Positions 1 to 64,000 of a stretch of 64,000 nt of DNA are shown here, piece by piece. The first letter of the stretch is position 1; each line of letters begins with the position of its first letter. This DNA is from a virus: positions 1 to 64,000 of IMG/VR virus record IMGVR_UViG_3300033552_000003; one strand, 5' to 3'. A program made the translations under genes and the position numbers. Under the pieces are notes generated by a model. The model was not told the DNA's origin, ran no database searches, and worked only from the letters and a program-made list of their open reading frames with translations.

Positions 1-127
1 TATAAAGATGTTGGTGATTGTAAGATAATTTATGACCTTTATATAGCCATTTATTTTTTATATCTAAAGCAATTTCACTTGGATTTTCAGTAGTTAACAT
101 AACTACATTACATTTAATATTTTTCAT
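1..127 (-). CDS. 5' part of a gene running off the left edge (MKNIKCNVVMLTTENPSEIALDIKNKWLYKGHKLSYNHQHLY...)
   Basis: Minus-strand ATG at 127-125, open to position 1 with no stop. Same orientation as the gene at 148-387 and 20 nt from it. Below the 60-aa cut-off of the ORF track. Confidence 0.35.
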   Translation of the reverse strand, partial: MKNIKCNVVMLTTENPSEIALDIKNKWLYKGHKLSYNHQHLY

Positions 128-147
128 GAGTTATGTTGTTAAAGTGT

Positions 148-387
148 TTAATTAATTCCTTTTAAAAAAATATATCCTAATGCATTGGGTTTATATATTT
201 TTTCAGAGTTTGGATAGTTTCCTATAAACGATACTATTGTTAAAGGATTCCAATCAGATTCCCAAACATGGTTATTATTTATTTCTTTTAATTTATTATA
301 AATTATAAGACAGTGTTTAGCATCTGTTTTATAATCTATGTTGTTTGTTTTTAATTGTTTTTCGAGTATTTCTAATAATTTTCCCAT
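148..387 (-). CDS. hypothetical protein, 79 aa
   Basis: ORF in the track; part of a co-oriented minus-strand gene string. Confidence 0.6.
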   Translation of the reverse strand: MGKLLEILEKQLKTNNIDYKTDAKHCLIIYNKLKEINNNHVWESDWNPLTIVSFIGNYPNSEKIYKPNALGYIFLKGIN

Positions 388-415
388 TATTGTATTATTT
401 AAATCTATGGTTTTT

Positions 416-531
416 ATCGTTGATAAGTGATTTTGTTTTTTCGATTGCCACTTTAAGTCTAGCTATTCGTTTAGCTTTCTAGATAATCCAACAATATCCA
501 TCTCACGACTGATGTTTTACTTATCAACGAT
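416..531. repeat. 13-bp perfect inverted repeat (atcgttgataagt 416-428 / acttatcaacgat 519-531) closing a ~90-nt insert
   Basis: Read directly and reverse-complement checked. Lies in a 289-nt ORF-free gap (388-675) inside an otherwise tightly packed minus-strand gene string. Confidence 0.8.
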
Positions 532-675
532 CATCAAAACTACTTCCAAATTGCTACGAGGTACTCGGTCCCATGTTCGAGCCTTAATGCTAAGGTATGT
601 GCAATCGTCACCCAAGAAGTTTCCAGCCTTTGAACTGGATAGATTGAAGATTGTTATTGATTTATTAAGTTTAAT

Positions 676-861
676 TTAACTGTTGCCAGTATTATTTTTT
701 TCTGCAAGTTTAACTCCTAAAACTGCTGCGTTTATACAAATTATAAGATATACAGAAGTATAATAAGCCTCAAAGATAGAATAGTTTGGTTTTTTTTTAA
801 AGTATAAAATATTTCCTATTACAATAAGTATTATTGATATAATATTTACTATTTTAAACAT
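676..861 (-). CDS. small membrane protein, 61 aa (two hydrophobic segments)
   Basis: ORF in the track; IISIILIVIGNILYF and VYLIICINAAVLGV hydrophobic stretches. Confidence 0.55.
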   Translation of the reverse strand: MFKIVNIISIILIVIGNILYFKKKPNYSIFEAYYTSVYLIICINAAVLGVKLAEKNNTGNS

Positions 862-892
862 TGTGTTAAAAGTTTAGGTAGTTTGATGAGAT

Positions 893-1123
893 TTAACTTG
901 GTTTTGGATATCTTAATGATTCTAATTCTAATAAGTTTGGGCTTATTAGCATAGATATTGTATCTCCTTCTGTAAAATATATATAAACAACTTCTTGTCC
1001 ACTACTATATTTTCTATATACACCAATACCTACTTTACCATGTATTTTATTATGAATTTGATTAGTAGATGGAGCATTTACCCAAACTCTTTTTGGTGAA
1101 TCTTTAAAATCGTTTATGTTCAT
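893..1123 (-). CDS. hypothetical protein, 76 aa
   Basis: ORF in the track, tight spacing with neighbours. Confidence 0.6.
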   Translation of the reverse strand: MNINDFKDSPKRVWVNAPSTNQIHNKIHGKVGIGVYRKYSSGQEVVYIYFTEGDTISMLISPNLLELESLRYPKPS

Positions 1124-1137
1124 AGTTTGAATGAAAT

Positions 1138-1377
1138 TTAATTATTGTATATTTTATTTACATACCATTTAAATCTTTCTAATTCATCTTTTATTGTATC
1201 ACAAAAAAGAAAGGAATTATCTTTCTGTAATAATATATTATTTATATAATTATCAAAGTGATAATTAAATGATTTACCAGATAGATTAGGATATAATTCT
1301 ACAAACGTAGGTTTAAATACTATTCTTAATTCTTTTAAAGAGGTTATTTTAAGACTGTTTTCAATGTGTGTTATCAT
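1138..1377 (-). CDS. hypothetical protein, 79 aa
   Basis: ORF in the track, tight spacing with neighbours. Confidence 0.6.
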   Translation of the reverse strand: MITHIENSLKITSLKELRIVFKPTFVELYPNLSGKSFNYHFDNYINNILLQKDNSFLFCDTIKDELERFKWYVNKIYNN

Positions 1378-1391
1378 TTATTGGATGAGAT

Positions 1392-1640
1392 TTAACTGTT
1401 GGAAATATGTAATTGATCGCATAATGGGCATTTAAACCAAACAGCATTGTATTTAAATGTATATGGTTCATATTTATCATACATAGGTGTTATTGATATT
1501 TCTTTATCTGTTATAATATTACCATTTTTAAACCAAGTTGCTTTTTTAGGTAAATCTGCAATATAATCCATTTTTTCATCGTTAGTATATATACCTAATG
1601 ATTCATTTTGCATTTTTAATATTTTATATGATTTGTTCAT
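1392..1640 (-). CDS. hypothetical protein, 82 aa
   Basis: ORF in the track; C-terminal CPLCDQLH could be half of a zinc knuckle (weak). Confidence 0.6.
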   Translation of the reverse strand: MNKSYKILKMQNESLGIYTNDEKMDYIADLPKKATWFKNGNIITDKEISITPMYDKYEPYTFKYNAVWFKCPLCDQLHISNS

Positions 1641-1860
1641 TTATTGATCTTAATTTAACTGTTGTATATAAAGAAAAGAGAACTAATTAAAGTTCTTTTT
1701 ATGTTATTTCTTGTCATAGTTCTGATAATCAGTTACGGTCATGATTATTCCTTGATATTGTACCATAGTTGTAGGTTTTAAAAAGTTGAGTCAAATATTA
1801 TTGCTAATACTATAACTAATAGTATTAGTCTAAGTATAGTTTTTTGTGACATAGATTAGT

Positions 1861-1889
1861 AAATAAAGAGGGAGAAATTAATCTCCCTC
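1861..1889 (-). terminator. rho-independent terminator for the 1896-2411 gene
   Basis: 8-bp stem gagggaga (1868-1875) / tctccctc (1882-1889). On the minus strand it is followed by UUUAUUU, 7 nt after the stop codon. Confidence 0.6.
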
Positions 1890-1895
1890 AGTTAA

Positions 1896-2411
1896 TTAAG
1901 CTTTAACAGTTACTGTTTCAGCAGATTCTACAGGAATAGAAACTCTATCTGCAGAAGCTTTATTGAATAAACCACCAGCTTTAAGTTCTTTAGCCGCAGG
2001 AACCATGTATGATTTAACAGACATAATTTTGTTTTCTGCAGAATCAAGAACGAATTCGCCAGCTTTTGTTGCGAAGTCGATAATCGCTTCGATTGTATCA
2101 CCTTTTACAGGGATAGCAGGATTAGGATTGCTGTCAGTTACAAGGATTTCGTGTGTGAACGTCATACCTTTGATATCAGCTTCTTCTAATTCACCGTTTT
2201 GGAATGCTTCAGCAATACGTTCAGCATTACGTGGATCGTAAGCAGCGAAGTTGATAAGAATTGAGTGTCTGTAACCGTCAATTTTACCAACAGCAGTTTC
2301 TTTTACAAATGGAGAAGTTACTGATGCTACTGGTAATTTAACTTTACCAAGTTGTACTAATACTAATTTTTCAGCTTGAGCTAATTTTGTGTTGTAAGTT
2401 GTTGTTGACAT
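1896..2411 (-). CDS. hypothetical protein, 171 aa; first gene of the leftward unit, probably highly expressed
   Basis: ORF in the track. Noticeably GC-richer codon choice than its neighbours and its own terminator. No motif I can name. The antisense ORF 1963-2241 is judged spurious. Confidence 0.75.
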   Translation of the reverse strand: MSTTTYNTKLAQAEKLVLVQLGKVKLPVASVTSPFVKETAVGKIDGYRHSILINFAAYDPRNAERIAEAFQNGELEEADIKGMTFTHEILVTDSNPNPAIPVKGDTIEAIIDFATKAGEFVLDSAENKIMSVKSYMVPAAKELKAGGLFNKASADRVSIPVESAETVTVKA

Positions 2412-2460
2412 GATTGTAGTATTTAATTGTTTGTTTTAATCCACAGACGTTGTGGTCCGA

Positions 2461-2476
2461 ATATTCATATGAATAT
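2461..2476. promoter_or_regulatory. 16-bp perfect palindrome ATATTCATATGAATAT, operator-like; extra half-site ATATTCAT at 2511-2518
   Basis: Read directly; 50 nt upstream of the minus-strand ATG at 2411. Confidence 0.4.
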
Positions 2477-2840
2477 AGAACTTCTACAAGGTTACAACCC
2501 TTGATATTACATATTCATCCCTTGCTGGATAACTTGTGGTAATTACTCCACTAACCTGGCTTTGTTTATGTAATATGATTATAATATCATGATATTATCC
2601 TGTTTAATTGGATAGGAGTTTATTTACTTGATTAGAGTAAAGAGTTTAATATTATATAATTTGCTTTATCTATCAATGATTAATATCAAGATTCTGTACT
2701 TACATCTTCGTTATTGTTACATAACTTATAGTTTTCCTCTGCGGTACTTTTTCTATATCCTAGGTAGACAAGTCACTTACAGTCAGCATCATATGATTTA
2801 GGTTGATCTTATCCTAATGGAATTATATAATATTAAGAGT

Positions 2841-2912
2841 TTGGTACACAATTCATTTACAGTTATATAAGGATCTTACTGCCCAGTATAATGTATTGAT
2901 ATTGTGTACCAA
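2841..2912. repeat. 12-bp perfect inverted repeat ttggtacacaat / attgtgtaccaa with a 48-nt spacer
   Basis: Read directly and reverse-complement checked (2841-2852 vs 2901-2912). Confidence 0.8.
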
Positions 2913-3061
2913 GGTTTTTAGTGTTATTGACAAACTGATATAGCAAGAGTAGTCATAAGTACAAAGTATACTGTACATACTGTTGCTGTGATAATAGTCT
3001 TTTTGTTTGATTGTAGAGATAATTGTAGAGTTTTCATAGTTGTATGTGTTTAGATTGTTAG

Positions 3062-3303
3062 TTATGTATGATTTAAGAATGTTTAGATTTATTCAATAAT
3101 ATATGCGTTGTATGTACTATGTATGGTTTTAGTATGAGAGAGATATGTGGGAGAGAGGTTTAACCATCACTCTATCAGTCACTTACAACATAAAATCTTA
3201 GGTAGTTATGATGGATTACACGCTACAACCCAATAGATACGTTATAACAGTATGATTATCTGTATGTTACGCTGTTATCTATGTAGTTAACTGTCTATGT
3301 ATG
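3062..3303 (+). repeat. iteron-like direct repeats TATGTATG (3063-3070, 3118-3125, 3296-3303) within a GTATG-rich stretch
   Basis: ctatgtatg is identical at 3117-3125 and 3295-3303; ttatgtatg at 3062-3070. Several further GTATG copies lie between 3041 and 3305. Confidence 0.6.
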
Positions 3304-3328
3304 AGGGCAATAGTATATGTTATTGAAT

Positions 3329-3420
3329 ATCCAGAAAAGAATAGAGACGACAGGATCATATCATAGCTTATCTTGTAAGTGATTGATTAACTGATAACTC
3401 AACTCTCTCCTTTTCTGGAT
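3329..3420. repeat. 11-bp perfect inverted repeat atccagaaaag / cttttctggat enclosing 70 nt
   Basis: Read directly (3329-3339 vs 3410-3420). Confidence 0.8.
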
Positions 3421-3556
3421 TGAAGTAACGTACTAACTGATTGTTAGACGATTATTTATATGTTAAGAACATGTTTTATTCCCGCAAATCCTTAACGTTC
3501 TACTAACCATACGGGGGTAAGTCAGCTCAATGTTAAGTGGGGGTATTATATGGTGT

Positions 3557-3629
3557 CTAGCTAGAGATATCTATTCCACAGAAAAAAATAATTATGATTT
3601 TTAAAAAATAAAAAAAATTATTATCTCTA
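3557..3629. repeat. A-tract block (3570-3621) bracketed by the inverted repeat tagagata / tatctcta; palindromes ctagctag and agatatct on its left edge
   Basis: 3562-3569 vs 3622-3629. Interior is gaaaaaaataattatgatttttaaaaaataaaaaaaatta. Confidence 0.7.
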
Positions 3630-3882
3630 CCAGGATCTTAAATTTCAAACTACCCCACAATCCCTTTTTCAGGACTCTATTCTTATCTGTTATACTCTTA
3701 CCTATGTACACAGTTCGGTCTCGCTTCGCTCGTCCTCCTTGTTTTTATTGTTTTATTATTAAATTAAATATATGTATATCAGATAAGATACATATTACTT
3801 GTTAAGTAATTGATAATCAGACTTGGAGGGTACATGTAAGTTTGCTTCAAAGCAAAATATGTTTGGTCTATTGCAAACTTTG

Positions 3883-3914
3883 TTTGCTTTACTCCAAATT
3901 TTAGTCTATATTTG
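3883..3914 (+). promoter_or_regulatory. Bacteroidota-type promoter TTTG-N20-TATATTTG for the rightward block
   Basis: TTTG at 3883-3886, 20-nt spacer, TAnnTTTG at 3907-3914, about 70 nt upstream of the ATG at 3984. Matches the published Bacteroides -33/-7 consensus. Confidence 0.4.
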
Positions 3915-3983
3915 AGTACTGAAAGTCAGTATTCTTTACTTTTAGTATAAAACTTACTACCCTGTGAATAAATCTCTACAAAT

Positions 3984-4526
3984 ATGATAGATCAAATTAA
4001 AGAATTACGTGTTAAAATTGATGGATTAGCTCAATTGACTAAAGGATTATTACCTTTATTTGAAAAAAACAAAGAGGGTTATAGACATTATGCAAATTAC
4101 AATTCTGAAGAAATAAACAAGTCTTATAACTCACTTATTCTAGCAAAAGCTTGGTTAGGTAAAGTATTATTTGAGTTAGGTGATAAAACACCTTATAAAT
4201 CAGGATATAAAACTGTATCTGATATTGAACCTACTGTAGATATTTTAAATAAAAAAGGCGTCTGTCTAGGTAAAGTAAATGGAATTCCTAAAATTATTGA
4301 AAAAGATTTTATTTCTGAAAATTATCAAGAAATGAATCATATTGAAAAAGTAGATTGGTTAAAAACTGAGATAGAAAATACTATTATAGAAGTAGAAAAG
4401 TTTGTTATACCAACAACTAAAAGAAAATTGGTTATTTGTGTAACTAATACTTTTACTCACTTATCAGAAGCTAAATTCCACTTGGGATTTGAATTACAAC
4501 GAATTAAAAAACAATCAAATAAATAA
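3984..4526 (+). CDS. hypothetical protein, 180 aa
   Basis: ORF in the track; first gene of the rightward block. Confidence 0.75.
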   Translation: MIDQIKELRVKIDGLAQLTKGLLPLFEKNKEGYRHYANYNSEEINKSYNSLILAKAWLGKVLFELGDKTPYKSGYKTVSDIEPTVDILNKKGVCLGKVNGIPKIIEKDFISENYQEMNHIEKVDWLKTEIENTIIEVEKFVIPTTKRKLVICVTNTFTHLSEAKFHLGFELQRIKKQSNK

Positions 4527-4530
4527 TAAT

Positions 4531-4785
4531 ATGGAACTAGGATCATATCACATGCCTTTTAAGTATAGAGGAAAGGTAATTGAAAAAGATAAAATGTTTA
4601 TCTTTTTTGATGGTCAAAAAATGCAAATAAATCAATATGAATTTGAATTTCATAGTTCTACAGCTTTAACATATGAAGAAGTTAAACAAAAATTAGCAGG
4701 TACTGAAGATTTACTTGTAATAGCTGGAGATTTTATAGTTAAAAGTATGATGGAAAATGAAGTAGAAATTAAAACAATTAAATAA
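4531..4785 (+). CDS. hypothetical protein, 84 aa
   Basis: The track ORF starts at 4489. The ATG at 4531, 4 nt after the upstream stop, is the more likely start. Confidence 0.6.
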   Translation: MELGSYHMPFKYRGKVIEKDKMFIFFDGQKMQINQYEFEFHSSTALTYEEVKQKLAGTEDLLVIAGDFIVKSMMENEVEIKTIK

Positions 4786-4802
4786 ATTAAAATAAACAAA
4801 CA

Positions 4803-5141
4803 ATGGAAAAGCAAATTGAAGAATTAAAATGGATTGATGGTATTTTCTTAACAGAAAGACCTGTAGTTAAAGGTACACCTACTTTAGGAAGACTAGTTAT
4901 ACAAACTCCTGATGATGCTACAATGAAACTAAAAAAAGGAGGTAAACTAGTTTTACTTGAAACTAAAGATTATGCTGTAGGAGATGGTTTTTATTCTAGA
5001 GTAATTGCTGCTCATCCTGATGAACCTAATTATAAAATAGGTGATTATGTTATTGTAGCTGCTCCAGGTGTTCCTGTGAAGTTCTCAGGTGTATTCTGTG
5101 AATCTGTTATGATACATACTGTTTTACATAAACTTAGTTAA
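4803..5141 (+). CDS. hypothetical protein, 112 aa
   Basis: ORF in the track. Confidence 0.7.
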   Translation: MEKQIEELKWIDGIFLTERPVVKGTPTLGRLVIQTPDDATMKLKKGGKLVLLETKDYAVGDGFYSRVIAAHPDEPNYKIGDYVIVAAPGVPVKFSGVFCESVMIHTVLHKLS

Positions 5142-5142
5142 T

Positions 5143-5358
5143 ATGACAAAAGAGGAATCTTTAAAACCCTATGTTACATTAAGAGAAATTGTTATTGAAA
5201 GAATTAACAATAGTTTTAAACATTTAAATATAATAAGTTATGAACAATCAACAGAATTTATAAAAGGAAAGATTGAAGTAATAAATCAGTATTTAAAAGT
5301 ACTTGAAAAATTAGAAGGTTTTATTAAAGAAATAAAAAACGATGAAAGTATTACATAA
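5143..5358 (+). CDS. hypothetical protein, 71 aa
   Basis: ORF in the track; begins 1 nt after the upstream stop. Confidence 0.65.
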   Translation: MTKEESLKPYVTLREIVIERINNSFKHLNIISYEQSTEFIKGKIEVINQYLKVLEKLEGFIKEIKNDESIT

Positions 5359-5632
5359 GTTTCAAATAGAAGTATACGATATAGCACAGTCTGAGGAATT
5401 AGATAGATTAGGTATTCCTAATTCTGAAGAATCTGCTGATGTTATGATAGTTGATCTTTATCTAGATTTAGCTGATGTAGAAACATTCAGAAAAACCTAT
5501 ATGACAGATAAAATAGAAATTGAATGTGTTAATATTCAAACTAAATCTGGAGAATCATATATTCTATTAATAACTGAAGAAGAGTTTATAGAAAAATATG
5601 AAAATTATTTTGGTGTACTAGAGATTAGATAA
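5342..5632 (+). CDS. hypothetical protein, 96 aa
   Basis: ORF in the track, ATG start, short overlap with the upstream gene. Confidence 0.65.
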   Translation: MKVLHKFQIEVYDIAQSEELDRLGIPNSEESADVMIVDLYLDLADVETFRKTYMTDKIEIECVNIQTKSGESYILLITEEEFIEKYENYFGVLEIR

Positions 5633-5634
5633 CG

Positions 5635-6066
5635 ATGACAAGCTGGAAGAAAAATATAATTACAGAAACTTTAGATGAAAGTACTGGAGAAGTTGTAAAA
5701 ACTTTTGAAAGACTTAAAGCTGAGGATTTTGTAATTATATTTAATTCTGCTTCTGTATTATTATCTACAGATACATCTCCTACAGAAATAAAGTTATTAT
5801 TTGCTTTATTTAAGATTGTAGAGTATAATACAAATAAACTATATATAACGTCTAAAAGAAGAATTGAGCTTAGAGAAATTATAGGAGGAGAAAAGATTCT
5901 TAATAATGGTAGTTTTTCAACTGCTTTTAGAGGATTAATAGATAAAAAGATATTGTTAGTTTCAGAAGGAAATTACATACTCTCCCCTTACTTTTTCTGG
6001 AAAGGTGAATTATCAGTTAGAACGAAACTACTTAAAGTAGTCTTAAAAGAACAATTAAATGGATAA
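5635..6066 (+). CDS. hypothetical protein, 143 aa (possible winged-helix DNA binder; weak)
   Basis: ORF in the track. Helix-rich region followed by a K/R-rich hairpin-like segment. Function is not established. Confidence 0.65.
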   Translation: MTSWKKNIITETLDESTGEVVKTFERLKAEDFVIIFNSASVLLSTDTSPTEIKLLFALFKIVEYNTNKLYITSKRRIELREIIGGEKILNNGSFSTAFRGLIDKKILLVSEGNYILSPYFFWKGELSVRTKLLKVVLKEQLNG

Positions 6067-6292
6067 TAAAGAAGATATATTAGAAACTGCTTTAAACTCT
6101 GGAATTAGATATTCTGCAAAACAATATAATGTATCTGAAAAAGAAGTATATTCTATTGTAAAAGAGTTTAAAAATGAAATGAGTACTGAAGGTGGATTAT
6201 GTCCATGTGAATTTGCAAATAAACAAAGAAATTGTGGGATGATGTGTTTCATGTGCTCAGGACCAATAACAAACAGTAGAATAATAATATAG
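6059..6292 (+). CDS. hypothetical Cys-rich protein, 77 aa
   Basis: ORF in the track; CPCEFANKQRNCGMMCFMC cluster. The antisense ORF 6055-6252 is judged spurious. Confidence 0.55.
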   Translation: MDNKEDILETALNSGIRYSAKQYNVSEKEVYSIVKEFKNEMSTEGGLCPCEFANKQRNCGMMCFMCSGPITNSRIII

Positions 6293-6468
6293 TGGATAAG
6301 CTAATAAAAACAACTTATACGTACGAATCAGTTGAAGAAGCAATAGTTGATTCTGAGAACATAAGCTATCTTTACAGAGAGAATAACACAAAAGTAGATT
6401 ACTATCAAATTCTTATAGGAAAAGAGTTAGTTCAATTAGTTTACTTTCTAAAAATATTAGAAATATGA
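6292..6468 (+). CDS. unlisted small ORF, 58 aa, GTG start (VDKLIKTTYTYESVEEAIVDSENISYLYRENNTKVDYYQILIGKELVQLVYFLKILEI)
   Basis: Fills an otherwise empty 172-nt gap. TAGTG overlap with the upstream stop and ATGA overlap with the downstream start at 6465. Just below the track cut-off. Confidence 0.45.
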   Translation: MDKLIKTTYTYESVEEAIVDSENISYLYRENNTKVDYYQILIGKELVQLVYFLKILEI

Positions 6469-6821
6469 GAGTATTTAGTAATGATGTAACTCAAGATGAG
6501 TACGTTAAGTTTTATGTAGACTTATGGGTAGGATCTTTTAAGCTTACAGACAAGGAAAAGAATGTTGTAATTGAATTAGTTAATATCTATTTAGAGTTAG
6601 CTGCAGATGGATTACAACCTAAGTATATTAATAAACTTCTATTCTCTACAGACTCACGTAAGAGAGTAAGAGATTCTATGAATATAAGTGAACCTGGTTT
6701 AAATAACTACTTTACACAACTTAAAGAAAAGTATGTAATCTTAGAAGAAGATAAAGAATTAAGTATCACGACATTCTTAATACCTGTATCAGAAATAACC
6801 TTTAAATTTAATATTATATGA
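6465..6821 (+). CDS. hypothetical protein, 118 aa (possible wHTH; weak)
   Basis: ORF in the track. Confidence 0.65.
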   Translation: MRVFSNDVTQDEYVKFYVDLWVGSFKLTDKEKNVVIELVNIYLELAADGLQPKYINKLLFSTDSRKRVRDSMNISEPGLNNYFTQLKEKYVILEEDKELSITTFLIPVSEITFKFNII

Positions 6822-7273
6822 TAGATAAATATTATACACCTTCTATAGAAGAATTCCATGTTGGATTTGAATATCAATATAAAGTTAAAACATCAGGTAG
6901 TTCTTTTGTTTTTGCAAAAGACCATATTTATTTATGGATTGATGATTATATTAAATCAGGTGATATTTTATCATTTAGATTAGATGAAATAAGAGTCAAG
7001 TATTTGAATAAAGAAGATATTGAAAGTTTAGGGTTTATTAAACAAGATTATCAATATCAAAATAATTTAGAATTCAAATATGGAGATATTTGGAAAACTA
7101 ATTCCAAATCTGGTTGGCTACATTTTAATACAGATACTAAAATACTAAAAATTACTTCTTTAGATAGTGGTTCTAATATAGATGGTCCAAATCATTCTGT
7201 TAAATTTAATGGATTTATTAAAAACAAATCAGAATTAAAAGTACTTTTAAAACAATTAGAAATATGCGAATAA
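6818..7273 (+). CDS. hypothetical protein, 151 aa
   Basis: ORF in the track; ATGA overlap with the upstream gene. Confidence 0.7.
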   Translation: MIDKYYTPSIEEFHVGFEYQYKVKTSGSSFVFAKDHIYLWIDDYIKSGDILSFRLDEIRVKYLNKEDIESLGFIKQDYQYQNNLEFKYGDIWKTNSKSGWLHFNTDTKILKITSLDSGSNIDGPNHSVKFNGFIKNKSELKVLLKQLEICE

Positions 7274-7860
7274 TAGAAGAGTTTTTACCAAATCTTTCTT
7301 TTTGGGAAGTATGTCCTCAACTAACTCTTGCTGGACCTACTAAAAGATTATATGATGAAGATAGTTCTAAAAAGAAAGAGAAGTCTTCTAAAGTAATGTG
7401 GTTTATAGCTATGTCTACAGATATAAACTCTAAATACTATAATCTACATACAGTAGGTCCAGATAATAAATATGAATTATTAGGAGGAGATATACTTGGT
7501 GATAAGAAGTACTACGATAAATACAAAAAAGATTGTGATGAATTAATTGAATTCTATTGTAAACTACAAGATACTATTGCACAACGTGCTCTTAGAGAAT
7601 GGGATGACAAAATGGTTGAACGAGCTAAATTTATTAAAGATAATCCATATACAATGGATTCTTTTGAATTTGATGAATCAACAGGTAAAAACATTAAAAT
7701 AGCTGGAACAGTAGATACTCTTGAAAAAATGATGAGTTTAACTAAACGTTTATATGATGATTTTGATCGTATACAAAAAACATTGAGTATTAGTGAGATA
7801 GATACAGAAAATTTAGGTGGAGGAGAGGCTTCTCTTTCAGACCAGGGAGATGGATTTTAA
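7264..7860 (+). CDS. hypothetical protein, 198 aa (small-terminase candidate by position only)
   Basis: ORF in the track, two genes upstream of TerL. No motif recognised. Confidence 0.65.
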   Translation: MRIIEEFLPNLSFWEVCPQLTLAGPTKRLYDEDSSKKKEKSSKVMWFIAMSTDINSKYYNLHTVGPDNKYELLGGDILGDKKYYDKYKKDCDELIEFYCKLQDTIAQRALREWDDKMVERAKFIKDNPYTMDSFEFDESTGKNIKIAGTVDTLEKMMSLTKRLYDDFDRIQKTLSISEIDTENLGGGEASLSDQGDGF

Positions 7861-8144
7861 TGGAGTCGAATATAAGAATGGAATCTATGCGAGAGGTAGC
7901 TAAAAAATTTAACATACCTTTATATGTAGTAGAAAAAGTAATTGAAGCTGTTTATACAGATCTAAAAAATACAATAGAAGATAGTACACAAGATGGTTAT
8001 GCTTTACCTCATTTTGGTAAGTTCTATCAAAGTGAAGGTAAACTACTTCAATTAAATATAAAAAAACAAATAAGAAATGTGGGTCGCAAACGAAAACTTC
8101 AAAACTCTAATACCGAACATGAATCCCCTGAGTCGGGAATATAA
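7860..8144 (+). CDS. IHF/HU-like DNA-binding protein
   Basis: MREVAKKFNIPLYVVEKVIEAVYTDLKNTIED...YALPHFGKFYQ follows the HU/IHF pattern (helical N-terminus, then h-h-P-x-FG-x-F arm start). An IHF-like gene next to TerL is a conserved crAss-like feature. The 3' end overlaps TerL. Confidence 0.5.
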   Translation: MESNIRMESMREVAKKFNIPLYVVEKVIEAVYTDLKNTIEDSTQDGYALPHFGKFYQSEGKLLQLNIKKQIRNVGRKRKLQNSNTEHESPESGI

Positions 8145-10290
8145 GATTTGGTGGAAGACGGAAAAGAGAAAATGTATTGAAGGTTATTGGAGTTCTGGTA
8201 AGTGGATGCCAGGACTTATTTACTTTTATATAAACTTTTGGAAAATACAATTAAATAAAGATGAGTTTTCTAAACAAAAAGTAGTAGGGGATCCATTTTT
8301 AAGAGATCTTGAATGGGAAAAAGGTTATGTATTTACAGAAGCTAGAGGATTCTCTGGGTTTAAAGAAGATACTAAATTCACTTGTAATGAAATACTTAAA
8401 AACAATAAAGAATCAGAAGAAATAATAAAAGTTCTTTTACCCGAAAATAGATATCCTAATATTTATAATAACGGAGTACTTAAAAAATATGAACCTGCTC
8501 GTACATATCTTAGACGTAATCATGGAACAGATTTAGGACAGCCGTTATTTGAAAATAATGCTAAAAATATATGTGATGTTGAATCTAGACGTACTGGTAA
8601 AAGTTTTATTGCAGCATGTGGTATAGGATACAACTTTTTATTTGATGGTGCTACAAACTATGATGATTATCTTAGAGGACAACAAGAAGGAAATCCTTAT
8701 TCTTCTGAAACATTAGTAGGCGCTATTGATAGTAAATATTCAACTGACTTAATATCTAAATTTAAAATAGGACTTGATAATTTAAAAGGAGCACAAGAAA
8801 GAGGAAATAAATTTTATCCATCTCCTTTTTCTAAAAAATTTGATGGGAGTTTAATGTGCGGTAAATTTATTACAGCTAAATATAAAGTTAAAAGAGGAGC
8901 TAACTGGGATGTAAAAGGATCTAACTCAAAAATATATCATAGAAGTTTTGCAGATAATCCTGAAGCAGGTAACGGTACAGCATCTGGAGTAATTTTTCTA
9001 GAAGAAGTAGGTTTTATGGGAAATCTAGAACAAGCTTTAGGTTCTTTAAAAGATACTACATATAATGGACCAAATAAATTTGGTACTATATGGATGTTCG
9101 GAACAGGAGGACAGATGGAGAGTGGTGCTACAGAGGCACTTAAAAGAATATTTTTTGATCCTGAAGGTTATGATTGTTTAGCTTTTGAAGATACTTGGGA
9201 AAATTCTGGTAAAATAGGATTTTTTGTACCTTATCATTTTGTATTTAATGTTAATAGAAACTCAGAAGGTATTTTAAATTTTGAAAAAACAGACAAAGAA
9301 ATTATTGTAAAAAGAGAACTTCTTAAAAAAGCTAAATCTAAAGATCCTTTACGTAAGGAAATGCAAAATAATCCTATTAAACCTTCTGAAGCATTTTTAA
9401 TAGTAGACGGTAATATATTTCCTACTACAGAATTAAAAGAACAGTTAAATTATTTAGAATCTCTTAAAGATGATTCATTAGAAGGAGCTAAAGGAGAATT
9501 AACTATAGATGTTGATGGTAGACCTAAGTGGTTACCTGATTTAGATAATAAATTCAGACCTTCAGATTATCCTGTTAAAAAAGGAGAAGCAACTGCAGGA
9601 TGTATTGTTATATGGGAACAACCTGTATATATAAATGGAGAAATACCTTATGGTCTTTATATAGCAGGTAATGACCCATACGATCAAGATAGTGCTAAAA
9701 ATAGTGAATCACTAGGATCTACATTTATATATAAAACCTTTATGACAGAAGAAGGTATATATGAATGGCCTGTAGCAGAATATACAGGAAGGCCTTCTAC
9801 AGCTAAAGAATATTATGAAACAACAAGACGTTTATTATTATATTATAGAGCATCATGTTTATATGAAAATGAAAAAAATGGTATAAAAATGCACTTTGAA
9901 CATAATAATTCATTACATTTACTAGCAAATACACCTACTATTTTAAAAGCAAATCAAAACAGCTCTGTAAGTAGAACATATGGACAACATATGACAGAAA
10001 GTGTAAAAGATGAAATTGAAGTATTTACTAGAGATTGGTTATCTGAAAAAGCAGGAGATGGTAAACTAAACTTGCATAAAATATATAGTAAACCTTTACT
10101 TAAAGAGTTAATATCATACTCTAGAAATAAAGAATTAAACTATGATAGAGTAATTGCGTTTATGTTATGTATTTCACTTCGATTACAAAATCATAGATTA
10201 AAAATAGATAATTTAAAAGCAGGAATACAAGTCGACCCTTTTTGGGAAAGAACATTTAAAATACCAGCACAAAGAAGAAATAATTTATAA
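8077..10290 (+). CDS. terL: terminase large subunit
   Basis: 737 aa. Walker A-like ESRRTGKSF, Walker B-like GVIFLEEVGF, acidic nuclease-half motif GNDPYDQD, and the portal gene directly downstream. Start is uncertain: the ATG at 8077 overlaps the upstream gene by 68 nt, with an alternative ATG at 8119. Confidence 0.85.
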   Translation: MWVANENFKTLIPNMNPLSREYKIWWKTEKRKCIEGYWSSGKWMPGLIYFYINFWKIQLNKDEFSKQKVVGDPFLRDLEWEKGYVFTEARGFSGFKEDTKFTCNEILKNNKESEEIIKVLLPENRYPNIYNNGVLKKYEPARTYLRRNHGTDLGQPLFENNAKNICDVESRRTGKSFIAACGIGYNFLFDGATNYDDYLRGQQEGNPYSSETLVGAIDSKYSTDLISKFKIGLDNLKGAQERGNKFYPSPFSKKFDGSLMCGKFITAKYKVKRGANWDVKGSNSKIYHRSFADNPEAGNGTASGVIFLEEVGFMGNLEQALGSLKDTTYNGPNKFGTIWMFGTGGQMESGATEALKRIFFDPEGYDCLAFEDTWENSGKIGFFVPYHFVFNVNRNSEGILNFEKTDKEIIVKRELLKKAKSKDPLRKEMQNNPIKPSEAFLIVDGNIFPTTELKEQLNYLESLKDDSLEGAKGELTIDVDGRPKWLPDLDNKFRPSDYPVKKGEATAGCIVIWEQPVYINGEIPYGLYIAGNDPYDQDSAKNSESLGSTFIYKTFMTEEGIYEWPVAEYTGRPSTAKEYYETTRRLLLYYRASCLYENEKNGIKMHFEHNNSLHLLANTPTILKANQNSSVSRTYGQHMTESVKDEIEVFTRDWLSEKAGDGKLNLHKIYSKPLLKELISYSRNKELNYDRVIAFMLCISLRLQNHRLKIDNLKAGIQVDPFWERTFKIPAQRRNNL

Positions 10291-10295
10291 AACAT

Positions 10296-12689
10296 ATGTT
10301 AAATAGTTTTTATACATCTTTACCTCCACAGAAATTAGCTGAATCCAAAAAAGGAAAGAAGTGGAGGGAGAATTCAGTAGATGCCATAGCTAGTTTTGGT
10401 CAGACAAGATCTAATGGTAGAACTACTAGATCTCGTAAAAAAACTAATTATAACTTAGTAAACTCAATATTTGATCCTAAAGATTTAGAATATGTACTTA
10501 ATCCATATGGTGCAGATTCTAATATGAATGGTGCTGAACCAGCTCAGATGAGATCAATGAATATTATTGCAGCTAAGATTAATTTACTTAAAGGAGAAGA
10601 AACTGCAAGACCTTTTGATTTTACAGTAGTAGCTAAAAATGGTGAAGCAGTAGATCAAAAAGAACAGAAGAAAAAGGATATTTTAATGCAAGTAGCGAAT
10701 TCAATTGTAGAACGTGCTGCAGGTATTCCGAATCAAAATCCTGATGACCAACAACCACAAACTTTTTCGGAAGCTGAAAAATACATAAAAATGTCTCTTA
10801 AAGATATAAGAGAAGAATGGGGTAATGCAATCTTAGAGCATCTTAAAGAAGATCAGAAATTAAAGTTACGCTTTAACGAAGGTTGGGAACATGTTTTAAT
10901 ATCAGGAGAAGAAATCTATTATGCTGGTATTGTAGGTAAAGAACCTAGATTACGTACAGTAAATCCTATGAATTTTGACTTTGATAAAAACCCAGATGAT
11001 CCATGTGTAGAAAATGGTGATTGGGCAAAAGAAGATAGGTTTATGTCTGTAGGTCAAATTGTAGATGAGTTTGGTGAATTTTTAACAGACGAACAAATAA
11101 CAAAATTAGATAATAGAAGTTTTACATCTTCTAACGAATTGAACACAAATATTTATCCAGGAGTAGCTTATCCACAAAAAGAACTGAATAGTCAATATAA
11201 TTCAGATAGAGCATCTTTAACATATCATACAGTTACAACTGTTGTTTGGAAATCTCTTAAAAGAGTAGGATTCTTATCTTATATGGATCCTGAAACTGGA
11301 GAACTAGTTGAAGTAATGGAAGATGAAACTTTTAAACTTTCTGAAGAACTTATATCTATAGGTGCTGAATTAGAATGGAAGTGGATTACTGAAGTTTGGA
11401 AAGGTACTAAAATAGGAGACGATTTTTATGCTGATATTAATCCTCTTCCTTATCAACTTAGATCTATGGATAATCCATATGAATCTAAATTACCATATAT
11501 AGGTAGAGTGTATAATTCTACAAATAGTATTTGTACTTCTATGGTTGATTTAATGAAACCATATCAGTATTTATATAACATTATGTGGTACAGACTTGAA
11601 GCTGAGATTGCAAAATCAAAAGGTAAAAAGTTTGTAATGGATCTTGCTCTTATTCCTAAAACACAAGGTTGGAATATGGATAAATGGATGTATCAATTTG
11701 ATACTCATGGTATAGCATATATTAATAGTTTAGAAGAAGGAAGACCTGGTGATCCTAATTCAGTTTCTAAGTTTAATCAATTTACATCTATTGATATGAC
11801 AATGTCTCAGACAGTTGTACAATATATGGGTATAATGGATAAACTAGAAGATATGATTGGAGAAATATCTGGAGTTAACAGACAAAGACAAGGGCAAACA
11901 TTCAGCTCTGAAACGCAAGGAGGAATAGAACGTGCTGTATCTCAATCTAGTTATATTACAGAACCTTATTTCTATTTACATAACGAAGTTAAAAAACAAG
12001 TACTTACACAACTATTAGAAGTAGCTAAGATAGCATATGATGGTTCTAAAAAAATTCATTTCATATTAGATGATATGCAGAGAATATTCTTAGACATAGA
12101 TATGGATAAGTTTTCTGATAGTGAATATGGCGTATTTGTATCTAATAGTTTAGAAGATAAAATCTTATATCAGAAAATTGAAGGTCTTGCTCAAGCAGCA
12201 ATGCAGAATGGTACTCTTAAATTTGCTGATCTTATTAAAATGTATAAAACTAAATCTATATCTAGACTTTCTGCTGATCTTGAACTTGCTGAAGATAAAC
12301 GTGTACAAGAACAACAAAAAGCGGCTGAACAACAAAATCAAATTGCTCAACAACAATTACAACAACAAGCAGCAGATAAACAAGCAGATAGAGATAATGA
12401 GAATATGAATAAGCAACTTGATAGACAGAATAAACTTGATCTTGCTACACTTACAGCTCTTGGTTTTTCTGAAGATAAAGATATAGATAATGATGGTACA
12501 CCAGATGTTATTGAACAAGGTAAGATAGCTTTGAAACAATCTGAAATAGCTTCTAAACAAATCATGCAGTCTCAGAAATTACAACATGAATCTTCTGAAG
12601 CATCTAAGAATAGAAACTTAGAAAAGGATAAAATACAAGCTGATAAAGAGATTGCTAGATATAAAGCTAAAAGTAAACCTAAAAACTAA
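10296..12689 (+). CDS. portal protein with a Q/K-rich C-terminal extension
   Basis: 797 aa, immediately after TerL; size and position are typical of crAss-like portals. The C-terminal ~130 aa is low-complexity (CAA-rich DNA). Confidence 0.7.
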   Translation: MLNSFYTSLPPQKLAESKKGKKWRENSVDAIASFGQTRSNGRTTRSRKKTNYNLVNSIFDPKDLEYVLNPYGADSNMNGAEPAQMRSMNIIAAKINLLKGEETARPFDFTVVAKNGEAVDQKEQKKKDILMQVANSIVERAAGIPNQNPDDQQPQTFSEAEKYIKMSLKDIREEWGNAILEHLKEDQKLKLRFNEGWEHVLISGEEIYYAGIVGKEPRLRTVNPMNFDFDKNPDDPCVENGDWAKEDRFMSVGQIVDEFGEFLTDEQITKLDNRSFTSSNELNTNIYPGVAYPQKELNSQYNSDRASLTYHTVTTVVWKSLKRVGFLSYMDPETGELVEVMEDETFKLSEELISIGAELEWKWITEVWKGTKIGDDFYADINPLPYQLRSMDNPYESKLPYIGRVYNSTNSICTSMVDLMKPYQYLYNIMWYRLEAEIAKSKGKKFVMDLALIPKTQGWNMDKWMYQFDTHGIAYINSLEEGRPGDPNSVSKFNQFTSIDMTMSQTVVQYMGIMDKLEDMIGEISGVNRQRQGQTFSSETQGGIERAVSQSSYITEPYFYLHNEVKKQVLTQLLEVAKIAYDGSKKIHFILDDMQRIFLDIDMDKFSDSEYGVFVSNSLEDKILYQKIEGLAQAAMQNGTLKFADLIKMYKTKSISRLSADLELAEDKRVQEQQKAAEQQNQIAQQQLQQQAADKQADRDNENMNKQLDRQNKLDLATLTALGFSEDKDIDNDGTPDVIEQGKIALKQSEIASKQIMQSQKLQHESSEASKNRNLEKDKIQADKEIARYKAKSKPKN

Positions 12690-12796
12690 AACTAGATTGT
12701 AGAGTTTTATACATAACAGTAAAATATATTTTATTTGTTATAAGAAAAACTCTTTTATAATAAAATAAATAAACATAAATTTAAACCAAGATAAAT

Positions 12797-13855
12797 ATGT
12801 GGAAACTAGAAACACAAAAATACAGTGGTGCAGACGATAACTCTGAACCAAATAAACAGGATAAACCTGTAGAAATTATTCAAGAAATTGTTGACGTTAA
12901 AGACGTACAAGATCTAGATGATGATTTTGATACTCCAATTCCTGATCTAAAAGCTAAAGCTAAAGAAGCTAAAGAAGAAAAAATTGAGGAAGTAATTGAT
13001 GATACTACATCTTACTTTAAAACTCTTTCTTTTTTAGCAGAAGAAGGAATACTTGATTTAGATGATGATGCTGAATTTGAAGATTCTAAAGAAGGTTTAA
13101 AAGAAGCTGTTCAATTACATATTCAAAAGGAACAAGAAAAGTTTGAAGCTAGTCTACCAGAAGAAGAAAAAGAACTTCTTACGTTTATTAAAAGTGGTGG
13201 TACAGCAAAAGACTTTTTAGAAACTAAAAATGAAATTGATTATAGTGATATTGATTTAGAAGGTGATACAGAAGATGTACAACGTAATAAATTTAATATC
13301 GTAATAGATCATTTAGTGTCAATGGGTTATGAATATGAAGATGCTGTTGATGTAGCTAAATCTACACTTGAAGCAGGTAATCTTGATAAACAAGCTAAAG
13401 TTGCTCAAAAAAAACTAATAGAATTTAGTAAAAAAACTACTGAACAAAAGATAGAATCTTTTAAAGTAGAAAAAGCTAAAAAAATAGAAGAACAAGTTCG
13501 TGTTCAAGAAGATTATAGAAAGACAATTCTTTCTACTCGTTCTTTAAAAGGGTTTGAAATTAAAGAAAAAGAAGCTCAAAATTTATATGACTTTATTTCT
13601 AAAGCAGATAAACAAGGACTTACTCCTTTACAAAAAGCAAATACTGAAGAAAATAAACTTGCTTTTGCATGGTTATTAATGAATGGATTTGACTTAAAAA
13701 AACTTGAACAACAAGCTGTAACAGGTGTTACTCAAAAAATTAAAAAAACTCTTGGTGCTCATAGAGATAGTTTAGTTAAACCTAGAGTTATAACAAAACA
13801 AGATGAAGAAGAAAATAAATCTAAATTAAAGATTCACTGGGCAGTAGGTAAGTAA
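12797..13855 (+). CDS. highly charged coiled-coil protein, scaffold candidate
   Basis: 352 aa, D/E/K-rich, located between the portal and the capsid gene. Confidence 0.5.
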   Translation: MWKLETQKYSGADDNSEPNKQDKPVEIIQEIVDVKDVQDLDDDFDTPIPDLKAKAKEAKEEKIEEVIDDTTSYFKTLSFLAEEGILDLDDDAEFEDSKEGLKEAVQLHIQKEQEKFEASLPEEEKELLTFIKSGGTAKDFLETKNEIDYSDIDLEGDTEDVQRNKFNIVIDHLVSMGYEYEDAVDVAKSTLEAGNLDKQAKVAQKKLIEFSKKTTEQKIESFKVEKAKKIEEQVRVQEDYRKTILSTRSLKGFEIKEKEAQNLYDFISKADKQGLTPLQKANTEENKLAFAWLLMNGFDLKKLEQQAVTGVTQKIKKTLGAHRDSLVKPRVITKQDEEENKSKLKIHWAVGK

Positions 13856-13880
13856 AAGTAAAAAAAAAGTAAATTAATAT

Positions 13881-15347
13881 ATGGCTAATCAAAAACAAAC
13901 GCTTTCGCCTTTACAAGTGATGCAATCAAGAGACTTTAATGGCCTTGAGGAATCTAATAACTTGGTAAACGCATATCTATCAGAGCCTGAAAAAGTAGGA
14001 TCTATTCTTTCATACGCTTTTGGTAGACAAGATAATAATGTAATAACATTATTGACTGGTGGTATTGGTAATACTGTTACAGTAAACCAAAAAGAATATG
14101 AGTGGGATCTTATTTCTCAAAATGAAAGAAGTATCATGGTATCTGTAACATCTCCTGATGGTGGAGCAACTCCAGGGTATGGTCAAATTCCTTTCCGTAT
14201 TTGGTTAGAAGAAAAATGGTTTGATGCAACAGATGTACTTGTATCTGATAGTGGTGTTCAAGTTCGTGTAGCTTCTGAACCTTATCAAGATGGTAATTCT
14301 TTTGTGTATTCTGTAGTTCTTGTAGATCCAAATATTCCTTTCTTGGATGTTTCTCAAATCTCAGTAGGTGCTAGGTTCTCTAAAGACTATTCTACAGTAG
14401 AAGAATACTCTATTAAAGGTGGTGGTCACGGATTCCAAACTCCTATTAAATTACGTAACGTACTTAGTACTTTCCGTAAAACAACTAAAGTAACTCGTAA
14501 TGCAGCTAAAACTGTAATGACAATTGAGTTACCTAATCCAGAAAATCCTGATCAAAAAACTAGATTGTGGACTCAAATGTCTGAGTGGGCTGCAATGTCT
14601 GCTTGGTATCGTGAATTAGATAAATCTTATATCTATTCTACTCTTAGTAGAAACAGCGATGGTCAACATTTAGTACAAGGTGAAAACAGAAGACCTGTTA
14701 TTACAGGGGCTGGTTTACGTCAACAAATTGCTCCTGCAAACAGACGTTATTATAACAGCCTTACATTTGATATTTTAGATGAGTTTTTACTTGATCTATC
14801 TTATTCAACTAATGCTTGGGGTGGTGATAAACATTTTATTGCTCTTACAGGTAAAATGGGTATGCGTGAATTTGATAGAGCTATTAAAGATCATGCTAAA
14901 GGTAATAATATTACTGTAACTAATAGTGGTACATTTATTTCTGGTTCTGGCGACTCTCTTGATTTTGATGGTTACTTCCAAACAGTTCATTTCTTAAATG
15001 GTACGTCTCTTTCTGTTAAACAGTTTGATCCATATGATGACATTACTCGTAACAGAACATTACATCCTAAGACTAAAAAACCTTTAGAATCTTATAGATT
15101 CACTATCATGAATGCAGGTGCTGCAAAAGATGGTAAATCAAACATTCGTAAAGTTGCTTTGTCTGATTCAGAAATGATGATGTGGCATGTAGCTGGTTCT
15201 ACTGATCCAATGGGCGGTGTAGCTAAATCTTTAAGTACTCTTAGAGCTTCAGGTATTGATGGTTATGATATTCACTTTGCTTCAGAATGTGGTATTATGC
15301 TTGCAGATCCTTTGTCTTGTGGTGAGCTTATTATGAGAATACAATAA
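13881..15347 (+). CDS. major capsid protein (inferred)
   Basis: 488 aa. Position after portal and scaffold candidate, GC-richer highly-expressed codon choice, and an 11-bp-stem terminator immediately downstream. Confidence 0.7.
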   Translation: MANQKQTLSPLQVMQSRDFNGLEESNNLVNAYLSEPEKVGSILSYAFGRQDNNVITLLTGGIGNTVTVNQKEYEWDLISQNERSIMVSVTSPDGGATPGYGQIPFRIWLEEKWFDATDVLVSDSGVQVRVASEPYQDGNSFVYSVVLVDPNIPFLDVSQISVGARFSKDYSTVEEYSIKGGGHGFQTPIKLRNVLSTFRKTTKVTRNAAKTVMTIELPNPENPDQKTRLWTQMSEWAAMSAWYRELDKSYIYSTLSRNSDGQHLVQGENRRPVITGAGLRQQIAPANRRYYNSLTFDILDEFLLDLSYSTNAWGGDKHFIALTGKMGMREFDRAIKDHAKGNNITVTNSGTFISGSGDSLDFDGYFQTVHFLNGTSLSVKQFDPYDDITRNRTLHPKTKKPLESYRFTIMNAGAAKDGKSNIRKVALSDSEMMMWHVAGSTDPMGGVAKSLSTLRASGIDGYDIHFASECGIMLADPLSCGELIMRIQ

Positions 15348-15354
15348 TATACTT

Positions 15355-15388
15355 AACAGGGAGAATCAAACCTTCTCCCTGTTATTTT
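15355..15388 (+). terminator. rho-independent terminator after the capsid gene
   Basis: aacagggagaa (15355-15365) / ttctccctgtt (15373-15383), 7-nt loop, followed by aTTTT. Confidence 0.75.
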
Positions 15389-15422
15389 AAAAACCAAAAC
15401 AACAAACTAAACTAAAATTATT

Positions 15423-16202
15423 ATGCAATATAAATTAAAACCAATTCGTAAAGATGTGTTCAGTAAGGTTACAAGATACAGTAATACTTATGTTAAAATA
15501 GGAGCACCTTTAAGTGCAACATCTGGAGATCCTGTAACAGGATTAACAGAAGATGATGAAGTTTATTTTGAAAAAGCACTTAGAATGCAACCAGGAACTC
15601 TTTCTCCTAAATCTGATTATTGGGTAACTTTTCATGTATCAATAGGTGAAGATGGACTTGTGCTTAATACTGAAAATCCTGAACATGAGTTTCACGTTAA
15701 ATTTTTAAAAATAAATAAGCTAATAGCGAATGGTTATGCTGATAAAAACGCAGATGCTGAATTTGTTCTTTCTTGTGATGATGAAGAGGCTAAAATAAGT
15801 AATGAAGGGCGTAAACATAAGAAAGAAGCTTATAAGATCTTTAGTACACTTACTCCTAGTGATATGAGAGGTATTCTTTTAATGCTTGGTAAACCAGCAC
15901 AAGATGTATCTGATGATATTGTAGAAGATCAATTAGGAAGTGAAATGGAAGCAAATTTTGAAAAGTTTGTATCTATTGCTGGAGATGAAAAATTAAAATA
16001 TAAAGTCTTTCTTACTAAAGCTGTAAATTATGGTATTGTAAGAAGAGATGGTAAAAGTAATTTTGCAGATTTTTATTACAAAGAAGTATTTTTAGGTAAA
16101 GGTCTTAAAGATGCAACAGATTTTATTATTGCAAAAGCAAATGTTACTGTTTATACAGGAATTAAAAAAGAACTTAATGACCTTTTAAATACAAAAGACT
16201 AA
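15423..16202 (+). CDS. virion-module hypothetical protein, 259 aa
   Basis: ORF in the track. Confidence 0.75.
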   Translation: MQYKLKPIRKDVFSKVTRYSNTYVKIGAPLSATSGDPVTGLTEDDEVYFEKALRMQPGTLSPKSDYWVTFHVSIGEDGLVLNTENPEHEFHVKFLKINKLIANGYADKNADAEFVLSCDDEEAKISNEGRKHKKEAYKIFSTLTPSDMRGILLMLGKPAQDVSDDIVEDQLGSEMEANFEKFVSIAGDEKLKYKVFLTKAVNYGIVRRDGKSNFADFYYKEVFLGKGLKDATDFIIAKANVTVYTGIKKELNDLLNTKD

Positions 16203-16907
16203 ATGACTATAGCTGAAGCACATATTGATCTTCAACTTGGTTTAGATAAAATCGGTTCAACTGCTCCTGAATTAGGAGTAGTTGAGGCTGATCTTTGGTT
16301 AAATAAAGCACAACTGAGATACGTTAAAACTCATTATGGTATAAACAATTTATATCAAAAAGGATATGAGGAAATACAAAAAAGAAGAGAGGATTTAAAA
16401 GCACTTATTAAAACTAAGTATGGTAAACCTACTCCTTTAGAAAACATTACAATAGTACCTTTAAATAGTTTATTTGATGATAAATTATTTACAATAGCTT
16501 CTATTGATAAATACATGTTTTTTGTTAAAGTGCATATTAATACAACAAAAGGACTTTGTACAGATAACTTTGAATTAAAATTAGTAGATCAAGATAAGCT
16601 AGAAAGAATTAAAACAGATCCTTTTAATAAATCTACTTACAATCACCCAAAAGGATATTATGAAGATAATTCTATATATATATTGACTCCAGATTTTGTA
16701 GTTAACAATATTCAGATTACATTTATAAAATATCCAATATCTGTACAATACGGAACACAATACCCAGTCCCTACAACAGATATACAATTTGAAATAAGTG
16801 AACATACTCATGATGAAATAGTTCAACTTGCAGTAACACTTATTACAGAAAACAACATGTCACAAAGAGTTCAAACAATACAAATACCTAACAATTCAGT
16901 AGAATAA
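16203..16907 (+). CDS. virion-module hypothetical protein, 234 aa
   Basis: ORF in the track; starts 1 nt after the upstream stop. The antisense ORF 16599-16826 is judged spurious. Confidence 0.75.
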   Translation: MTIAEAHIDLQLGLDKIGSTAPELGVVEADLWLNKAQLRYVKTHYGINNLYQKGYEEIQKRREDLKALIKTKYGKPTPLENITIVPLNSLFDDKLFTIASIDKYMFFVKVHINTTKGLCTDNFELKLVDQDKLERIKTDPFNKSTYNHPKGYYEDNSIYILTPDFVVNNIQITFIKYPISVQYGTQYPVPTTDIQFEISEHTHDEIVQLAVTLITENNMSQRVQTIQIPNNSVE

Positions 16908-16933
16908 ATTCTAACTTTTAACAAAAAACAATT

Positions 16934-18202
16934 ATGTCAAATTACACTAGAGTAGGTCGTGTTTTAATTGGAGATGGTGCAAACGTTGCCCTTCCAGCAA
17001 ATACTACCCTCCAAACAATTTCTGCTGGTGATCTGTTTGTAACAGATGAAGGTGGTAATATCTTAGCAAACGCTGCTGCTGCTGCCGCTATTTCTAGAAG
17101 TGCAGGTGTACGAGTTATTCAAGGAACAGGTCCTGGAAAATTTGTAGGTTCTGGTCTTATTAGAGGTATGTATACTTCTGGTTATAGAGGTGGTATATAT
17201 GCTGCACCTTCTGAACAAGTTAGTTATTTAGGTTTTAATGCTGTAGCAGGAACAGATAACTTAGCTGTATTAGATAATACAGAATATCAACTTACAGTTG
17301 CTTATTTAGATGGTAGACGTTTTCATGGTGAGCAACAAACAAGAGATGTTTATCATTACAAAACTCCTGCAACAGGTTCTTCTTTATCAGATTTAGCGTT
17401 TGGTATTTTAAGACAAGCGGAACAAAGATATTTTCCTCTTTCAGGTGGTACTAACAATGTAAAAATTGAAGTAGTATCTAACGGTACTTACACTGTAAGT
17501 TTAACTACTTTATCTGTAATTAATGGATCTGCTACAGTAACTTCAAGTGCAGCTTCTGGTTATGTTGCTGGTGATACAATTCGTATTGGTGGTGCAACAG
17601 CTCCATTTGCTGTTTATACTATCAAGTCTGTAACTGGTAACGTTATTGTTCTTAACAACATTTATGCTGGCCCATCTGCTACTGCTGTAGCTTACGGTAA
17701 AATGACAGTAATTACTTCTTACGGTTTTAAATTAACTGGTTTAGCAATTGCTCCAAACATTCCTACTGATACTTATACTAAAGTTCAGTTTGATTCTTCT
17801 TTTGGTATTTCTACAGACAATGGTAATTATGTTGTTGCAACTACTACTCAAAAAATGTTCCCAGGGAACGGTTATTGGGAGCAAGTAAAAGACGCATATT
17901 TCTTTGCTGCTGGTTGGTTAGGTGTTACTAATAGAACTGTATTCCCAATTCCTCAATATGCTTCTTACTATGTACAAGGTGCAAACTATGATACAATTGT
18001 AATCGAACATTCTGATGAAGTAAGAGGAGATTTCCAGGACACTCAAAATAACCCTTTAAAAACTATTATTTATATTGCTCAAGTAACAGTACCTGCTGCT
18101 ACTACTGAACAAGCTGGTTACACAACTGTAACTGATTTTGTAGCCATTCTTAATGGTTATTTTGCAACTTCAGTAGGTTTTCCAGCAATAAACACTTTCT
18201 AG
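16934..18202 (+). CDS. abundant A/G/T-rich virion protein, 422 aa (capsid auxiliary, decoration or fibre candidate)
   Basis: ORF in the track, GC-richer codon choice, own strong terminator. Confidence 0.7.
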   Translation: MSNYTRVGRVLIGDGANVALPANTTLQTISAGDLFVTDEGGNILANAAAAAAISRSAGVRVIQGTGPGKFVGSGLIRGMYTSGYRGGIYAAPSEQVSYLGFNAVAGTDNLAVLDNTEYQLTVAYLDGRRFHGEQQTRDVYHYKTPATGSSLSDLAFGILRQAEQRYFPLSGGTNNVKIEVVSNGTYTVSLTTLSVINGSATVTSSAASGYVAGDTIRIGGATAPFAVYTIKSVTGNVIVLNNIYAGPSATAVAYGKMTVITSYGFKLTGLAIAPNIPTDTYTKVQFDSSFGISTDNGNYVVATTTQKMFPGNGYWEQVKDAYFFAAGWLGVTNRTVFPIPQYASYYVQGANYDTIVIEHSDEVRGDFQDTQNNPLKTIIYIAQVTVPAATTEQAGYTTVTDFVAILNGYFATSVGFPAINTF

Positions 18203-18223
18203 TTTGTTTATTTTGGTTTGAAG

Positions 18224-18252
18224 AAGGGGGTAGGAAACTATCCCCTTTTTTT
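18224..18252 (+). terminator. rho-independent terminator (GAAA tetraloop)
   Basis: gggggtag (18226-18233), loop gaaa, ctatcccc (18238-18245, one G:U pair), then a T7 run. Confidence 0.75.
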
Positions 18253-18266
18253 ATATCTTTACAATA

Positions 18267-18944
18267 ATGTTACAGTCAGAGATAATATACAACATTAAAA
18301 ACCTTAGAGCTGGTGGATTACAATCTACAGGAGAAGATTTGTCTGATGCTCAATTAGCTTTTATAATAGATTACTATAGAGCTAAACTCATTAAACAAGA
18401 TGTAGATCGTGGTCGTACAAGTAGAAGTCAGGACATACAAAACTTAGGTAAAGTTACTTTACAAAAATCAGACGATGATTGTTGTGATATATCAGAATGT
18501 ACTTTACGTACAGTACTCCCAATTCCTTCTTTTTTTGAATTTAATTCTACAGCTTTAATATCTTTTGTAGGTACAATAGATGGACAAGCTTTTCAATTAT
18601 CAAAAGCTAATAGAATTAATTGGGATAAGTTTGCTAAGTTTACAGGTAATTTACCTAAGTGGTTTACAAACAACAATTATATTTATATAGTGAACCCACC
18701 ATCAAGTTTATTAAAGTATATTAATATAAGAGGAATATTTGAAAGTCCTAAAAAAGCAAATGAGTTTACGACGTGTGATTGTGATAATAGTGCAGTTTGC
18801 AATAGAGATTTTGATTTTCAATATCCTCTATCGCTTGATCGTGTAGATTTAATAGTAAAATTAATTGCTGAAACAGAATTTAGAATTTTACAAACAATTG
18901 TACAAGACGATCTAAACGATGGCCAAAGTAAAAATATTAGGTAA
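18267..18944 (+). CDS. virion-module hypothetical protein, 225 aa
   Basis: ORF in the track. Confidence 0.75.
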   Translation: MLQSEIIYNIKNLRAGGLQSTGEDLSDAQLAFIIDYYRAKLIKQDVDRGRTSRSQDIQNLGKVTLQKSDDDCCDISECTLRTVLPIPSFFEFNSTALISFVGTIDGQAFQLSKANRINWDKFAKFTGNLPKWFTNNNYIYIVNPPSSLLKYINIRGIFESPKKANEFTTCDCDNSAVCNRDFDFQYPLSLDRVDLIVKLIAETEFRILQTIVQDDLNDGQSKNIR

Positions 18945-19395
18945 AGTACGATCTTTCAAAGGTTCATTAAAAGTATATAGAATATTAACCAAAAAAGATC
19001 CCCAAGTATATCAAATAGATAGATCTTTATACTGGAAAATAATAGCAGAATATCACAAATTAATAGCTGATAAAATGCTTGAATCAGGCCATGATTATAG
19101 ATTACCTAAATCAATGGGAGATATCTTTATAAGAAAATATAAATCTAGTAAACTTAGACCTAGAATAGATTGGGCAGAATATAATAAAAGTGGTAAAGTA
19201 GAGATGTTAGGCGCTGAATTTTATGAAGATTATCATGCTAAATTTGTATGGAAAAGAAATCCAAAAAGAGTTAAAAATGTAACTTTATATTCTTTTAGAC
19301 CAGTATCAAGTAATAAGTTTCGTTTAAGTAAAGAAGTACTTTATAATGGTAAAGATAAAGTATATAGTAAAAGTAAAAATTCATTAAAAATATGA
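18919..19395 (+). CDS. basic hypothetical protein, 158 aa
   Basis: ORF in the track, K/R-rich, 26-nt overlap with the upstream gene. Confidence 0.7.
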   Translation: MAKVKILGKVRSFKGSLKVYRILTKKDPQVYQIDRSLYWKIIAEYHKLIADKMLESGHDYRLPKSMGDIFIRKYKSSKLRPRIDWAEYNKSGKVEMLGAEFYEDYHAKFVWKRNPKRVKNVTLYSFRPVSSNKFRLSKEVLYNGKDKVYSKSKNSLKI

Positions 19396-20225
19396 TATAT
19401 AAACTTACTTCTATAAATACAGTAATATCTAAAATTGTAAGAGATTTAGGTTTAGGTACTGAAGAAATTCCTTGGCAGGATTTTATTGAATGGGCTGCTG
19501 AAGGACTTAATCATATAGGTAGTTTTGCTCAATATGAAACTAAACAGTTACCTATTGTTATAACTAATAACAAAGGAGCTTTACCTTGTGATTTTTATAA
19601 ATTAGTTTCTGTTAATAATCACAGGCCTATTTGTGAACCTCTTTCTATTAAAACTAAAGAAGAGATACAAAGCTTCTTAGATAATTTATTTGAAACAAGG
19701 CATAACATACCTCTTCATTATTGGCCTCAACTTACAATGGGTACACTTGAATTATCTAAAATAAACTATAACTCATATAATTATAACAATATAACAGAAC
19801 AACCTATAGTTACTAATTCAGATAGTTCTAATAGATTTAGTATAAATAATAATGGTATTACTGTAGGGTTTGATTGTGGGTATTTACAATTAACTTATCT
19901 TGCTTTTCCTACGGATTGTGATGGATATCCACTTGTTCCAGATGATGTAGTATTCTTTGATGCTCTTTTTTGGAAAATTGTTTATCAATTATCTATTAGA
20001 GGATACTTATTTACTAATCCTCAATTAAATGATATTGGATTTACAAGAAGTATGTGGACTAGATATTGTGGTCAAGCAAGAGCTGAGTCTAATATGCCTG
20101 ATTCTCTTCAAATGGAACAATGGAAAAATAACTTTTTAAAGTTAGTTCCAAATTACTATCCAGAAAGAAATAATTATAACGATATTTATAATAATCAAAC
20201 TTTAGGTTTAAATGGAAGAAATTAA
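19392..20225 (+). CDS. virion-module hypothetical protein, 277 aa
   Basis: ORF in the track, ATGA overlap. Confidence 0.75.
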   Translation: MIYKLTSINTVISKIVRDLGLGTEEIPWQDFIEWAAEGLNHIGSFAQYETKQLPIVITNNKGALPCDFYKLVSVNNHRPICEPLSIKTKEEIQSFLDNLFETRHNIPLHYWPQLTMGTLELSKINYNSYNYNNITEQPIVTNSDSSNRFSINNNGITVGFDCGYLQLTYLAFPTDCDGYPLVPDDVVFFDALFWKIVYQLSIRGYLFTNPQLNDIGFTRSMWTRYCGQARAESNMPDSLQMEQWKNNFLKLVPNYYPERNNYNDIYNNQTLGLNGRN

Positions 20226-23200
20226 TAGATTTTCTAAAGGTGTAAATTACGATATAAACCCATCTCAATTATCTCCAGATACAGCTACTCAGTTACAAAA
20301 CTGGGTACAAATATCTGATAGAGGATATATGTTTTCTCTTCAAAATGAAAAAGGACCATTAGAGATAATTACAACTTTACCTGCAGGATTTAAAATAATA
20401 GGTACATCTGTACTTGAAAATGATATTATTTTATGTTTAGCTCATCCAGCAGGTTATTCACAAATAGGTATTATTGATTATAGTAATACTTACACACGTA
20501 TTGTACCTAACGCTTTAGATCCACTTGGTGATATAAATATAGAATTAAATTTAAATGTAAATTATCCTGTAGATTGTGTTTCTCGTAAACTTATACGAGG
20601 AGATAGAGTATTGTATTATACAGATAACAATACTCCTTTTGCTGCTATTAATTTAAATCAAACATATGTTACAGGAGATATAAAAGATAATATTAAAATT
20701 ATACCTAATTTAAATACAGGTATAGTTAATTTTGTAGGAGTAAAAGAAAATCAAGCAAGTACTCTTACTGCAGGAGTATATCAATTTGTTATACAATATC
20801 AAACAGCTAGTAAAAACTGGACTACTCCAGGAATACCGTCTAATATTATACCTATGGTTCCTTCAAGTAGATCTGTAGGAAGAGATAAATATGAAGGAGG
20901 AGATTTTTTTACAAAAGTAAATAAAGGTATATTATTAAATATCACAAATATAGATCAAAGCTTTGTCTTTTTTAGGATTATTGCTATTAAGTACACAGGT
21001 AACACAGGTACTATTGAAGCTATGGCTACAGTACCAATTCCTATAACATCAACTTCTTATCCATATACTTTTACAGGATTTACTTCTTCTGATACTATAA
21101 TTACTAAAGAAGAAATATCAGAATTTAATATTAGTTATAACACAGCTAAAGCAATTGAACAAAAAGATCAAACACTTATTCTTTCTAATTTAAAAGAAGC
21201 AAGTACTAAACATGATCAAACTCTTCAAGATATTGCTAACAATATAATTGTAAAATATAAAATTACAGAACAAGAATATTTAGAAAATTCTAATGCTACA
21301 CCAACATTTGTACTAGAAGGATTTTCTATTACAAACGAAGGAGATACTACTATTTATGGTCTTTTTAATAAACCTCTTTCAACAACAGTTAGTCCATCAA
21401 ATATAAATATTATAATACCACCTATAAACGCAAAAGTAGATGTAACAATAACAAGTTTTGCTAACTTAGCAGGAGATACTTTAAATATAAACGGTACAAT
21501 ATTTACTGCTATTGCAGGAACTCCTACACCAGGTGTCGCAGAGTTTAAATATTCTGTAGATAATATTACTACAGCAAGATCTTTATCTGATCAAATTAAT
21601 AATTTTGTATTTACACCTAGAGGTATATCAGCAGTATACAATGGAGCAGTTGTTACTTTATTAGATAATCTTGGAAGTACTGCAGGTAATAGTAACACTT
21701 TAGTATATAACAATGTAGCTACAGTAGGATTGACTATTTCATCTGGAACATTTTCAGGAGGAGTTAACTCTGTAACAGTTGTACCTACAAATATAATTGT
21801 AGATCCATCTAATAATTATAGATATATAATTACTTCTCCTGTTATTATATATAGTTTTTATGGTATTTATGTTAATACTGCAACTTCTGTAAGTGGAAAT
21901 ACATATACAACTCCTGTATCTACTACAGAATCTATTACTCAAGGAGATATAATTATATTTACAGATAATCTTAGTTTAGGTATTGCTAACTATAAAGATG
22001 AATTTAATACTTTTGATAAAAAAGGATATAGAAGATCTGAAAGATATTCATTAGGATTAGTAGGAGAATTAAAAGAATCTTCTTACACACTTAATTATCA
22101 TATACCAGGAAATAATAAAACAACCTTAATTAATACAACAGCTATTCCAGATAGTCCTGGAGTTGTAGTAGGAAACACAGAAGGAGTTTGTGGTACATAT
22201 ATATCGTCACTAGAATATCCTTTTAATCAATTTTATCCTGGAAATTTATTAGGTGATGATATTTCTAGTTTACGTACAATTAGAAAAATTACTCATCATG
22301 TAATGCCAAGTTTACAACAAGAACCTTCTTTTAGAAGAGATTTTGTTACAACTAAATTATTTATTAGAATATTAAGTTTAAAACTTGTATTTACTAAAGG
22401 GTTTCCTACAAATTTAAAAGATGATTTACAAGCATATTATATAACAAGACAAAGTAGAGATGGAGATCAAAACACATCTTTATTTGCTCAAGGTATTGTA
22501 GATAGATTGGTAGATTCATATTTAGATTATGATAAAAAAACTGCAGATCCAACAGGTGATAAAGTAAAAAGAAAAATGCCTGGATTTAATAATACCACTG
22601 TTACAGTAAGTAACTTTATTCCACCAGGAGTATTTGATACAGGAGGTAAAAAATCTGCAGGTTTTGTATTTGAAAATCCTACAAGCAAAGAATTTATGTT
22701 TTTATCTCCAGATACTTTATTTGAAAGATTAAATCCTATAAATTTACAAGGTTTAAGAATTAGAGCTGAACAAAAATTAAAAGCTTTTGCTCCTAAAATA
22801 GTAGAATTTAAACCTTCTATTTATCATCTTGATAATAAAGGTGTTCAAACAGATACAATACTTAAAACTTATCCTAAATTATGGTTATACGCAGAATATA
22901 ATGATTATGAAACGATTACTTCTGAAGGAGGTAAAGTATTTGATACTGTAATAACAGAATCCAAAAAAATAGATGAAGGGGCTACTGCTACAGTTGCTGC
23001 ATTTTCAGAAAGTATATATAATACTTACGGAGAACAAGATACATTTATTGCTACAGCAGATCAGTTAAATTTAGGGGTATCTACAGTATTAAGTTTAAAT
23101 ATTAAAGCTGTAGTGCCATCTGGTTCATATTCTTCTGTAGGAGCACTTAGTCAAGATATTACTAGTGATGATACTTATACTTTAAATTCTAATGTAACTA

Positions 23201-24915
23201 ATAACTTGTATAATATATATTCTGATAATACTTCACAGTATGGTTCAGTTTCTTCAGCTATGTATATACCTGTTAAAAGAATATCTATATTTCCTAATAA
23301 TAATGATACAACTCAAGTTTATGGTGGAGATACATTTGTAAGTAGATTTGCATATAGTTTAAAAGATAATTTACAATTTAAACCATATAGACATACTATT
23401 GTAAACGCTGCTGCAATAACTAAATTTACTTATGTGTATAATGGATCTGGAGCAATTGATACTATGGTTGATGCTACAGGATATGATATTAGAAGTCTAC
23501 AATACTTTTTTGTAGAATCTGTTATTAACGCTGAATATAGACATCAATTTATAGATCCTGTTACTACTAATGTAGGACCTACGTTTTATCCTAAAGGAGG
23601 AGATTATGGTACTCTTAAAACAGATCCTAGAGTAGGTGAACCTAATTCTTACAACACACAATACAGTTTTGAAAATAAAATTAAATTCTTTATAAACAAG
23701 TCTTTTGATTTTAAAGTACAAGGTAGATTTGCAACAAGATCAATATATTCAGAAAGAGCTAATTTAGATGATTCTGTAGATTACTATAAAGAGTTTCCTA
23801 TCAATAACTTTCATGATATTCCTTCTAATACAGGTGAAATATGGGATAGTTTTGTATTTGATAACGTTCTTTATTTACATACACCTAAAGCTCTTTGGAG
23901 AACATACTTTAATAATAATACGTTTATTGCTGCAACAGATGTATCTGAAGTTGTTCTTGGTACAGGTAAAGAATTCTCTAGATCTTCTGAAACAATAGTT
24001 ACTTCTAAAGGAGGTTATGCTGGATCCATATCTCAGTATGGTGGAACAATAACGTCTTTTGGATACGTGTTTGTAGATGCACTTCAAGGTAAAGTATTCT
24101 TATTAGCTGGAGGACTTTCAGAATTATCTGATGCTGGAGTTATCTCTTTCTTTAAAAATATAGGAGATTCACTTAAATTAGGAGATAGTTATAAAGATAA
24201 TCCTTTTTATGGATATGGTATAACTTCTGCTTATGATGCAGATCTTAGAAGATTGCTTATAACAAAATCTAACTTTGGAGGAGAAGTAAATACTGATAAT
24301 AGTTTTACTATTTCATATTCTCTTCTTTCACAGTCTTGGATGGGTATACATACTTATCTTCCAAGTGTTTATATACCAAGAGATAAAAATACATTTTGTT
24401 TTTATAACTATGGAGCAAATTCTAAATATTATCAATTAAACAAAGGTGTACCTGGAGTATATTTTACTAGTACTATATATCCATCTATTTTACAATACAG
24501 TTTAAGTACACCTTTTGATACAACAAAAGTACTTACTAACCTTAGTATTGATAATCAAGTATTAGATTTAGATAGTAATACAATAGATACGTTTTCAGCA
24601 GTACAAGTTTATAATGATTTTCAGAATACAAGTTTAATACCTATAGAAATAAACAATACAATAATACCAAACTACGATGTTACTAAAACACAAGCTAAAT
24701 ATTTAAACAAAGAATACAGAATAAGATTACCTAGAGATATAGTTGTAAATCCTAATATTGATATATTTGAACCTACTAATTTAAATTTACTTACAAATCT
24801 TAAAAAGAAATTAAAAGGTAAGTGGTTTGAAGTCAGATTAGAATACAATAACGTAGGAGGTAAAGATTTTATTCTTAACTTTGTTAAATCTTTATTTGAA
24901 CAGAATTATAGATAA
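20212..24915 (+). CDS. large tail/hub structural protein, 1,567 aa (function from position and size only)
   Basis: Uninterrupted 4.7-kb ORF between the head-completion genes and the internal-protein genes. The four antisense or alternative-frame ORFs inside it are judged spurious. Confidence 0.7.
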   Translation: MEEINRFSKGVNYDINPSQLSPDTATQLQNWVQISDRGYMFSLQNEKGPLEIITTLPAGFKIIGTSVLENDIILCLAHPAGYSQIGIIDYSNTYTRIVPNALDPLGDINIELNLNVNYPVDCVSRKLIRGDRVLYYTDNNTPFAAINLNQTYVTGDIKDNIKIIPNLNTGIVNFVGVKENQASTLTAGVYQFVIQYQTASKNWTTPGIPSNIIPMVPSSRSVGRDKYEGGDFFTKVNKGILLNITNIDQSFVFFRIIAIKYTGNTGTIEAMATVPIPITSTSYPYTFTGFTSSDTIITKEEISEFNISYNTAKAIEQKDQTLILSNLKEASTKHDQTLQDIANNIIVKYKITEQEYLENSNATPTFVLEGFSITNEGDTTIYGLFNKPLSTTVSPSNINIIIPPINAKVDVTITSFANLAGDTLNINGTIFTAIAGTPTPGVAEFKYSVDNITTARSLSDQINNFVFTPRGISAVYNGAVVTLLDNLGSTAGNSNTLVYNNVATVGLTISSGTFSGGVNSVTVVPTNIIVDPSNNYRYIITSPVIIYSFYGIYVNTATSVSGNTYTTPVSTTESITQGDIIIFTDNLSLGIANYKDEFNTFDKKGYRRSERYSLGLVGELKESSYTLNYHIPGNNKTTLINTTAIPDSPGVVVGNTEGVCGTYISSLEYPFNQFYPGNLLGDDISSLRTIRKITHHVMPSLQQEPSFRRDFVTTKLFIRILSLKLVFTKGFPTNLKDDLQAYYITRQSRDGDQNTSLFAQGIVDRLVDSYLDYDKKTADPTGDKVKRKMPGFNNTTVTVSNFIPPGVFDTGGKKSAGFVFENPTSKEFMFLSPDTLFERLNPINLQGLRIRAEQKLKAFAPKIVEFKPSIYHLDNKGVQTDTILKTYPKLWLYAEYNDYETITSEGGKVFDTVITESKKIDEGATATVAAFSESIYNTYGEQDTFIATADQLNLGVSTVLSLNIKAVVPSGSYSSVGALSQDITSDDTYTLNSNVTNNLYNIYSDNTSQYGSVSSAMYIPVKRISIFPNNNDTTQVYGGDTFVSRFAYSLKDNLQFKPYRHTIVNAAAITKFTYVYNGSGAIDTMVDATGYDIRSLQYFFVESVINAEYRHQFIDPVTTNVGPTFYPKGGDYGTLKTDPRVGEPNSYNTQYSFENKIKFFINKSFDFKVQGRFATRSIYSERANLDDSVDYYKEFPINNFHDIPSNTGEIWDSFVFDNVLYLHTPKALWRTYFNNNTFIAATDVSEVVLGTGKEFSRSSETIVTSKGGYAGSISQYGGTITSFGYVFVDALQGKVFLLAGGLSELSDAGVISFFKNIGDSLKLGDSYKDNPFYGYGITSAYDADLRRLLITKSNFGGEVNTDNSFTISYSLLSQSWMGIHTYLPSVYIPRDKNTFCFYNYGANSKYYQLNKGVPGVYFTSTIYPSILQYSLSTPFDTTKVLTNLSIDNQVLDLDSNTIDTFSAVQVYNDFQNTSLIPIEINNTIIPNYDVTKTQAKYLNKEYRIRLPRDIVVNPNIDIFEPTNLNLLTNLKKKLKGKWFEVRLEYNNVGGKDFILNFVKSLFEQNYR

Positions 24916-24916
24916 T

Positions 24917-26509
24917 ATGAAAAAATATAAGAAAAAATATAATAAAGGTACACAGAAAGTAGATGTTCCACCAACTATGACAGGAGCAGATGTAGGAGCA
25001 CAAGCTTTAAGTGGTGCTGCTGCAGGTGCTGCTATGGGATCTGTAGCTGGTCCATGGGGAACAGCAATTGGTGGAGTAGTAGGTGGAGCTGCAGGAGCAC
25101 TTAAAGGATTTTCAGATAAAGATAAAGCTCAATTAGCTAATACTAAAGCACTTGCTATTAATAGTCAAGCAGATAGAAATATGAATACTGGGATAGATCC
25201 TAGATTACAAAACTATCAATTTAAAAAAGGATCATCTTATACTAAGTCAAAACAAATAGAAATTGAAGGAAAGAAATATCCTGAAATACATACAGATAAA
25301 AACTATAATATTAAAACATTAGGTACTACTCCACATTCAGAAGGAGGTACTAAAACTGTAGCTACTGAAGGAGATGTTGTATTTGATACACAAAATAGTG
25401 AAAAAGACTATAAACAAGTTACAAGAGATATTTCTCTTTATAAAATGAAGGGTGATAAAAATGCGTATAAACGACTTGAACAAAGACGTAATGAAATGCC
25501 ATCTGATTCAAATACTAAAAAATATGATGGGGATAGTTTTGTAAAACCATTTAATGTATATGACTATACTGGAACTAATCCTGGAACTCAATATGATTTT
25601 CAAGCTAACCCTTTAATTGGTACAGGCTCATTAAACATACCTGATTATGGCGGCCAAAGAAGTTTAGCTTCTGATAATCTTGGTACAGATATGTTTGGAG
25701 ATCCTATTATAGATAAAGGAAATAATTATGATCAATTAGGTTATTCAACAGATAAAATTAATTCTTTAAATGGTACAGGAACTTTAGGTATTCCTGAAGG
25801 AAGTGGTAGAAGCTTACCTTCAGATAAATCTGCAGTTACAAGTAGATTTAATGCGAATAGTCTTAATAACGTAGGTAGATATGCTAACATAGGTTACAAC
25901 GCTATTCAAGCACTTAATAAACCACAACAAACTTTAGATAGACAATTAGAACTTAACAGATATAAGTATTCTGACATGTCCGATCCTCTTAGACAAGCTG
26001 CTAGACAAAATAGAACTACTCAATTGTATAATGCAGGTAGAGCAGGTTCATCTATCGGTCAACAACAAGCTTATGGTCAACAAGCTCAAAACAATTATTC
26101 TGATCAATTAGGTCAAATAAATGCTGGAGAAAACGAACGTAAACAAGGTATTCAAAATGCTAATGTAGATTTATCTAATACAGAGAATCAAATTAATTAT
26201 GAAAGAGCTTATTATAATAATGACGTAGCTGCAAAACGTAGAGCTGCTCAACAATCATTTGGAGCTGCTGCTGCTTCAGAAGCAGCTTCTTTATCTGAAA
26301 TACAACAACAAGAAAAATTACAAAGATTAGCTCAAGACAATTTAAAAGAAAGAGATAATCAATATCTTGATACGTTTAGAGATAGAAACTTCTATTTTGG
26401 TAATCCAGATGAAGTAGGATTTCAACCACAGTTTGAAAAAACTGGAAGTAATACAAGTGCAAAATCAAAGTATGTATATAAATCAGGTACTAAAACCAAA
26501 AGAAAATAA
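24917..26509 (+). CDS. internal/ejected protein candidate with an N-terminal glycine-zipper segment and a Q/N-rich C-terminus
   Basis: The track ORF starts at TTG 24881; the ATG at 24917 follows the upstream stop by 1 nt. GADVGAQALSGAAAGAAMGSVAGPWGTAIGGVVGGAAGALKG lies at nt 24983-25108. Confidence 0.7.
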   Translation: MKKYKKKYNKGTQKVDVPPTMTGADVGAQALSGAAAGAAMGSVAGPWGTAIGGVVGGAAGALKGFSDKDKAQLANTKALAINSQADRNMNTGIDPRLQNYQFKKGSSYTKSKQIEIEGKKYPEIHTDKNYNIKTLGTTPHSEGGTKTVATEGDVVFDTQNSEKDYKQVTRDISLYKMKGDKNAYKRLEQRRNEMPSDSNTKKYDGDSFVKPFNVYDYTGTNPGTQYDFQANPLIGTGSLNIPDYGGQRSLASDNLGTDMFGDPIIDKGNNYDQLGYSTDKINSLNGTGTLGIPEGSGRSLPSDKSAVTSRFNANSLNNVGRYANIGYNAIQALNKPQQTLDRQLELNRYKYSDMSDPLRQAARQNRTTQLYNAGRAGSSIGQQQAYGQQAQNNYSDQLGQINAGENERKQGIQNANVDLSNTENQINYERAYYNNDVAAKRRAAQQSFGAAAASEAASLSEIQQQEKLQRLAQDNLKERDNQYLDTFRDRNFYFGNPDEVGFQPQFEKTGSNTSAKSKYVYKSGTKTKRK

Positions 26510-26511
26510 TT

Positions 26512-28746
26512 ATGCCGATTAATGAGTACATGTCTCCTATTATAAATCAACATCAAAATACTCATGTTGATACATATGAACCTATTAACTTTCAATTTTT
26601 AGGTAATCAATTAGCTAAAAAACAAGCTGAGTATGATGCCGGTGAAGCATTAAGTCATACTATTACAGATAATATAAAAATTAATCCTTTATTTAATACT
26701 CATAAAATTGAAGCTCAACAAATAAAAGATCAATACAGATCTGAAATAGATAGAACTTTAGAAGAAGCTGGAGGTAATTATGCACTTGCTGTTCCTAAAT
26801 TACAAGCAATAGGTAGAAGATTACAAGATGATTTACAATATGGTAGTATTGCTAAAATAAATAATTCTACTCAAGTTACATTAGACCAGTTTAAAAACAT
26901 AAAAGATATTTCAGAAAAAAGTGGTATTAATGGGTTAGATCAGGAAAATGATCTTAAAAGAAGAATGCAAGAATATGATGTTCCTGAAATAGCAGGTAAA
27001 CAATCTTTTACTCCTTTTAATCACGGGCAAAGAATTAAGTTTCCAGAACTGTTAGATAAAGCAGTAGGTAATATCAAAGTGGATGGATATCAAAAGTATG
27101 ATATGAGTGATCCTAATTATTTAACAAAATTTGGAGCAGAATATTTAACAGATAAAAAAGTAAGAGCTTCTTTACAATCAACTCTTAAAAGTCAATCAAG
27201 TATTAAATATGAAGCAATGTTAGCTTTAGGAGTAAATTCACCTGAAGATGTTACAGATGAACAATTGACTAAATTCATAGATGATAAAGTAGATGGTACT
27301 GTTAAAGGAGCAGTATTTACAAATTCAAAAGTAGATAAAAACGAAAGTGAAACAGGTAAATTAGGTGCTCAAAGAAAAGATAAAGAATTAGATAATAATA
27401 TGGCTGGTTCTACTCAAGATATTATTGGTCATAATGAAACAGGTGACACGTCAACTGATGTACGAAAAAATTACGATGATATTAATGCTACACATAGAGA
27501 ATCTATAGAAAGAGCACTTGATGTTAACAAAATTAATAGAAATAATGTTATTGTTTATAATGGTAAAAAATTAAAATTATTAGACGCACTTAGACCTGAA
27601 AACGCAAAAGAACTTAAAGAAGCACTTCAATCAGGAGATTTTAATTTTGAAACAGTAGATGGTAAAACTTACGATAAAGCAGTTTTAGATAATTTTAAAA
27701 ATGGTATTTTACCAACGCTTAATAAAAATGAAGCAGTTAATCAAAGAGTAGATCAAGCAATAAATACAACAGTAGATCAACTGTATAAACCTGGTATGAT
27801 GTTAGTTAAAAGGTCTGTAGATATAGGTAGATATATGAATGATAAATATATTGATTCAGATCTTACATTGATTAATAAAAACGATTATGCAAAATTAGCT
27901 AGAAGTCACGCAACAGGTAAAAAAGAAGGAAATACTTATATGAATGACAAAGGAAATCCTGTTGTAAATGGTGTTGAATATTTTGGTACTCAATTTGTAA
28001 ATAGTAGTGATAGATCTAAGAAAGGGGATATATTTAATTTTAGTAATGTGTTTGAAGATATGCAACCTGATAATTCTTTTGATAAAACAAATAATAGAAA
28101 CATAGAAGCTACTAATAACAAAGTAACACATACATTTTCACAAGATCCTCTAAACGGTATCAAAACTGATAATTTTAGTTCAACAGATGCTTTTGATAAA
28201 GTAAGTAATCTTGTAATTAATCATTCTAATGATATTACTTATTTTGATGTTACTGATCCATACCAACAAAAAACAGTACAAGGTGGTACAAAGGCGGCAT
28301 TGTTAGCCGCTGAAAAATTAGGTATTGAAGGTGGTGTTTCTGCTGTACCAGTTGCAGATAAAAAATTAGGAGTAGAATACTCAGGAACACCTCATAATGG
28401 TGAGCAAATAGGTAAACAATATTTTGATATTAAAGATGCTTCAGGTACTGTAATAGATAGAGTTAGTGTTTTATTTAGTGTTGATAATATAGTGTCTCCT
28501 GTAAAACCAGCTACTCAAACTGCTCCTGAATATTTAATAAATAAAGGATTAATTAATTTGAGAGGTAAGGGAAATGACGTACCTTTATATTACAACAATG
28601 TTCTTGTAGATGCTACTCTTCATAATGATTCCAAACAAATAACATATAGAAATGAAAGTGGAACAAAAGTAACTACTACAATACAAGAAGCATTAAAAAT
28701 TCCAAAATTATTTGAAGTAATAAAAGAATACGGTAAAAAACAATAA
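26512..28746 (+). CDS. internal/structural protein, 744 aa
   Basis: ORF in the track; no motif recognised. Confidence 0.75.
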   Translation: MPINEYMSPIINQHQNTHVDTYEPINFQFLGNQLAKKQAEYDAGEALSHTITDNIKINPLFNTHKIEAQQIKDQYRSEIDRTLEEAGGNYALAVPKLQAIGRRLQDDLQYGSIAKINNSTQVTLDQFKNIKDISEKSGINGLDQENDLKRRMQEYDVPEIAGKQSFTPFNHGQRIKFPELLDKAVGNIKVDGYQKYDMSDPNYLTKFGAEYLTDKKVRASLQSTLKSQSSIKYEAMLALGVNSPEDVTDEQLTKFIDDKVDGTVKGAVFTNSKVDKNESETGKLGAQRKDKELDNNMAGSTQDIIGHNETGDTSTDVRKNYDDINATHRESIERALDVNKINRNNVIVYNGKKLKLLDALRPENAKELKEALQSGDFNFETVDGKTYDKAVLDNFKNGILPTLNKNEAVNQRVDQAINTTVDQLYKPGMMLVKRSVDIGRYMNDKYIDSDLTLINKNDYAKLARSHATGKKEGNTYMNDKGNPVVNGVEYFGTQFVNSSDRSKKGDIFNFSNVFEDMQPDNSFDKTNNRNIEATNNKVTHTFSQDPLNGIKTDNFSSTDAFDKVSNLVINHSNDITYFDVTDPYQQKTVQGGTKAALLAAEKLGIEGGVSAVPVADKKLGVEYSGTPHNGEQIGKQYFDIKDASGTVIDRVSVLFSVDNIVSPVKPATQTAPEYLINKGLINLRGKGNDVPLYYNNVLVDATLHNDSKQITYRNESGTKVTTTIQEALKIPKLFEVIKEYGKKQ

Positions 28747-28754
28747 ACAAACAT

Positions 28755-31700
28755 ATGTCAGAAGTAACACCTGTACCATTACATAAATTAGTAATTAATC
28801 CAGAACCTACAAGAGAACAAGTACTTGATAATATAGGTAAAACTAATTTGTTAAATCCTCTTGTTGCTCCTACAACTACTATTACTCAAAAAGATATAAA
28901 AGATTTAGCCGATCAAAATATCAATTTTGTTACTCCAGATAAAACATGGAATCAACAAAAAGCAGAAAATCAAGGTAATTTAGAACAGCTTTATAATGTT
29001 GCAAAACAAGTTGTAGTAGGTCATGGAATAGGTGGTTTATTTACTGGAGCTGGTTATATAGAATCTTTAGCACAAAGTTCAAACATTGCTAATAATTACG
29101 ATAATGCTTATTCAAATAGCATGACAGAAATAGGTAATGCTATTTTAAAAAGTAGTCAATCTAATAATCCTATTTGGGAAGAAAAGCAAGGAGATTTTAA
29201 TCCTGGTGATTGGGGATATTATATGGGTAGATTAGCAGATGCTGGATCTGTTTTATCAATGGTTATTCCTACAGGATTAATAATTAAAGGATTAGGGTAT
29301 GCGGCTAAAGGACTTACACTTGCTTCTAGGTTTTCTAAAGCTGCCAATAGTGTAGGACTAGGTGCTAAGTATGCAAATTTAGCTGTTAAAGGAATTAGTT
29401 CTGCTATTGTATCAAGGCAAATAGAATCTTCTATGGAAGCAGATGGTATTTATCAAGAACAATATAATAAATATAAAGAGTTAGGCTACACTGAATTAGA
29501 AGCTAAATCTACCGCTTCTAAAGCTGCTGCTTCTACATATAGAGGTAACTGGGCTATGCTTACTCAAGATATATTTCAATATACTTTACTTGGATCTAAA
29601 TGGAGTCCAGCAAGTACTAAAATAGCAGATAAAGGTTTAAAAGGATTTGGTAAAAGTTTAGTTGCTTTAGGTACAGATGCTCTTTCAGAAGGTGCTGAAG
29701 AAGGCTATCAATATATATTAGGTCAAGAATCTAAAGCACAATCTGATATTGATAGTGGTCTAGCTAACGCTGATTTTGGTAGATCTTATAGATTAAAAAA
29801 AGATGTACAAGATGGAGAATTTCTTAATTCTGTAATAAGTGGAATGTTTGGTTCTACTGTTATACAAGGAGGAAATGCAATTGCTGCTAAGTTTTTAAAT
29901 AAAGAAGATTCTGTAAAAGAAGAGGAGTTTAATACTGAAAAAATTATTAATGCTCAGACTTATGCAGATAAGTATAAAGATATAAATCAAAGTATTAAAC
30001 AAGCTGATTTAGCTGAGGATAAAGAATCTGCTAAAGAATTCAGAAGAGAATTATCTACTGAACTTGCTTTACAATCTTCTGATTTAGGTAACATAGATAA
30101 ACATACTGAATTTTTAGAAGGACTTAATGCTATGAGTCCTGAACAAATGGATGCTTTTAATGCTGAAAACAGTACTGAATATAATCAAGAGTTTAAAGAA
30201 TTACTTCCTACTTTAATAGAAGATTCTAAAAAGATAGGAGATTTGTACAATGAAGGTTTTAGAAAGTTTGGTGATAAAGGATTAGCAAATACTTATGCTA
30301 AATCTAAATTTGATTTATCTACTAAAGATTTTTCAAGAAGAACTTTAGATGGAGATATTGCAAGATTATCTATAGACATCCCATTATTATCTGATCTAAG
30401 TCCTGCTGGAGTTATAGAAGCTACTGCTGTAAATACTATCAATAGTAATAAAGCTCTTTTAAAAACACTTAAAAAAGCTAGAGAATCAGGTAATATAACT
30501 GGTAAAAGATTAGAGGCTCTTAACGATAATATTGCTAAATCTGAAGAATCTATTACTAAAGCAAAAAAAGATATTCAAGATTCTAAACTAGTAGAAACTA
30601 CAGAAGAACAAAAAAGATCTGATAGATCTGTTATAGATAGTTTTGATAAAAATAATCAAGAGCTTAATACTAAACTAATTAGAAGAGCGTCCTTAGATAT
30701 GGATTTAAAAGTAGCTATTGATACAATCAATAAGCTAAATAATAATCCTGAAAAAATACAAGAGAATAAGATTAATAATTCTATAGATAAAGCTAACACA
30801 GTATCAGAATTAGAAACTATTGCTAGTACTTTACCTATTGATGCTTATGAATCTACTAAAGAGGCTTACAGAATTAAATTAAAATCTAAATATTCTGAAT
30901 TAAAACAACAAGAAGATAATATTAAAAGAGAAGCTGTAGAAAAAGAAATATCTTTTGTACAACCTACAAGTCCTTCAATAGAAACACCTGATCAAGTTGA
31001 AGCTAATAACTTCAAAAATGATCCTGATTCAGAATTTAATGATCTACTTATTAAACAAGGTAAAGTTATTAATCCACTTGATTTAGTTAATAACGATACA
31101 GTATCTGTAGAAGATCCACATGAACATGGTGCTATTGTATTTGGACAATTTAACAACGGAGTTGTTACTCCTGATTTTATTTTCTGGAAAGCAGATCAAG
31201 TATACTTTAAAAAAATAGATGGTGTATGGACGTTTGAAGGTGATCCTATAGAAGATGCTAATTACATAGAAGCTATAGAATCTTCTCTGTATGACATTCA
31301 AGAAGATTATAATAACAATAACTTTTATAATACACAAGTATTTACAGCTAAACAAAGAGAAGAAATATTACAAGTAGTAAATCCTTCTCAGGCAGTTATT
31401 ACAAAAGAGAATAATGTAAATACAGTTATTATTACTGAAGATACTAAAGAAAGTGAAGATATAGAATCTAAAAAAGCTGATATAGAAAGAAGAAGACAAG
31501 AAGAATTATTATCTTTTTTACCATCAGGATTAAAATCTTTATTTAATAAAACAATAAAAATAATATTTGATAAAACATTACGAAATATTGCTGCTTATAG
31601 AAAGATTACAAAAAATGGGATTTCTTCTGAAGACATAGCTTTATCATCCGATGGAAATTATAGAAATTTATTACACGAATTAATACATAAGTTTATAGAT

Positions 31701-34700
31701 GGCAGATTTGATACTGATACAAGATTAAAATTTAGAAGTAGAGCTATTTCTATTCTTAATAGAATATCTGAACTTTCAGAAGGAGATTCTACTGTAGGTA
31801 GAATGTTAAGAGGATATACTGGAATAGGAAATTCAATAGAAGAAGAAGTTGTTACATGGTATTTAACTGACTCTGATTTTAGAAATGAAATAAACTCTTT
31901 AGATTTAAATGTTAAAAATAAAGTACTTTCTTTAATAAAAGAAATTTCTGGATTTACTGATGATCAACTTCAAGAATTTATTAATTTTGATAGTTCAGAA
32001 AAAGCAAAAGAATTAGCTTTTGAAAATATTGATAATATTAATGCTAAATATGATGCTGAATTAGCTGCTTTAAAATCTAAAAAAGAAAGTACAAATATAA
32101 TTATTGAAATTGAAGAATTTACTATTGAAGAGTCTGAAGAAGCTAATTATTTAAAACCTAACTTACCTGGGAGTAGATTAGCTTATAAATCATATAGAGG
32201 AGATAATCCTACTACTGATTTACGTGAAGGATATAAGAAAGATTTTACAGATCTTATTGAAACTCCTATTCCTTTTTCTGAGAAGTTTGAAAAGAGTATT
32301 AATTTGTCAATTGATTTAGATTACATGAAAAGTAATCCATCTTTAGCTAAACTAATACCTCAATTAGATACTCTTGAAGATATTGGTAATATTCCAATTA
32401 AAGCAGAGTTAACGGGTAAAAATGGTAAGACCTATATATCTTATCTTTATACAAGTAATACTTTAAGAAATCAAACATATAATACTCAAGAACAAATAGA
32501 TAACTTATTATCTTTAAAAAGATCTGTAGTAGAAGCATACAAACAAGGTACATCTGTTATTACAAAAATAGATTATACTACAAGTGTACTTGGTGGAGTA
32601 TTTGCTAAACAACTAGATACGTTTGAAAATGTACCTACTAGTTTTCAATTACCTATTGAAGAATTTGATTTAAGAGTATCTTCTGATAACTATTACATTA
32701 AAGCAGATGGAACTGAAGACTTTGATTTACCAAGTCCTAAAAAGAAAGGTAACATCTATAGCGTACATAAAAATACTAATGGAAAATCTGTACCTGTTAA
32801 ATTATGGAATAGTAAAATAACTCCAGAGATATCTAACTTAATACTTAATATCTATAAAGAGATAAATTCTAAAGGACGTAAAGCTGCTTTATCTTCTGAA
32901 TTTAAAAGTTCTAATTCAGATATACTTAAAAACTTAATAAACATATTAGATAATCCTACATACGGAACTCTATTAGAGAATCTAGTTTATGAAGGTAAAA
33001 ATGAAACAGCTACAGCTAAGTATCCTCTATATTTATCTGAAAGTAAATTAACGTTTGGTAATTTAACTCAAGATATTAATAATATAGATGCAGAAGCATT
33101 CTTAAATTATACAACTACTAACAAGTACTTTCAAGTTAATAGAAAGTTATTAGCTGATAATAAGTATAAGAAATTCTTATTTGATAACATTCTTAAAACC
33201 AATACTGCTGCAGTAGATGGTAATTTATTTATACAACCTACTATAGTACTTTCTACAGATACTACACAAAGAGTATTTATACCTGTTAAAACAGAAGCTA
33301 TATCTGTACCTGATGAAAGTCAACCCACTACTATAGTTAGAGAAGATTTAGAAGCTCCTTCTATATTTGATTCTAAAGATATTGCACCTACTAAAGCTAC
33401 TGTTATTAATGAACAAGAAGCAATTGCTTGGTTAAGATCTAATTTAAGTATGGTTCCTGTAGAACTACAGAATGATGCTATTGAGATATTTAAAGATGGT
33501 ACACAATCTATAGGACGTTTTACTGAAGGTATGATTATACTTTCTAGATTAGCTAGTACTGGAACAGAATATCATGAAGCTTTTCATGCTGTAAGTCAAT
33601 TATATCTTACTGAAAAAGAAAGAACTGGTTTATACAATAAAGTAAAAGTAGCTGAAGGTAAACAATTAACTGATAGACAAGCAGAAGAATTATTAGCAGA
33701 TGAGTTTGCTTATTATGTAAAATCAGATGGAAAAGCTGATTATAAATATGTTGATAAATCCCCGTCTTCTTTTTTTGGAAAGCTACTTCAATGGATTAAA
33801 TCTGTATTTAGTAATACAACAACTGTAGATAAAGTATTTAAAAATATTAACTCTGGATTCTATACTAATAAAGTCTTACCACAAAATTTAAAAGTTACTT
33901 CTTATGATAAGAGAGTAGATAACTTATCTGTAGAACAAGCTAAGAATATAACTGATCATTTACTTTATTTAGCTTTTGTTACACAGAATTTAGGTTCAGA
34001 AGATATAAGTAAATTAGATTTTAATAAAGCTACTTTTGAATTATTTAAAGTATATAATGTAGCTGATTCTTCATTTAAAGAAAGATATGAAAGAGTATTT
34101 GATTCTCTTTGTAGATCTGATTGGAGAACTATATTTAATAATCCTAAAATAGATTTAAAACAAGTTGAATGGATAGATAACTATTCTCCTCTTGCAACTA
34201 ACTTATATGAAGGACTTCAAACACTAGGTATTAAAACTAAAATAAGTAAAAAAACTATTGAAGAGTTAGATACTGAATTAGAAGATCAGCGTTTAGATGA
34301 AACAGATGGTGATAATTATACTCCACTTACTACTAAAGCAAGTTATAATTATTCAAACAAAGAAACATCTAGAAACAATACTAAGTTATTAGTAGCAAGT
34401 TTACCTGCTATTAAAGAAATTAAAGATGGTAAAAATATATATGAAAAAGATGATTACTTTGGTTTAGTTAAAATAGCTGATTACGGTAGTACTTGGTCTT
34501 TCTTAGAAGATTTATTATCTAATATAAACCCAACTAACGAACAAGACGGCCTTGATATTATGATGAATCGTATTAAAGATTCACTTGTATTTAGACCTGA
34601 ATTAAGTAAACTGTATAATAATTTAAGTTCTGCTGATGATACAGTACGTACTCAGTTTTATACTGATATGAATTTAGTTAAGAATAATTTTGCTACAACT

Positions 34701-37700
34701 CTTTTAACTAAAGCATATAATGCAGAAACTAAAAAATATAACTACGAATACAAGTTTCAAAAAGGAAATCAAAAAAACGTAGCTAATAGAATTACTTCTG
34801 AATGGTCTGATTTGTTTAATAACAACTTTTTAACTGACTCTGGTATAGATGTGATTAAAGTAAAATCTATAACTGATAAAATATCTATTATAGAAAACAA
34901 ACTTAAAGAAAGATCTTTATCAGATTCTGAATTAAATGTTATTATAGAAAATATATATAAAACTCTTAATGATTTAGGATTTAGATTTACATCTGTTAAT
35001 TCACTTAGTTATGTTATTAACAGTATTAAATCAGATAATTTACAAGGTAGAGTATCTGCATTTTTATTAAGTAAAAGTGTAGGTATTGATAAAGTTATAG
35101 AAAGAATATCTTTAGGAGAAGATCCTGCAATCGTACTTCCTGATGAAAAAGGTATGACATATGTTGTTAATTTAGAAGCTAAGTTTAGAAAAGATGGTTT
35201 TGAATCATCTATTGTAGGTGCTGGTGGAAATAAACAGTGGTCTTATTCTTATGGAAGTTTTTTTAATAAAGTTATTTCTAGTATGAATAATATTAATGAA
35301 TCTGACTTTATTAAAAATTTATCTAACACACCTTACTTTAAAAATAGTGTTTGGTTTCATCAATTAAAAACTAATCAAGTATCGGCAAGTAGTATAACAT
35401 CTTCTATATTCTCTTCTCTTAAAGAAGAAAATAACGGTGATTCAGGTTCTTCTCTTACAGATCTTGCACCTAATGAAGAGAAATCAGATATTATAAACAG
35501 AATAATTGCTAATATAGATACTCCAGATAGATCAAGTTATTCTACAGGTTTAGCTAAAGCAGATAAATCTACAGATGTTCTTATAGCTGGATTTAAATTA
35601 ATTCCTGCAAAGTATACTAATAATCAGTTAAGTAATGCAGGTATTGATATATTATCTGGTTATTTAATAGATGAATTAAATAGAACAATACAAGCACATA
35701 AAGATGTAGATACATGGAAAGAAAATAATAATACTTCTGATCTTGTAGAATATTATCATTATGATCCAAAAAGTAAAGATAAGTTTGATAAATCTGGTGG
35801 TGCATTTAGAGTATTCTTATTCCCTGAATTAAGTTCTAAGTTATTAAAAGAATCTAATAAAGATCTTTATGATGCTATTTATGATGAATCAGGTGTACCT
35901 TATCCTATATCAGATAACTTTGTTAAAAATACTTTAATAAGAGATTATATAAATACTTCTTTTAGAAAAGTATTAAACTTTGAAATAGCTGAAGCACTTA
36001 AAGTAGGTGTTGTTAAACAAGGCTTAGAATTAGAAAATATATCACTTGATAATAAATTAGTTTCTAAACGTAAAGAAACTATGACTGAGCAGGAAGCTGT
36101 AATAAGTCTATTTGCTGATTATACTTTAAATGGAGTAATAAACAATGTTGAAACTACTAAGTTCTTTCATGGTGATCCTGCATTTTATAAAGGTACAGCT
36201 ATAGATCCATTTGCAGATATTAAGAAAAGAACACCTCTTATACTTGCAACAGGACGTGCTCAAAGAGTTTATAGAGATAAAGAAAACAATTGGGTAGTAC
36301 CACCAACTTATAGATCTGCAGTACTTGAGGATAGTGAAATAGCTTCTTACTATTATACTCCTGAGTATATAGATAACTTAGCAGATATATATTCTGAACT
36401 TAATGGTACGTCTAAAGAATCTGAATTAAGTAAATTAACAGAGCAATTTAGTGCTTACAAAAAAGTAAATGAAACTGATGCTCAAGCATATATAACTCTT
36501 GATAGATATAGAATTACTCAATTAGGTTGGGGTAAGTGGTCAACAGCTAAACAAGAAACTTTTGATGCTATAAAAACTTGGGAAACTAATCCTACAACTG
36601 AGAATTTAAATTTAGCTAGAAAATTATCTAAAGAATCTGATTTAGCTATGCAACCTCTTAAATCTGTACATACAGGTATGGAGTTTCATAGTTCTAATCC
36701 AGGTATAGGTATTGTAGAATATAATAAACAATCTGAAGCAGTACTTAATCCTGTATTTACAGTAGGTACTCCACTTGATAAATTACGTAAGTCTATGGAA
36801 GGTTCTGTAGATCACGTAATATTTAGAAGTGGTAAAAAAGTAGGTACTCAAGGTGCTACATCTATAAGTACGGATGGAGATATAAATAGTAATATTAAAT
36901 TTAATAAGATTAAAAACTTATCAAGTTATAATTATTACTTACAACAAGATCTACCTTATCATGGATTTGATGAATCTCTTGAAGGTTCTCAAATATTTAA
37001 TGTTGTACAATCAGATGTAGACTTTACTCATACTTATTCAAATGGTATGACTGGTAAAGAACTTATAGCTACTTTACAATCCACACAAGCTAAATTACAT
37101 GATATAGGTGGGCAGAAATTAAAGGATAAATACGAATTTACAGATAATTGGACACCAGATAATTATAAAAAGTTACGTAAAGATATTATGGAAGACCTTA
37201 CTAAACGAGGAGCTTCAGATAATATTAGAGAAACTTTACAAGATACATCTTTCCCTTTTTCAGCAATTGCACAAGCAACTAAAAGAGTTACTAATGCTTT
37301 TAACTCTATGGTTAATAGTTCTGGAGTTAAACTTAAAATGCCTGGTGGACCTCTTATTCAAATAAGTGGTTTTGGTATTGCAAGACCTACAGGTTATACA
37401 GAGTTAAATAAAAAAGTTAAGGAGGGTATTTTATGGTTTGGAGAAAAAGAATTATCTCCTCCTAAATTAGTTAAAACAGAAGAAGGAATTACTTCTCTTA
37501 AAGGACAAATACTTGTTCCTCACACAATAGTTGAATCTATTGAAGGATGGGAAACTATGTCTAAGAGTGAGTTACTTTCTAAAATAGATAAAGATACTCT
37601 TTATGCTATTGGATATCGTATTCCAAATCAAGGATTATCTTCAAATGATTCTCTTGAAATTGTAGGTATACTTCCAGTTGAAGCAGGTGATTCAGTAGTT

Positions 37701-40700
37701 CTTTATAATGAAGTAACTACTAAAACAGGAGCAGATTTTGATATAGATAAAATGTATATCATGGTTCCTAATTATAACTATAATAAAGAATCAGGTAGAA
37801 TTGAAAAAGTTAAATATGATTCAACTAACGAAACTGAAGAAGGATTACAGAACTATAAATTAGATCTTTATAATACATTATTATCAGATCCTAAATCTTA
37901 TCTTTCTGTAGTAGCACCTTTAGATTCACCTTTCTTATCAGATACTATTGATCAATTACATGGTGTAGATAAAGTTGAGAATAGAGATTTAATCTTTATG
38001 TCTCCAGGGCAACAGTATAACATTAAAACATCTTTTAGAGGTGGTAAAACAGGTATTGGTATATTAGCTAACAATATTGTTGATCACGTACAAGGACAAA
38101 TATGGGATTTAAAATTAAATGGAGTTGATTTAGGACGTGGTAACAGATCAATTGAAGGTGAAACTGTATTCTCAGGACTTGATTGTGAAGCTACTCAAGA
38201 TGGTACAGTATATAAAATAAGCTCTGTTCTTTCATGGTTTGCAAATGCTTTTGTAGATATAGCTAAAGATCCATATATAACTAAAGGTAATTTTAATGAT
38301 ACTACATTATCTACTACGATGATGTTAGTACGTGCAGGATTTGCTCCTGATTGGATTATTAACTTTATGGGTCAACCTATTCTTAAAGATTATGTTACTT
38401 TAACTAATGCTAATAAAGGAAGAATTAGATCTTATAATGATGTTTTAGCAATTGTAAAAGCAAAATATAAAGGAGAATCTAATAAAGTTAGTGCTAGTAT
38501 TGCTATCAGTAAATTAAAGTCATGTATACAAAATAAAGATTCTGTATCTAACTTTAATGATATACAAACAGGTATATTAGATTTGTTTGTAGAATTTGAT
38601 AGATCTGCTAAAGTTCTTCAAGAACAAATACGTGCATCTAAACAAAATACAAATGGTGCAGGTAAATCTAACGTAGAAGCATTTACTATATCTGAACAAG
38701 TTAATAAAGTAAATTCTGAAAATAAAATAGGTAATTTTAGTAATAAATTTAATGGTGCATTAGGTGCAGCATACGAAAACTCTGTTACTCTTTTACGTAA
38801 TATGTTTGGAGATTTCTTATTCTCAGATAACTCTGTAAACAAACAAGCTATAAGAGAAATATCTTCAGATCAAGGTAAGTTATTTGCAACTGATTTAGAA
38901 CTTAATGAAAAAGTATCTGAATCATTCTATTCTTATGTATCATCTGGATTAGAATTCTTTAAAAATACAGATCTTAAAGAACTACTTTATGGTAAAGAAT
39001 CTATTGCTAATAGAATATATAATTTAAAATATGGTAAAGAATCTACTGTACGTAATAATATTCTTATACAATATTTAGAAATACAGAAACAAAAAGGATC
39101 TATTCCTGGAACAGTAGGTATTAATCAATTTAGAGATAAGTCTATAGCAGTACAGAATCAAATTACTCAAAGTTGGGAAGAACTTCTTTCTTCAGACAAT
39201 CCTAAAACAAAAGCTGTTGCAGAAGATCTTGTAAAATATGCGTTTTATTCATCTGGATTTAACCCTACATCCAAATCCTTTTTTGAATACATTCCTTATA
39301 AGTATTTGAAACAAATAGGATTTGGTGATTATATGGATAACTTTATGAAAAATCCTAATAATCAAATTGTTGATAGTTTTAAAGAACAGTTTTATCAAAA
39401 CAATATTGATTCTGATTATATCAAGGATTTTAATAAAAATGATATTATAAATAAAAATGGTATTGTTACTATTAAAGAAGATTCTTTAAAGAAATTCTTT
39501 ATAGGATATTCTACAGTTAATAATACTACACAAATAGAATACAGTAGATATATTAAATCAGTTGAAATAGTAGAAAACGTTATAACAAAAGGTAATGAAA
39601 AAATTAAAATCTTTAATAAAACAAGTAAATTATATAAACTTCAAGGATATGATATAAGTAATGTACCTATGTATACTCAAATAGGTATTAAAGGATACTC
39701 TGCTAAAGATGGTAATAGAGTTGTAGAATATTCTTATAACGAGAATAAAGAATCTATATTTAATCTTTTAGTTAAAGATATTCAAATAGAAGTTAGTTTA
39801 TATCCTCAAACTCCTAATTCAGAATCGTATAACAATACTTCAGAAAATAAACTTACTAAAGTAAATAATACTAATTTTACATTAGGAAAAGCAATTATTG
39901 ATTATATAAATTCTATATTACCAAATTTTATAAAAAATAAAAATGATGAATTTAATTTTGTATCTGAACTTAAAGCTTTACAATTATTATCTTTTGAAGA
40001 AAATACTAAAGAAGAATTAATTAGCGGTAAAAAGAATGCTGAAAGTGCTTTACAAGAATGGGCAGATGGAAATAAAAATTTAAATAGCCAATTAAATAAT
40101 ATTTTAGCAAATATACTACTTGGTAAACTAGCTGAAGACGGACTTTCTGAATCAGATATATGGCACAATTTATTTAATACGCCATTAAAAAATACTAATG
40201 AAAAAAATGTATCTAAAACTAAAAATTTAGAATTTGTATTTAATGAAAATCCTATATTAAAAGAGGTAGGAACTAAAAAACAGTATTCTAATTATTTAGA
40301 TACTATATTTCCAAATAGTACATTAACAGATATTGTTTATCATGGTACAAATAATAAAAATGAAATATTAAAAGAAGGATTTAAAAACAATAGTGAATTA
40401 TTTAGTGCTGATGACGATAGACATTATGAAATTGGAGAATTAGGGAATGGTTATTATTTTACACCTAGTATAAATTCTGCTAAAAATTATGGAGAAATTG
40501 TTAGTGCTGTAATAAACAATCCTGATGTAGAAAATAAAACTACATTTAACAACATAACTAATGAACAAGAAACACAGTATTTTGTAAAATCAAAAAAACA
40601 AATACATGTATTAGGTACAGAACAAGATATAGAAGGATTTAAAGAATATGTAAAAAAAGATGTATCTTTGAATGAATCAATAGATCTAGAAAACGATTTA

Positions 40701-40709
40701 ATTTGTTAA
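28755..40709 (+). CDS. giant (3,984 aa) virion protein: crAss-type two-barrel RNA polymerase core plus two HExxH modules and a C-terminal ART-like module
   Basis: GYRIPNQGLSS...TGADFDIDKMYIMVP (nt 37617-37760) parallels RNAP beta-prime NRAPTLHRLG...NADFDGDQMAVHVP. HELIH at 31674-31688, HEAFH at 33573-33587. YHGT / GNGYYFT / NEQETQYFV at 40338-40586. Confidence 0.8.
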   Translation: MSEVTPVPLHKLVINPEPTREQVLDNIGKTNLLNPLVAPTTTITQKDIKDLADQNINFVTPDKTWNQQKAENQGNLEQLYNVAKQVVVGHGIGGLFTGAGYIESLAQSSNIANNYDNAYSNSMTEIGNAILKSSQSNNPIWEEKQGDFNPGDWGYYMGRLADAGSVLSMVIPTGLIIKGLGYAAKGLTLASRFSKAANSVGLGAKYANLAVKGISSAIVSRQIESSMEADGIYQEQYNKYKELGYTELEAKSTASKAAASTYRGNWAMLTQDIFQYTLLGSKWSPASTKIADKGLKGFGKSLVALGTDALSEGAEEGYQYILGQESKAQSDIDSGLANADFGRSYRLKKDVQDGEFLNSVISGMFGSTVIQGGNAIAAKFLNKEDSVKEEEFNTEKIINAQTYADKYKDINQSIKQADLAEDKESAKEFRRELSTELALQSSDLGNIDKHTEFLEGLNAMSPEQMDAFNAENSTEYNQEFKELLPTLIEDSKKIGDLYNEGFRKFGDKGLANTYAKSKFDLSTKDFSRRTLDGDIARLSIDIPLLSDLSPAGVIEATAVNTINSNKALLKTLKKARESGNITGKRLEALNDNIAKSEESITKAKKDIQDSKLVETTEEQKRSDRSVIDSFDKNNQELNTKLIRRASLDMDLKVAIDTINKLNNNPEKIQENKINNSIDKANTVSELETIASTLPIDAYESTKEAYRIKLKSKYSELKQQEDNIKREAVEKEISFVQPTSPSIETPDQVEANNFKNDPDSEFNDLLIKQGKVINPLDLVNNDTVSVEDPHEHGAIVFGQFNNGVVTPDFIFWKADQVYFKKIDGVWTFEGDPIEDANYIEAIESSLYDIQEDYNNNNFYNTQVFTAKQREEILQVVNPSQAVITKENNVNTVIITEDTKESEDIESKKADIERRRQEELLSFLPSGLKSLFNKTIKIIFDKTLRNIAAYRKITKNGISSEDIALSSDGNYRNLLHELIHKFIDGRFDTDTRLKFRSRAISILNRISELSEGDSTVGRMLRGYTGIGNSIEEEVVTWYLTDSDFRNEINSLDLNVKNKVLSLIKEISGFTDDQLQEFINFDSSEKAKELAFENIDNINAKYDAELAALKSKKESTNIIIEIEEFTIEESEEANYLKPNLPGSRLAYKSYRGDNPTTDLREGYKKDFTDLIETPIPFSEKFEKSINLSIDLDYMKSNPSLAKLIPQLDTLEDIGNIPIKAELTGKNGKTYISYLYTSNTLRNQTYNTQEQIDNLLSLKRSVVEAYKQGTSVITKIDYTTSVLGGVFAKQLDTFENVPTSFQLPIEEFDLRVSSDNYYIKADGTEDFDLPSPKKKGNIYSVHKNTNGKSVPVKLWNSKITPEISNLILNIYKEINSKGRKAALSSEFKSSNSDILKNLINILDNPTYGTLLENLVYEGKNETATAKYPLYLSESKLTFGNLTQDINNIDAEAFLNYTTTNKYFQVNRKLLADNKYKKFLFDNILKTNTAAVDGNLFIQPTIVLSTDTTQRVFIPVKTEAISVPDESQPTTIVREDLEAPSIFDSKDIAPTKATVINEQEAIAWLRSNLSMVPVELQNDAIEIFKDGTQSIGRFTEGMIILSRLASTGTEYHEAFHAVSQLYLTEKERTGLYNKVKVAEGKQLTDRQAEELLADEFAYYVKSDGKADYKYVDKSPSSFFGKLLQWIKSVFSNTTTVDKVFKNINSGFYTNKVLPQNLKVTSYDKRVDNLSVEQAKNITDHLLYLAFVTQNLGSEDISKLDFNKATFELFKVYNVADSSFKERYERVFDSLCRSDWRTIFNNPKIDLKQVEWIDNYSPLATNLYEGLQTLGIKTKISKKTIEELDTELEDQRLDETDGDNYTPLTTKASYNYSNKETSRNNTKLLVASLPAIKEIKDGKNIYEKDDYFGLVKIADYGSTWSFLEDLLSNINPTNEQDGLDIMMNRIKDSLVFRPELSKLYNNLSSADDTVRTQFYTDMNLVKNNFATTLLTKAYNAETKKYNYEYKFQKGNQKNVANRITSEWSDLFNNNFLTDSGIDVIKVKSITDKISIIENKLKERSLSDSELNVIIENIYKTLNDLGFRFTSVNSLSYVINSIKSDNLQGRVSAFLLSKSVGIDKVIERISLGEDPAIVLPDEKGMTYVVNLEAKFRKDGFESSIVGAGGNKQWSYSYGSFFNKVISSMNNINESDFIKNLSNTPYFKNSVWFHQLKTNQVSASSITSSIFSSLKEENNGDSGSSLTDLAPNEEKSDIINRIIANIDTPDRSSYSTGLAKADKSTDVLIAGFKLIPAKYTNNQLSNAGIDILSGYLIDELNRTIQAHKDVDTWKENNNTSDLVEYYHYDPKSKDKFDKSGGAFRVFLFPELSSKLLKESNKDLYDAIYDESGVPYPISDNFVKNTLIRDYINTSFRKVLNFEIAEALKVGVVKQGLELENISLDNKLVSKRKETMTEQEAVISLFADYTLNGVINNVETTKFFHGDPAFYKGTAIDPFADIKKRTPLILATGRAQRVYRDKENNWVVPPTYRSAVLEDSEIASYYYTPEYIDNLADIYSELNGTSKESELSKLTEQFSAYKKVNETDAQAYITLDRYRITQLGWGKWSTAKQETFDAIKTWETNPTTENLNLARKLSKESDLAMQPLKSVHTGMEFHSSNPGIGIVEYNKQSEAVLNPVFTVGTPLDKLRKSMEGSVDHVIFRSGKKVGTQGATSISTDGDINSNIKFNKIKNLSSYNYYLQQDLPYHGFDESLEGSQIFNVVQSDVDFTHTYSNGMTGKELIATLQSTQAKLHDIGGQKLKDKYEFTDNWTPDNYKKLRKDIMEDLTKRGASDNIRETLQDTSFPFSAIAQATKRVTNAFNSMVNSSGVKLKMPGGPLIQISGFGIARPTGYTELNKKVKEGILWFGEKELSPPKLVKTEEGITSLKGQILVPHTIVESIEGWETMSKSELLSKIDKDTLYAIGYRIPNQGLSSNDSLEIVGILPVEAGDSVVLYNEVTTKTGADFDIDKMYIMVPNYNYNKESGRIEKVKYDSTNETEEGLQNYKLDLYNTLLSDPKSYLSVVAPLDSPFLSDTIDQLHGVDKVENRDLIFMSPGQQYNIKTSFRGGKTGIGILANNIVDHVQGQIWDLKLNGVDLGRGNRSIEGETVFSGLDCEATQDGTVYKISSVLSWFANAFVDIAKDPYITKGNFNDTTLSTTMMLVRAGFAPDWIINFMGQPILKDYVTLTNANKGRIRSYNDVLAIVKAKYKGESNKVSASIAISKLKSCIQNKDSVSNFNDIQTGILDLFVEFDRSAKVLQEQIRASKQNTNGAGKSNVEAFTISEQVNKVNSENKIGNFSNKFNGALGAAYENSVTLLRNMFGDFLFSDNSVNKQAIREISSDQGKLFATDLELNEKVSESFYSYVSSGLEFFKNTDLKELLYGKESIANRIYNLKYGKESTVRNNILIQYLEIQKQKGSIPGTVGINQFRDKSIAVQNQITQSWEELLSSDNPKTKAVAEDLVKYAFYSSGFNPTSKSFFEYIPYKYLKQIGFGDYMDNFMKNPNNQIVDSFKEQFYQNNIDSDYIKDFNKNDIINKNGIVTIKEDSLKKFFIGYSTVNNTTQIEYSRYIKSVEIVENVITKGNEKIKIFNKTSKLYKLQGYDISNVPMYTQIGIKGYSAKDGNRVVEYSYNENKESIFNLLVKDIQIEVSLYPQTPNSESYNNTSENKLTKVNNTNFTLGKAIIDYINSILPNFIKNKNDEFNFVSELKALQLLSFEENTKEELISGKKNAESALQEWADGNKNLNSQLNNILANILLGKLAEDGLSESDIWHNLFNTPLKNTNEKNVSKTKNLEFVFNENPILKEVGTKKQYSNYLDTIFPNSTLTDIVYHGTNNKNEILKEGFKNNSELFSADDDRHYEIGELGNGYYFTPSINSAKNYGEIVSAVINNPDVENKTTFNNITNEQETQYFVKSKKQIHVLGTEQDIEGFKEYVKKDVSLNESIDLENDLIC

Positions 40710-40711
40710 TT

Positions 40712-43700
40712 ATGGCTTGTAAAATACCAAACTATATTGAAATATCTAACGCTTTAAGTAAAACTAAAGATTACTTAACTTCTGTACATCATGTTGTAGG
40801 AGAAGATATTAAAGCTTCAGGTGTGTTTGAAAAAGGCTTTACGTCTAATAGATATTATACTAGAAGTATTAGAACTGATAGTATAAATAAATCTAGAAAA
40901 TGGGTTGCTGATTACAACAATAAAATTAAAGAAATATTTGGTATAAAAGATAAAATACTAACGCTTAAAAAATCAGAATATAAAGGATCTACACAATACG
41001 AATCTATCAGTATAGATGCTACTGTACTTAAAACTTATCATGAAAAATTAGTTGATTTAAGAGATTCTACAAAATTAATAACTGCAGATGTAGAAAGAGG
41101 TTCTGAACCAGATTTCTATACAGGTAATTATCAAAAAGAATCTAATTATGGTTTTGAAAGTTTACAGGGATTATCTAATAAGATATTACGTCTTAAAAAG
41201 AATTTTAATACAAATGTTGTATTAGATTCTGATATGAAAGAATTAGGTAGAGTAGATCCTTATGAAGCTGGAGAAACTCCTACTGTTAGAATTAATCCTA
41301 TATTAGTTAATAAAGATACAGTGATACATGAATTTGGTCACGTATATATTAACTTGTTAGGTGGTAATTCTGATAGTATGATTGCTGAAGGAATAGCTCA
41401 ACTTAAAGGATCTGAATTATGGAATAAAGTTGCTTTAGCGTATTCTTCACTTACTGAAAAAGAATTAGGTGAGGAAGTATTAGCAACTGCAATAGGATTA
41501 GAGGGTGCAGAGATATTTGATGATTACATTAAAAGATCTAAATTTAGTTTATGGTTAGATAACTTTTTTAATAAATTAAAATCTTTAATAGGTATACCAA
41601 GAAACGTAGCTAAAGAATTAGCTAAAGAGATGTTTGGTAATAAGTTACGTACGGGAACTCCTAAAGGAATTAATTATTATCAGAAACAAAAGCTTGGTAC
41701 ACAAGATGAAGTTTATAATAAATTATTTTCTGCTAATAGTGAATTTACATCTGGAGAAAATAGCGATGTACTTATTAAAGATGGTGTACCATATACCAAC
41801 ATAAGTAAATTAGTATCTACAGATTTTCCTAGAAATACACTACAGAAGAAATCTTATGAAAGATCTGTACTTGAGATATTTAAACTAGTAAATAACAACT
41901 TAGATTTAGGATCAGTAAAAACAGAATTTAAGAAAGAACAAGATAAATCTAAATTTGGCTACCTTACTTTTCTGAATGATACTGATATAGAATCAGTATA
42001 TACTTACTGTAAGAAGTTTAAAGATAAATTTACTGAAGAGGGTAAAAAAGTACTTATTGGAAATACTGTAGTAGATGATAGAGATAACGTTAATATAGCT
42101 GGTAACATACAAATCAGTACTGTATCTCAAAAAGGTAAAGTAGATATATATAATCTGTTTATTACTTTAGGATCTGAACTTACAACTGATAGTATTGTTG
42201 CTGAACAGAGTTTACAAGTTGAAGCTTTAAAGAATATGGGTATTCAAACTAGTTCTATTTATACTTTACCTATTCGTTTAGTAGAGGACAGACTTATACC
42301 TAATCCTTATGTTGAAAATACTGTTAATAAAGAATACATAAAGAAGTATCTTTCTATACAGTTATCTCCTGAAGCAATAACTAAAGTAGCTAATACAGCT
42401 AAAGAACTTGTAGGTGTATTACAGAGAAAAGTAAGTATAATTTCTAGAACTATAGAAAGTAAAACTCCTATTCAAAAAGAACGTTTTGATGAGTTTAAAC
42501 AAACTGTAGCGGATTTAGCAGATGCTGAACAAACTAAAGTTATAACTTCATTTTTAGATACTGCTACTAGAGAAGTACTTGCACTTGAAAAACGTTTACA
42601 AAGTACAATTCAAAAAGATGATTTTACTTTAGAAGATTTACGAACTATATATGAATATAGTCAAGCATATTCTTCTGTTAAAGAAGTATCTGAATTACTT
42701 AGAGATCCTTCTATTGCTGAAGAATTTAAAGATACTAATTATATTAATCAAATAGATATTGTTAAAAGACATATTGATAATATAACAAGTACTTATAAAA
42801 AATATGCTAAAATAGCTTTAGCTAGAAGTAATAAAAAAGAAAGTAAAATATTTACAGCTAGGCGTATTGAACTTGAAAGAGAATTTAATAAAATAGAAAT
42901 TAAAAAATACAGTTCTCTTAAAGGAGATCAATTAAAACAAAAGAAATTAGAGTACATAAACAAACATATAGCTGATGAGTATAATATTTTAATACAAGAA
43001 GAAGAGGATCGTATAGTTAAGTTATTAACGGATACAGATTCTGATATTGGTGCAGTAGATTTATGGGTTACAGATAGCAGAAACTTAAATGATGAATTAT
43101 TACAATTACTTGAAAATAAATTATCAGTTGCTGACTTTACGGTTACTTCTGCTACTCAAGATGTTTATTCAGATGTAGATACAATCTTTAAAGAAGTTAT
43201 TACACTTAAAAGTAATACAACTGATCAGAAAAAGTTATATGAAGAATCTTTAGAAACTTATGAAAGTAAAACTACAGGATATTACGTATCTCAATACTTT
43301 TCTGAATTTGATAAACAGAAAAAGGTAGTATGGGATAAATACTATTCTTTTGAAAATAAAGATTCTTCTGAAGCACTAAAAGCTTATACTGAGGCTGTTG
43401 CTTGGAACAAAGATAATATTCAAAGTAAATACACTGAATCTTTTCAAAATCAAATGGATCAGTTTTTATCTGCAGATGATACTAATTATAAAGTAAATAG
43501 AATATTAGCTAAATATTCTGATAAAAGTAATGTATCAGATAAAGATTTAGCAGAAATAAAAACTTTACTTGAAAACAAGAAATCTACTCCTGATAAATTA
43601 AAGAATAAATTTTATAGCCAAGTTGATTTTGTAGAATCAGAAAGTTTTATAGAAACCAAAAAAAGAAAGAGTAAGCAACTTGGAGACAAATATGACGAAT

Positions 43701-45748
43701 GGTTAAGTAAACAGTATTATACAAAAGCTAATACTAAACGTTTATTACCTATGTGGTCTGAGTTATCTCCTAAAGATAAGTCTGTACTTAATCCTGATAA
43801 AGGTTTACCTAAGAATAAATGGGTAAATCCACAATATAAAAAACTAGAAGAACTTAGAAAACAAGACTCTTCTGTTGCTAAATTATATGATAAACTAATA
43901 AGTTATAACTTAGAAGCTGATAATTTAGTACCTCTTGCTCAAAGATTAGGTTATAAATTACCTTCTATAGAAAAATCAACTATTGAAAGAGTTTCTGATA
44001 AAGGTCCTTGGTTTGCAATAAGAGAAGGTTTTTTAAATTCATTTAGAAAAACAAACTTAGATATTGATTTAGGTGAAGAACAAGGAGTAGATAAAAAACA
44101 AGGTATTAATAGTCTACGTAATGTTGTAGACTCAGTTATTAATGTATTTACTACAGAAGCAGGTAGAGAAAAGAAAGCTATTCCTATTCATTATAGAAAA
44201 GACTTAACAAACTTAGAAGATCAATCTTATGATCTAGCTACTTTATGTTTAGCTAATTATCAAACTTGTAAAAATTACAGTGAAAAAACTAAAGTAGCAC
44301 TTGATTTAGAAGTTGCTAAAGATTTAGTTTATGAAAGACAGGTAAATCAATATACTCCAGATGGTAAATTAAAACTTGATAATTTTACAGGTAAAGCTGT
44401 AAAAAAAGAAGGTACATCTAATACATATAAAGCAATAGAATCTTTACTTGATACTAGACTTTATGGTATTAGAATGTTAGGAGATGCAAGTTTTAATAAG
44501 AAAGTGGGTCAATTAAATAACTGGGCTAGTGGTACAGTTATGATTCTTAATTATTTATCTGCTCCAGCCAATTTACTACATGGTAAAGTAACATCACTCA
44601 TTGAATCTGTAAGTAGTACATATTATAATACTACTAACTTAAAAAATGGAGAAGCTGAATATGCTAAGGATACTAAAAACATATTAGGTGATATAGGAAA
44701 TAGAAGACCTAATTCTAAAACAAATATACTTTTAGAAAGATTTAATGTACTTGATTCTTTTGATGTATTACATAATAGATTTTCTGAGAATAGTAAAGCT
44801 AGTAATTTATTAAAAGTAAATTCTCTTTATAGTTTTCAAACAGGTGGTGAACATATGATCCAAGGATCTGTAATGTATGCATATTTAGATACTATTAAAG
44901 TAACTAACAGTGAAAGTGTTACAGTTAAGTTTACAGATGCTATTGATATAGTAGATGGAAAAATAAAAGCTAAGGAGGGATATGAGGATGCAGTTAAACC
45001 TGAGCAATTATATAATATATCTGCAAGTATTGCTAGGATATTATCACATCAATTTGGTAACTATTCAAGTACTAATATATCTCAGTTACAACGTTTTGCA
45101 GTAGGTAACATGGTTGTGTCTTTAAAGAAGTTTTTTGTAGGTGGTGCTAAAAGAAGATACAGAGGTATATCAAACATTAAGAATAGAATAGGAGAAGATA
45201 ATTATAATACTCAGCATTATGATCCAGTTCTTGGTCACTATGTAGAAGGGGATTATATAACTACAATACGTACTTTACGTACTATGTATCAGGATTTTAA
45301 AACTTTAAAAATGCAAGCTATAGGTCAAACCTGGGAAGGTATGACAGATATTGAAAAAGGAAGATTTAAAAGAACTATGATCGAATTGAATATAGCACTT
45401 CTTGCGTTTACTTTGTCTATGCTTTTAAAAGGAGATAAAGATGATGATGAAGAAGAAACTACTACTCAATTAATGGGAGCATTCTTAACTCGTAGATTAT
45501 ATAGTGAATTATCTTTCTGGGTAAATCCTATAGAAATAGGACGTACTTTAAGATCACCTGCCCAATCCCTATCTTTTTCAGAAAAAATATTTAGACTATT
45601 AGGACAATTAACTAATCCTATGGAAGAATATACAAAAGGTAAAAGAAAAGGAGATAAAAAGATATTTAAAAAAATAGCAGATATTACACCTATATACTCA
45701 CAAATAAATCGTAATTTAGCAGAGTCAGTAGACTTCCTCTACAAATAA
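40712..45748 (+). CDS. large internal/ejected protein (1,678 aa from the ATG) with an N-terminal zincin HExxH module and a C-terminal TM segment
   Basis: The track start is TTG 40703; the ATG at 40712 lies 2 nt after the upstream stop. VIHEFGHVYINLLGG has HEFGH at 41327-41341. Near the C-terminus, IALLAFTLSMLL is followed by DKDDDEEE. Confidence 0.8.
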   Translation: MACKIPNYIEISNALSKTKDYLTSVHHVVGEDIKASGVFEKGFTSNRYYTRSIRTDSINKSRKWVADYNNKIKEIFGIKDKILTLKKSEYKGSTQYESISIDATVLKTYHEKLVDLRDSTKLITADVERGSEPDFYTGNYQKESNYGFESLQGLSNKILRLKKNFNTNVVLDSDMKELGRVDPYEAGETPTVRINPILVNKDTVIHEFGHVYINLLGGNSDSMIAEGIAQLKGSELWNKVALAYSSLTEKELGEEVLATAIGLEGAEIFDDYIKRSKFSLWLDNFFNKLKSLIGIPRNVAKELAKEMFGNKLRTGTPKGINYYQKQKLGTQDEVYNKLFSANSEFTSGENSDVLIKDGVPYTNISKLVSTDFPRNTLQKKSYERSVLEIFKLVNNNLDLGSVKTEFKKEQDKSKFGYLTFLNDTDIESVYTYCKKFKDKFTEEGKKVLIGNTVVDDRDNVNIAGNIQISTVSQKGKVDIYNLFITLGSELTTDSIVAEQSLQVEALKNMGIQTSSIYTLPIRLVEDRLIPNPYVENTVNKEYIKKYLSIQLSPEAITKVANTAKELVGVLQRKVSIISRTIESKTPIQKERFDEFKQTVADLADAEQTKVITSFLDTATREVLALEKRLQSTIQKDDFTLEDLRTIYEYSQAYSSVKEVSELLRDPSIAEEFKDTNYINQIDIVKRHIDNITSTYKKYAKIALARSNKKESKIFTARRIELEREFNKIEIKKYSSLKGDQLKQKKLEYINKHIADEYNILIQEEEDRIVKLLTDTDSDIGAVDLWVTDSRNLNDELLQLLENKLSVADFTVTSATQDVYSDVDTIFKEVITLKSNTTDQKKLYEESLETYESKTTGYYVSQYFSEFDKQKKVVWDKYYSFENKDSSEALKAYTEAVAWNKDNIQSKYTESFQNQMDQFLSADDTNYKVNRILAKYSDKSNVSDKDLAEIKTLLENKKSTPDKLKNKFYSQVDFVESESFIETKKRKSKQLGDKYDEWLSKQYYTKANTKRLLPMWSELSPKDKSVLNPDKGLPKNKWVNPQYKKLEELRKQDSSVAKLYDKLISYNLEADNLVPLAQRLGYKLPSIEKSTIERVSDKGPWFAIREGFLNSFRKTNLDIDLGEEQGVDKKQGINSLRNVVDSVINVFTTEAGREKKAIPIHYRKDLTNLEDQSYDLATLCLANYQTCKNYSEKTKVALDLEVAKDLVYERQVNQYTPDGKLKLDNFTGKAVKKEGTSNTYKAIESLLDTRLYGIRMLGDASFNKKVGQLNNWASGTVMILNYLSAPANLLHGKVTSLIESVSSTYYNTTNLKNGEAEYAKDTKNILGDIGNRRPNSKTNILLERFNVLDSFDVLHNRFSENSKASNLLKVNSLYSFQTGGEHMIQGSVMYAYLDTIKVTNSESVTVKFTDAIDIVDGKIKAKEGYEDAVKPEQLYNISASIARILSHQFGNYSSTNISQLQRFAVGNMVVSLKKFFVGGAKRRYRGISNIKNRIGEDNYNTQHYDPVLGHYVEGDYITTIRTLRTMYQDFKTLKMQAIGQTWEGMTDIEKGRFKRTMIELNIALLAFTLSMLLKGDKDDDEEETTTQLMGAFLTRRLYSELSFWVNPIEIGRTLRSPAQSLSFSEKIFRLLGQLTNPMEEYTKGKRKGDKKIFKKIADITPIYSQINRNLAESVDFLYK

Positions 45749-45760
45749 AATTTTAAAAAG

Positions 45761-46780
45761 ATGACAGAAGATACTAATTTAGGAGATGGTTTAAAAGTAA
45801 CAGGAAATTATCATGTAGATAGTCTTTATGGACCATATTTATCTATTGCAGATGCAAATGCTAAAGTAACTCTTTATCTAAGATCTGTTTCTGGTGTTAC
45901 AGGATTATTAGTTGGACGTACAGTTGCAATTGATGATGGTACAGTTAGAAAAGAATACTGGTGGGATGGTGGAACTGCAGATACAAATCTTGTTGAAAAA
46001 GTAGCAGGAAGCGGTGGTGGTGGAAGTACTTATACAGGTGTTTCTCCATCAAATGTAACTGTTGGAGGAATACCTTCAGGTACAAATCTTACAGGTAAAA
46101 CATTTACTGAAGTAATTCAACTATTAACAGTTACATATATAAACCCTAGCTTTACTGGATTTAATTTTACAGGTCAAGCACAAACTGTAGAAATAGGTAC
46201 AATATTAACTGGTTCTAGAACAATGACATGGTCTATCAATTCAGGATCAGGTACAATACCTACAATAGATATATTAGATAATACAGCAGGAACTACTTTG
46301 TTAGCTGGAACACCTAATGATGGAACACAAACATTAACAATAAATACAATTCAATTAAATACTGGTGGAGCAACACAAAGCTGGAGACTTAGAGGAAATA
46401 ATACATCTCCTGTAGGAACATTCAATTCTGGTGACTTTAATGTAGTAGGTAGATTCATATTATTTTTTGGTGCAACAACAAGTACTCCAACAACATCTGC
46501 TCAAATTAGAGCATTACCTCAAACACAGTTTTACACTGGTGGAGGAGTAATACAACTAAATACAGGTACGGGTATTAAATTTGGTGTTGCGGTTCCTCCA
46601 GGTTCTACTGTAGTTTCTGCAATAGATTTAGATGCTTCAAATGCAAATGTTACTTACACATTCGTAGGAAACATAAGTGTAACCGATGCAGGTGGTACAG
46701 CTAGGCTATACCCTTATTACGAAGCAAACATTGCAGTTGCATATTCTTCAAATCATAGATTTAACATATCAATATCTTAA
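45761..46780 (+). CDS. tail fibre / fibre adaptor, 339 aa
   Basis: G/T/S-rich beta-type composition. The N-terminal GPY..ADANA module plus GSGGGGS linker is shared with the next gene. Confidence 0.65.
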   Translation: MTEDTNLGDGLKVTGNYHVDSLYGPYLSIADANAKVTLYLRSVSGVTGLLVGRTVAIDDGTVRKEYWWDGGTADTNLVEKVAGSGGGGSTYTGVSPSNVTVGGIPSGTNLTGKTFTEVIQLLTVTYINPSFTGFNFTGQAQTVEIGTILTGSRTMTWSINSGSGTIPTIDILDNTAGTTLLAGTPNDGTQTLTINTIQLNTGGATQSWRLRGNNTSPVGTFNSGDFNVVGRFILFFGATTSTPTTSAQIRALPQTQFYTGGGVIQLNTGTGIKFGVAVPPGSTVVSAIDLDASNANVTYTFVGNISVTDAGGTARLYPYYEANIAVAYSSNHRFNISIS

Positions 46781-46783
46781 TAT

Positions 46784-49075
46784 ATGGCACAAACTCCCCC
46801 ATCATTACAACTACAGGCAGGCGTAAAGACCTTAAACCCGTATGAAGTAGAAACAGACAAAGGCCCTTATGCAACCGTTGCGGAAGCGAACGCTGCAATA
46901 AGTTCTGCTGTTCGGTTTATTGGTAAAGAAGCAAAAATAATTACAGCAGGAGTGCCAGTTTTACACATGTATAGCGGAGGAATATTAGACTCTAATCTAG
47001 TTCCTGCTTCTGGTGGCGGCTCGGCAGGTGGTGGCTCTGCTACTTCGTTAATTGAAAACATTACAGCAGGAGAAAATTTAGCATCTGGCAATTTAGTATA
47101 TTTAAAAAACGATGGCAAGTGGTGGAAGTCTGAAAGTCTGAATGTAGCAACTTGCGCAACAGAATTAAGAGTGGCACTAGCAGCAATAACCGTAAATGCC
47201 GTAGGCTCTAGTTTAATTACAGGTCAATTTACAACAACAGGATTAACAGCAGGTGCTATATATTACGTAGGTGCAGCAGGCTCTATTGTTTCAGTTGTGC
47301 CAGACACAGAAGGTATTGTAGTTCGAGTTGTTGGTACAGCATTAAGTACTACGGTATTTGAGTTTAATCCAGATTCAACATACATAGAAACTACACAAAT
47401 TTCTCCGATTAGTAATACTGAAAACGCTTTAACATTAGCGACTATAGTTACAGCAAATACCACATTAGCAAGTTCTAATTTATTAATTCCAGTCGACACA
47501 ACAGCAAACAGTGTAAATATAACACTGCCAAGTTCCCCGTTATCTAAAGATAGAATGGGGGCAAAACACATAACCCAAGGAAGTACAAATACGGTTACTA
47601 TTACATGCGCATCTGGACAGACATTTAATAAAGCAAGTGGGCCTACAACATTAGTATTGTATGTTCTTAATCAAGCTTGTTTATTAAGATTTGATTCTAA
47701 TATATGGTATGTAGAATCTGACAGTAATGCTTTAAGCCAGTTAGATTTAAGGTTCGGGAGTAAAACGGCAGTAGATTTAAATACAAATCAAATAGCGACA
47801 CTAACAGCTTCTTCTCAACGTAGATTCGGAGCATTTTCAAATAAAAATATAATGGGGGTTGGAAGTTGTTCTCCGTACGTTTCTGGAATACTGTCTAACG
47901 GAACAACAGATGTAGCGGAGACTAGTAAAATTTCTTACTACATGATAGGTAAATCCACTGAATTGACTGTTTACTTTACAAATTATGATAGTTTCCAATC
48001 TTCGACAATATCGGCATCTGACGATATGACATTAACAGCGTCGCTAGAATATCCAGCTGGAACTTTAACAAAAATAACTTTTAAAAATGGAGACAATAGC
48101 GTTTTGTTAAGACGTGGTTTTGGCATTGCTTCGGATTTTGTAAAAATATTTATTCCTGAAAATACTCAATATTGGATTCGCACATGTGTGACAGTAGTTT
48201 CAGGTCAAAAATGGTGTAGATCAATGGTTTCGGCTACTGGGTTTTATGCTTATGGGCAAGCATTTGAAGGAGTTCTAGCAGGAGATAATACAATGTCAGG
48301 AACTATTCCACAAACCAACTCGTACTGTTATGGGCCTACTGCAATATTTGGGGTTGGAAGCACAACTAAAGGTTCTGTAGCTCTATACGGCGATTCAATA
48401 AGTGCAGGATCAGGAGATAATAATCCTGTTCCATTAAGATATGAATTTGGCGGTGGTATTTATGGCAGAGCGTTTGGGTTTGCATATAATACATTATCGC
48501 TAAATAATCCGGGATGTTCTTTAGCTTCAATTCAAAAAAATTTAAGTGTAAATTATAAATATTATGATGAGTTGCTAAGTTCTGTACAGCTTTTTATTTC
48601 TAATTTAGGAGTTAACGACTTTCCTGTTACTTCCGAATCTGTAATGCAATCGCATTATATTAACATATGGTATAATAATTATGCACACGGGATTAAAGGA
48701 TACCAAACGACAATTACACCATATACGACAAGCACAGATTCCTGGGCAACAATAGCAAATCAAACGGCATCAGTAAATGACTCAAGAAGGATTTTTATAA
48801 ATACATGGATGCGAGACGGGGCACCAATAAACTATAGTACTAAAGTAGCAGCAGCGACAGGAGCGACAGGGACAAATATAGTAAGAACGGGAAATATTTT
48901 ACACCCATTAAGAGGCATATTTGACGTGGCTGCAACGGTTGAGTCTTCATTAAACTCTGGTAAATGGATTGTAAATGGTACGGCTAATTATGCTACTGTC
49001 GATGGGCTGCATGGTACTCCTAATTCATACCCATTAATGATTGTACCTATAGATTTAACATTATTTAACGTTTAA
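46784..49075 (+). CDS. tail fibre with a C-terminal SGNH/GDSL esterase domain
   Basis: Shared N-terminal module. SGNH blocks: ALYGDSISAGSG (GDS at 48389-48397), NLGVNDF, VDGLHGT (49001-49012). Confidence 0.7.
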   Translation: MAQTPPSLQLQAGVKTLNPYEVETDKGPYATVAEANAAISSAVRFIGKEAKIITAGVPVLHMYSGGILDSNLVPASGGGSAGGGSATSLIENITAGENLASGNLVYLKNDGKWWKSESLNVATCATELRVALAAITVNAVGSSLITGQFTTTGLTAGAIYYVGAAGSIVSVVPDTEGIVVRVVGTALSTTVFEFNPDSTYIETTQISPISNTENALTLATIVTANTTLASSNLLIPVDTTANSVNITLPSSPLSKDRMGAKHITQGSTNTVTITCASGQTFNKASGPTTLVLYVLNQACLLRFDSNIWYVESDSNALSQLDLRFGSKTAVDLNTNQIATLTASSQRRFGAFSNKNIMGVGSCSPYVSGILSNGTTDVAETSKISYYMIGKSTELTVYFTNYDSFQSSTISASDDMTLTASLEYPAGTLTKITFKNGDNSVLLRRGFGIASDFVKIFIPENTQYWIRTCVTVVSGQKWCRSMVSATGFYAYGQAFEGVLAGDNTMSGTIPQTNSYCYGPTAIFGVGSTTKGSVALYGDSISAGSGDNNPVPLRYEFGGGIYGRAFGFAYNTLSLNNPGCSLASIQKNLSVNYKYYDELLSSVQLFISNLGVNDFPVTSESVMQSHYINIWYNNYAHGIKGYQTTITPYTTSTDSWATIANQTASVNDSRRIFINTWMRDGAPINYSTKVAAATGATGTNIVRTGNILHPLRGIFDVAATVESSLNSGKWIVNGTANYATVDGLHGTPNSYPLMIVPIDLTLFNV

Positions 49076-49082
49076 AAATATT

Positions 49083-51950
49083 ATGGCTAAAATTGCAAAA
49101 AAAATAAACGGTATAATTTCAATAGTTGGGCCTTCTGGCTTAACGTCCTTCAATGGCCGGACAGCAGCAGCAGTAGTATTTACTCTTGCTGACTTACCTG
49201 CACTTACTGGATACGTTTCGCTTCCTGGTGTTGTTTCCGCTACAGATACACCTTTTACAGCCATTCAAAAATTGGACGGGAATATTAAGGCATCAACAGG
49301 CAAACAAATAGGAGTTATAATTTCAGACGACTTTACTAGAACAACTTTAGGAGGGAATTACACACAAGTAGGTGCGATCGGGGTTGCAATAACAGCAAAT
49401 AAGTTAGCACTGTCTGGAGCCGGATCTTATGCTACGCATGTACTCAGAAACGATTGGTATGTAAATTTAAAAACATGGGATATTGAAGCTGACTTTGTAA
49501 TAGATTCGGCAGGCGGAGGTTTAGCTATTATTTTAAAGGGGGCCATCGCTTCATCATATTTTAAAATAGACAATACAGGTAAATTATTTATTGATTACGA
49601 TTATCCAACGCTAACAAATGCAGCAAATTCAGGAACTAGTTTAGTTAGCTTTGCGACAGGTGAAACTATACATGTTAAAGTATCTAGAAATTATAATTCA
49701 GTAACATTAACAGCATACAATACTACAACTCCTTCAAATCAAGTAGCGGTAACAGCAAATGCAGACCTGTCAACTACAGGATTTACATTTGGAACCGTTG
49801 CACGTATTGCATTTGCTCAGCTTGGCGGAAGTAACACAGTTGATAACTTTGCTTATTCTAGCAAGATTCAGGAGGGTGCAGAAATAGCAGTGGTGCACGA
49901 TAGTTTAGGAGATGGTTACAATGCAGGAGCTTCGGGGCTTGAATGGATTAATCACTTAGCATCTACTTTAAATATACGTGTAGAAAAACTTGGTACATCT
50001 GGAAATAAAACATCAGATTCAATAAACTCTTTACCCGAATTAGGTTTATTGAAGCCAAAATATACCCTATTAAGTATAGGAGTAAACGATACAACAGGCG
50101 GCGTATCTCTAGCGACATTTCAAGCTAATGTAACTACAATAATAAACTATTGCCGATCAATAGGATCAATACCTTTATTTACTACAGTTCCCGTAACGAC
50201 TGGCTCCCCTACTGTAATAGATACATATAACGCATGGTTGACTGGCACAGTGCAGGGTTTGTGGGGCATTCAGGTAATTGACATTACTACTTACCTGAAA
50301 GATGGCGGAACTTCATTAGCTGCAAAATTCAGTTCGGACGGCACGCATTGGCCTTATAATGGGCACGCAGGAGTTGGGGCTTTAGTTGCAAATGCTTTAA
50401 CGTTTAGATTCCCTCGACAAAGAATTTCTTTTCAAGAAGACGGTTATAATGTTAACGTAGGCACAACAAACAATACAACTCCTGTTAAACACACATCTAG
50501 CGTATACAAAGGGGTGTTCTTGGGTGATGGCAACTATTTGTATAACGAATTAATTGCAGGTCAAGAAGGCTTATCTTTGGCAACAAATAGAGTAATGCTA
50601 TTGTCTGGTGCATCAGCACCTAATTCGGCATCTTTGCCCTCATGGAAAGCAAACATTTCAAATGTTGGAGATGCGTTTACTTTATTTAAAGCACCTGCAA
50701 CTGGTACAAATTTAGCAGATGTTATACAATTTAGTGTAAGAGGTAATTCAGCAGGATTTTCAAATTTTGGGTTCAATAGAGCTGGTAATGTTGGAAATTA
50801 TACAGTAGATATCTATAATCCTAATTCCGCAGAAACATCTGTTAGGATAAACTCACAAAGTACACCTCAGTATGCTTTTATGGAATACGCTATAAATGGC
50901 ACTCAAGTTCATTATGTACACCCGTCCGGAAGTTTAATAATAAATCCACTAAATAACACAACAGCAGGAAGGGGAAGCATACATTTAGGAAGCCTTCAGC
51001 AATATACTAATGCAACAAATATTATATTTCAAGCTGCCGGAACGGCTCCAACAATAGCGCAAATTAATACAACAGGTTTTGCGCAGTTTGCATCTGTAAG
51101 ACCTTCGACAACAAAAGTGGGGTGGTCTATATTGGCTGGAGATGGAACTCCGCACTACATAGGTGATAGGGTTGGGTTTGGAACACTAAATCCAAACTCG
51201 TATTTAACAACAATGGGGGGGAATCATTTAGCTCCTGCAATGAATTTTGATTTACTACAGCCAACTTCAGCAAGCGGCAGCGGTACAATAATTTCTTTAG
51301 GTTTTCCAGCACAGCCGCAGTCAAATTATGTAGTTGGTCAAATAGTAACACTTACGGGGTTTACACCAGCTACGTACAATGGAGATTATCCTGTTGCAAC
51401 TGTAGGACAAGCATTTTTGACACTTACAGGAACACCAACAGCAGCGGTTACAGTGTTAGGCAAAATAGGTTCACTTATAAGTGCTCCTCTTGCTGGGTCG
51501 GTTGAATATAATGGTCTTAGATTATTTCAAACACCTGCCTCATTAATACGCCAAACAGTAGCATGGTTATCTGACTTTACTAACGCTACTATTAATCACT
51601 TGATTGGTGGTGGGAATGCCCCAACTATTGCAGCAGGTGCAGGAGCAGGAACAGGCCCAACTATTACAATTACTAAAGCAACGGATTTAAGTGGAGTAAT
51701 TACGGTAACTACGGGAACATTACCTACTTTGGGTGCAACAATAGCAACGGTTACATTTGCAATTCCATTTACAGCAGCACCTAAAGTTATATTGTACAAT
51801 TCAGGGGTTAATTCAGCAGCTTTGAGTGGGGCCTCAATGGTTTATGTTGGCGACGCAAACACAACAGCACTAAAATTTGACTTAACATCTGGAGGTACGC
51901 CATTAAACGCAGCAACACCATATACATTTACTTACTTTATAACTCAATAA
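49083..51950 (+). CDS. tail fibre with a central SGNH/GDSL esterase domain
   Basis: Blocks VVHDSLGDG (49896-49904), LGTSGNKT, IGVNDT, SDGTHW (50337-50348), followed by a long A/G/T-rich C-terminal region. Confidence 0.7.
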   Translation: MAKIAKKINGIISIVGPSGLTSFNGRTAAAVVFTLADLPALTGYVSLPGVVSATDTPFTAIQKLDGNIKASTGKQIGVIISDDFTRTTLGGNYTQVGAIGVAITANKLALSGAGSYATHVLRNDWYVNLKTWDIEADFVIDSAGGGLAIILKGAIASSYFKIDNTGKLFIDYDYPTLTNAANSGTSLVSFATGETIHVKVSRNYNSVTLTAYNTTTPSNQVAVTANADLSTTGFTFGTVARIAFAQLGGSNTVDNFAYSSKIQEGAEIAVVHDSLGDGYNAGASGLEWINHLASTLNIRVEKLGTSGNKTSDSINSLPELGLLKPKYTLLSIGVNDTTGGVSLATFQANVTTIINYCRSIGSIPLFTTVPVTTGSPTVIDTYNAWLTGTVQGLWGIQVIDITTYLKDGGTSLAAKFSSDGTHWPYNGHAGVGALVANALTFRFPRQRISFQEDGYNVNVGTTNNTTPVKHTSSVYKGVFLGDGNYLYNELIAGQEGLSLATNRVMLLSGASAPNSASLPSWKANISNVGDAFTLFKAPATGTNLADVIQFSVRGNSAGFSNFGFNRAGNVGNYTVDIYNPNSAETSVRINSQSTPQYAFMEYAINGTQVHYVHPSGSLIINPLNNTTAGRGSIHLGSLQQYTNATNIIFQAAGTAPTIAQINTTGFAQFASVRPSTTKVGWSILAGDGTPHYIGDRVGFGTLNPNSYLTTMGGNHLAPAMNFDLLQPTSASGSGTIISLGFPAQPQSNYVVGQIVTLTGFTPATYNGDYPVATVGQAFLTLTGTPTAAVTVLGKIGSLISAPLAGSVEYNGLRLFQTPASLIRQTVAWLSDFTNATINHLIGGGNAPTIAAGAGAGTGPTITITKATDLSGVITVTTGTLPTLGATIATVTFAIPFTAAPKVILYNSGVNSAALSGASMVYVGDANTTALKFDLTSGGTPLNAATPYTFTYFITQ

Positions 51951-51975
51951 TTATTATATTTGTAAAAAAAATATC

Positions 51976-52236
51976 ATGGAAAATACAATCGAAGTACAGG
52001 AAGTAAGCACAGAAGCAATTATACAACTTTCGGAGCAGTCTTTTTCAGACCTAAACGAATTGATTGTACAGAATAACTATTTCCAATTAAAGGCGCAAAA
52101 GTCATTAAGAGATTTGAATGATAACTTATTTACTTCTATTAATGCTTCTGAGCACAGCGTATCAGACTATATGGTTAAAGACATAAACTTTAATACAAGA
52201 CAATTAGTATTAATCAAAAAACCAGAAGCAGTATAA
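51976..52236 (+). CDS. hypothetical protein, 86 aa
   Basis: ORF in the track; inside the GC-richer island. Confidence 0.6.
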   Translation: MENTIEVQEVSTEAIIQLSEQSFSDLNELIVQNNYFQLKAQKSLRDLNDNLFTSINASEHSVSDYMVKDINFNTRQLVLIKKPEAV

Positions 52237-52520
52237 TGAATAGGTTCTGCAAGTATTTATTGACTCAAATTTATGAGGGGGACGTAACATCTCTGAAAGC
52301 GGAGCCTATTATTGGAACCTGCATAAGTATACTTACTATTGGAGGTATTGATAGATTAGTTGGCCTTGCTCATATTGTTGGCGCAATAACATTGACAATA
52401 ATAACAGTAAGTATAGGCGTATTGCTACCTATGATACTTCGTTTTGTTATGCACCGATTCAAGACTAAATATCCAATACTTGCTGAGCTTTTAAAGCACG
52501 ATAAAAAGAAAGATGAGTGA
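52236..52520 (+). CDS. holin-like membrane protein, 94 aa (two TM segments)
   Basis: IIGTCISILTIGG and GAITLTIITVSIGVLLPMIL hydrophobic segments, basic C-terminus. Lies upstream of the endolysin. Confidence 0.5.
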   Translation: MNRFCKYLLTQIYEGDVTSLKAEPIIGTCISILTIGGIDRLVGLAHIVGAITLTIITVSIGVLLPMILRFVMHRFKTKYPILAELLKHDKKKDE

Positions 52521-52704
52521 GGAAAGCCCTAATTCAAGTACGTCTATTTACATAATGCTGTTTATTTTAGTCATAATTACGGCTATGGCTTTGTATGATG
52601 AAGGGCAAAAGATAAACAGATTAAAGAGTGCAATTTATATTATTTCAAATCGGCTGGATAGCTTAATAACTGAGGAACATGAAAAAAAATGGAAGATAAA
52701 CTAA
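52513..52704 (+). CDS. small single-TM protein, 63 aa (holin/antiholin-like)
   Basis: IYIMLFILVIITAMAL segment; overlaps both neighbours. Confidence 0.5.
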   Translation: MSEESPNSSTSIYIMLFILVIITAMALYDEGQKINRLKSAIYIISNRLDSLITEEHEKKWKIN

Positions 52705-53174
52705 CATTAGAAAGAGCAAAAGAAATAAGTCCTGAATTATATTCAGAGCTTAGTCTAATTATAAAAGAATCTAACAAAGCTTTAACAGGTAGAGCTATTC
52801 TTAGATTAGCTTATGTATTTAGATCTTTTATAGAACAAACATTTATATATGCTCAAGGGCGTACAAGACCAGGTTTAATAGTAACTAATGCTAAAGCAGG
52901 ACAATCTATACATAACTATAGATACGCTGTTGATATAGTATTACTTAAAGATACTAATGGTGATGGTACATTTGAAACTGCATCATGGGAAACTAACGTA
53001 GATTTTGATGGAGATGGTAAAGCTGATTGGATGGAAATTGTAGCTATATTTCAAAAATATGGATGGCAGTGGGGTTTAATTAACAAAAAAGGTCAGCGAT
53101 ATGATTTACCTCATTTTCAAAAATCTCCTATGTCTTTAAAAGAATTACAATTTAAATATCCTAAAGGACGTTAA
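52689..53174 (+). CDS. endolysin, peptidase M15 (VanY / L-alanyl-D-glutamate peptidase type)
   Basis: IYAQGRTRPGLIVTNAKAGQSIHNYRYAVD ... GWQWG ... YDLPHFQ reproduces the M15 S-x-H-x(5,6)-D and D-x-x-H zinc-ligand pattern. Confidence 0.85.
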   Translation: MEDKLTLERAKEISPELYSELSLIIKESNKALTGRAILRLAYVFRSFIEQTFIYAQGRTRPGLIVTNAKAGQSIHNYRYAVDIVLLKDTNGDGTFETASWETNVDFDGDGKADWMEIVAIFQKYGWQWGLINKKGQRYDLPHFQKSPMSLKELQFKYPKGR

Positions 53175-53176
53175 TT

Positions 53177-53578
53177 ATGTTATATATATATTTATTATTT
53201 GTTATTTATTCTTCTTTAGCAGGGTCTGTAGAAGCTATTCTTTATGGTAGACAAGGAGCAGAAACATTTAAATGGAATGAGCATGTTTTATATGTATTAA
53301 AAGCAGGATTTGTTTTAGGAGGATATTTACTTGCTCCTTATCTTGTACATATGAGTATTTTAGAAAGTTTAGTATGTTTTGGAATTTCTTCAATGGCATA
53401 TCCATTCTTTCATGATGGATTTTACTATGAAACAGCTAGACGTATAAACAGACCTGATTATAGATTTAGTAGTAATTCACAAACATCTACTGCAGATATA
53501 GAAGTACTTTGGTCTATAAGATTAAATGCTTTTCTGGTATCTATTATAACATTGTTAATTTATACATTTATATGGTAA
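53177..53578 (+). CDS. multi-pass membrane protein, 133 aa
   Basis: About four hydrophobic segments. Confidence 0.65.
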   Translation: MLYIYLLFVIYSSLAGSVEAILYGRQGAETFKWNEHVLYVLKAGFVLGGYLLAPYLVHMSILESLVCFGISSMAYPFFHDGFYYETARRINRPDYRFSSNSQTSTADIEVLWSIRLNAFLVSIITLLIYTFIW

Positions 53579-53916
53579 AAGAAAAAAAATGGTTTCTGGG
53601 ATGGACCAATATTAAATGGATTATTAAAGAATTTATTAAAATAGGTTCATCTGATCAATCATACTTTTCTAAAAAAAGGATAGAGAGTGGTATAGCATTC
53701 TTTGTATATCAATGGGGTTCTATATATTATCTTATGAATAAGATAGATAGTATGGTATCTGGAGATTTCTTATTATGGGCAGGTATAGAATTAGCTATAT
53801 GTGGTTATATTATTGGTCAAATAGAAAGATCTAAAAATACAATATCTGAAGTTAAACAAGAAATTACTATAAAAGAAACAACATCTAAAGAACCTAGAAA
53901 TGAAACTGAATTATAA
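53572..53916 (+). CDS. membrane protein, 114 aa
   Basis: The track ORF starts at TTG 53509; the ATG at 53572 overlaps the upstream stop by 7 nt. Two hydrophobic segments. Confidence 0.6.
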   Translation: MVKEKKWFLGWTNIKWIIKEFIKIGSSDQSYFSKKRIESGIAFFVYQWGSIYYLMNKIDSMVSGDFLLWAGIELAICGYIIGQIERSKNTISEVKQEITIKETTSKEPRNETEL

Positions 53917-54214
53917 AATTGTCCTTATTGTATTTGGAATATTAGTGTTATTTATAACAGCATTAATTATACAAAATTATATTATTAATAAGAGATTTGC
54001 AAAGTTTGAACAACAAATCAAACAAGAAAGAATAAATAGTATTCTTTATACAGACTCTTTAATAACTGTAAGTAATAACAGATTACAAGAAAAGTTTGAT
54101 AGTTCTATTGCTAAATTACAAAAAAGAAATAGTGTGGTTAGTACTAAAATTAAAAAAGATAATGAAAAACTTAATTCTATTAATACTTCTAATATCTTCT
54201 TACCAAAGTTTTAG
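53900..54214 (+). CDS. N-terminally anchored coiled-coil protein, 104 aa (i-spanin-like by architecture)
   Basis: IVLIVFGILVLFITALII anchor followed by a charged helical region. Confidence 0.55.
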   Translation: MKLNYKIVLIVFGILVLFITALIIQNYIINKRFAKFEQQIKQERINSILYTDSLITVSNNRLQEKFDSSIAKLQKRNSVVSTKIKKDNEKLNSINTSNIFLPKF

Positions 54215-54533
54215 TCAAATAAAACTTAATTCTGATAATACAGTTACTATACCTGTAGATATATATAGAATAATCAGAGATAAATTCTATGTATGTGATA
54301 CAGCTATAGCTAACAGAGATGAAAAAATAAGTATTCAAGATTCTGTTATTGTACAACAGAATCAAAAAATAGAATCTTTTAAATTAACTATAATTAAAAA
54401 AGATAGTACTATTGTCTTACTTAAAGAAGAATTATTTAAACCTGATTCTAAAGATAAAAAACCTGTTATAAATATACCTACTCTAACAGCAGGATTAATA
54501 GGATTAATATTAGGTATATTATTAGTTAGATAA
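54162..54533 (+). CDS. protein with an N-terminal signal-like segment and a C-terminal TM anchor, 123 aa
   Basis: ATG at 54162 inside track ORF 54096-54533. MKNLILLILLISSYQSFSQ has no lipobox Cys. C-terminal LTAGLIGLILGILLV. Confidence 0.5.
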   Translation: MKNLILLILLISSYQSFSQIKLNSDNTVTIPVDIYRIIRDKFYVCDTAIANRDEKISIQDSVIVQQNQKIESFKLTIIKKDSTIVLLKEELFKPDSKDKKPVINIPTLTAGLIGLILGILLVR

Positions 54534-54537
54534 TTTG

Positions 54538-54608
54538 CACAAAGACTAAGACTCGAACTTAGATTAACGGTTTTGGAGACCGTGGTTCTACCATTGAACT
54601 ATCTATGT
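54538..54608 (-). tRNA. trnW: tRNA-Trp (CCA)
   Basis: Hand-folded cloverleaf, 71 nt: ACAUAGA-UA-GUUC-AAUGGUA-GAAC-C-ACGGU-[CU CCA AA]-ACCGU-UAAU-CUAAG-UUCGAGU-CUUAG-UCUUUGU-G. One U:U mismatch in the acceptor stem; CCA is not encoded. Confidence 0.8.
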
Positions 54609-54614
54609 GTGTAG

Positions 54615-54688
54615 AGGAAAGTCTCAGATTCGAACTGAGGATCACTTGATTAACAGTCAAGAGCTTTAACCAACTAAGCTAACTTTCC
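54615..54688 (-). tRNA. trnN: tRNA-Asn (GUU)
   Basis: 74 nt: GGAAAGU-UA-GCUU-AGUUGGUUA-AAGC-U-CUUGA-[CU GUU AA]-UCAAG-UGAUC-CUCAG-UUCGAAU-CUGAG-ACUUUCC-U. All stems are perfect. Confidence 0.85.
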
Positions 54689-54774
54689 AAATGACAGAGT
54701 ATTTTTCCTAAAAGGAGCCATTTTAATTTATACACAGTTGCTTTCTCCCTCTGTCAGGGAACACTATCAGTTTG

Positions 54775-54848
54775 TGAGTCCAATAGGATTTGAACCTATG
54801 ACGCTTACCTTTTCAGGGTAACGCTCTACCAGACTGAGCTATAGACTC
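54775..54848 (-). tRNA. trnF: tRNA-Phe (GAA)
   Basis: 74 nt: GAGUCUA-UA-GCUC-AGUCUGGUA-GAGC-G-UUACC-[CU GAA AA]-GGUAA-GCGUC-AUAGG-UUCAAAU-CCUAU-UGGACUC-A. Confidence 0.85.
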
Positions 54849-54851
54849 AAA

Positions 54852-54922
54852 TTATTCTCCAAGGATTCGAACCTTAATTGACAGTTCCAAAAACTGTAGT
54901 CCTGCCGTTAGACGAGAGAATA
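54852..54922 (-). tRNA. trnQ: tRNA-Gln (UUG)
   Basis: 71 nt: UAUUCUC-UC-GUCU-AACGGCA-GGAC-U-ACAGU-[UU UUG GA]-ACUGU-CAAU-UAAGG-UUCGAAU-CCUUG-GAGAAUA-A. Confidence 0.8.
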
Positions 54923-54923
54923 G

Positions 54924-55015
54924 CAACTAGGGAAGGCTTCGAACCTCCAAATACTTTTAGTTAAAAGTAAACATTCGAGACAGGAATGCGTGTTTGCCAA
55001 TTTCACCACCTAGTT
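54924..55015 (-). tRNA. atypical class-II (long variable arm) tRNA; the anticodon position reads GUC
   Basis: 92 nt: AACUAGG-UG-GUG-AAAUUGGCAAA-CAC-G-CAUUC-[CU GUC UC]-GAAUG-(23-nt variable region with stem ACUUUU/AAAAGU)-GGAGG-UUCGAAG-CCUUC-CCUAGUU-G. Leu/Tyr-like architecture, but the anticodon is formally Asp and position 37 is U. Confidence 0.55.
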
Positions 55016-55023
55016 ATATAAAC

Positions 55024-55057
55024 AAAAAACCCTTTAAGTTTTATCCTAAAGGGTTTT
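55024..55057. terminator. bidirectional terminator-like hairpin between the tRNA array and the next plus-strand gene
   Basis: cccttta (55030-55036) / taaaggg (55047-55053), 10-nt loop. A6 on the left and T4 on the right extend the stem. Confidence 0.55.
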
Positions 55058-55213
55058 AATATAGTTTAATTTAAACAATAGTTTTTCTTTAGGTTATCTT
55101 ACGATTCCAATTAAAATTAAACTGATTGTTAAATGCTTTTTTCATGATTCAAAACTAATAAAATATATTTAATAAAACAAGGATTACATACTTATATTAC
55201 TTAATTTTACAGC

Positions 55214-56683
55214 ATGAATCTTACAATAAATACATATAATTATATAGCAGGAGTAAAAACAGCTTTATCTGTAACTACTGGAGATTTAGTTGTTAATGGT
55301 ATTCCCAATGTAACAACTGGAGTATCTCATACTTTTACAGTAGCAAATAATAGTATTGCAGTAATATCTATTCTTAAAGCAGGTTATTATGTTTATAATA
55401 TGACTGTTGATAGTGTATTTACAGCTAATAAGACTATAGATATAGTATTAGTTCAAATAGTTAGTATTGTTGATCCAGATTACAATAGACCATATCCCAA
55501 CTTCTTCTTTTTTCAGGATAACTATACATTTAAAACTTATTTTTATAATGGATCATCTTATCCTGGAAATATAGAATGGTATTATAATAATACTTCTTAC
55601 GGAACAGGTAATAAAATTGTATTAGATTATAAAACAATAGGTAGTTATCAGTTTAAAGTTAGAGGAACTACTTATAATCCTTTAGGTGGTTTAAGATATG
55701 ATTCAACTTATGCTACTGATACAGTAGGTATTAGTGGAAATACTACTCCAAATACAGCTTCTGATATATCAGTTTATTTACTTTTAGATTTAAATAAAAA
55801 TATTACAGAAATAGAATTTAGACCTCTTTTTTATTTAACTTCTACAGATCCTGAAGATTTAAGCCAATTAGATAAAGGATACGCTAGAGGAGAAACTGTT
55901 ACTGTAACTCCTGTTATAACTTTAAATAACACTTCTACATATACAGTAAAATATATTATTACAGATCCTAACGGAATTGTAGTAGTAAATACAACTATAA
56001 GTTATATAGATATTCCTAGTGTAACTATAAACTTTAATTTAGATAAACTAGGTAATTATACAGTAGAAGGAATATTAACAGATGTAGAAGGTAATAAAAA
56101 ATATTATTCTACATTAAATATTAATACTATTAATTTTATTGATATATCTTATATAGATTGTAATACATTTACATTTGAAAATAGATCAACTACTATTCCT
56201 ATTACATATACTATTAATAGTTTAACGGGTATAGTTCTTCTTCAAGGATCTTTACAAAAAGAATCAAATACACAATTTGTATTACCAGGAACTAATCTTT
56301 ATACAGTAACTGTAACTTACAATGATATTACAGAGTATTATGTAATTAATAACTATTGTGATTTAGAAGATTGTCTTACAAAAGCTACTTTAGATATATT
56401 TTGTGATCCATCTTGTGATCCATGTGATAAGTTAGAAAATGAATTAAATTTAATAAGATTGTTTGCTTTAAGTAATACATATTTTATAAAATTACATAGT
56501 GAGTATTATATTAATAACATATATACTGCTCTTACACAAACTAAATTAGATGAACTTACTAATATTAAACAGACTTTAGATCAATTAACTGAGTTTTGTA
56601 AAAGAACAGGTTGTTTAGATAAAAGTTCTGATTGTGGGTGTAATAAAACAACTAGTCAAAAAGGAGATTGCGGATGTCATTAA
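55214..56683 (+). CDS. fibre/receptor-module protein, 489 aa, with a Cys-rich C-terminus
   Basis: T/N/Y-rich beta-type composition. C-terminal CDLEDC...CDPSCDPCD...CKRTGC...DCGCNKTTSQKGDCGCH. Confidence 0.7.
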   Translation: MNLTINTYNYIAGVKTALSVTTGDLVVNGIPNVTTGVSHTFTVANNSIAVISILKAGYYVYNMTVDSVFTANKTIDIVLVQIVSIVDPDYNRPYPNFFFFQDNYTFKTYFYNGSSYPGNIEWYYNNTSYGTGNKIVLDYKTIGSYQFKVRGTTYNPLGGLRYDSTYATDTVGISGNTTPNTASDISVYLLLDLNKNITEIEFRPLFYLTSTDPEDLSQLDKGYARGETVTVTPVITLNNTSTYTVKYIITDPNGIVVVNTTISYIDIPSVTINFNLDKLGNYTVEGILTDVEGNKKYYSTLNINTINFIDISYIDCNTFTFENRSTTIPITYTINSLTGIVLLQGSLQKESNTQFVLPGTNLYTVTVTYNDITEYYVINNYCDLEDCLTKATLDIFCDPSCDPCDKLENELNLIRLFALSNTYFIKLHSEYYINNIYTALTQTKLDELTNIKQTLDQLTEFCKRTGCLDKSSDCGCNKTTSQKGDCGCH

Positions 56684-57228
56684 GAAATCCTTCTATTAAC
56701 AAATTAGATCCAAACGCTGATGAAATATTATTGGCGCAAGCATATTCTTTAGCTAAAAAAGAGATAGATAAACTTATTTTAAAAGGTATATCTGCTGATG
56801 AATATGGTAAGAAAAACGCTATAAACTATTATAAAGCAGTAGCTTATTATTATTTCTTAATAAATTATTGTATACTTATACGTCATAAATTTCAAAAACA
56901 AAGTTTATTATCTACACCTTGTTTAGGTAAAAGTATACAAGTAGAGATGCAAATAGACTGTATACTTGAAAGTTTAGAATGTATACAAAAAAAATTAGGT
57001 GTAAATTATAGAGAATATTTAATATCTTTATTTAGTATATTTAGTATTTCTTATCAAGAAGAAAATTGCCAAGATAATTGTGTAGGATTAGGTTCTTTTA
57101 TATTAGGAGAAGGATCAGATTCTGAAGCTTGGATAATTGGAAGTTGTGAAGAAACTAATAAAGTTTTAAATGGAGAATTTAAAAAGAAAGAATTTAACGT
57201 ATTAAATTTTAAAAAACCAATTGAATAA
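56674..57228 (+). CDS. Cys-rich hypothetical protein, 184 aa
   Basis: The track start is TTG 56668; the ATG at 56674 overlaps the upstream gene by 10 nt. Confidence 0.65.
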   Translation: MSLRNPSINKLDPNADEILLAQAYSLAKKEIDKLILKGISADEYGKKNAINYYKAVAYYYFLINYCILIRHKFQKQSLLSTPCLGKSIQVEMQIDCILESLECIQKKLGVNYREYLISLFSIFSISYQEENCQDNCVGLGSFILGEGSDSEAWIIGSCEETNKVLNGEFKKKEFNVLNFKKPIE

Positions 57229-57230
57229 CG

Positions 57231-57914
57231 ATGGCTACAGGTACAAAATATAGCACTAAACTGGAATTATTAAATTCTATACAAGCTTTAGTTTATGAAA
57301 ATGATGGTAATGAAACAGATTCTGAAGATATTCAGAAAGCCTCTAAAAATATTATAGAGTCTTTATGGGATAAAACAGTACCTGCAGGTACAGCAAAACA
57401 AACTTTATATTTTGATGAAGCAGGTGTTCTAACAGCTTCTAGTATGTTAAATCAAGATAACAGTGGTGTGTTAACACATACAAACAATAAAGCAGATAGT
57501 GTTTTTAGAACTATATCAGGAAACCAAAAATTATCATTAAAAGCTACTACTCAAAATACAGCAAATATTCCTTTTAGAATAGATGCTTTTACTCCTTCAG
57601 GAATACCTATTTTAGTAAATAGTATTGCTAAATTAAGAATAGAAATTGTAGGTATACAAACAGCAGGAAGTGCGGGTACAATTGGTGATTGTTGTACAAG
57701 AGTAATTACAGGAGTTGTTAAAAATATATCTGGAACACCTGTAAACATGGGTTCTGGATTAACTGTTTCAGATGTTATAGAAGATGTAGCTTTAAGTGGA
57801 TGTAATTTACTAATTAGTAATGCTGCAGGAAAAATAGATATTGCAATACAAGGACAATTAAATAAATCAATAGCTTGGACAGCATATGTTAATATGACCA
57901 TTTGTACGATATAA
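57231..57914 (+). CDS. hypothetical virion/fibre-module protein, 227 aa
   Basis: ORF in the track. The antisense ORF 57551-57901 is judged spurious. Confidence 0.7.
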   Translation: MATGTKYSTKLELLNSIQALVYENDGNETDSEDIQKASKNIIESLWDKTVPAGTAKQTLYFDEAGVLTASSMLNQDNSGVLTHTNNKADSVFRTISGNQKLSLKATTQNTANIPFRIDAFTPSGIPILVNSIAKLRIEIVGIQTAGSAGTIGDCCTRVITGVVKNISGTPVNMGSGLTVSDVIEDVALSGCNLLISNAAGKIDIAIQGQLNKSIAWTAYVNMTICTI

Positions 57915-57925
57915 AAATTATAAAT

Positions 57926-59122
57926 ATGATAGTAAAAAAGAGTTGGTTTTTTATAATAACAAAAACTGCAATAAGTAGAGGAACCAGATTTAGGTTAAAT
58001 GATAGACCTAATGAAGAAACTATGCAAAATTTAGTAGATACAGTTATTACTAAAAATATAGAAGATAAAGCAAAAGAATCTAGTTCTGAACCTGTTGAAA
58101 GTTTAGTTGGTCATGTAGTAGCATCTACTTCTCTTCAAGCGATAGCTTTTCAAGCAGTTTTAACTGATAGAACATTAGCTGTACAACCACATCAATTACC
58201 AGAAACAGTAAAAGATGCTGATACAGTTATAACTCTTACAGATGCTACATATGGAGCAACTTATACAGATCCTATTTTAGATGTTTCAAATGTAACTCCT
58301 ACAACAAGAAACGTATATAAACATAAAATAACAGCAGGATTTTCAGGATGGTTAGGAGGTATATTAAGTAATATATCTATTGCTCTTAAAAACAATATTA
58401 TTCAAACTGGTACTAATACTTCAAATATTGCTTCTAACACAGCAGCTATTTCAGGATTAACAGGTGGAACATTTAATGGTTCTATACCTATTGGAGCAGG
58501 AGTTGAATATTATGGAGTAACAGATCCTAATGCTAATTTTTTTATACAAGATGGTAGATCTTTATTAAGAACAAGTTATCCTGCATTATTTGCAATTATG
58601 GGTGTAACACAAGGTCAAGGAGCTAGTCCAGGAACTACATTTGCTTTACCTAATAAAAAAGGTAAGACTTCTAAAGGTTTAGATATAACAAATCCATTAT
58701 GTAATGTAATTGGTAAAATAGGTGGATTAGATTCTAAAATGTTAACTATATATGATTTACCTGCACATAAGCACCCTGCAAAAAATAATAGTGCAGATAT
58801 AAATATTGTAAATAATGTTGATTTAGCTGATGTACCTGTTGAATTTGGAGCACATGCTCATAAAGCAGCTTTTGGGTTAGTTGGTTTTTTACCTAACTTT
58901 GCAGGTTCTGGTGCTGATAATATTGGCGACGGTGGTGATAGTAGCTGGAAAAGTACGACTCAATTCACTACACTTACAACTAATGGTGGTATTCATAAAC
59001 ATAGTAATAAAAGTTTTTCAGGTTCTGTAGGATTTCAATACGATCCAGCATTTACTCCTCAAACAGCACTTGATTTTAATAGTCCATTTGTAACATGTAA
59101 TTTCTTAATAAGAGTACTTTAA
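57926..59122 (+). CDS. tail fibre with a phage tail-collar domain
   Basis: IPIGAGVEYYG...FIQDGRSLLRTSYPALFAIMGVTQGQGASPGTTFALPNKKGKT matches the Collar-domain pattern (G-x-l...y-p-x-Lf-x-x-iG...F-x-lP-x-x-x-Gr). The ATG at 57926 is preferred to the TTG at 57902. Confidence 0.7.
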   Translation: MIVKKSWFFIITKTAISRGTRFRLNDRPNEETMQNLVDTVITKNIEDKAKESSSEPVESLVGHVVASTSLQAIAFQAVLTDRTLAVQPHQLPETVKDADTVITLTDATYGATYTDPILDVSNVTPTTRNVYKHKITAGFSGWLGGILSNISIALKNNIIQTGTNTSNIASNTAAISGLTGGTFNGSIPIGAGVEYYGVTDPNANFFIQDGRSLLRTSYPALFAIMGVTQGQGASPGTTFALPNKKGKTSKGLDITNPLCNVIGKIGGLDSKMLTIYDLPAHKHPAKNNSADINIVNNVDLADVPVEFGAHAHKAAFGLVGFLPNFAGSGADNIGDGGDSSWKSTTQFTTLTTNGGIHKHSNKSFSGSVGFQYDPAFTPQTALDFNSPFVTCNFLIRVL

Positions 59123-59134
59123 AATATAAATATT

Positions 59135-59380
59135 ATGCCAACAAAACCTAAGAAAAAACCTTCTGCGTATGCTAACAAAACTCCTTCAGCAGAAGAAAGA
59201 ATGAAACAATTTAAAAATGATCCTAATGCACAAAATGCTGTGGATTATATGACTACAGCTAAAGGTTATCAACCAGATCCTCTTAAATCTAGAGGTGGAT
59301 CAATTAGTGGAGCTAAACCAACAGTTAAAAAAGGTACAGGTGTACCAGTTAAAAAACTTAAAATAAGACCTAAATTTTAA
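59135..59380 (+). CDS. Lys/Pro-rich basic mini-protein, 81 aa
   Basis: ORF in the track. Confidence 0.6.
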   Translation: MPTKPKKKPSAYANKTPSAEERMKQFKNDPNAQNAVDYMTTAKGYQPDPLKSRGGSISGAKPTVKKGTGVPVKKLKIRPKF

Positions 59381-59384
59381 TATT

Positions 59385-59522
59385 ATGAAAAAACCAGGAC
59401 CAGAAGTTCCTGCTAAAAAAGCAGCAACTAAAAAACCAGCACCTAAGAAAGAGTATGATTCTTATATTGAATTCTTTAAAGGAAATAACAAATATTCCAA
59501 AGGAACTAAAAAAGTTAAATAA
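59385..59522 (+). CDS. unlisted Lys-rich mini-ORF, 45 aa (MKKPGPEVPAKKAATKKPAPKKEYDSYIEFFKGNNKYSKGTKKVK)
   Basis: ATG 4 nt after the upstream stop. Same composition as the preceding protein. A terminator follows 14 nt after its stop. Confidence 0.45.
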   Translation: MKKPGPEVPAKKAATKKPAPKKEYDSYIEFFKGNNKYSKGTKKVK

Positions 59523-59535
59523 TCATTATAAAAAT

Positions 59536-59573
59536 AAAAAAGTAAGAAGGGTTTAACCTTCTTACTTTTTTTT
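59536..59573. terminator. bidirectional rho-independent terminator at the convergence of the plus and minus blocks
   Basis: gtaagaagg (59542-59550) / ccttcttac (59557-59565), flanked by an A6 run and a T8 run. Confidence 0.75.
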
Positions 59574-59631
59574 AGGTATATTAAATAATTTTTTTAAAAA
59601 TTGACATTCAACAAGATTAAATTTATCTAAA

Positions 59632-59799
59632 TCACTTACTTTCTTTTTTTCTAGGTTTCTTTTTATAAGTTTGTTTATGTACTGATTCAGCACAAGCTAA
59701 TCCGTTTAGATTTTCATATTTATTAGATAATAATATAGTTATAGCTTGTAGTTTTAACTCTTTACTTGATAATATTGCACTTTTATTGTATGCGATCAT
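59632..59799 (-). CDS. unlisted small ORF, 55 aa (MIAYNKSAILSSKELKLQAITILLSNKYENLNGLACAESVHKQTYKKKPRKKESK)
   Basis: ATG at 59799, TGA at 59634-59632. Last ORF of the minus-strand block before the convergent terminator. Confidence 0.35.
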   Translation of the reverse strand: MIAYNKSAILSSKELKLQAITILLSNKYENLNGLACAESVHKQTYKKKPRKKESK

Positions 59800-59843
59800 G
59801 TTGTGTTTACTAATGTTTAACGTAATATCAAAATTGTTGTTCT

Positions 59844-60095
59844 TTATACCTTGTAAGCGTTTAGAATTGCCATTTCTAAACTTTCTATAAGTTGTTTATG
59901 TATACCTAGCTTAAAGGCTTGGTCTATCATCCTGTTGTTTGCTTCAATTAAAGATTGCTCTAAACGGTATTCAGCTACTAGTTGAGCGTATTCTTCTAAA
60001 ATTGAACAAACTACATCATATGAAATGTCTTCTGTATGATGAAATGCTCTGTCTTTTAGAAACTCTTCTGCACTCGGCAGTTCTTTATTTTCCAT
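59844..60095 (-). CDS. hypothetical protein, 83 aa
   Basis: ORF in the track. Confidence 0.65.
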   Translation of the reverse strand: MENKELPSAEEFLKDRAFHHTEDISYDVVCSILEEYAQLVAEYRLEQSLIEANNRMIDQAFKLGIHKQLIESLEMAILNAYKV

Positions 60096-60098
60096 GAT

Positions 60099-60572
60099 CT
60101 ATTTTATTAATAGTGATTTAAGCCATGCGATATCCTCTTCCAATAGCTCCTTTTCTTTCTCCCACTCTTCCTTCGCTTGCTCGACGCACGCATCCTTATA
60201 TTCGTTCATGCACTCAATAATCCATTTTCTATCTAATTCGTGGAAATGGAACTTGTGTTCATCCTCGTACTTTTTAAGTATTAAATCCGCTACGCTTGGT
60301 GAACCTAAATTGCCTAGCATGTTTTCTAAATTCTCAGTCATTTTGTCTTTACCTAATTTGCCTAATCTATTTTTTAACGGCTTATCTCTCATGTTTTCAA
60401 AAACTGTTTCATGAAGAACTTTTTGAAAGTCGGGTTCAATTTGGATTTGTTTGCTATCTTTTTTATACCCTTCCATTGCCTGTTTTAGCCAATAAACGTT
60501 ATGCGATTCTTTTAAAGAACGTATTCGGGCTTGTAACCACCCTATCCAGTTGTTGAGGTTTTCTGTGCTCAT
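60099..60572 (-). CDS. hypothetical protein, 157 aa
   Basis: ORF in the track. The plus-strand ORFs 60094-60414 and 60296-60556 are antisense shadows. Confidence 0.7.
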   Translation of the reverse strand: MSTENLNNWIGWLQARIRSLKESHNVYWLKQAMEGYKKDSKQIQIEPDFQKVLHETVFENMRDKPLKNRLGKLGKDKMTENLENMLGNLGSPSVADLILKKYEDEHKFHFHELDRKWIIECMNEYKDACVEQAKEEWEKEKELLEEDIAWLKSLLIK

Positions 60573-60835
60573 TTCCTGCCTTTAAGTTCTGTACTCTTTT
60601 TAGCACTTGCCTTTATCGCTTTATGTAAAGCCTTTAATGCTTCACCGGATAATGGTTTTGGTTTTATCTCTGTTATCTCTACGGGTACGCAACGGTAGCC
60701 TTGACTTTTAAGTATTTGCCACGTTATGCAAATTAAAAAAGAATCTAGAAAGCAATCAATACATTCGTCTTCAAACTCTTTAATGTCTTGTATTTTAACT
60801 TTTCCTTTTGGGTCTTTTATTGCGTATGCTTTCAT
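60569..60835 (-). CDS. hypothetical protein, 88 aa
   Basis: ORF in the track, 4-nt overlap with the downstream gene. Confidence 0.65.
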   Translation of the reverse strand: MKAYAIKDPKGKVKIQDIKEFEDECIDCFLDSFLICITWQILKSQGYRCVPVEITEIKPKPLSGEALKALHKAIKASAKKSTELKGRK

Positions 60836-60999
60836 GGGTTTAATGTTAAATGTTTAATAAGGTCTTCCATAGAAGCAAATCTAAGTATACTCATATTTTC
60901 AGAATTCATTATATAAATATCCTTTGGTGAAAATATTTGTATAGAATGATTAATACTATACATTTCGTGAACCTTCAAAATTAATTGTATTATATCCAT
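60832..60999 (-). CDS. unlisted small ORF, 55 aa (MDIIQLILKVHEMYSINHSIQIFSPKDIYIMNSENMSILRFASMEDLIKHLTLNP)
   Basis: ATG at 60999, 3 nt after the upstream stop (61003-61005). ATGA overlap with the start of the 60569-60835 gene. Confidence 0.45.
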   Translation of the reverse strand: MDIIQLILKVHEMYSINHSIQIFSPKDIYIMNSENMSILRFASMEDLIKHLTLNP

Positions 61000-61002
61000 G
61001 TG

Positions 61003-61224
61003 TTATTCGTTTAAATGGGTGCGTAGTTCAACTTTCAAAACAGATAATAGCATCTTTAGTTCTTCAAAATTATTAACTTCCGCATACCACAACAGAGAAT
61101 TATCGCCATTTTCTGCATATACTTGACCCTCGCAGCTAATTATTGTTTCATTGTTAATCCTCCAATATCCAGTATCATAAGGATTGAAATGATCATCTAG
61201 AAATTTATCTGTAATTCTTTTCAT
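61003..61224 (-). CDS. hypothetical protein, 73 aa
   Basis: ORF in the track. Confidence 0.6.
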   Translation of the reverse strand: MKRITDKFLDDHFNPYDTGYWRINNETIISCEGQVYAENGDNSLLWYAEVNNFEELKMLLSVLKVELRTHLNE

Positions 61225-61270
61225 TCAGTTATTCGTTTATGTGTTTACCTTGTTTGTTCCCGTTCGCTAC

Positions 61271-61492
61271 CTAAATACTCCTAGCCTTTAACATTGCATC
61301 AGCCATTTTATAAGCATTTTCAGCAAAGCCATCATAACATACTGCCAAACCCCCGATATTCATTGTAGACAATGCTTTTGCTGCGAAGTAATCTCTTAAA
61401 GTCATTCCATCGGTGGTAAATACTGCCGGAGTTCCTACTTTGTCAAAGCCATGCTCAATTGTAGGAAATGCAGGTTGGTTATAATTACTCAT
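61271..61492 (-). CDS. hypothetical protein, 73 aa
   Basis: ORF in the track. The plus-strand ORF 61451-61648 is judged spurious. Confidence 0.6.
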   Translation of the reverse strand: MSNYNQPAFPTIEHGFDKVGTPAVFTTDGMTLRDYFAAKALSTMNIGGLAVCYDGFAENAYKMADAMLKARSI

Positions 61493-61687
61493 ACTATTTT
61501 ATTTGATAGGTTAATACTTTTTAAATTGTGGAGGCTACACCTTTCGATAGTGCATCTACCGGATAGATCCGGCCATTCTTCATTTGAACTAAACCCCCAT
61601 TTCTACTTCTGTTTAAAATTAGTATACTTTTTGTTTTCCCACTTTTGATACCTGCAAATCAATCGGTTAAACCAAAACGGGTTACTC

Positions 61688-62032
61688 TCAAATAGAAGAT
61701 TCATCTTTTTTAGCATGATACAAATTATTAAATTCTTTTATTGCAATATAATTTAATTCTTTAACTTTATTAATTAAAAATAAAGCTTGTTCTTGAGCAC
61801 CATCACCTTGTTCTTCTATTAATTGTTTTAGAATAGGTTCTGTTTCTTCCATTAAAGTAATAGCCTTTCTTTTTAAGACTTGTTTCCAAATAGATTTTAC
61901 ATTTTTAATATTATCTAATAATTCAATTTGTAATTGAGTATGAGCTAATAAAAATATAGCATCTGTTATAAACTGATTTCTTTCTTCTGGAGTACAATCT
62001 TGTAATAATTTTTGTTTTGGTGGTTGTATCAT
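61688..62032 (-). CDS. hypothetical protein, 114 aa
   Basis: ORF in the track. Confidence 0.65.
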   Translation of the reverse strand: MIQPPKQKLLQDCTPEERNQFITDAIFLLAHTQLQIELLDNIKNVKSIWKQVLKRKAITLMEETEPILKQLIEEQGDGAQEQALFLINKVKELNYIAIKEFNNLYHAKKDESSI

Positions 62033-62388
62033 TGTATAATAATTTGTTTAAACCATTCTTTACTTTCTATAATATCTTTAAATAAATAATTAAAGATTAA
62101 TTCTCTTTGCTCTTCATATGTAGAAGAACAAAATAATTCTAATCTTTTAAAATCAAAATTATTTTTATCTATATCGTCTTCAAAATCAACTTTAAATTTA
62201 TTTAAAATTGTTTCTTTAGACCAACCATTTTTAAAACATTCATCTGCAACGTGTAATATAGATACTTCAATACCTCTTTTTTTTAGTTCTGATACAGTCA
62301 TAGATATAGGAAAACCAGATTCATAGAATAATTTACCTATACCTTTTATTGCAATTTTTCTGTTTTCTATTATACAAATCTCTATCAT
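62029..62388 (-). CDS. hypothetical protein, 119 aa
   Basis: ORF in the track, ATGA-type overlap with the downstream gene. Confidence 0.65.
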   Translation of the reverse strand: MIEICIIENRKIAIKGIGKLFYESGFPISMTVSELKKRGIEVSILHVADECFKNGWSKETILNKFKVDFEDDIDKNNFDFKRLELFCSSTYEEQRELIFNYLFKDIIESKEWFKQIIIQ

Positions 62389-62413
62389 ATAAATTTAGTA
62401 AAAACAGAGTCAA

Positions 62414-62674
62414 TTAAGACTCTGTTTCTGTTTTGTAATTTGTTATTATTCGATCAAGATAAAATTGAGCTTTTAAAAGGTCTTCTAATCCATTTTTCTT
62501 TTTATGTCTAGAAACATATTTTACTACATTTCCCGTATTAAAATCTAAATCTAAAGATTCTATTAAATCTATTGGTTGTACTTTACCTTTATAATGATCA
62601 GGATTTATTTTATCATCCATTGTTTTTACTTTATCTATAAATAATTCTGTAACAATATTTGCATAATATGACAT
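62414..62674 (-). CDS. DUF3310-like phage protein
   Basis: NPDHYKGKVQPIDLIESL...GNVVKYVSRHKKKNGLEDLLKAQFYL follows the DUF3310 pattern (P-x-HY ... id ... KY-x-x-R ... K ... eDl-x-KA-x-x-Y). Confidence 0.65.
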   Translation of the reverse strand: MSYYANIVTELFIDKVKTMDDKINPDHYKGKVQPIDLIESLDLDFNTGNVVKYVSRHKKKNGLEDLLKAQFYLDRIITNYKTETES

Positions 62675-63690
62675 TATTGATTTTTTAAATATTTAAATTC
62701 ATCATATTTTAATACATTATTACCAAGATACTCATCTTTAGTTAACTCCCAATTATCAGTACTCGTGTGCCACTGAATTAATTTAATAAGTTCTAAATAT
62801 TCTTGAATACCTTTATTAATCCATTCAATATCAATATCAAAAACTTGTGTTGTAAATTGTCCTATAGTTTCTACAGCAACTATATGATAACTTATTTCAT
62901 AATCTTGGATATCTGTATAACCTAATTGTTTTAATAATTCAATAATAGCTTTACCATAAAATGCTAATTGTCTATATGTTCTATAGTAAGCAAATTCATT
63001 AGGATAATTACCTACAGCTTTAGAAGTAGTTTTAAGATCAATTATTTTAATTTTTTTATTTTTTTGATCTATAATAACTCTATCTAATAAACTTTTACAA
63101 TTTACACCTTCTATATCAAAATAAATAGCTTGTTCATTAAGTACTTGTACGTCTTCTAATTGTTCAAATAATAATCTATTTGCTATTGGATGTGCATATA
63201 AAGAATGGTAACAACTAAAAAGAATGTTTTTAGTTGTTTTAGTAATTGCTATTTTATCAGAAGGATATTTAAGAAATGTATAATACTCTAAAAGATCTTT
63301 TTTAAATTTTTCAATTATAGTAAATTCTTTTTTAGTAGTAACATATACACCTGTATTATTTTTTGCCATTAAAATAAGCTTATCAAATACAACATCTAAT
63401 TCTTCTTCTGCTGTTATTTTATTTACTTTTTCTAATCTTAATATTTCTTTTACCCAAACAATTCCCATATCAGAAGGTGCTTCTATTTCAGATACTTCAA
63501 AAGCATTTGGATCTTCTACCCATTTGTGAAGTAATTTACCACGTTCAAGAGATAAAGTATTTAATTTTTCTTCTTTTCCGTTTATAAAAGCTTTATACTT
63601 TTTAGGATGACTAGATTGAGATGGATTTATTTTTGATAAACTAGAGTTAGATATAGCTACTACATCATAATAAGGATTTTCTTTTAACAT
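62674..63690 (-). CDS. PD-(D/E)XK (RecB/Cas4-like) nuclease
   Basis: LLDRVIID ... IKIIDLKTTSK ... YRQLAFYG reproduces the D / (D/E)-x-K / Q-x-x-x-Y motif series. Confidence 0.65.
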   Translation of the reverse strand: MLKENPYYDVVAISNSSLSKINPSQSSHPKKYKAFINGKEEKLNTLSLERGKLLHKWVEDPNAFEVSEIEAPSDMGIVWVKEILRLEKVNKITAEEELDVVFDKLILMAKNNTGVYVTTKKEFTIIEKFKKDLLEYYTFLKYPSDKIAITKTTKNILFSCYHSLYAHPIANRLLFEQLEDVQVLNEQAIYFDIEGVNCKSLLDRVIIDQKNKKIKIIDLKTTSKAVGNYPNEFAYYRTYRQLAFYGKAIIELLKQLGYTDIQDYEISYHIVAVETIGQFTTQVFDIDIEWINKGIQEYLELIKLIQWHTSTDNWELTKDEYLGNNVLKYDEFKYLKNQ

Positions 63691-63692
63691 AA

Positions 63693-63992
63693 TTAATCTT
63701 TAATAAATGTACCAGCTACTGTTTTACCAGTTCTATTTTTAATTACATTATATGCTGATTCTAAACATTCATCATAATTGTAACCTAATTGTTGTGCAAG
63801 TATAATTAAAGTAACTTGTACATCTCCAAGTGCATCTATAATTTCTTCTTCATTTTGTTTAATAATAGCATCTCCAAGTTCACCCATCTCACTAACAGAT
63901 TTAATATACTGTTTAAATGCGTTTTCACGTTTTAAAAGACTTTTTTGATCTGCCCAAACTAAAACTTCTTTTTGTAATTCATTATTATTCAT
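63693..63992 (-). CDS. MazG-like nucleoside triphosphate pyrophosphohydrolase
   Basis: 99 aa. SEMGELGDAI ... EEIIDALGDVQVTLIILAQQLG fits the all-alpha MazG E-x-x-E-L / D metal-binding helices. Confidence 0.65.
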   Translation of the reverse strand: MNNNELQKEVLVWADQKSLLKRENAFKQYIKSVSEMGELGDAIIKQNEEEIIDALGDVQVTLIILAQQLGYNYDECLESAYNVIKNRTGKTVAGTFIKD

Positions 63993-64000
63993 ACTTGTAA

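Follow-up and report, generated by a model that had tools for sequence, protein, structure and literature searches.

Why, in a crAss-like phage whose codons are extremely AT-rich, should one block of tail-fibre and membrane-protein genes be written in another codon style, and from where could it have come? The window analysed here, a stretch of 64,000 nucleotides (positions 1 to 64,000 of IMG/VR record IMGVR_UViG_3300033552_000003), is part of the ~92-kb genome of a Crassvirales phage: this genome encodes a capsid protein of crAss type (Crass_capsid, E = 1e-129), a crAss muzzle protein (crAss_MUZ, E = 5e-50), giant virion-protein ORFs of 3984 and 1681 aa, and a terminase 34% identical to that of Cellulophaga phage phi14:2. 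Downstream of the giant virion proteins lies the locus of interest, with every feature described below on the + strand: a gene for a 339-aa tail protein, two fibre genes, a gene for an 86-aa protein, two genes for small membrane proteins, and an M15 endolysin gene, 3' of which are found two further membrane-protein genes (133 and 104 aa). A first-pass annotation had taken the five genes between 46784 and 52704 to be a recently acquired, compositionally foreign host-range cassette.

The change in composition is real. Total GC of 1-kb windows is 0.37-0.40 at 46-52 kb and ~0.28 in the rest of the window, and the step is also present at third codon positions, which rules out amino-acid bias: GC3 of the five genes, in order, is 0.223, 0.227, 0.299, 0.305 and 0.344, against a mean of 0.121 (sd 0.058) for the other 38 ORFs. 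In 100-codon windows, GC3 averages 0.223 over the island (n=32) and 0.099 over the backbone (n=264; Mann-Whitney p = 3e-19). The major capsid gene and other late structural genes have a GC3 of at most 0.17. A change-point fit on third-codon positions delimits the foreign segment to 46657..52701, with GC3 of 0.235 within and 0.092 outside and a likelihood ratio (LLR) of 132, where none of 20 shuffles exceeded 11; synonymous-site composition thus differs from that of the resident genome beyond chance and with sharp borders. The edges are confined to 46624-46672 on the left and 52677-52733 on the right. The right-hand edge proposed earlier, at 52.7 kb, is thereby upheld, and the endolysin gene beyond it does return to the native style (GC3 0.099); the left-hand one, placed at the start of the first fibre gene, needs to be moved ~125 nt upstream, to within ~40 codons of the end of the 339-aa gene. 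The codon table sets the block apart as well, the G/C-ending codons CCG, GCG, GGC and CGG being, as had been suggested, enriched, 8-14 times commoner in the island than in the backbone.

The block does not resemble a transposon or an integrative element: a search of 45-54 kb gave no meaningful flanking repeats, no integrase or transposase is present among the island ORFs, and no tRNA attachment site is found at the island. We also considered, and rejected, the target of a diversity-generating retroelement; 45-54 kb contains no repeat pair, 56 of 64 changes are synonymous and without A-bias, and a reverse transcriptase was considered only in the genes scanned.

The synonymous codon usage of the island points to phages of higher GC. 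Its Jensen-Shannon divergence from its own backbone is 0.058, and from the backbones of three unrelated, GC-richer phages, L003, L004 and L009, 0.015, 0.015 and 0.021, about fourfold smaller; in the 339-aa and endolysin genes on either side the pattern is the opposite, their codon usage being nearer that of their own backbone. These phages carry the same module. Its gene order—the 339-aa adaptor-like protein, one or more fibres starting with an ~85-aa anchor domain, the 86-aa protein, small membrane proteins, M15 endolysin—recurs on different backbones of uniform GC3 (0.26-0.34), and in L003, L004, L009 and L015 the composition of the module fits the rest of the genome. In L015 the frame is the same and the fibre bodies are unrelated. 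The shared module exceeds the compositional island, since it also takes in the 339-aa gene and the endolysin, both of native composition here. The proposal of a source in a GC-richer phage is supported, codon usage being nearest to the GC-richer backbones that carry this module; of the two origins offered, phage or host, the second, host chromosome or prophage, found no support. Could the module instead be ancestral to the crAss-like lineage and have been exported to the GC-richer phages, the copy in the window being the original? Members of the 339-aa family lie beside giant crAss-type proteins in L018, L020 and L012, and that gene at least may be ancestral. Export of an AT-rich original would leave an anomaly in the recipients and none in the source, whereas the block is anomalous in the window and native in L003, L004, L009 and L015, which makes this direction of transfer very improbable.

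The left border of the island coincides with a sequence shared by these phages. The 339-aa gene (45761..46780), whose product we propose to be an adaptor, combines a backbone-type, anchor-like N-terminal domain (aa 1-~94) with a C-terminal domain (aa ~95-339) that is 69-72% in common with the GC-richer phages, and its last ~80 aa are nearly invariant; homologues are present in L003, L004 and L012-L032. The gene, which forms the left homology arm of the slot, is compositionally native up to ~46657, with GC3 of 0.067 before this point, 0.214 after it and 0.085 overall, its high total GC being due solely to GC2 (0.51). Its 3' end, a 3-nt spacer and the start of the fibre-1 anchor sequence together form a conserved junction, 46560..46900, with a mean column identity of ~92% among six contigs. 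Within it are an exact match of 80 nt to L003 (46646-46725) and one of 42 nt to L003, L004 and L015 (46762-46803), while L023 agrees at all but one of 241 nt and has a crossover near 46755. The window and L003 are 92-100% identical at 46600-46720, but less than 55% past 46900. The junction is a probable recombination site, and the coincidence of its exact matches with the left border supports import of the block. Codon usage, homologous modules and exact-match junctions concur, then, in fitting the block to a plausible donor pool.

Co-existing genomes that are otherwise identical show replacement within the slot. An independent 91-kb ENA contig, L005, is 100% identical to the window, with zero mismatches, over 13.6 kb (35761-49400), and then diverges by 4-16% followed by 20-40%, the distal half and tip of the second fibre having been replaced; the replacement tip is 91.5% identical to L023, from the GC-richer pool. 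Over aa 1-500 of this fibre, 56 of the 64 differences between L005 and the window are synonymous, with no A-bias. Contig L007 has 32 mismatches, all within 50090-50471, and then none for 2.4 kb, and L006 is 100% identical from 52886 onward. The variable segment, 49400..52886, thus exists in three haplotypes or more, whose breakpoints lie near 49.4, 50.5 and 52.86 kb, and, judged from the contig ends of L007 and L006, it closes inside the endolysin gene near 52.86-52.89 kb. These comparisons indicate that exchange at the slot is still going on between co-existing strains.

Breaks of this kind raise the question of whether the block is a chimera, made when an assembler fused part of another phage to a crAss-like genome at short conserved junctions. 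The window is a metagenome contig, independent assemblies break in this region (the end of L005, both ends of L007, the start of L006), the conserved junctions of 42-80 nt are longer than typical k-mer sizes, and the right junction at 52856-52885 is bridged solely by the window's own assembly. Against this, L005 is free of mismatches all the way from the giant protein gene, across the 339-aa gene and first fibre, into the second, and on L007 the distal part of the second fibre is continuous with all three small genes and with the 55 codons, native in composition, that open the endolysin gene; the endolysin frame and its homology to L003 are unbroken across the sole unbridged 30 nt, and co-existing alleles would themselves produce contig breaks. 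We consider a chimera extremely unlikely.

The cassette differs in the recipient's relatives L005, L012 and L018, of which the moderately diverged backbone is represented by a single 1.6-kb contig, L012. This contig has a GC3 of 0.069 up to a breakpoint within its 339-family gene, past which 924 nt are 97.7% identical to an unrelated contig, L014, with GC3 of 0.19-0.26 (Fisher p = 1e-4 for the contrast). The slot of L012 holds another foreign cassette, directly imported at a different breakpoint. In L018, a distant crAss-like relative, fibre GC3 does not exceed that of the backbone. No close backbone relative without a foreign-looking cassette was found, L012 having one and L018 being very distant.

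These relatives bear on another reading of the composition, in which the fibres are long-term residents and the raised GC3 was made or kept locally, by GC-biased gene conversion at a hotspot or by codon selection on late genes. The locus is a recombination hotspot, with its three haplotypes; GC3 of the fibres (0.22) lies between that of the backbone and that of the GC-richer phages; L012 too has raised GC3 downstream of the same gene; and nothing near-identical that could have donated most of the block was found, the closest sampled relatives outside the junction reaching 76-78% DNA identity for the fibre-1 esterase and the 86-aa gene, and 45% protein identity for the body of fibre 2. But other late structural genes, the major capsid gene included, do not rise above the GC3 of 0.17 given above, the entire synonymous codon table, and not GC3 alone, fits foreign backbones, and the step is abrupt and coincides with the exact-match junctions. 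The raised part of L012 is nearly identical to a contig of another backbone, and the fibres of L018 show no rise at all. Local generation of the composition is accordingly an improbable account. The position of fibre GC3 somewhat under that of the putative donor pool (0.27-0.30) could reflect partial amelioration, or a different source.

We conclude that the block was probably imported, by homologous recombination, from a GC-richer phage module pool into a crAss-like slot. This filling of the slot, 46.66-52.70 kb, would have been drawn from a pool of fibre-and-lysis modules that circulate among unrelated phages of higher GC (33-41%), with the left crossover where the 3' end of the 339-aa gene and the fibre anchor are conserved, and the right one at the holin/endolysin boundary; the block would stand out because its codon usage has still to ameliorate to the style of the resident genome. 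The description of this acquisition as recent is a relative one: it is demonstrable for the junction and the strain-level swaps only, the nearest sampled relatives of most of the block being just 45-78% identical.

Fibre 1 (46784..49075, 763 aa) is a mosaic of three parts: the anchor (aa 1-~85), a middle region (aa ~81-357) found piecewise in many fibre proteins, and a two-domain SGNH esterase module (aa 326-763). Catalytic blocks I (GDS, 48389-48397), III (GVND, 48608-48619) and V (DGLH, 49001-49012) are exactly where the first-pass annotation had placed them. The protein matches phrog_8480 (E = 2e-40) and, over 47785-49085, is 77% identical to P0001 (76% in DNA). Taken alone it gives a sub-threshold Pfam score (E = 0.016, 16 bits) and no PDB match by sequence, but a profile of its 61-member family matches PDB SGNH/GDSL hydrolases at 3.5e-20, and 45 of the 61 members match Pfam Lipase_GDSL_2 (E <= 1e-3). 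In the family alignment (A7), S213, N286, G416 and H418 are invariant, so that catalytic Ser, Asn and His are all kept, and G211, D212, G233, G284 and D415 are at least 90% conserved. Profile and conserved blocks together identify fibre 1 as a member of the SGNH/GDSL hydrolase family, the assignment that had been made. Solved relatives of the two-domain family are SGNH hydrolases of the 9kr0/7tog type; the relatives of the module that cultured phages encode go by the name of 'minor tail proteins', are 24-34% identical to it, and belong to phages of Arthrobacter, Gordonia, Mesorhizobium and Shewanella.

Fibre 2 (49083..51950, 955 aa) has no anchor. It comprises a conserved neck beginning LTSFNGRT (49135-49283), a beta-rich domain (aa ~75-265), an SGNH domain (aa 273-428, 49899-50366), a distal beta-rich region (aa ~440-850) and a tip domain (aa ~851-955, 51633-51947). 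Its motifs, too, are at the positions first reported: HDS at 49896-49904 (aa 272), GTSG at 49992-50003 (aa 304), GVND at 50079-50090 (aa 333) and DGTH at 50337-50348 (aa 419). Block I reads HDS in place of GDS. With all of blocks I, II, III and V present, a match to Lipase_GDSL_2 well above the cutoff (E = 6e-15, 56.6 bits; cutoff 32.9) and one to the G-D-S-L protein of PDB 4rsh (E = 2.5e-4), fibre 2 likewise belongs to the SGNH/GDSL hydrolase family, as expected. Residues D273, S274, G307, N308, G333, N335, D336, G420 and H422 are invariant among four homologues. Fibre 2 is 45% identical to the 988-aa fibre of L003 from residue 75 of the latter onward; the anchor is present in the fibres of L003, L023 and P0016 and missing here, and P0001-like homology stops at 49085, at the fibre-2 ATG. 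The tip gave gp53-like_C and H-lectin matches, both sub-threshold. No relative of fibre 2 was found among cultured phages. AlphaFold models had mean pLDDT of 33 and 26, too low for use.

This layout suggests that an ancestral single fibre, made up of anchor, LTSFNGRT neck and esterase body, was divided in two when a second esterase module was inserted, fibre 1 retaining the anchor and fibre 2 becoming a separate, anchor-less gene. Both fibres would be virion-borne SGNH carbohydrate esterases, of two different subfamilies, that bind and deacylate host surface polysaccharide during adsorption, with the tip of fibre 2 possibly acting as a separate binding domain. The earlier suggestion that two esterase fibres imply two O-acetylated glycan receptors may be carried over in the same conditional form.

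Between the fibres and the endolysin lie the 86-aa gene and two genes for small membrane proteins, all correctly assigned to the island, the membrane proteins with one hydrophobic segment each. The 86-aa protein (51976..52236) is soluble and acidic, with no hydrophobic segment in its hydropathy profile; it is 62% identical to its homologue in L003 and 53% to that in L015, phages whose fibre bodies differ, which suggests that the gene moves with the lysis genes and not with any particular fibre. The 94-aa protein (52236..52520) is hydrophobic over aa ~38-68 and ends in a strongly charged C-terminus (KHDKKKDE); the start of its gene overlaps the stop codon of the preceding one, and a homologue was not detected in the related modules. 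The 63-aa protein (52513..52704) is a single-pass membrane protein (aa 9-27) whose gene overlaps those on both sides, and is 34% identical to a 69-aa protein preceding the L003 endolysin. The endolysin itself (52689..53174), which forms the right homology arm of the slot, is of the M15, VanY-like type (Peptidase_M15_4, E = 2.6e-9; endolysin PHROGs are also matched) and shares 57% of its residues, and its gene 72% of its nucleotides, with that of L003. The composition boundary thus splits the lysis cassette, the genes before it being foreign and the endolysin native. The reading that the membrane-protein genes, with GC3 of 0.305 and 0.344, moved along with the fibres is supported.

Whether these two proteins are holins is less direct. 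They are small, each with a hydrophobic segment and a charged C-terminus, and directly precede the M15 endolysin, as the label 'holin-like' given to them would require; on the other side, neither matches a Pfam, PHROG or NCBIfam holin, and the 86- and 94-aa proteins match no family at all. We therefore class the 94- and 63-aa proteins as apparently holin-like by context, outside any named holin family, and regard them as candidate holin and antiholin for the adjacent endolysin. They might instead be superinfection-exclusion or other membrane factors, and the 86-aa protein a fibre chaperone: all three small proteins lack a holin-family match, and the 133- and 104-aa membrane proteins encoded after the endolysin could provide the holin and spanin functions. 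Gene overlaps up to the endolysin start nevertheless suggest a single translational unit, small membrane-protein genes likewise precede the endolysin in L003 and L015, PADLOC returned no hits, and the 86-aa protein is kept in L015 despite unrelated fibre bodies. These other functions are, on balance, unlikely.

Modular swaps of receptor-binding proteins, with an N-terminal anchor or adaptor conserved, are familiar from podoviruses of the T7/SP6/K1-5 type, from Klebsiella phage depolymerase systems and from gp63.1/gp66 of phage G7C. The present locus resembles these in its conserved anchor and interchangeable distal enzymatic or binding parts, in breakpoints at domain or gene boundaries, in its two tandem fibres and in exchange across lineages. 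It differs in that the recipient is crAss-like and its partners are unrelated, smaller phages; in that the exchanged unit adds the 86-aa and holin-like genes and adjoins the endolysin; and in that the second fibre is without an anchor of its own. Horizontal transfer of spike modules is described in Studiervirinae (PMC7693777). Comparable enzymes, as their reports describe them, are the SGNH/GDSL structural deacetylase of Acinetobacter phage Aristophanes (PMC8471582), the tailspike esterase domain of epsilon15 (bioRxiv 10.64898/2026.07.31.742079) and the SGNH receptor-binding enzymes of Klebsiella prophages (PMC13123978). Like them, both fibres here have the catalytic blocks I, II, III and V, in domains within long fibre proteins of the tail module; unlike them, fibre 1 has a two-domain module and fibre 2 an HDS block I.

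The small membrane proteins with charged C-termini, directly upstream of a peptidoglycan hydrolase gene and overlapping it, recall the canonical holin-endolysin cassette, but match no holin family and are separated from the endolysin by the composition boundary. In bacterial genomics, islands of atypical composition are an established sign of horizontal transfer followed by amelioration. Our block shares with them the abrupt change in GC3 and codon usage, the sharp borders and the composition of a plausible donor pool; it differs in having no integrase, tRNA attachment site or flanking repeats, and in appearing as a homologous replacement within a slot, in a lytic-type phage.

A wider reading can be put forward tentatively, as possible though doubtful. 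The C-terminal domain of the 339-aa protein and the ~85-aa anchor may constitute a portable 'socket and plug' that moves receptor-binding-plus-lysis cassettes between Crassvirales and unrelated small phages sharing a host community, with fibre 1 or the 339-aa protein bearing fibre 2, so as to give a branched, two-esterase fibre. If so, co-transfer of the holin-like genes would be functional, a matched entry-and-exit set for each host envelope, and not an accident of gene order.

The locus is a clear but ordinary case, of a kind already known, of phages trading host-recognition modules. Metagenome assemblies come apart at slots of this sort, and hosts predicted from composition or from the homology of fibres can be the wrong ones. 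The crAss-like phages are abundant and mostly uncultured, which makes their host-range determinants hard to study; here is a concrete, bounded example of one of them changing its receptor-binding equipment, with a fixed slot, conserved junctions and a shared pool of modules, and with replacement visible between genomes otherwise identical over 13.6 kb. It offers coordinates of the exchangeable parts, two candidate polysaccharide esterases and a natural pair of tip variants.

Over 46-52 kb the G+C content of the window is 0.37-0.40 in 1-kb windows, compared with about 0.28 elsewhere. Total GC is ambiguous here, since Gly, Ala, Thr and Ser abound in the fibre proteins, and composition was therefore split by codon position. 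The five genes of 46784-52704, namely fibre 1 (763 aa, 46784-49075), fibre 2 (955 aa, 49083-51950) and small genes of 86, 94 and 63 aa, have third-position GC (GC3) values, in order, of 0.223, 0.227, 0.299, 0.305 and 0.344, against a mean of 0.121 (sd 0.058) for the window's remaining ORFs. The adaptor-like 339-aa gene adjoining upstream (45761-46780) owes its GC of 0.347 to GC2 (0.51) alone and has a GC3 of 0.085; that of the M15 endolysin gene adjoining downstream (52689-53174) is 0.099. As the raised values lie at synonymous sites, they do not reflect amino-acid bias. In 100-codon windows GC3 is 0.099 for the backbone (n=264) and 0.223 for the island (n=32; Mann-Whitney p = 3e-19).

A two-boundary likelihood fit to 9,668 third positions placed the anomalous segment at 46657-52701, with a range of 46624-46672 for the left edge and 52677-52733 for the right (log-likelihood ratio, LLR, 132; shuffles gave at most 11). 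The abrupt shift of composition and codon choice that the first-pass annotation had described from hand counts is thus borne out by GC3, sliding windows and the change-point fit; its borders needed a single correction, the left edge lying about 125 nt further upstream, within the last ~40 codons of the 339-aa gene. CCG, GCG, GGC and CGG, the codons it had named as commoner in the block, are indeed enriched 8-14 times. Synonymous codon usage in the island diverges (Jensen-Shannon, JS) by 0.015, 0.015 and 0.021 from the backbones of phages L003, L004 and the L009 type, described below, and by 0.058 from its own backbone; the 339-aa and endolysin genes show the opposite pattern, being nearer their own backbone. 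The highest GC3 anywhere in the window (0.40) is that of a minus-strand 157-aa ORF at 60099-60572, just past a strand switch near 59.6 kb, which has a plausible protein sequence, is placed in no Pfam family and may likewise be of foreign origin. ORFs at 1896-2411 (minus) and 6465-6821 (plus), also with no Pfam family, have moderately raised GC3 (0.20 and 0.21, against the backbone mean of 0.12).

The genome that carries this block, about 92 kb on record, is crAss-like: Pfam Crass_capsid is matched at E = 1e-129 and the crAss muzzle protein at E = 5e-50, and terminase, portal and major head protein are recognised in PHROGs. The terminase is closest to that of Cellulophaga phage phi14:2 (34%), then to those of gut crAss-like and Flavobacterium phages; the phage family, and that alone, suggests a host among the Bacteroidota. 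Megablast of 44.0-55.5 kb and tblastn of the 422-aa, 339-aa and fibre-2 proteins found no close GenBank phage, nor did the 1681-aa, 489-aa and 406-aa proteins retrieve backbone relatives from IMG/VR. The "Theomophage" of a compost preprint is a different phage. Two large ORFs upstream of the island, of 3984 and 1681 aa, lie back to back at 28755-45748; neither has a Pfam family.

The same module occurs on other phages. The IMG/VR contigs L003 and L004 have different, smaller backbones: the 604-aa portal of L003 matches another PHROG than does that of the window, and the capsid-like proteins of L003 (354 aa) and L004 (384 aa) give no match to Crass_capsid. L003 has the full frame in the window's order: a 331-aa protein 69% identical to aa 78-339 of the 339-aa protein; a single 988-aa fibre whose first 76 aa resemble the fibre-1 N-terminus (67%) and whose residues 75-911 resemble fibre 2 (45%); an 85-aa protein 62% identical to the 86-aa protein; two membrane proteins, one of them 34% identical to the 63-aa protein; and an M15 endolysin 57% identical to that of the window. 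The L004 contig stops inside its fibre, leaving only the first two elements visible. In composition the module is native to L003 and L004, all of whose genes have GC3 values of 0.22-0.36. Fibre protein P0001, borne by a third backbone type (L009-L011) of uniform GC3 near 0.3, matches the fibre-1 esterase module at 77% in protein and 76% in DNA (47785-49085).

In JGI metagenomes, a profile scan for the 339 family located 29 loci, most of them with a GC of 0.33-0.43. One of them, L015, keeps the frame (339-family gene, anchored fibre, 85-aa protein, membrane protein, endolysin) around fibre bodies unrelated to those of the window, which makes this a slot with interchangeable fillings. L003 and L015 (IMG metagenome Ga0326734) are themselves 95-100% identical in DNA over the membrane-protein genes preceding the endolysin and have unrelated fibre bodies, so the slot is also refilled among GC-richer phages of one sample. 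Since the block is anomalous in the window's genome alone, we infer that it was imported from a GC-richer pool into a crAss-like genome; export of the module from the crAss-like lineage does not fit, as the anomaly would then be in the wrong place. The first-pass annotation had allowed a GC-richer phage or host as source. Codon usage and the shared module argue for a phage; an origin in a host or prophage found no support: the 339-family and fibre-2 profiles retrieved no relatives in two scans of species-representative bacterial genomes. None of the relatives sampled is a near-identical donor.

Matches at the borders indicate how the block may have entered. Most of the 339-aa gene is 52-75% identical to L003; at 46600-46720 the figure reaches 92-100%, and it is then near 80% up to 46900 and below 55% beyond. 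This high-identity stretch, with which the left change-point range coincides, includes an exact 80-nt match to L003 (46646-46725); an exact 42-nt match to L003, L004 and L015 (46762-46803) covers the stop codon, the spacer and the fibre start; and 241 nt at 46465-46705 match L023, another of the contigs compared, with one mismatch. In an alignment of six contigs, L023 carries the window's variant as far as about 46755 and the L003/L004 variant beyond it. At the right border the composition changes at the start of the endolysin gene, whose DNA is 72% identical to that of L003, and up to 83% in one 60-nt bin. The block has no flanking direct or inverted repeats, which rules out a transposon or integrative element; the picture is one of homologous replacement between two conserved arms, not of mobile-element insertion. 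A second conserved gene-start junction exists at the boundary of the 1681-aa and 339-aa genes, where 45761-45812 matches positions 194-245 of contig L012 over ~52 nt with one mismatch; the 339-aa genes of the two are 72% identical overall despite these near-identical starts.

We examined whether the island is present with the same composition in all relatives, the outcome that the first-pass annotation had set against recent acquisition; the opposite was found. In L018 (125 kb), a distantly related crAss-like contig, a giant protein gene is followed by genes for a 1681-aa protein, a 339-family protein and fibres; the GC3 of the fibres (0.09-0.17) is not above that of the backbone (0.17-0.19). 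The 1681-aa protein of L018 is identical in size and position to the window's and shows no tblastn similarity to it at E <= 1e-4. The sole moderately diverged backbone relative is L012, of just 1.6 kb: the ORF that precedes its 339-aa homologue has an end like that of the window's 1681-aa protein, and the opening 60 nt of the homologue's gene match the window at 97%. Up to nt 587 the homologue has a GC3 of 0.069; the 924 nt that follow, which run on into the adjoining fibre gene, are 97.7% identical to L014, a contig with a different backbone, and have a GC3 of 0.19-0.26 (Fisher p = 1e-4). This fibre is not fibre 1 of the window and has an anchor (the ~85-aa fibre N-terminus) of the type of fibre protein P0016. 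In a second member of the lineage, then, the slot is filled by another foreign cassette, and the breakpoint lies elsewhere in the same arm. A local rise in GC3, for example by biased gene conversion, is disfavoured by this near-identity of L012 to a foreign contig, by the fit of the whole codon table to foreign backbones and by the location of an abrupt border at exact matches. Import would have proceeded by homologous recombination within the conserved arms.

Replacement is also seen between strains. L005, a 91-kb ENA contig, has no mismatch to the window between 35761 and about 49400. Divergence per 100 nt is then 4-16% as far as 50.5 kb and 20-40% as far as 51.5 kb, and past 51.58 kb the two are unalignable; the fibre-2 allele of L005, P0014, has 927 aa and a GC3 of 0.27. 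Because of indels at 50581-51500 the alleles were compared there as proteins: P0014 is 92-100% identical to fibre 2 over residues 1-500, 54-76% over 501-850, and unrelated in the C-terminal tip (851-955). In the first 1.5 kb of the alleles 56 of 64 differences are synonymous, with no A-bias, and no repeats were found, which rules out hypermutation or a diversity-generating retroelement (DGR) as the origin of the variation; the differences are those of old alleles joined by recombination. The replacement tip is 91.5% identical in DNA to the fibre end of L023, and so comes from the same GC-richer pool. L007 (2.8 kb), from the same ENA sample as L005, carries the window's allele over 50081-52855, all 32 of its mismatches falling inside 50090-50471, and the Logan contig L006 equals the window from 52886 onward. 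These patterns require at least three haplotypes, in a bubble that closes within the endolysin gene. They also bear on the rival reading that the block is an assembly chimera: 30 nt inside the endolysin gene are bridged by the window alone, but the independent L005 spans the left border and L007 the boundary between island and endolysin.

All seven SGNH motif coordinates of the first-pass annotation proved exact, and the SGNH domains it assigned to both fibres hold. Fibre 2 has Pfam Lipase_GDSL_2 above threshold at aa 273-428, with blocks HDS, GTSG, GVND and DGTH. Fibre 1 by itself has no Pfam or PDB match, and matches phrog_8480, "lysophospholipase L1-like esterase", at E = 2e-40. Early tests with thin profiles (against PDB, and by hhalign against fibre 2) were not significant; membership was settled by a deep family profile. 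An exhaustive HMMER search with fibre-1 aa 326-763 found 2,763 cluster representatives. Among the columns that vary little or not at all in an alignment of 61 members are precisely those of G-D-S, the block II Gly, G-x-N and D-G-x-H, and 45 of the 61 individually pass Lipase_GDSL_2. At E = 3.5e-20 the family profile matches SGNH/GDSL hydrolases of solved structure (9kr0 and 7tog, as well as 7tok, "acetylxylan esterase I"), across both the N-terminal beta-rich part and the catalytic domain of the module. The Pfam domain in fibre 2 and the profile and conserved columns in fibre 1 make both fibres putative SGNH esterases, of two different subfamilies. By hhalign their SGNH domains have no significant similarity to each other, which rules out tandem duplication as their source.

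In cultured phages the fibre-1 module is found at 24-34% in "minor tail proteins" or esterases of Arthrobacter, Gordonia, Mesorhizobium and Shewanella phages; tblastn against GenBank phages found no cultured-phage relative of fibre 2, whose last 155 aa have sub-threshold matches alone, to a gp53-like fibre C-terminal domain and an H-type lectin. AlphaFold mean pLDDT was 33 for fibre 2 (4-sequence alignment) and 26 for the fibre-1 esterase module (3 sequences). SGNH tailspikes are established as deacylating surface polysaccharide and, by analogy, these fibres probably do likewise. Among papers pointed to for SGNH tailspike action on polysaccharide is PMC8471582. The replacement tip of L005 and L023 ("...TLP...NTGTANITL...ILQNDGLYWEVM") resembles by eye the middle domain of fibre 1 (47400-47760, aa ~215-326; "...ITLPSSP...TVTITCASG...LLRFDSNIWYVES"), a likeness that suggests a small beta domain reused at varied positions in these fibres.

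An ancestral single fibre seems to have been split. In the L003, L023 and P0016 fibres the ~85-aa anchor is joined directly to a neck, "LTSFNGRT...". Fibre 1 retains the anchor, and its P0001-like homology stops at 49085, the fibre-2 ATG; fibre 2 has no anchor and starts just ~20 residues ahead of the neck, whose DNA is 87-89% identical to L004 and L023. The simplest reading of these sequences is that an esterase module with its stop codon would have been inserted between anchor and neck of that ancestral fibre. The 339-family protein may serve as an adaptor, with a backbone-specific N-terminal domain and a conserved C-terminal domain that would take the fibre anchor; this would account both for the strong conservation of the junction between the 339-aa gene and the fibre and for its transfer along with the cassette.

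The 86-, 94- and 63-aa genes overlap one another and the start of the M15 endolysin gene. The first encodes a soluble protein, the second a protein that is hydrophobic over aa 38-68 and charged at the C-terminus, and the third has a single transmembrane segment. None matches a family in Pfam, PHROG, NCBIfam or PADLOC, and no defence or superinfection-exclusion family was matched in the block by PADLOC. Of the two holin-like genes proposed earlier, what stands is the presence of small membrane proteins before the endolysin, with no holin family match (Pfam, PHROG, NCBIfam); the 94-aa and 63-aa proteins are probably holin and antiholin. Past the endolysin, 53177-54533 holds several small membrane-protein genes of native composition. 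Among their products, one of 133 aa has a hydrophobic segment at either end, one of 104 aa has a transmembrane segment at its N-terminus, and one of 145 aa begins with a signal-like sequence and has a transmembrane segment at its C-terminus. Such proteins may be additional, spanin-like lysis components, in which case the lysis cassette extends across the composition boundary. A minus-strand tRNA cluster (54537-55015; Trp-CCA, Asn-GTT, Phe-GAA, Gln-TTG) sits 1.4 kb downstream of the endolysin, surrounded by plus-strand genes; a 93-nt tRNA-Asp at 54923-55015 was called by ARAGORN and unconfirmed by Rfam. A strong, terminator-like hairpin lies at 55057-55026 on the minus strand, and in the promoter and terminator scan promoter-like sites were not enriched over shuffles.

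Exchange of tail-fibre modules, SGNH fibres and compositional islands are all well known. Specific here are the crAss-like recipient with unrelated small phages as its partners, the inclusion of holin-like genes in the exchanged unit, and the splitting of one fibre with loss of the anchor. Also specific are the three time depths seen at one slot, an un-ameliorated block, an alternative cassette at the level of the lineage and replacement of a fibre tip at that of the strain: exchange at this slot is ongoing.
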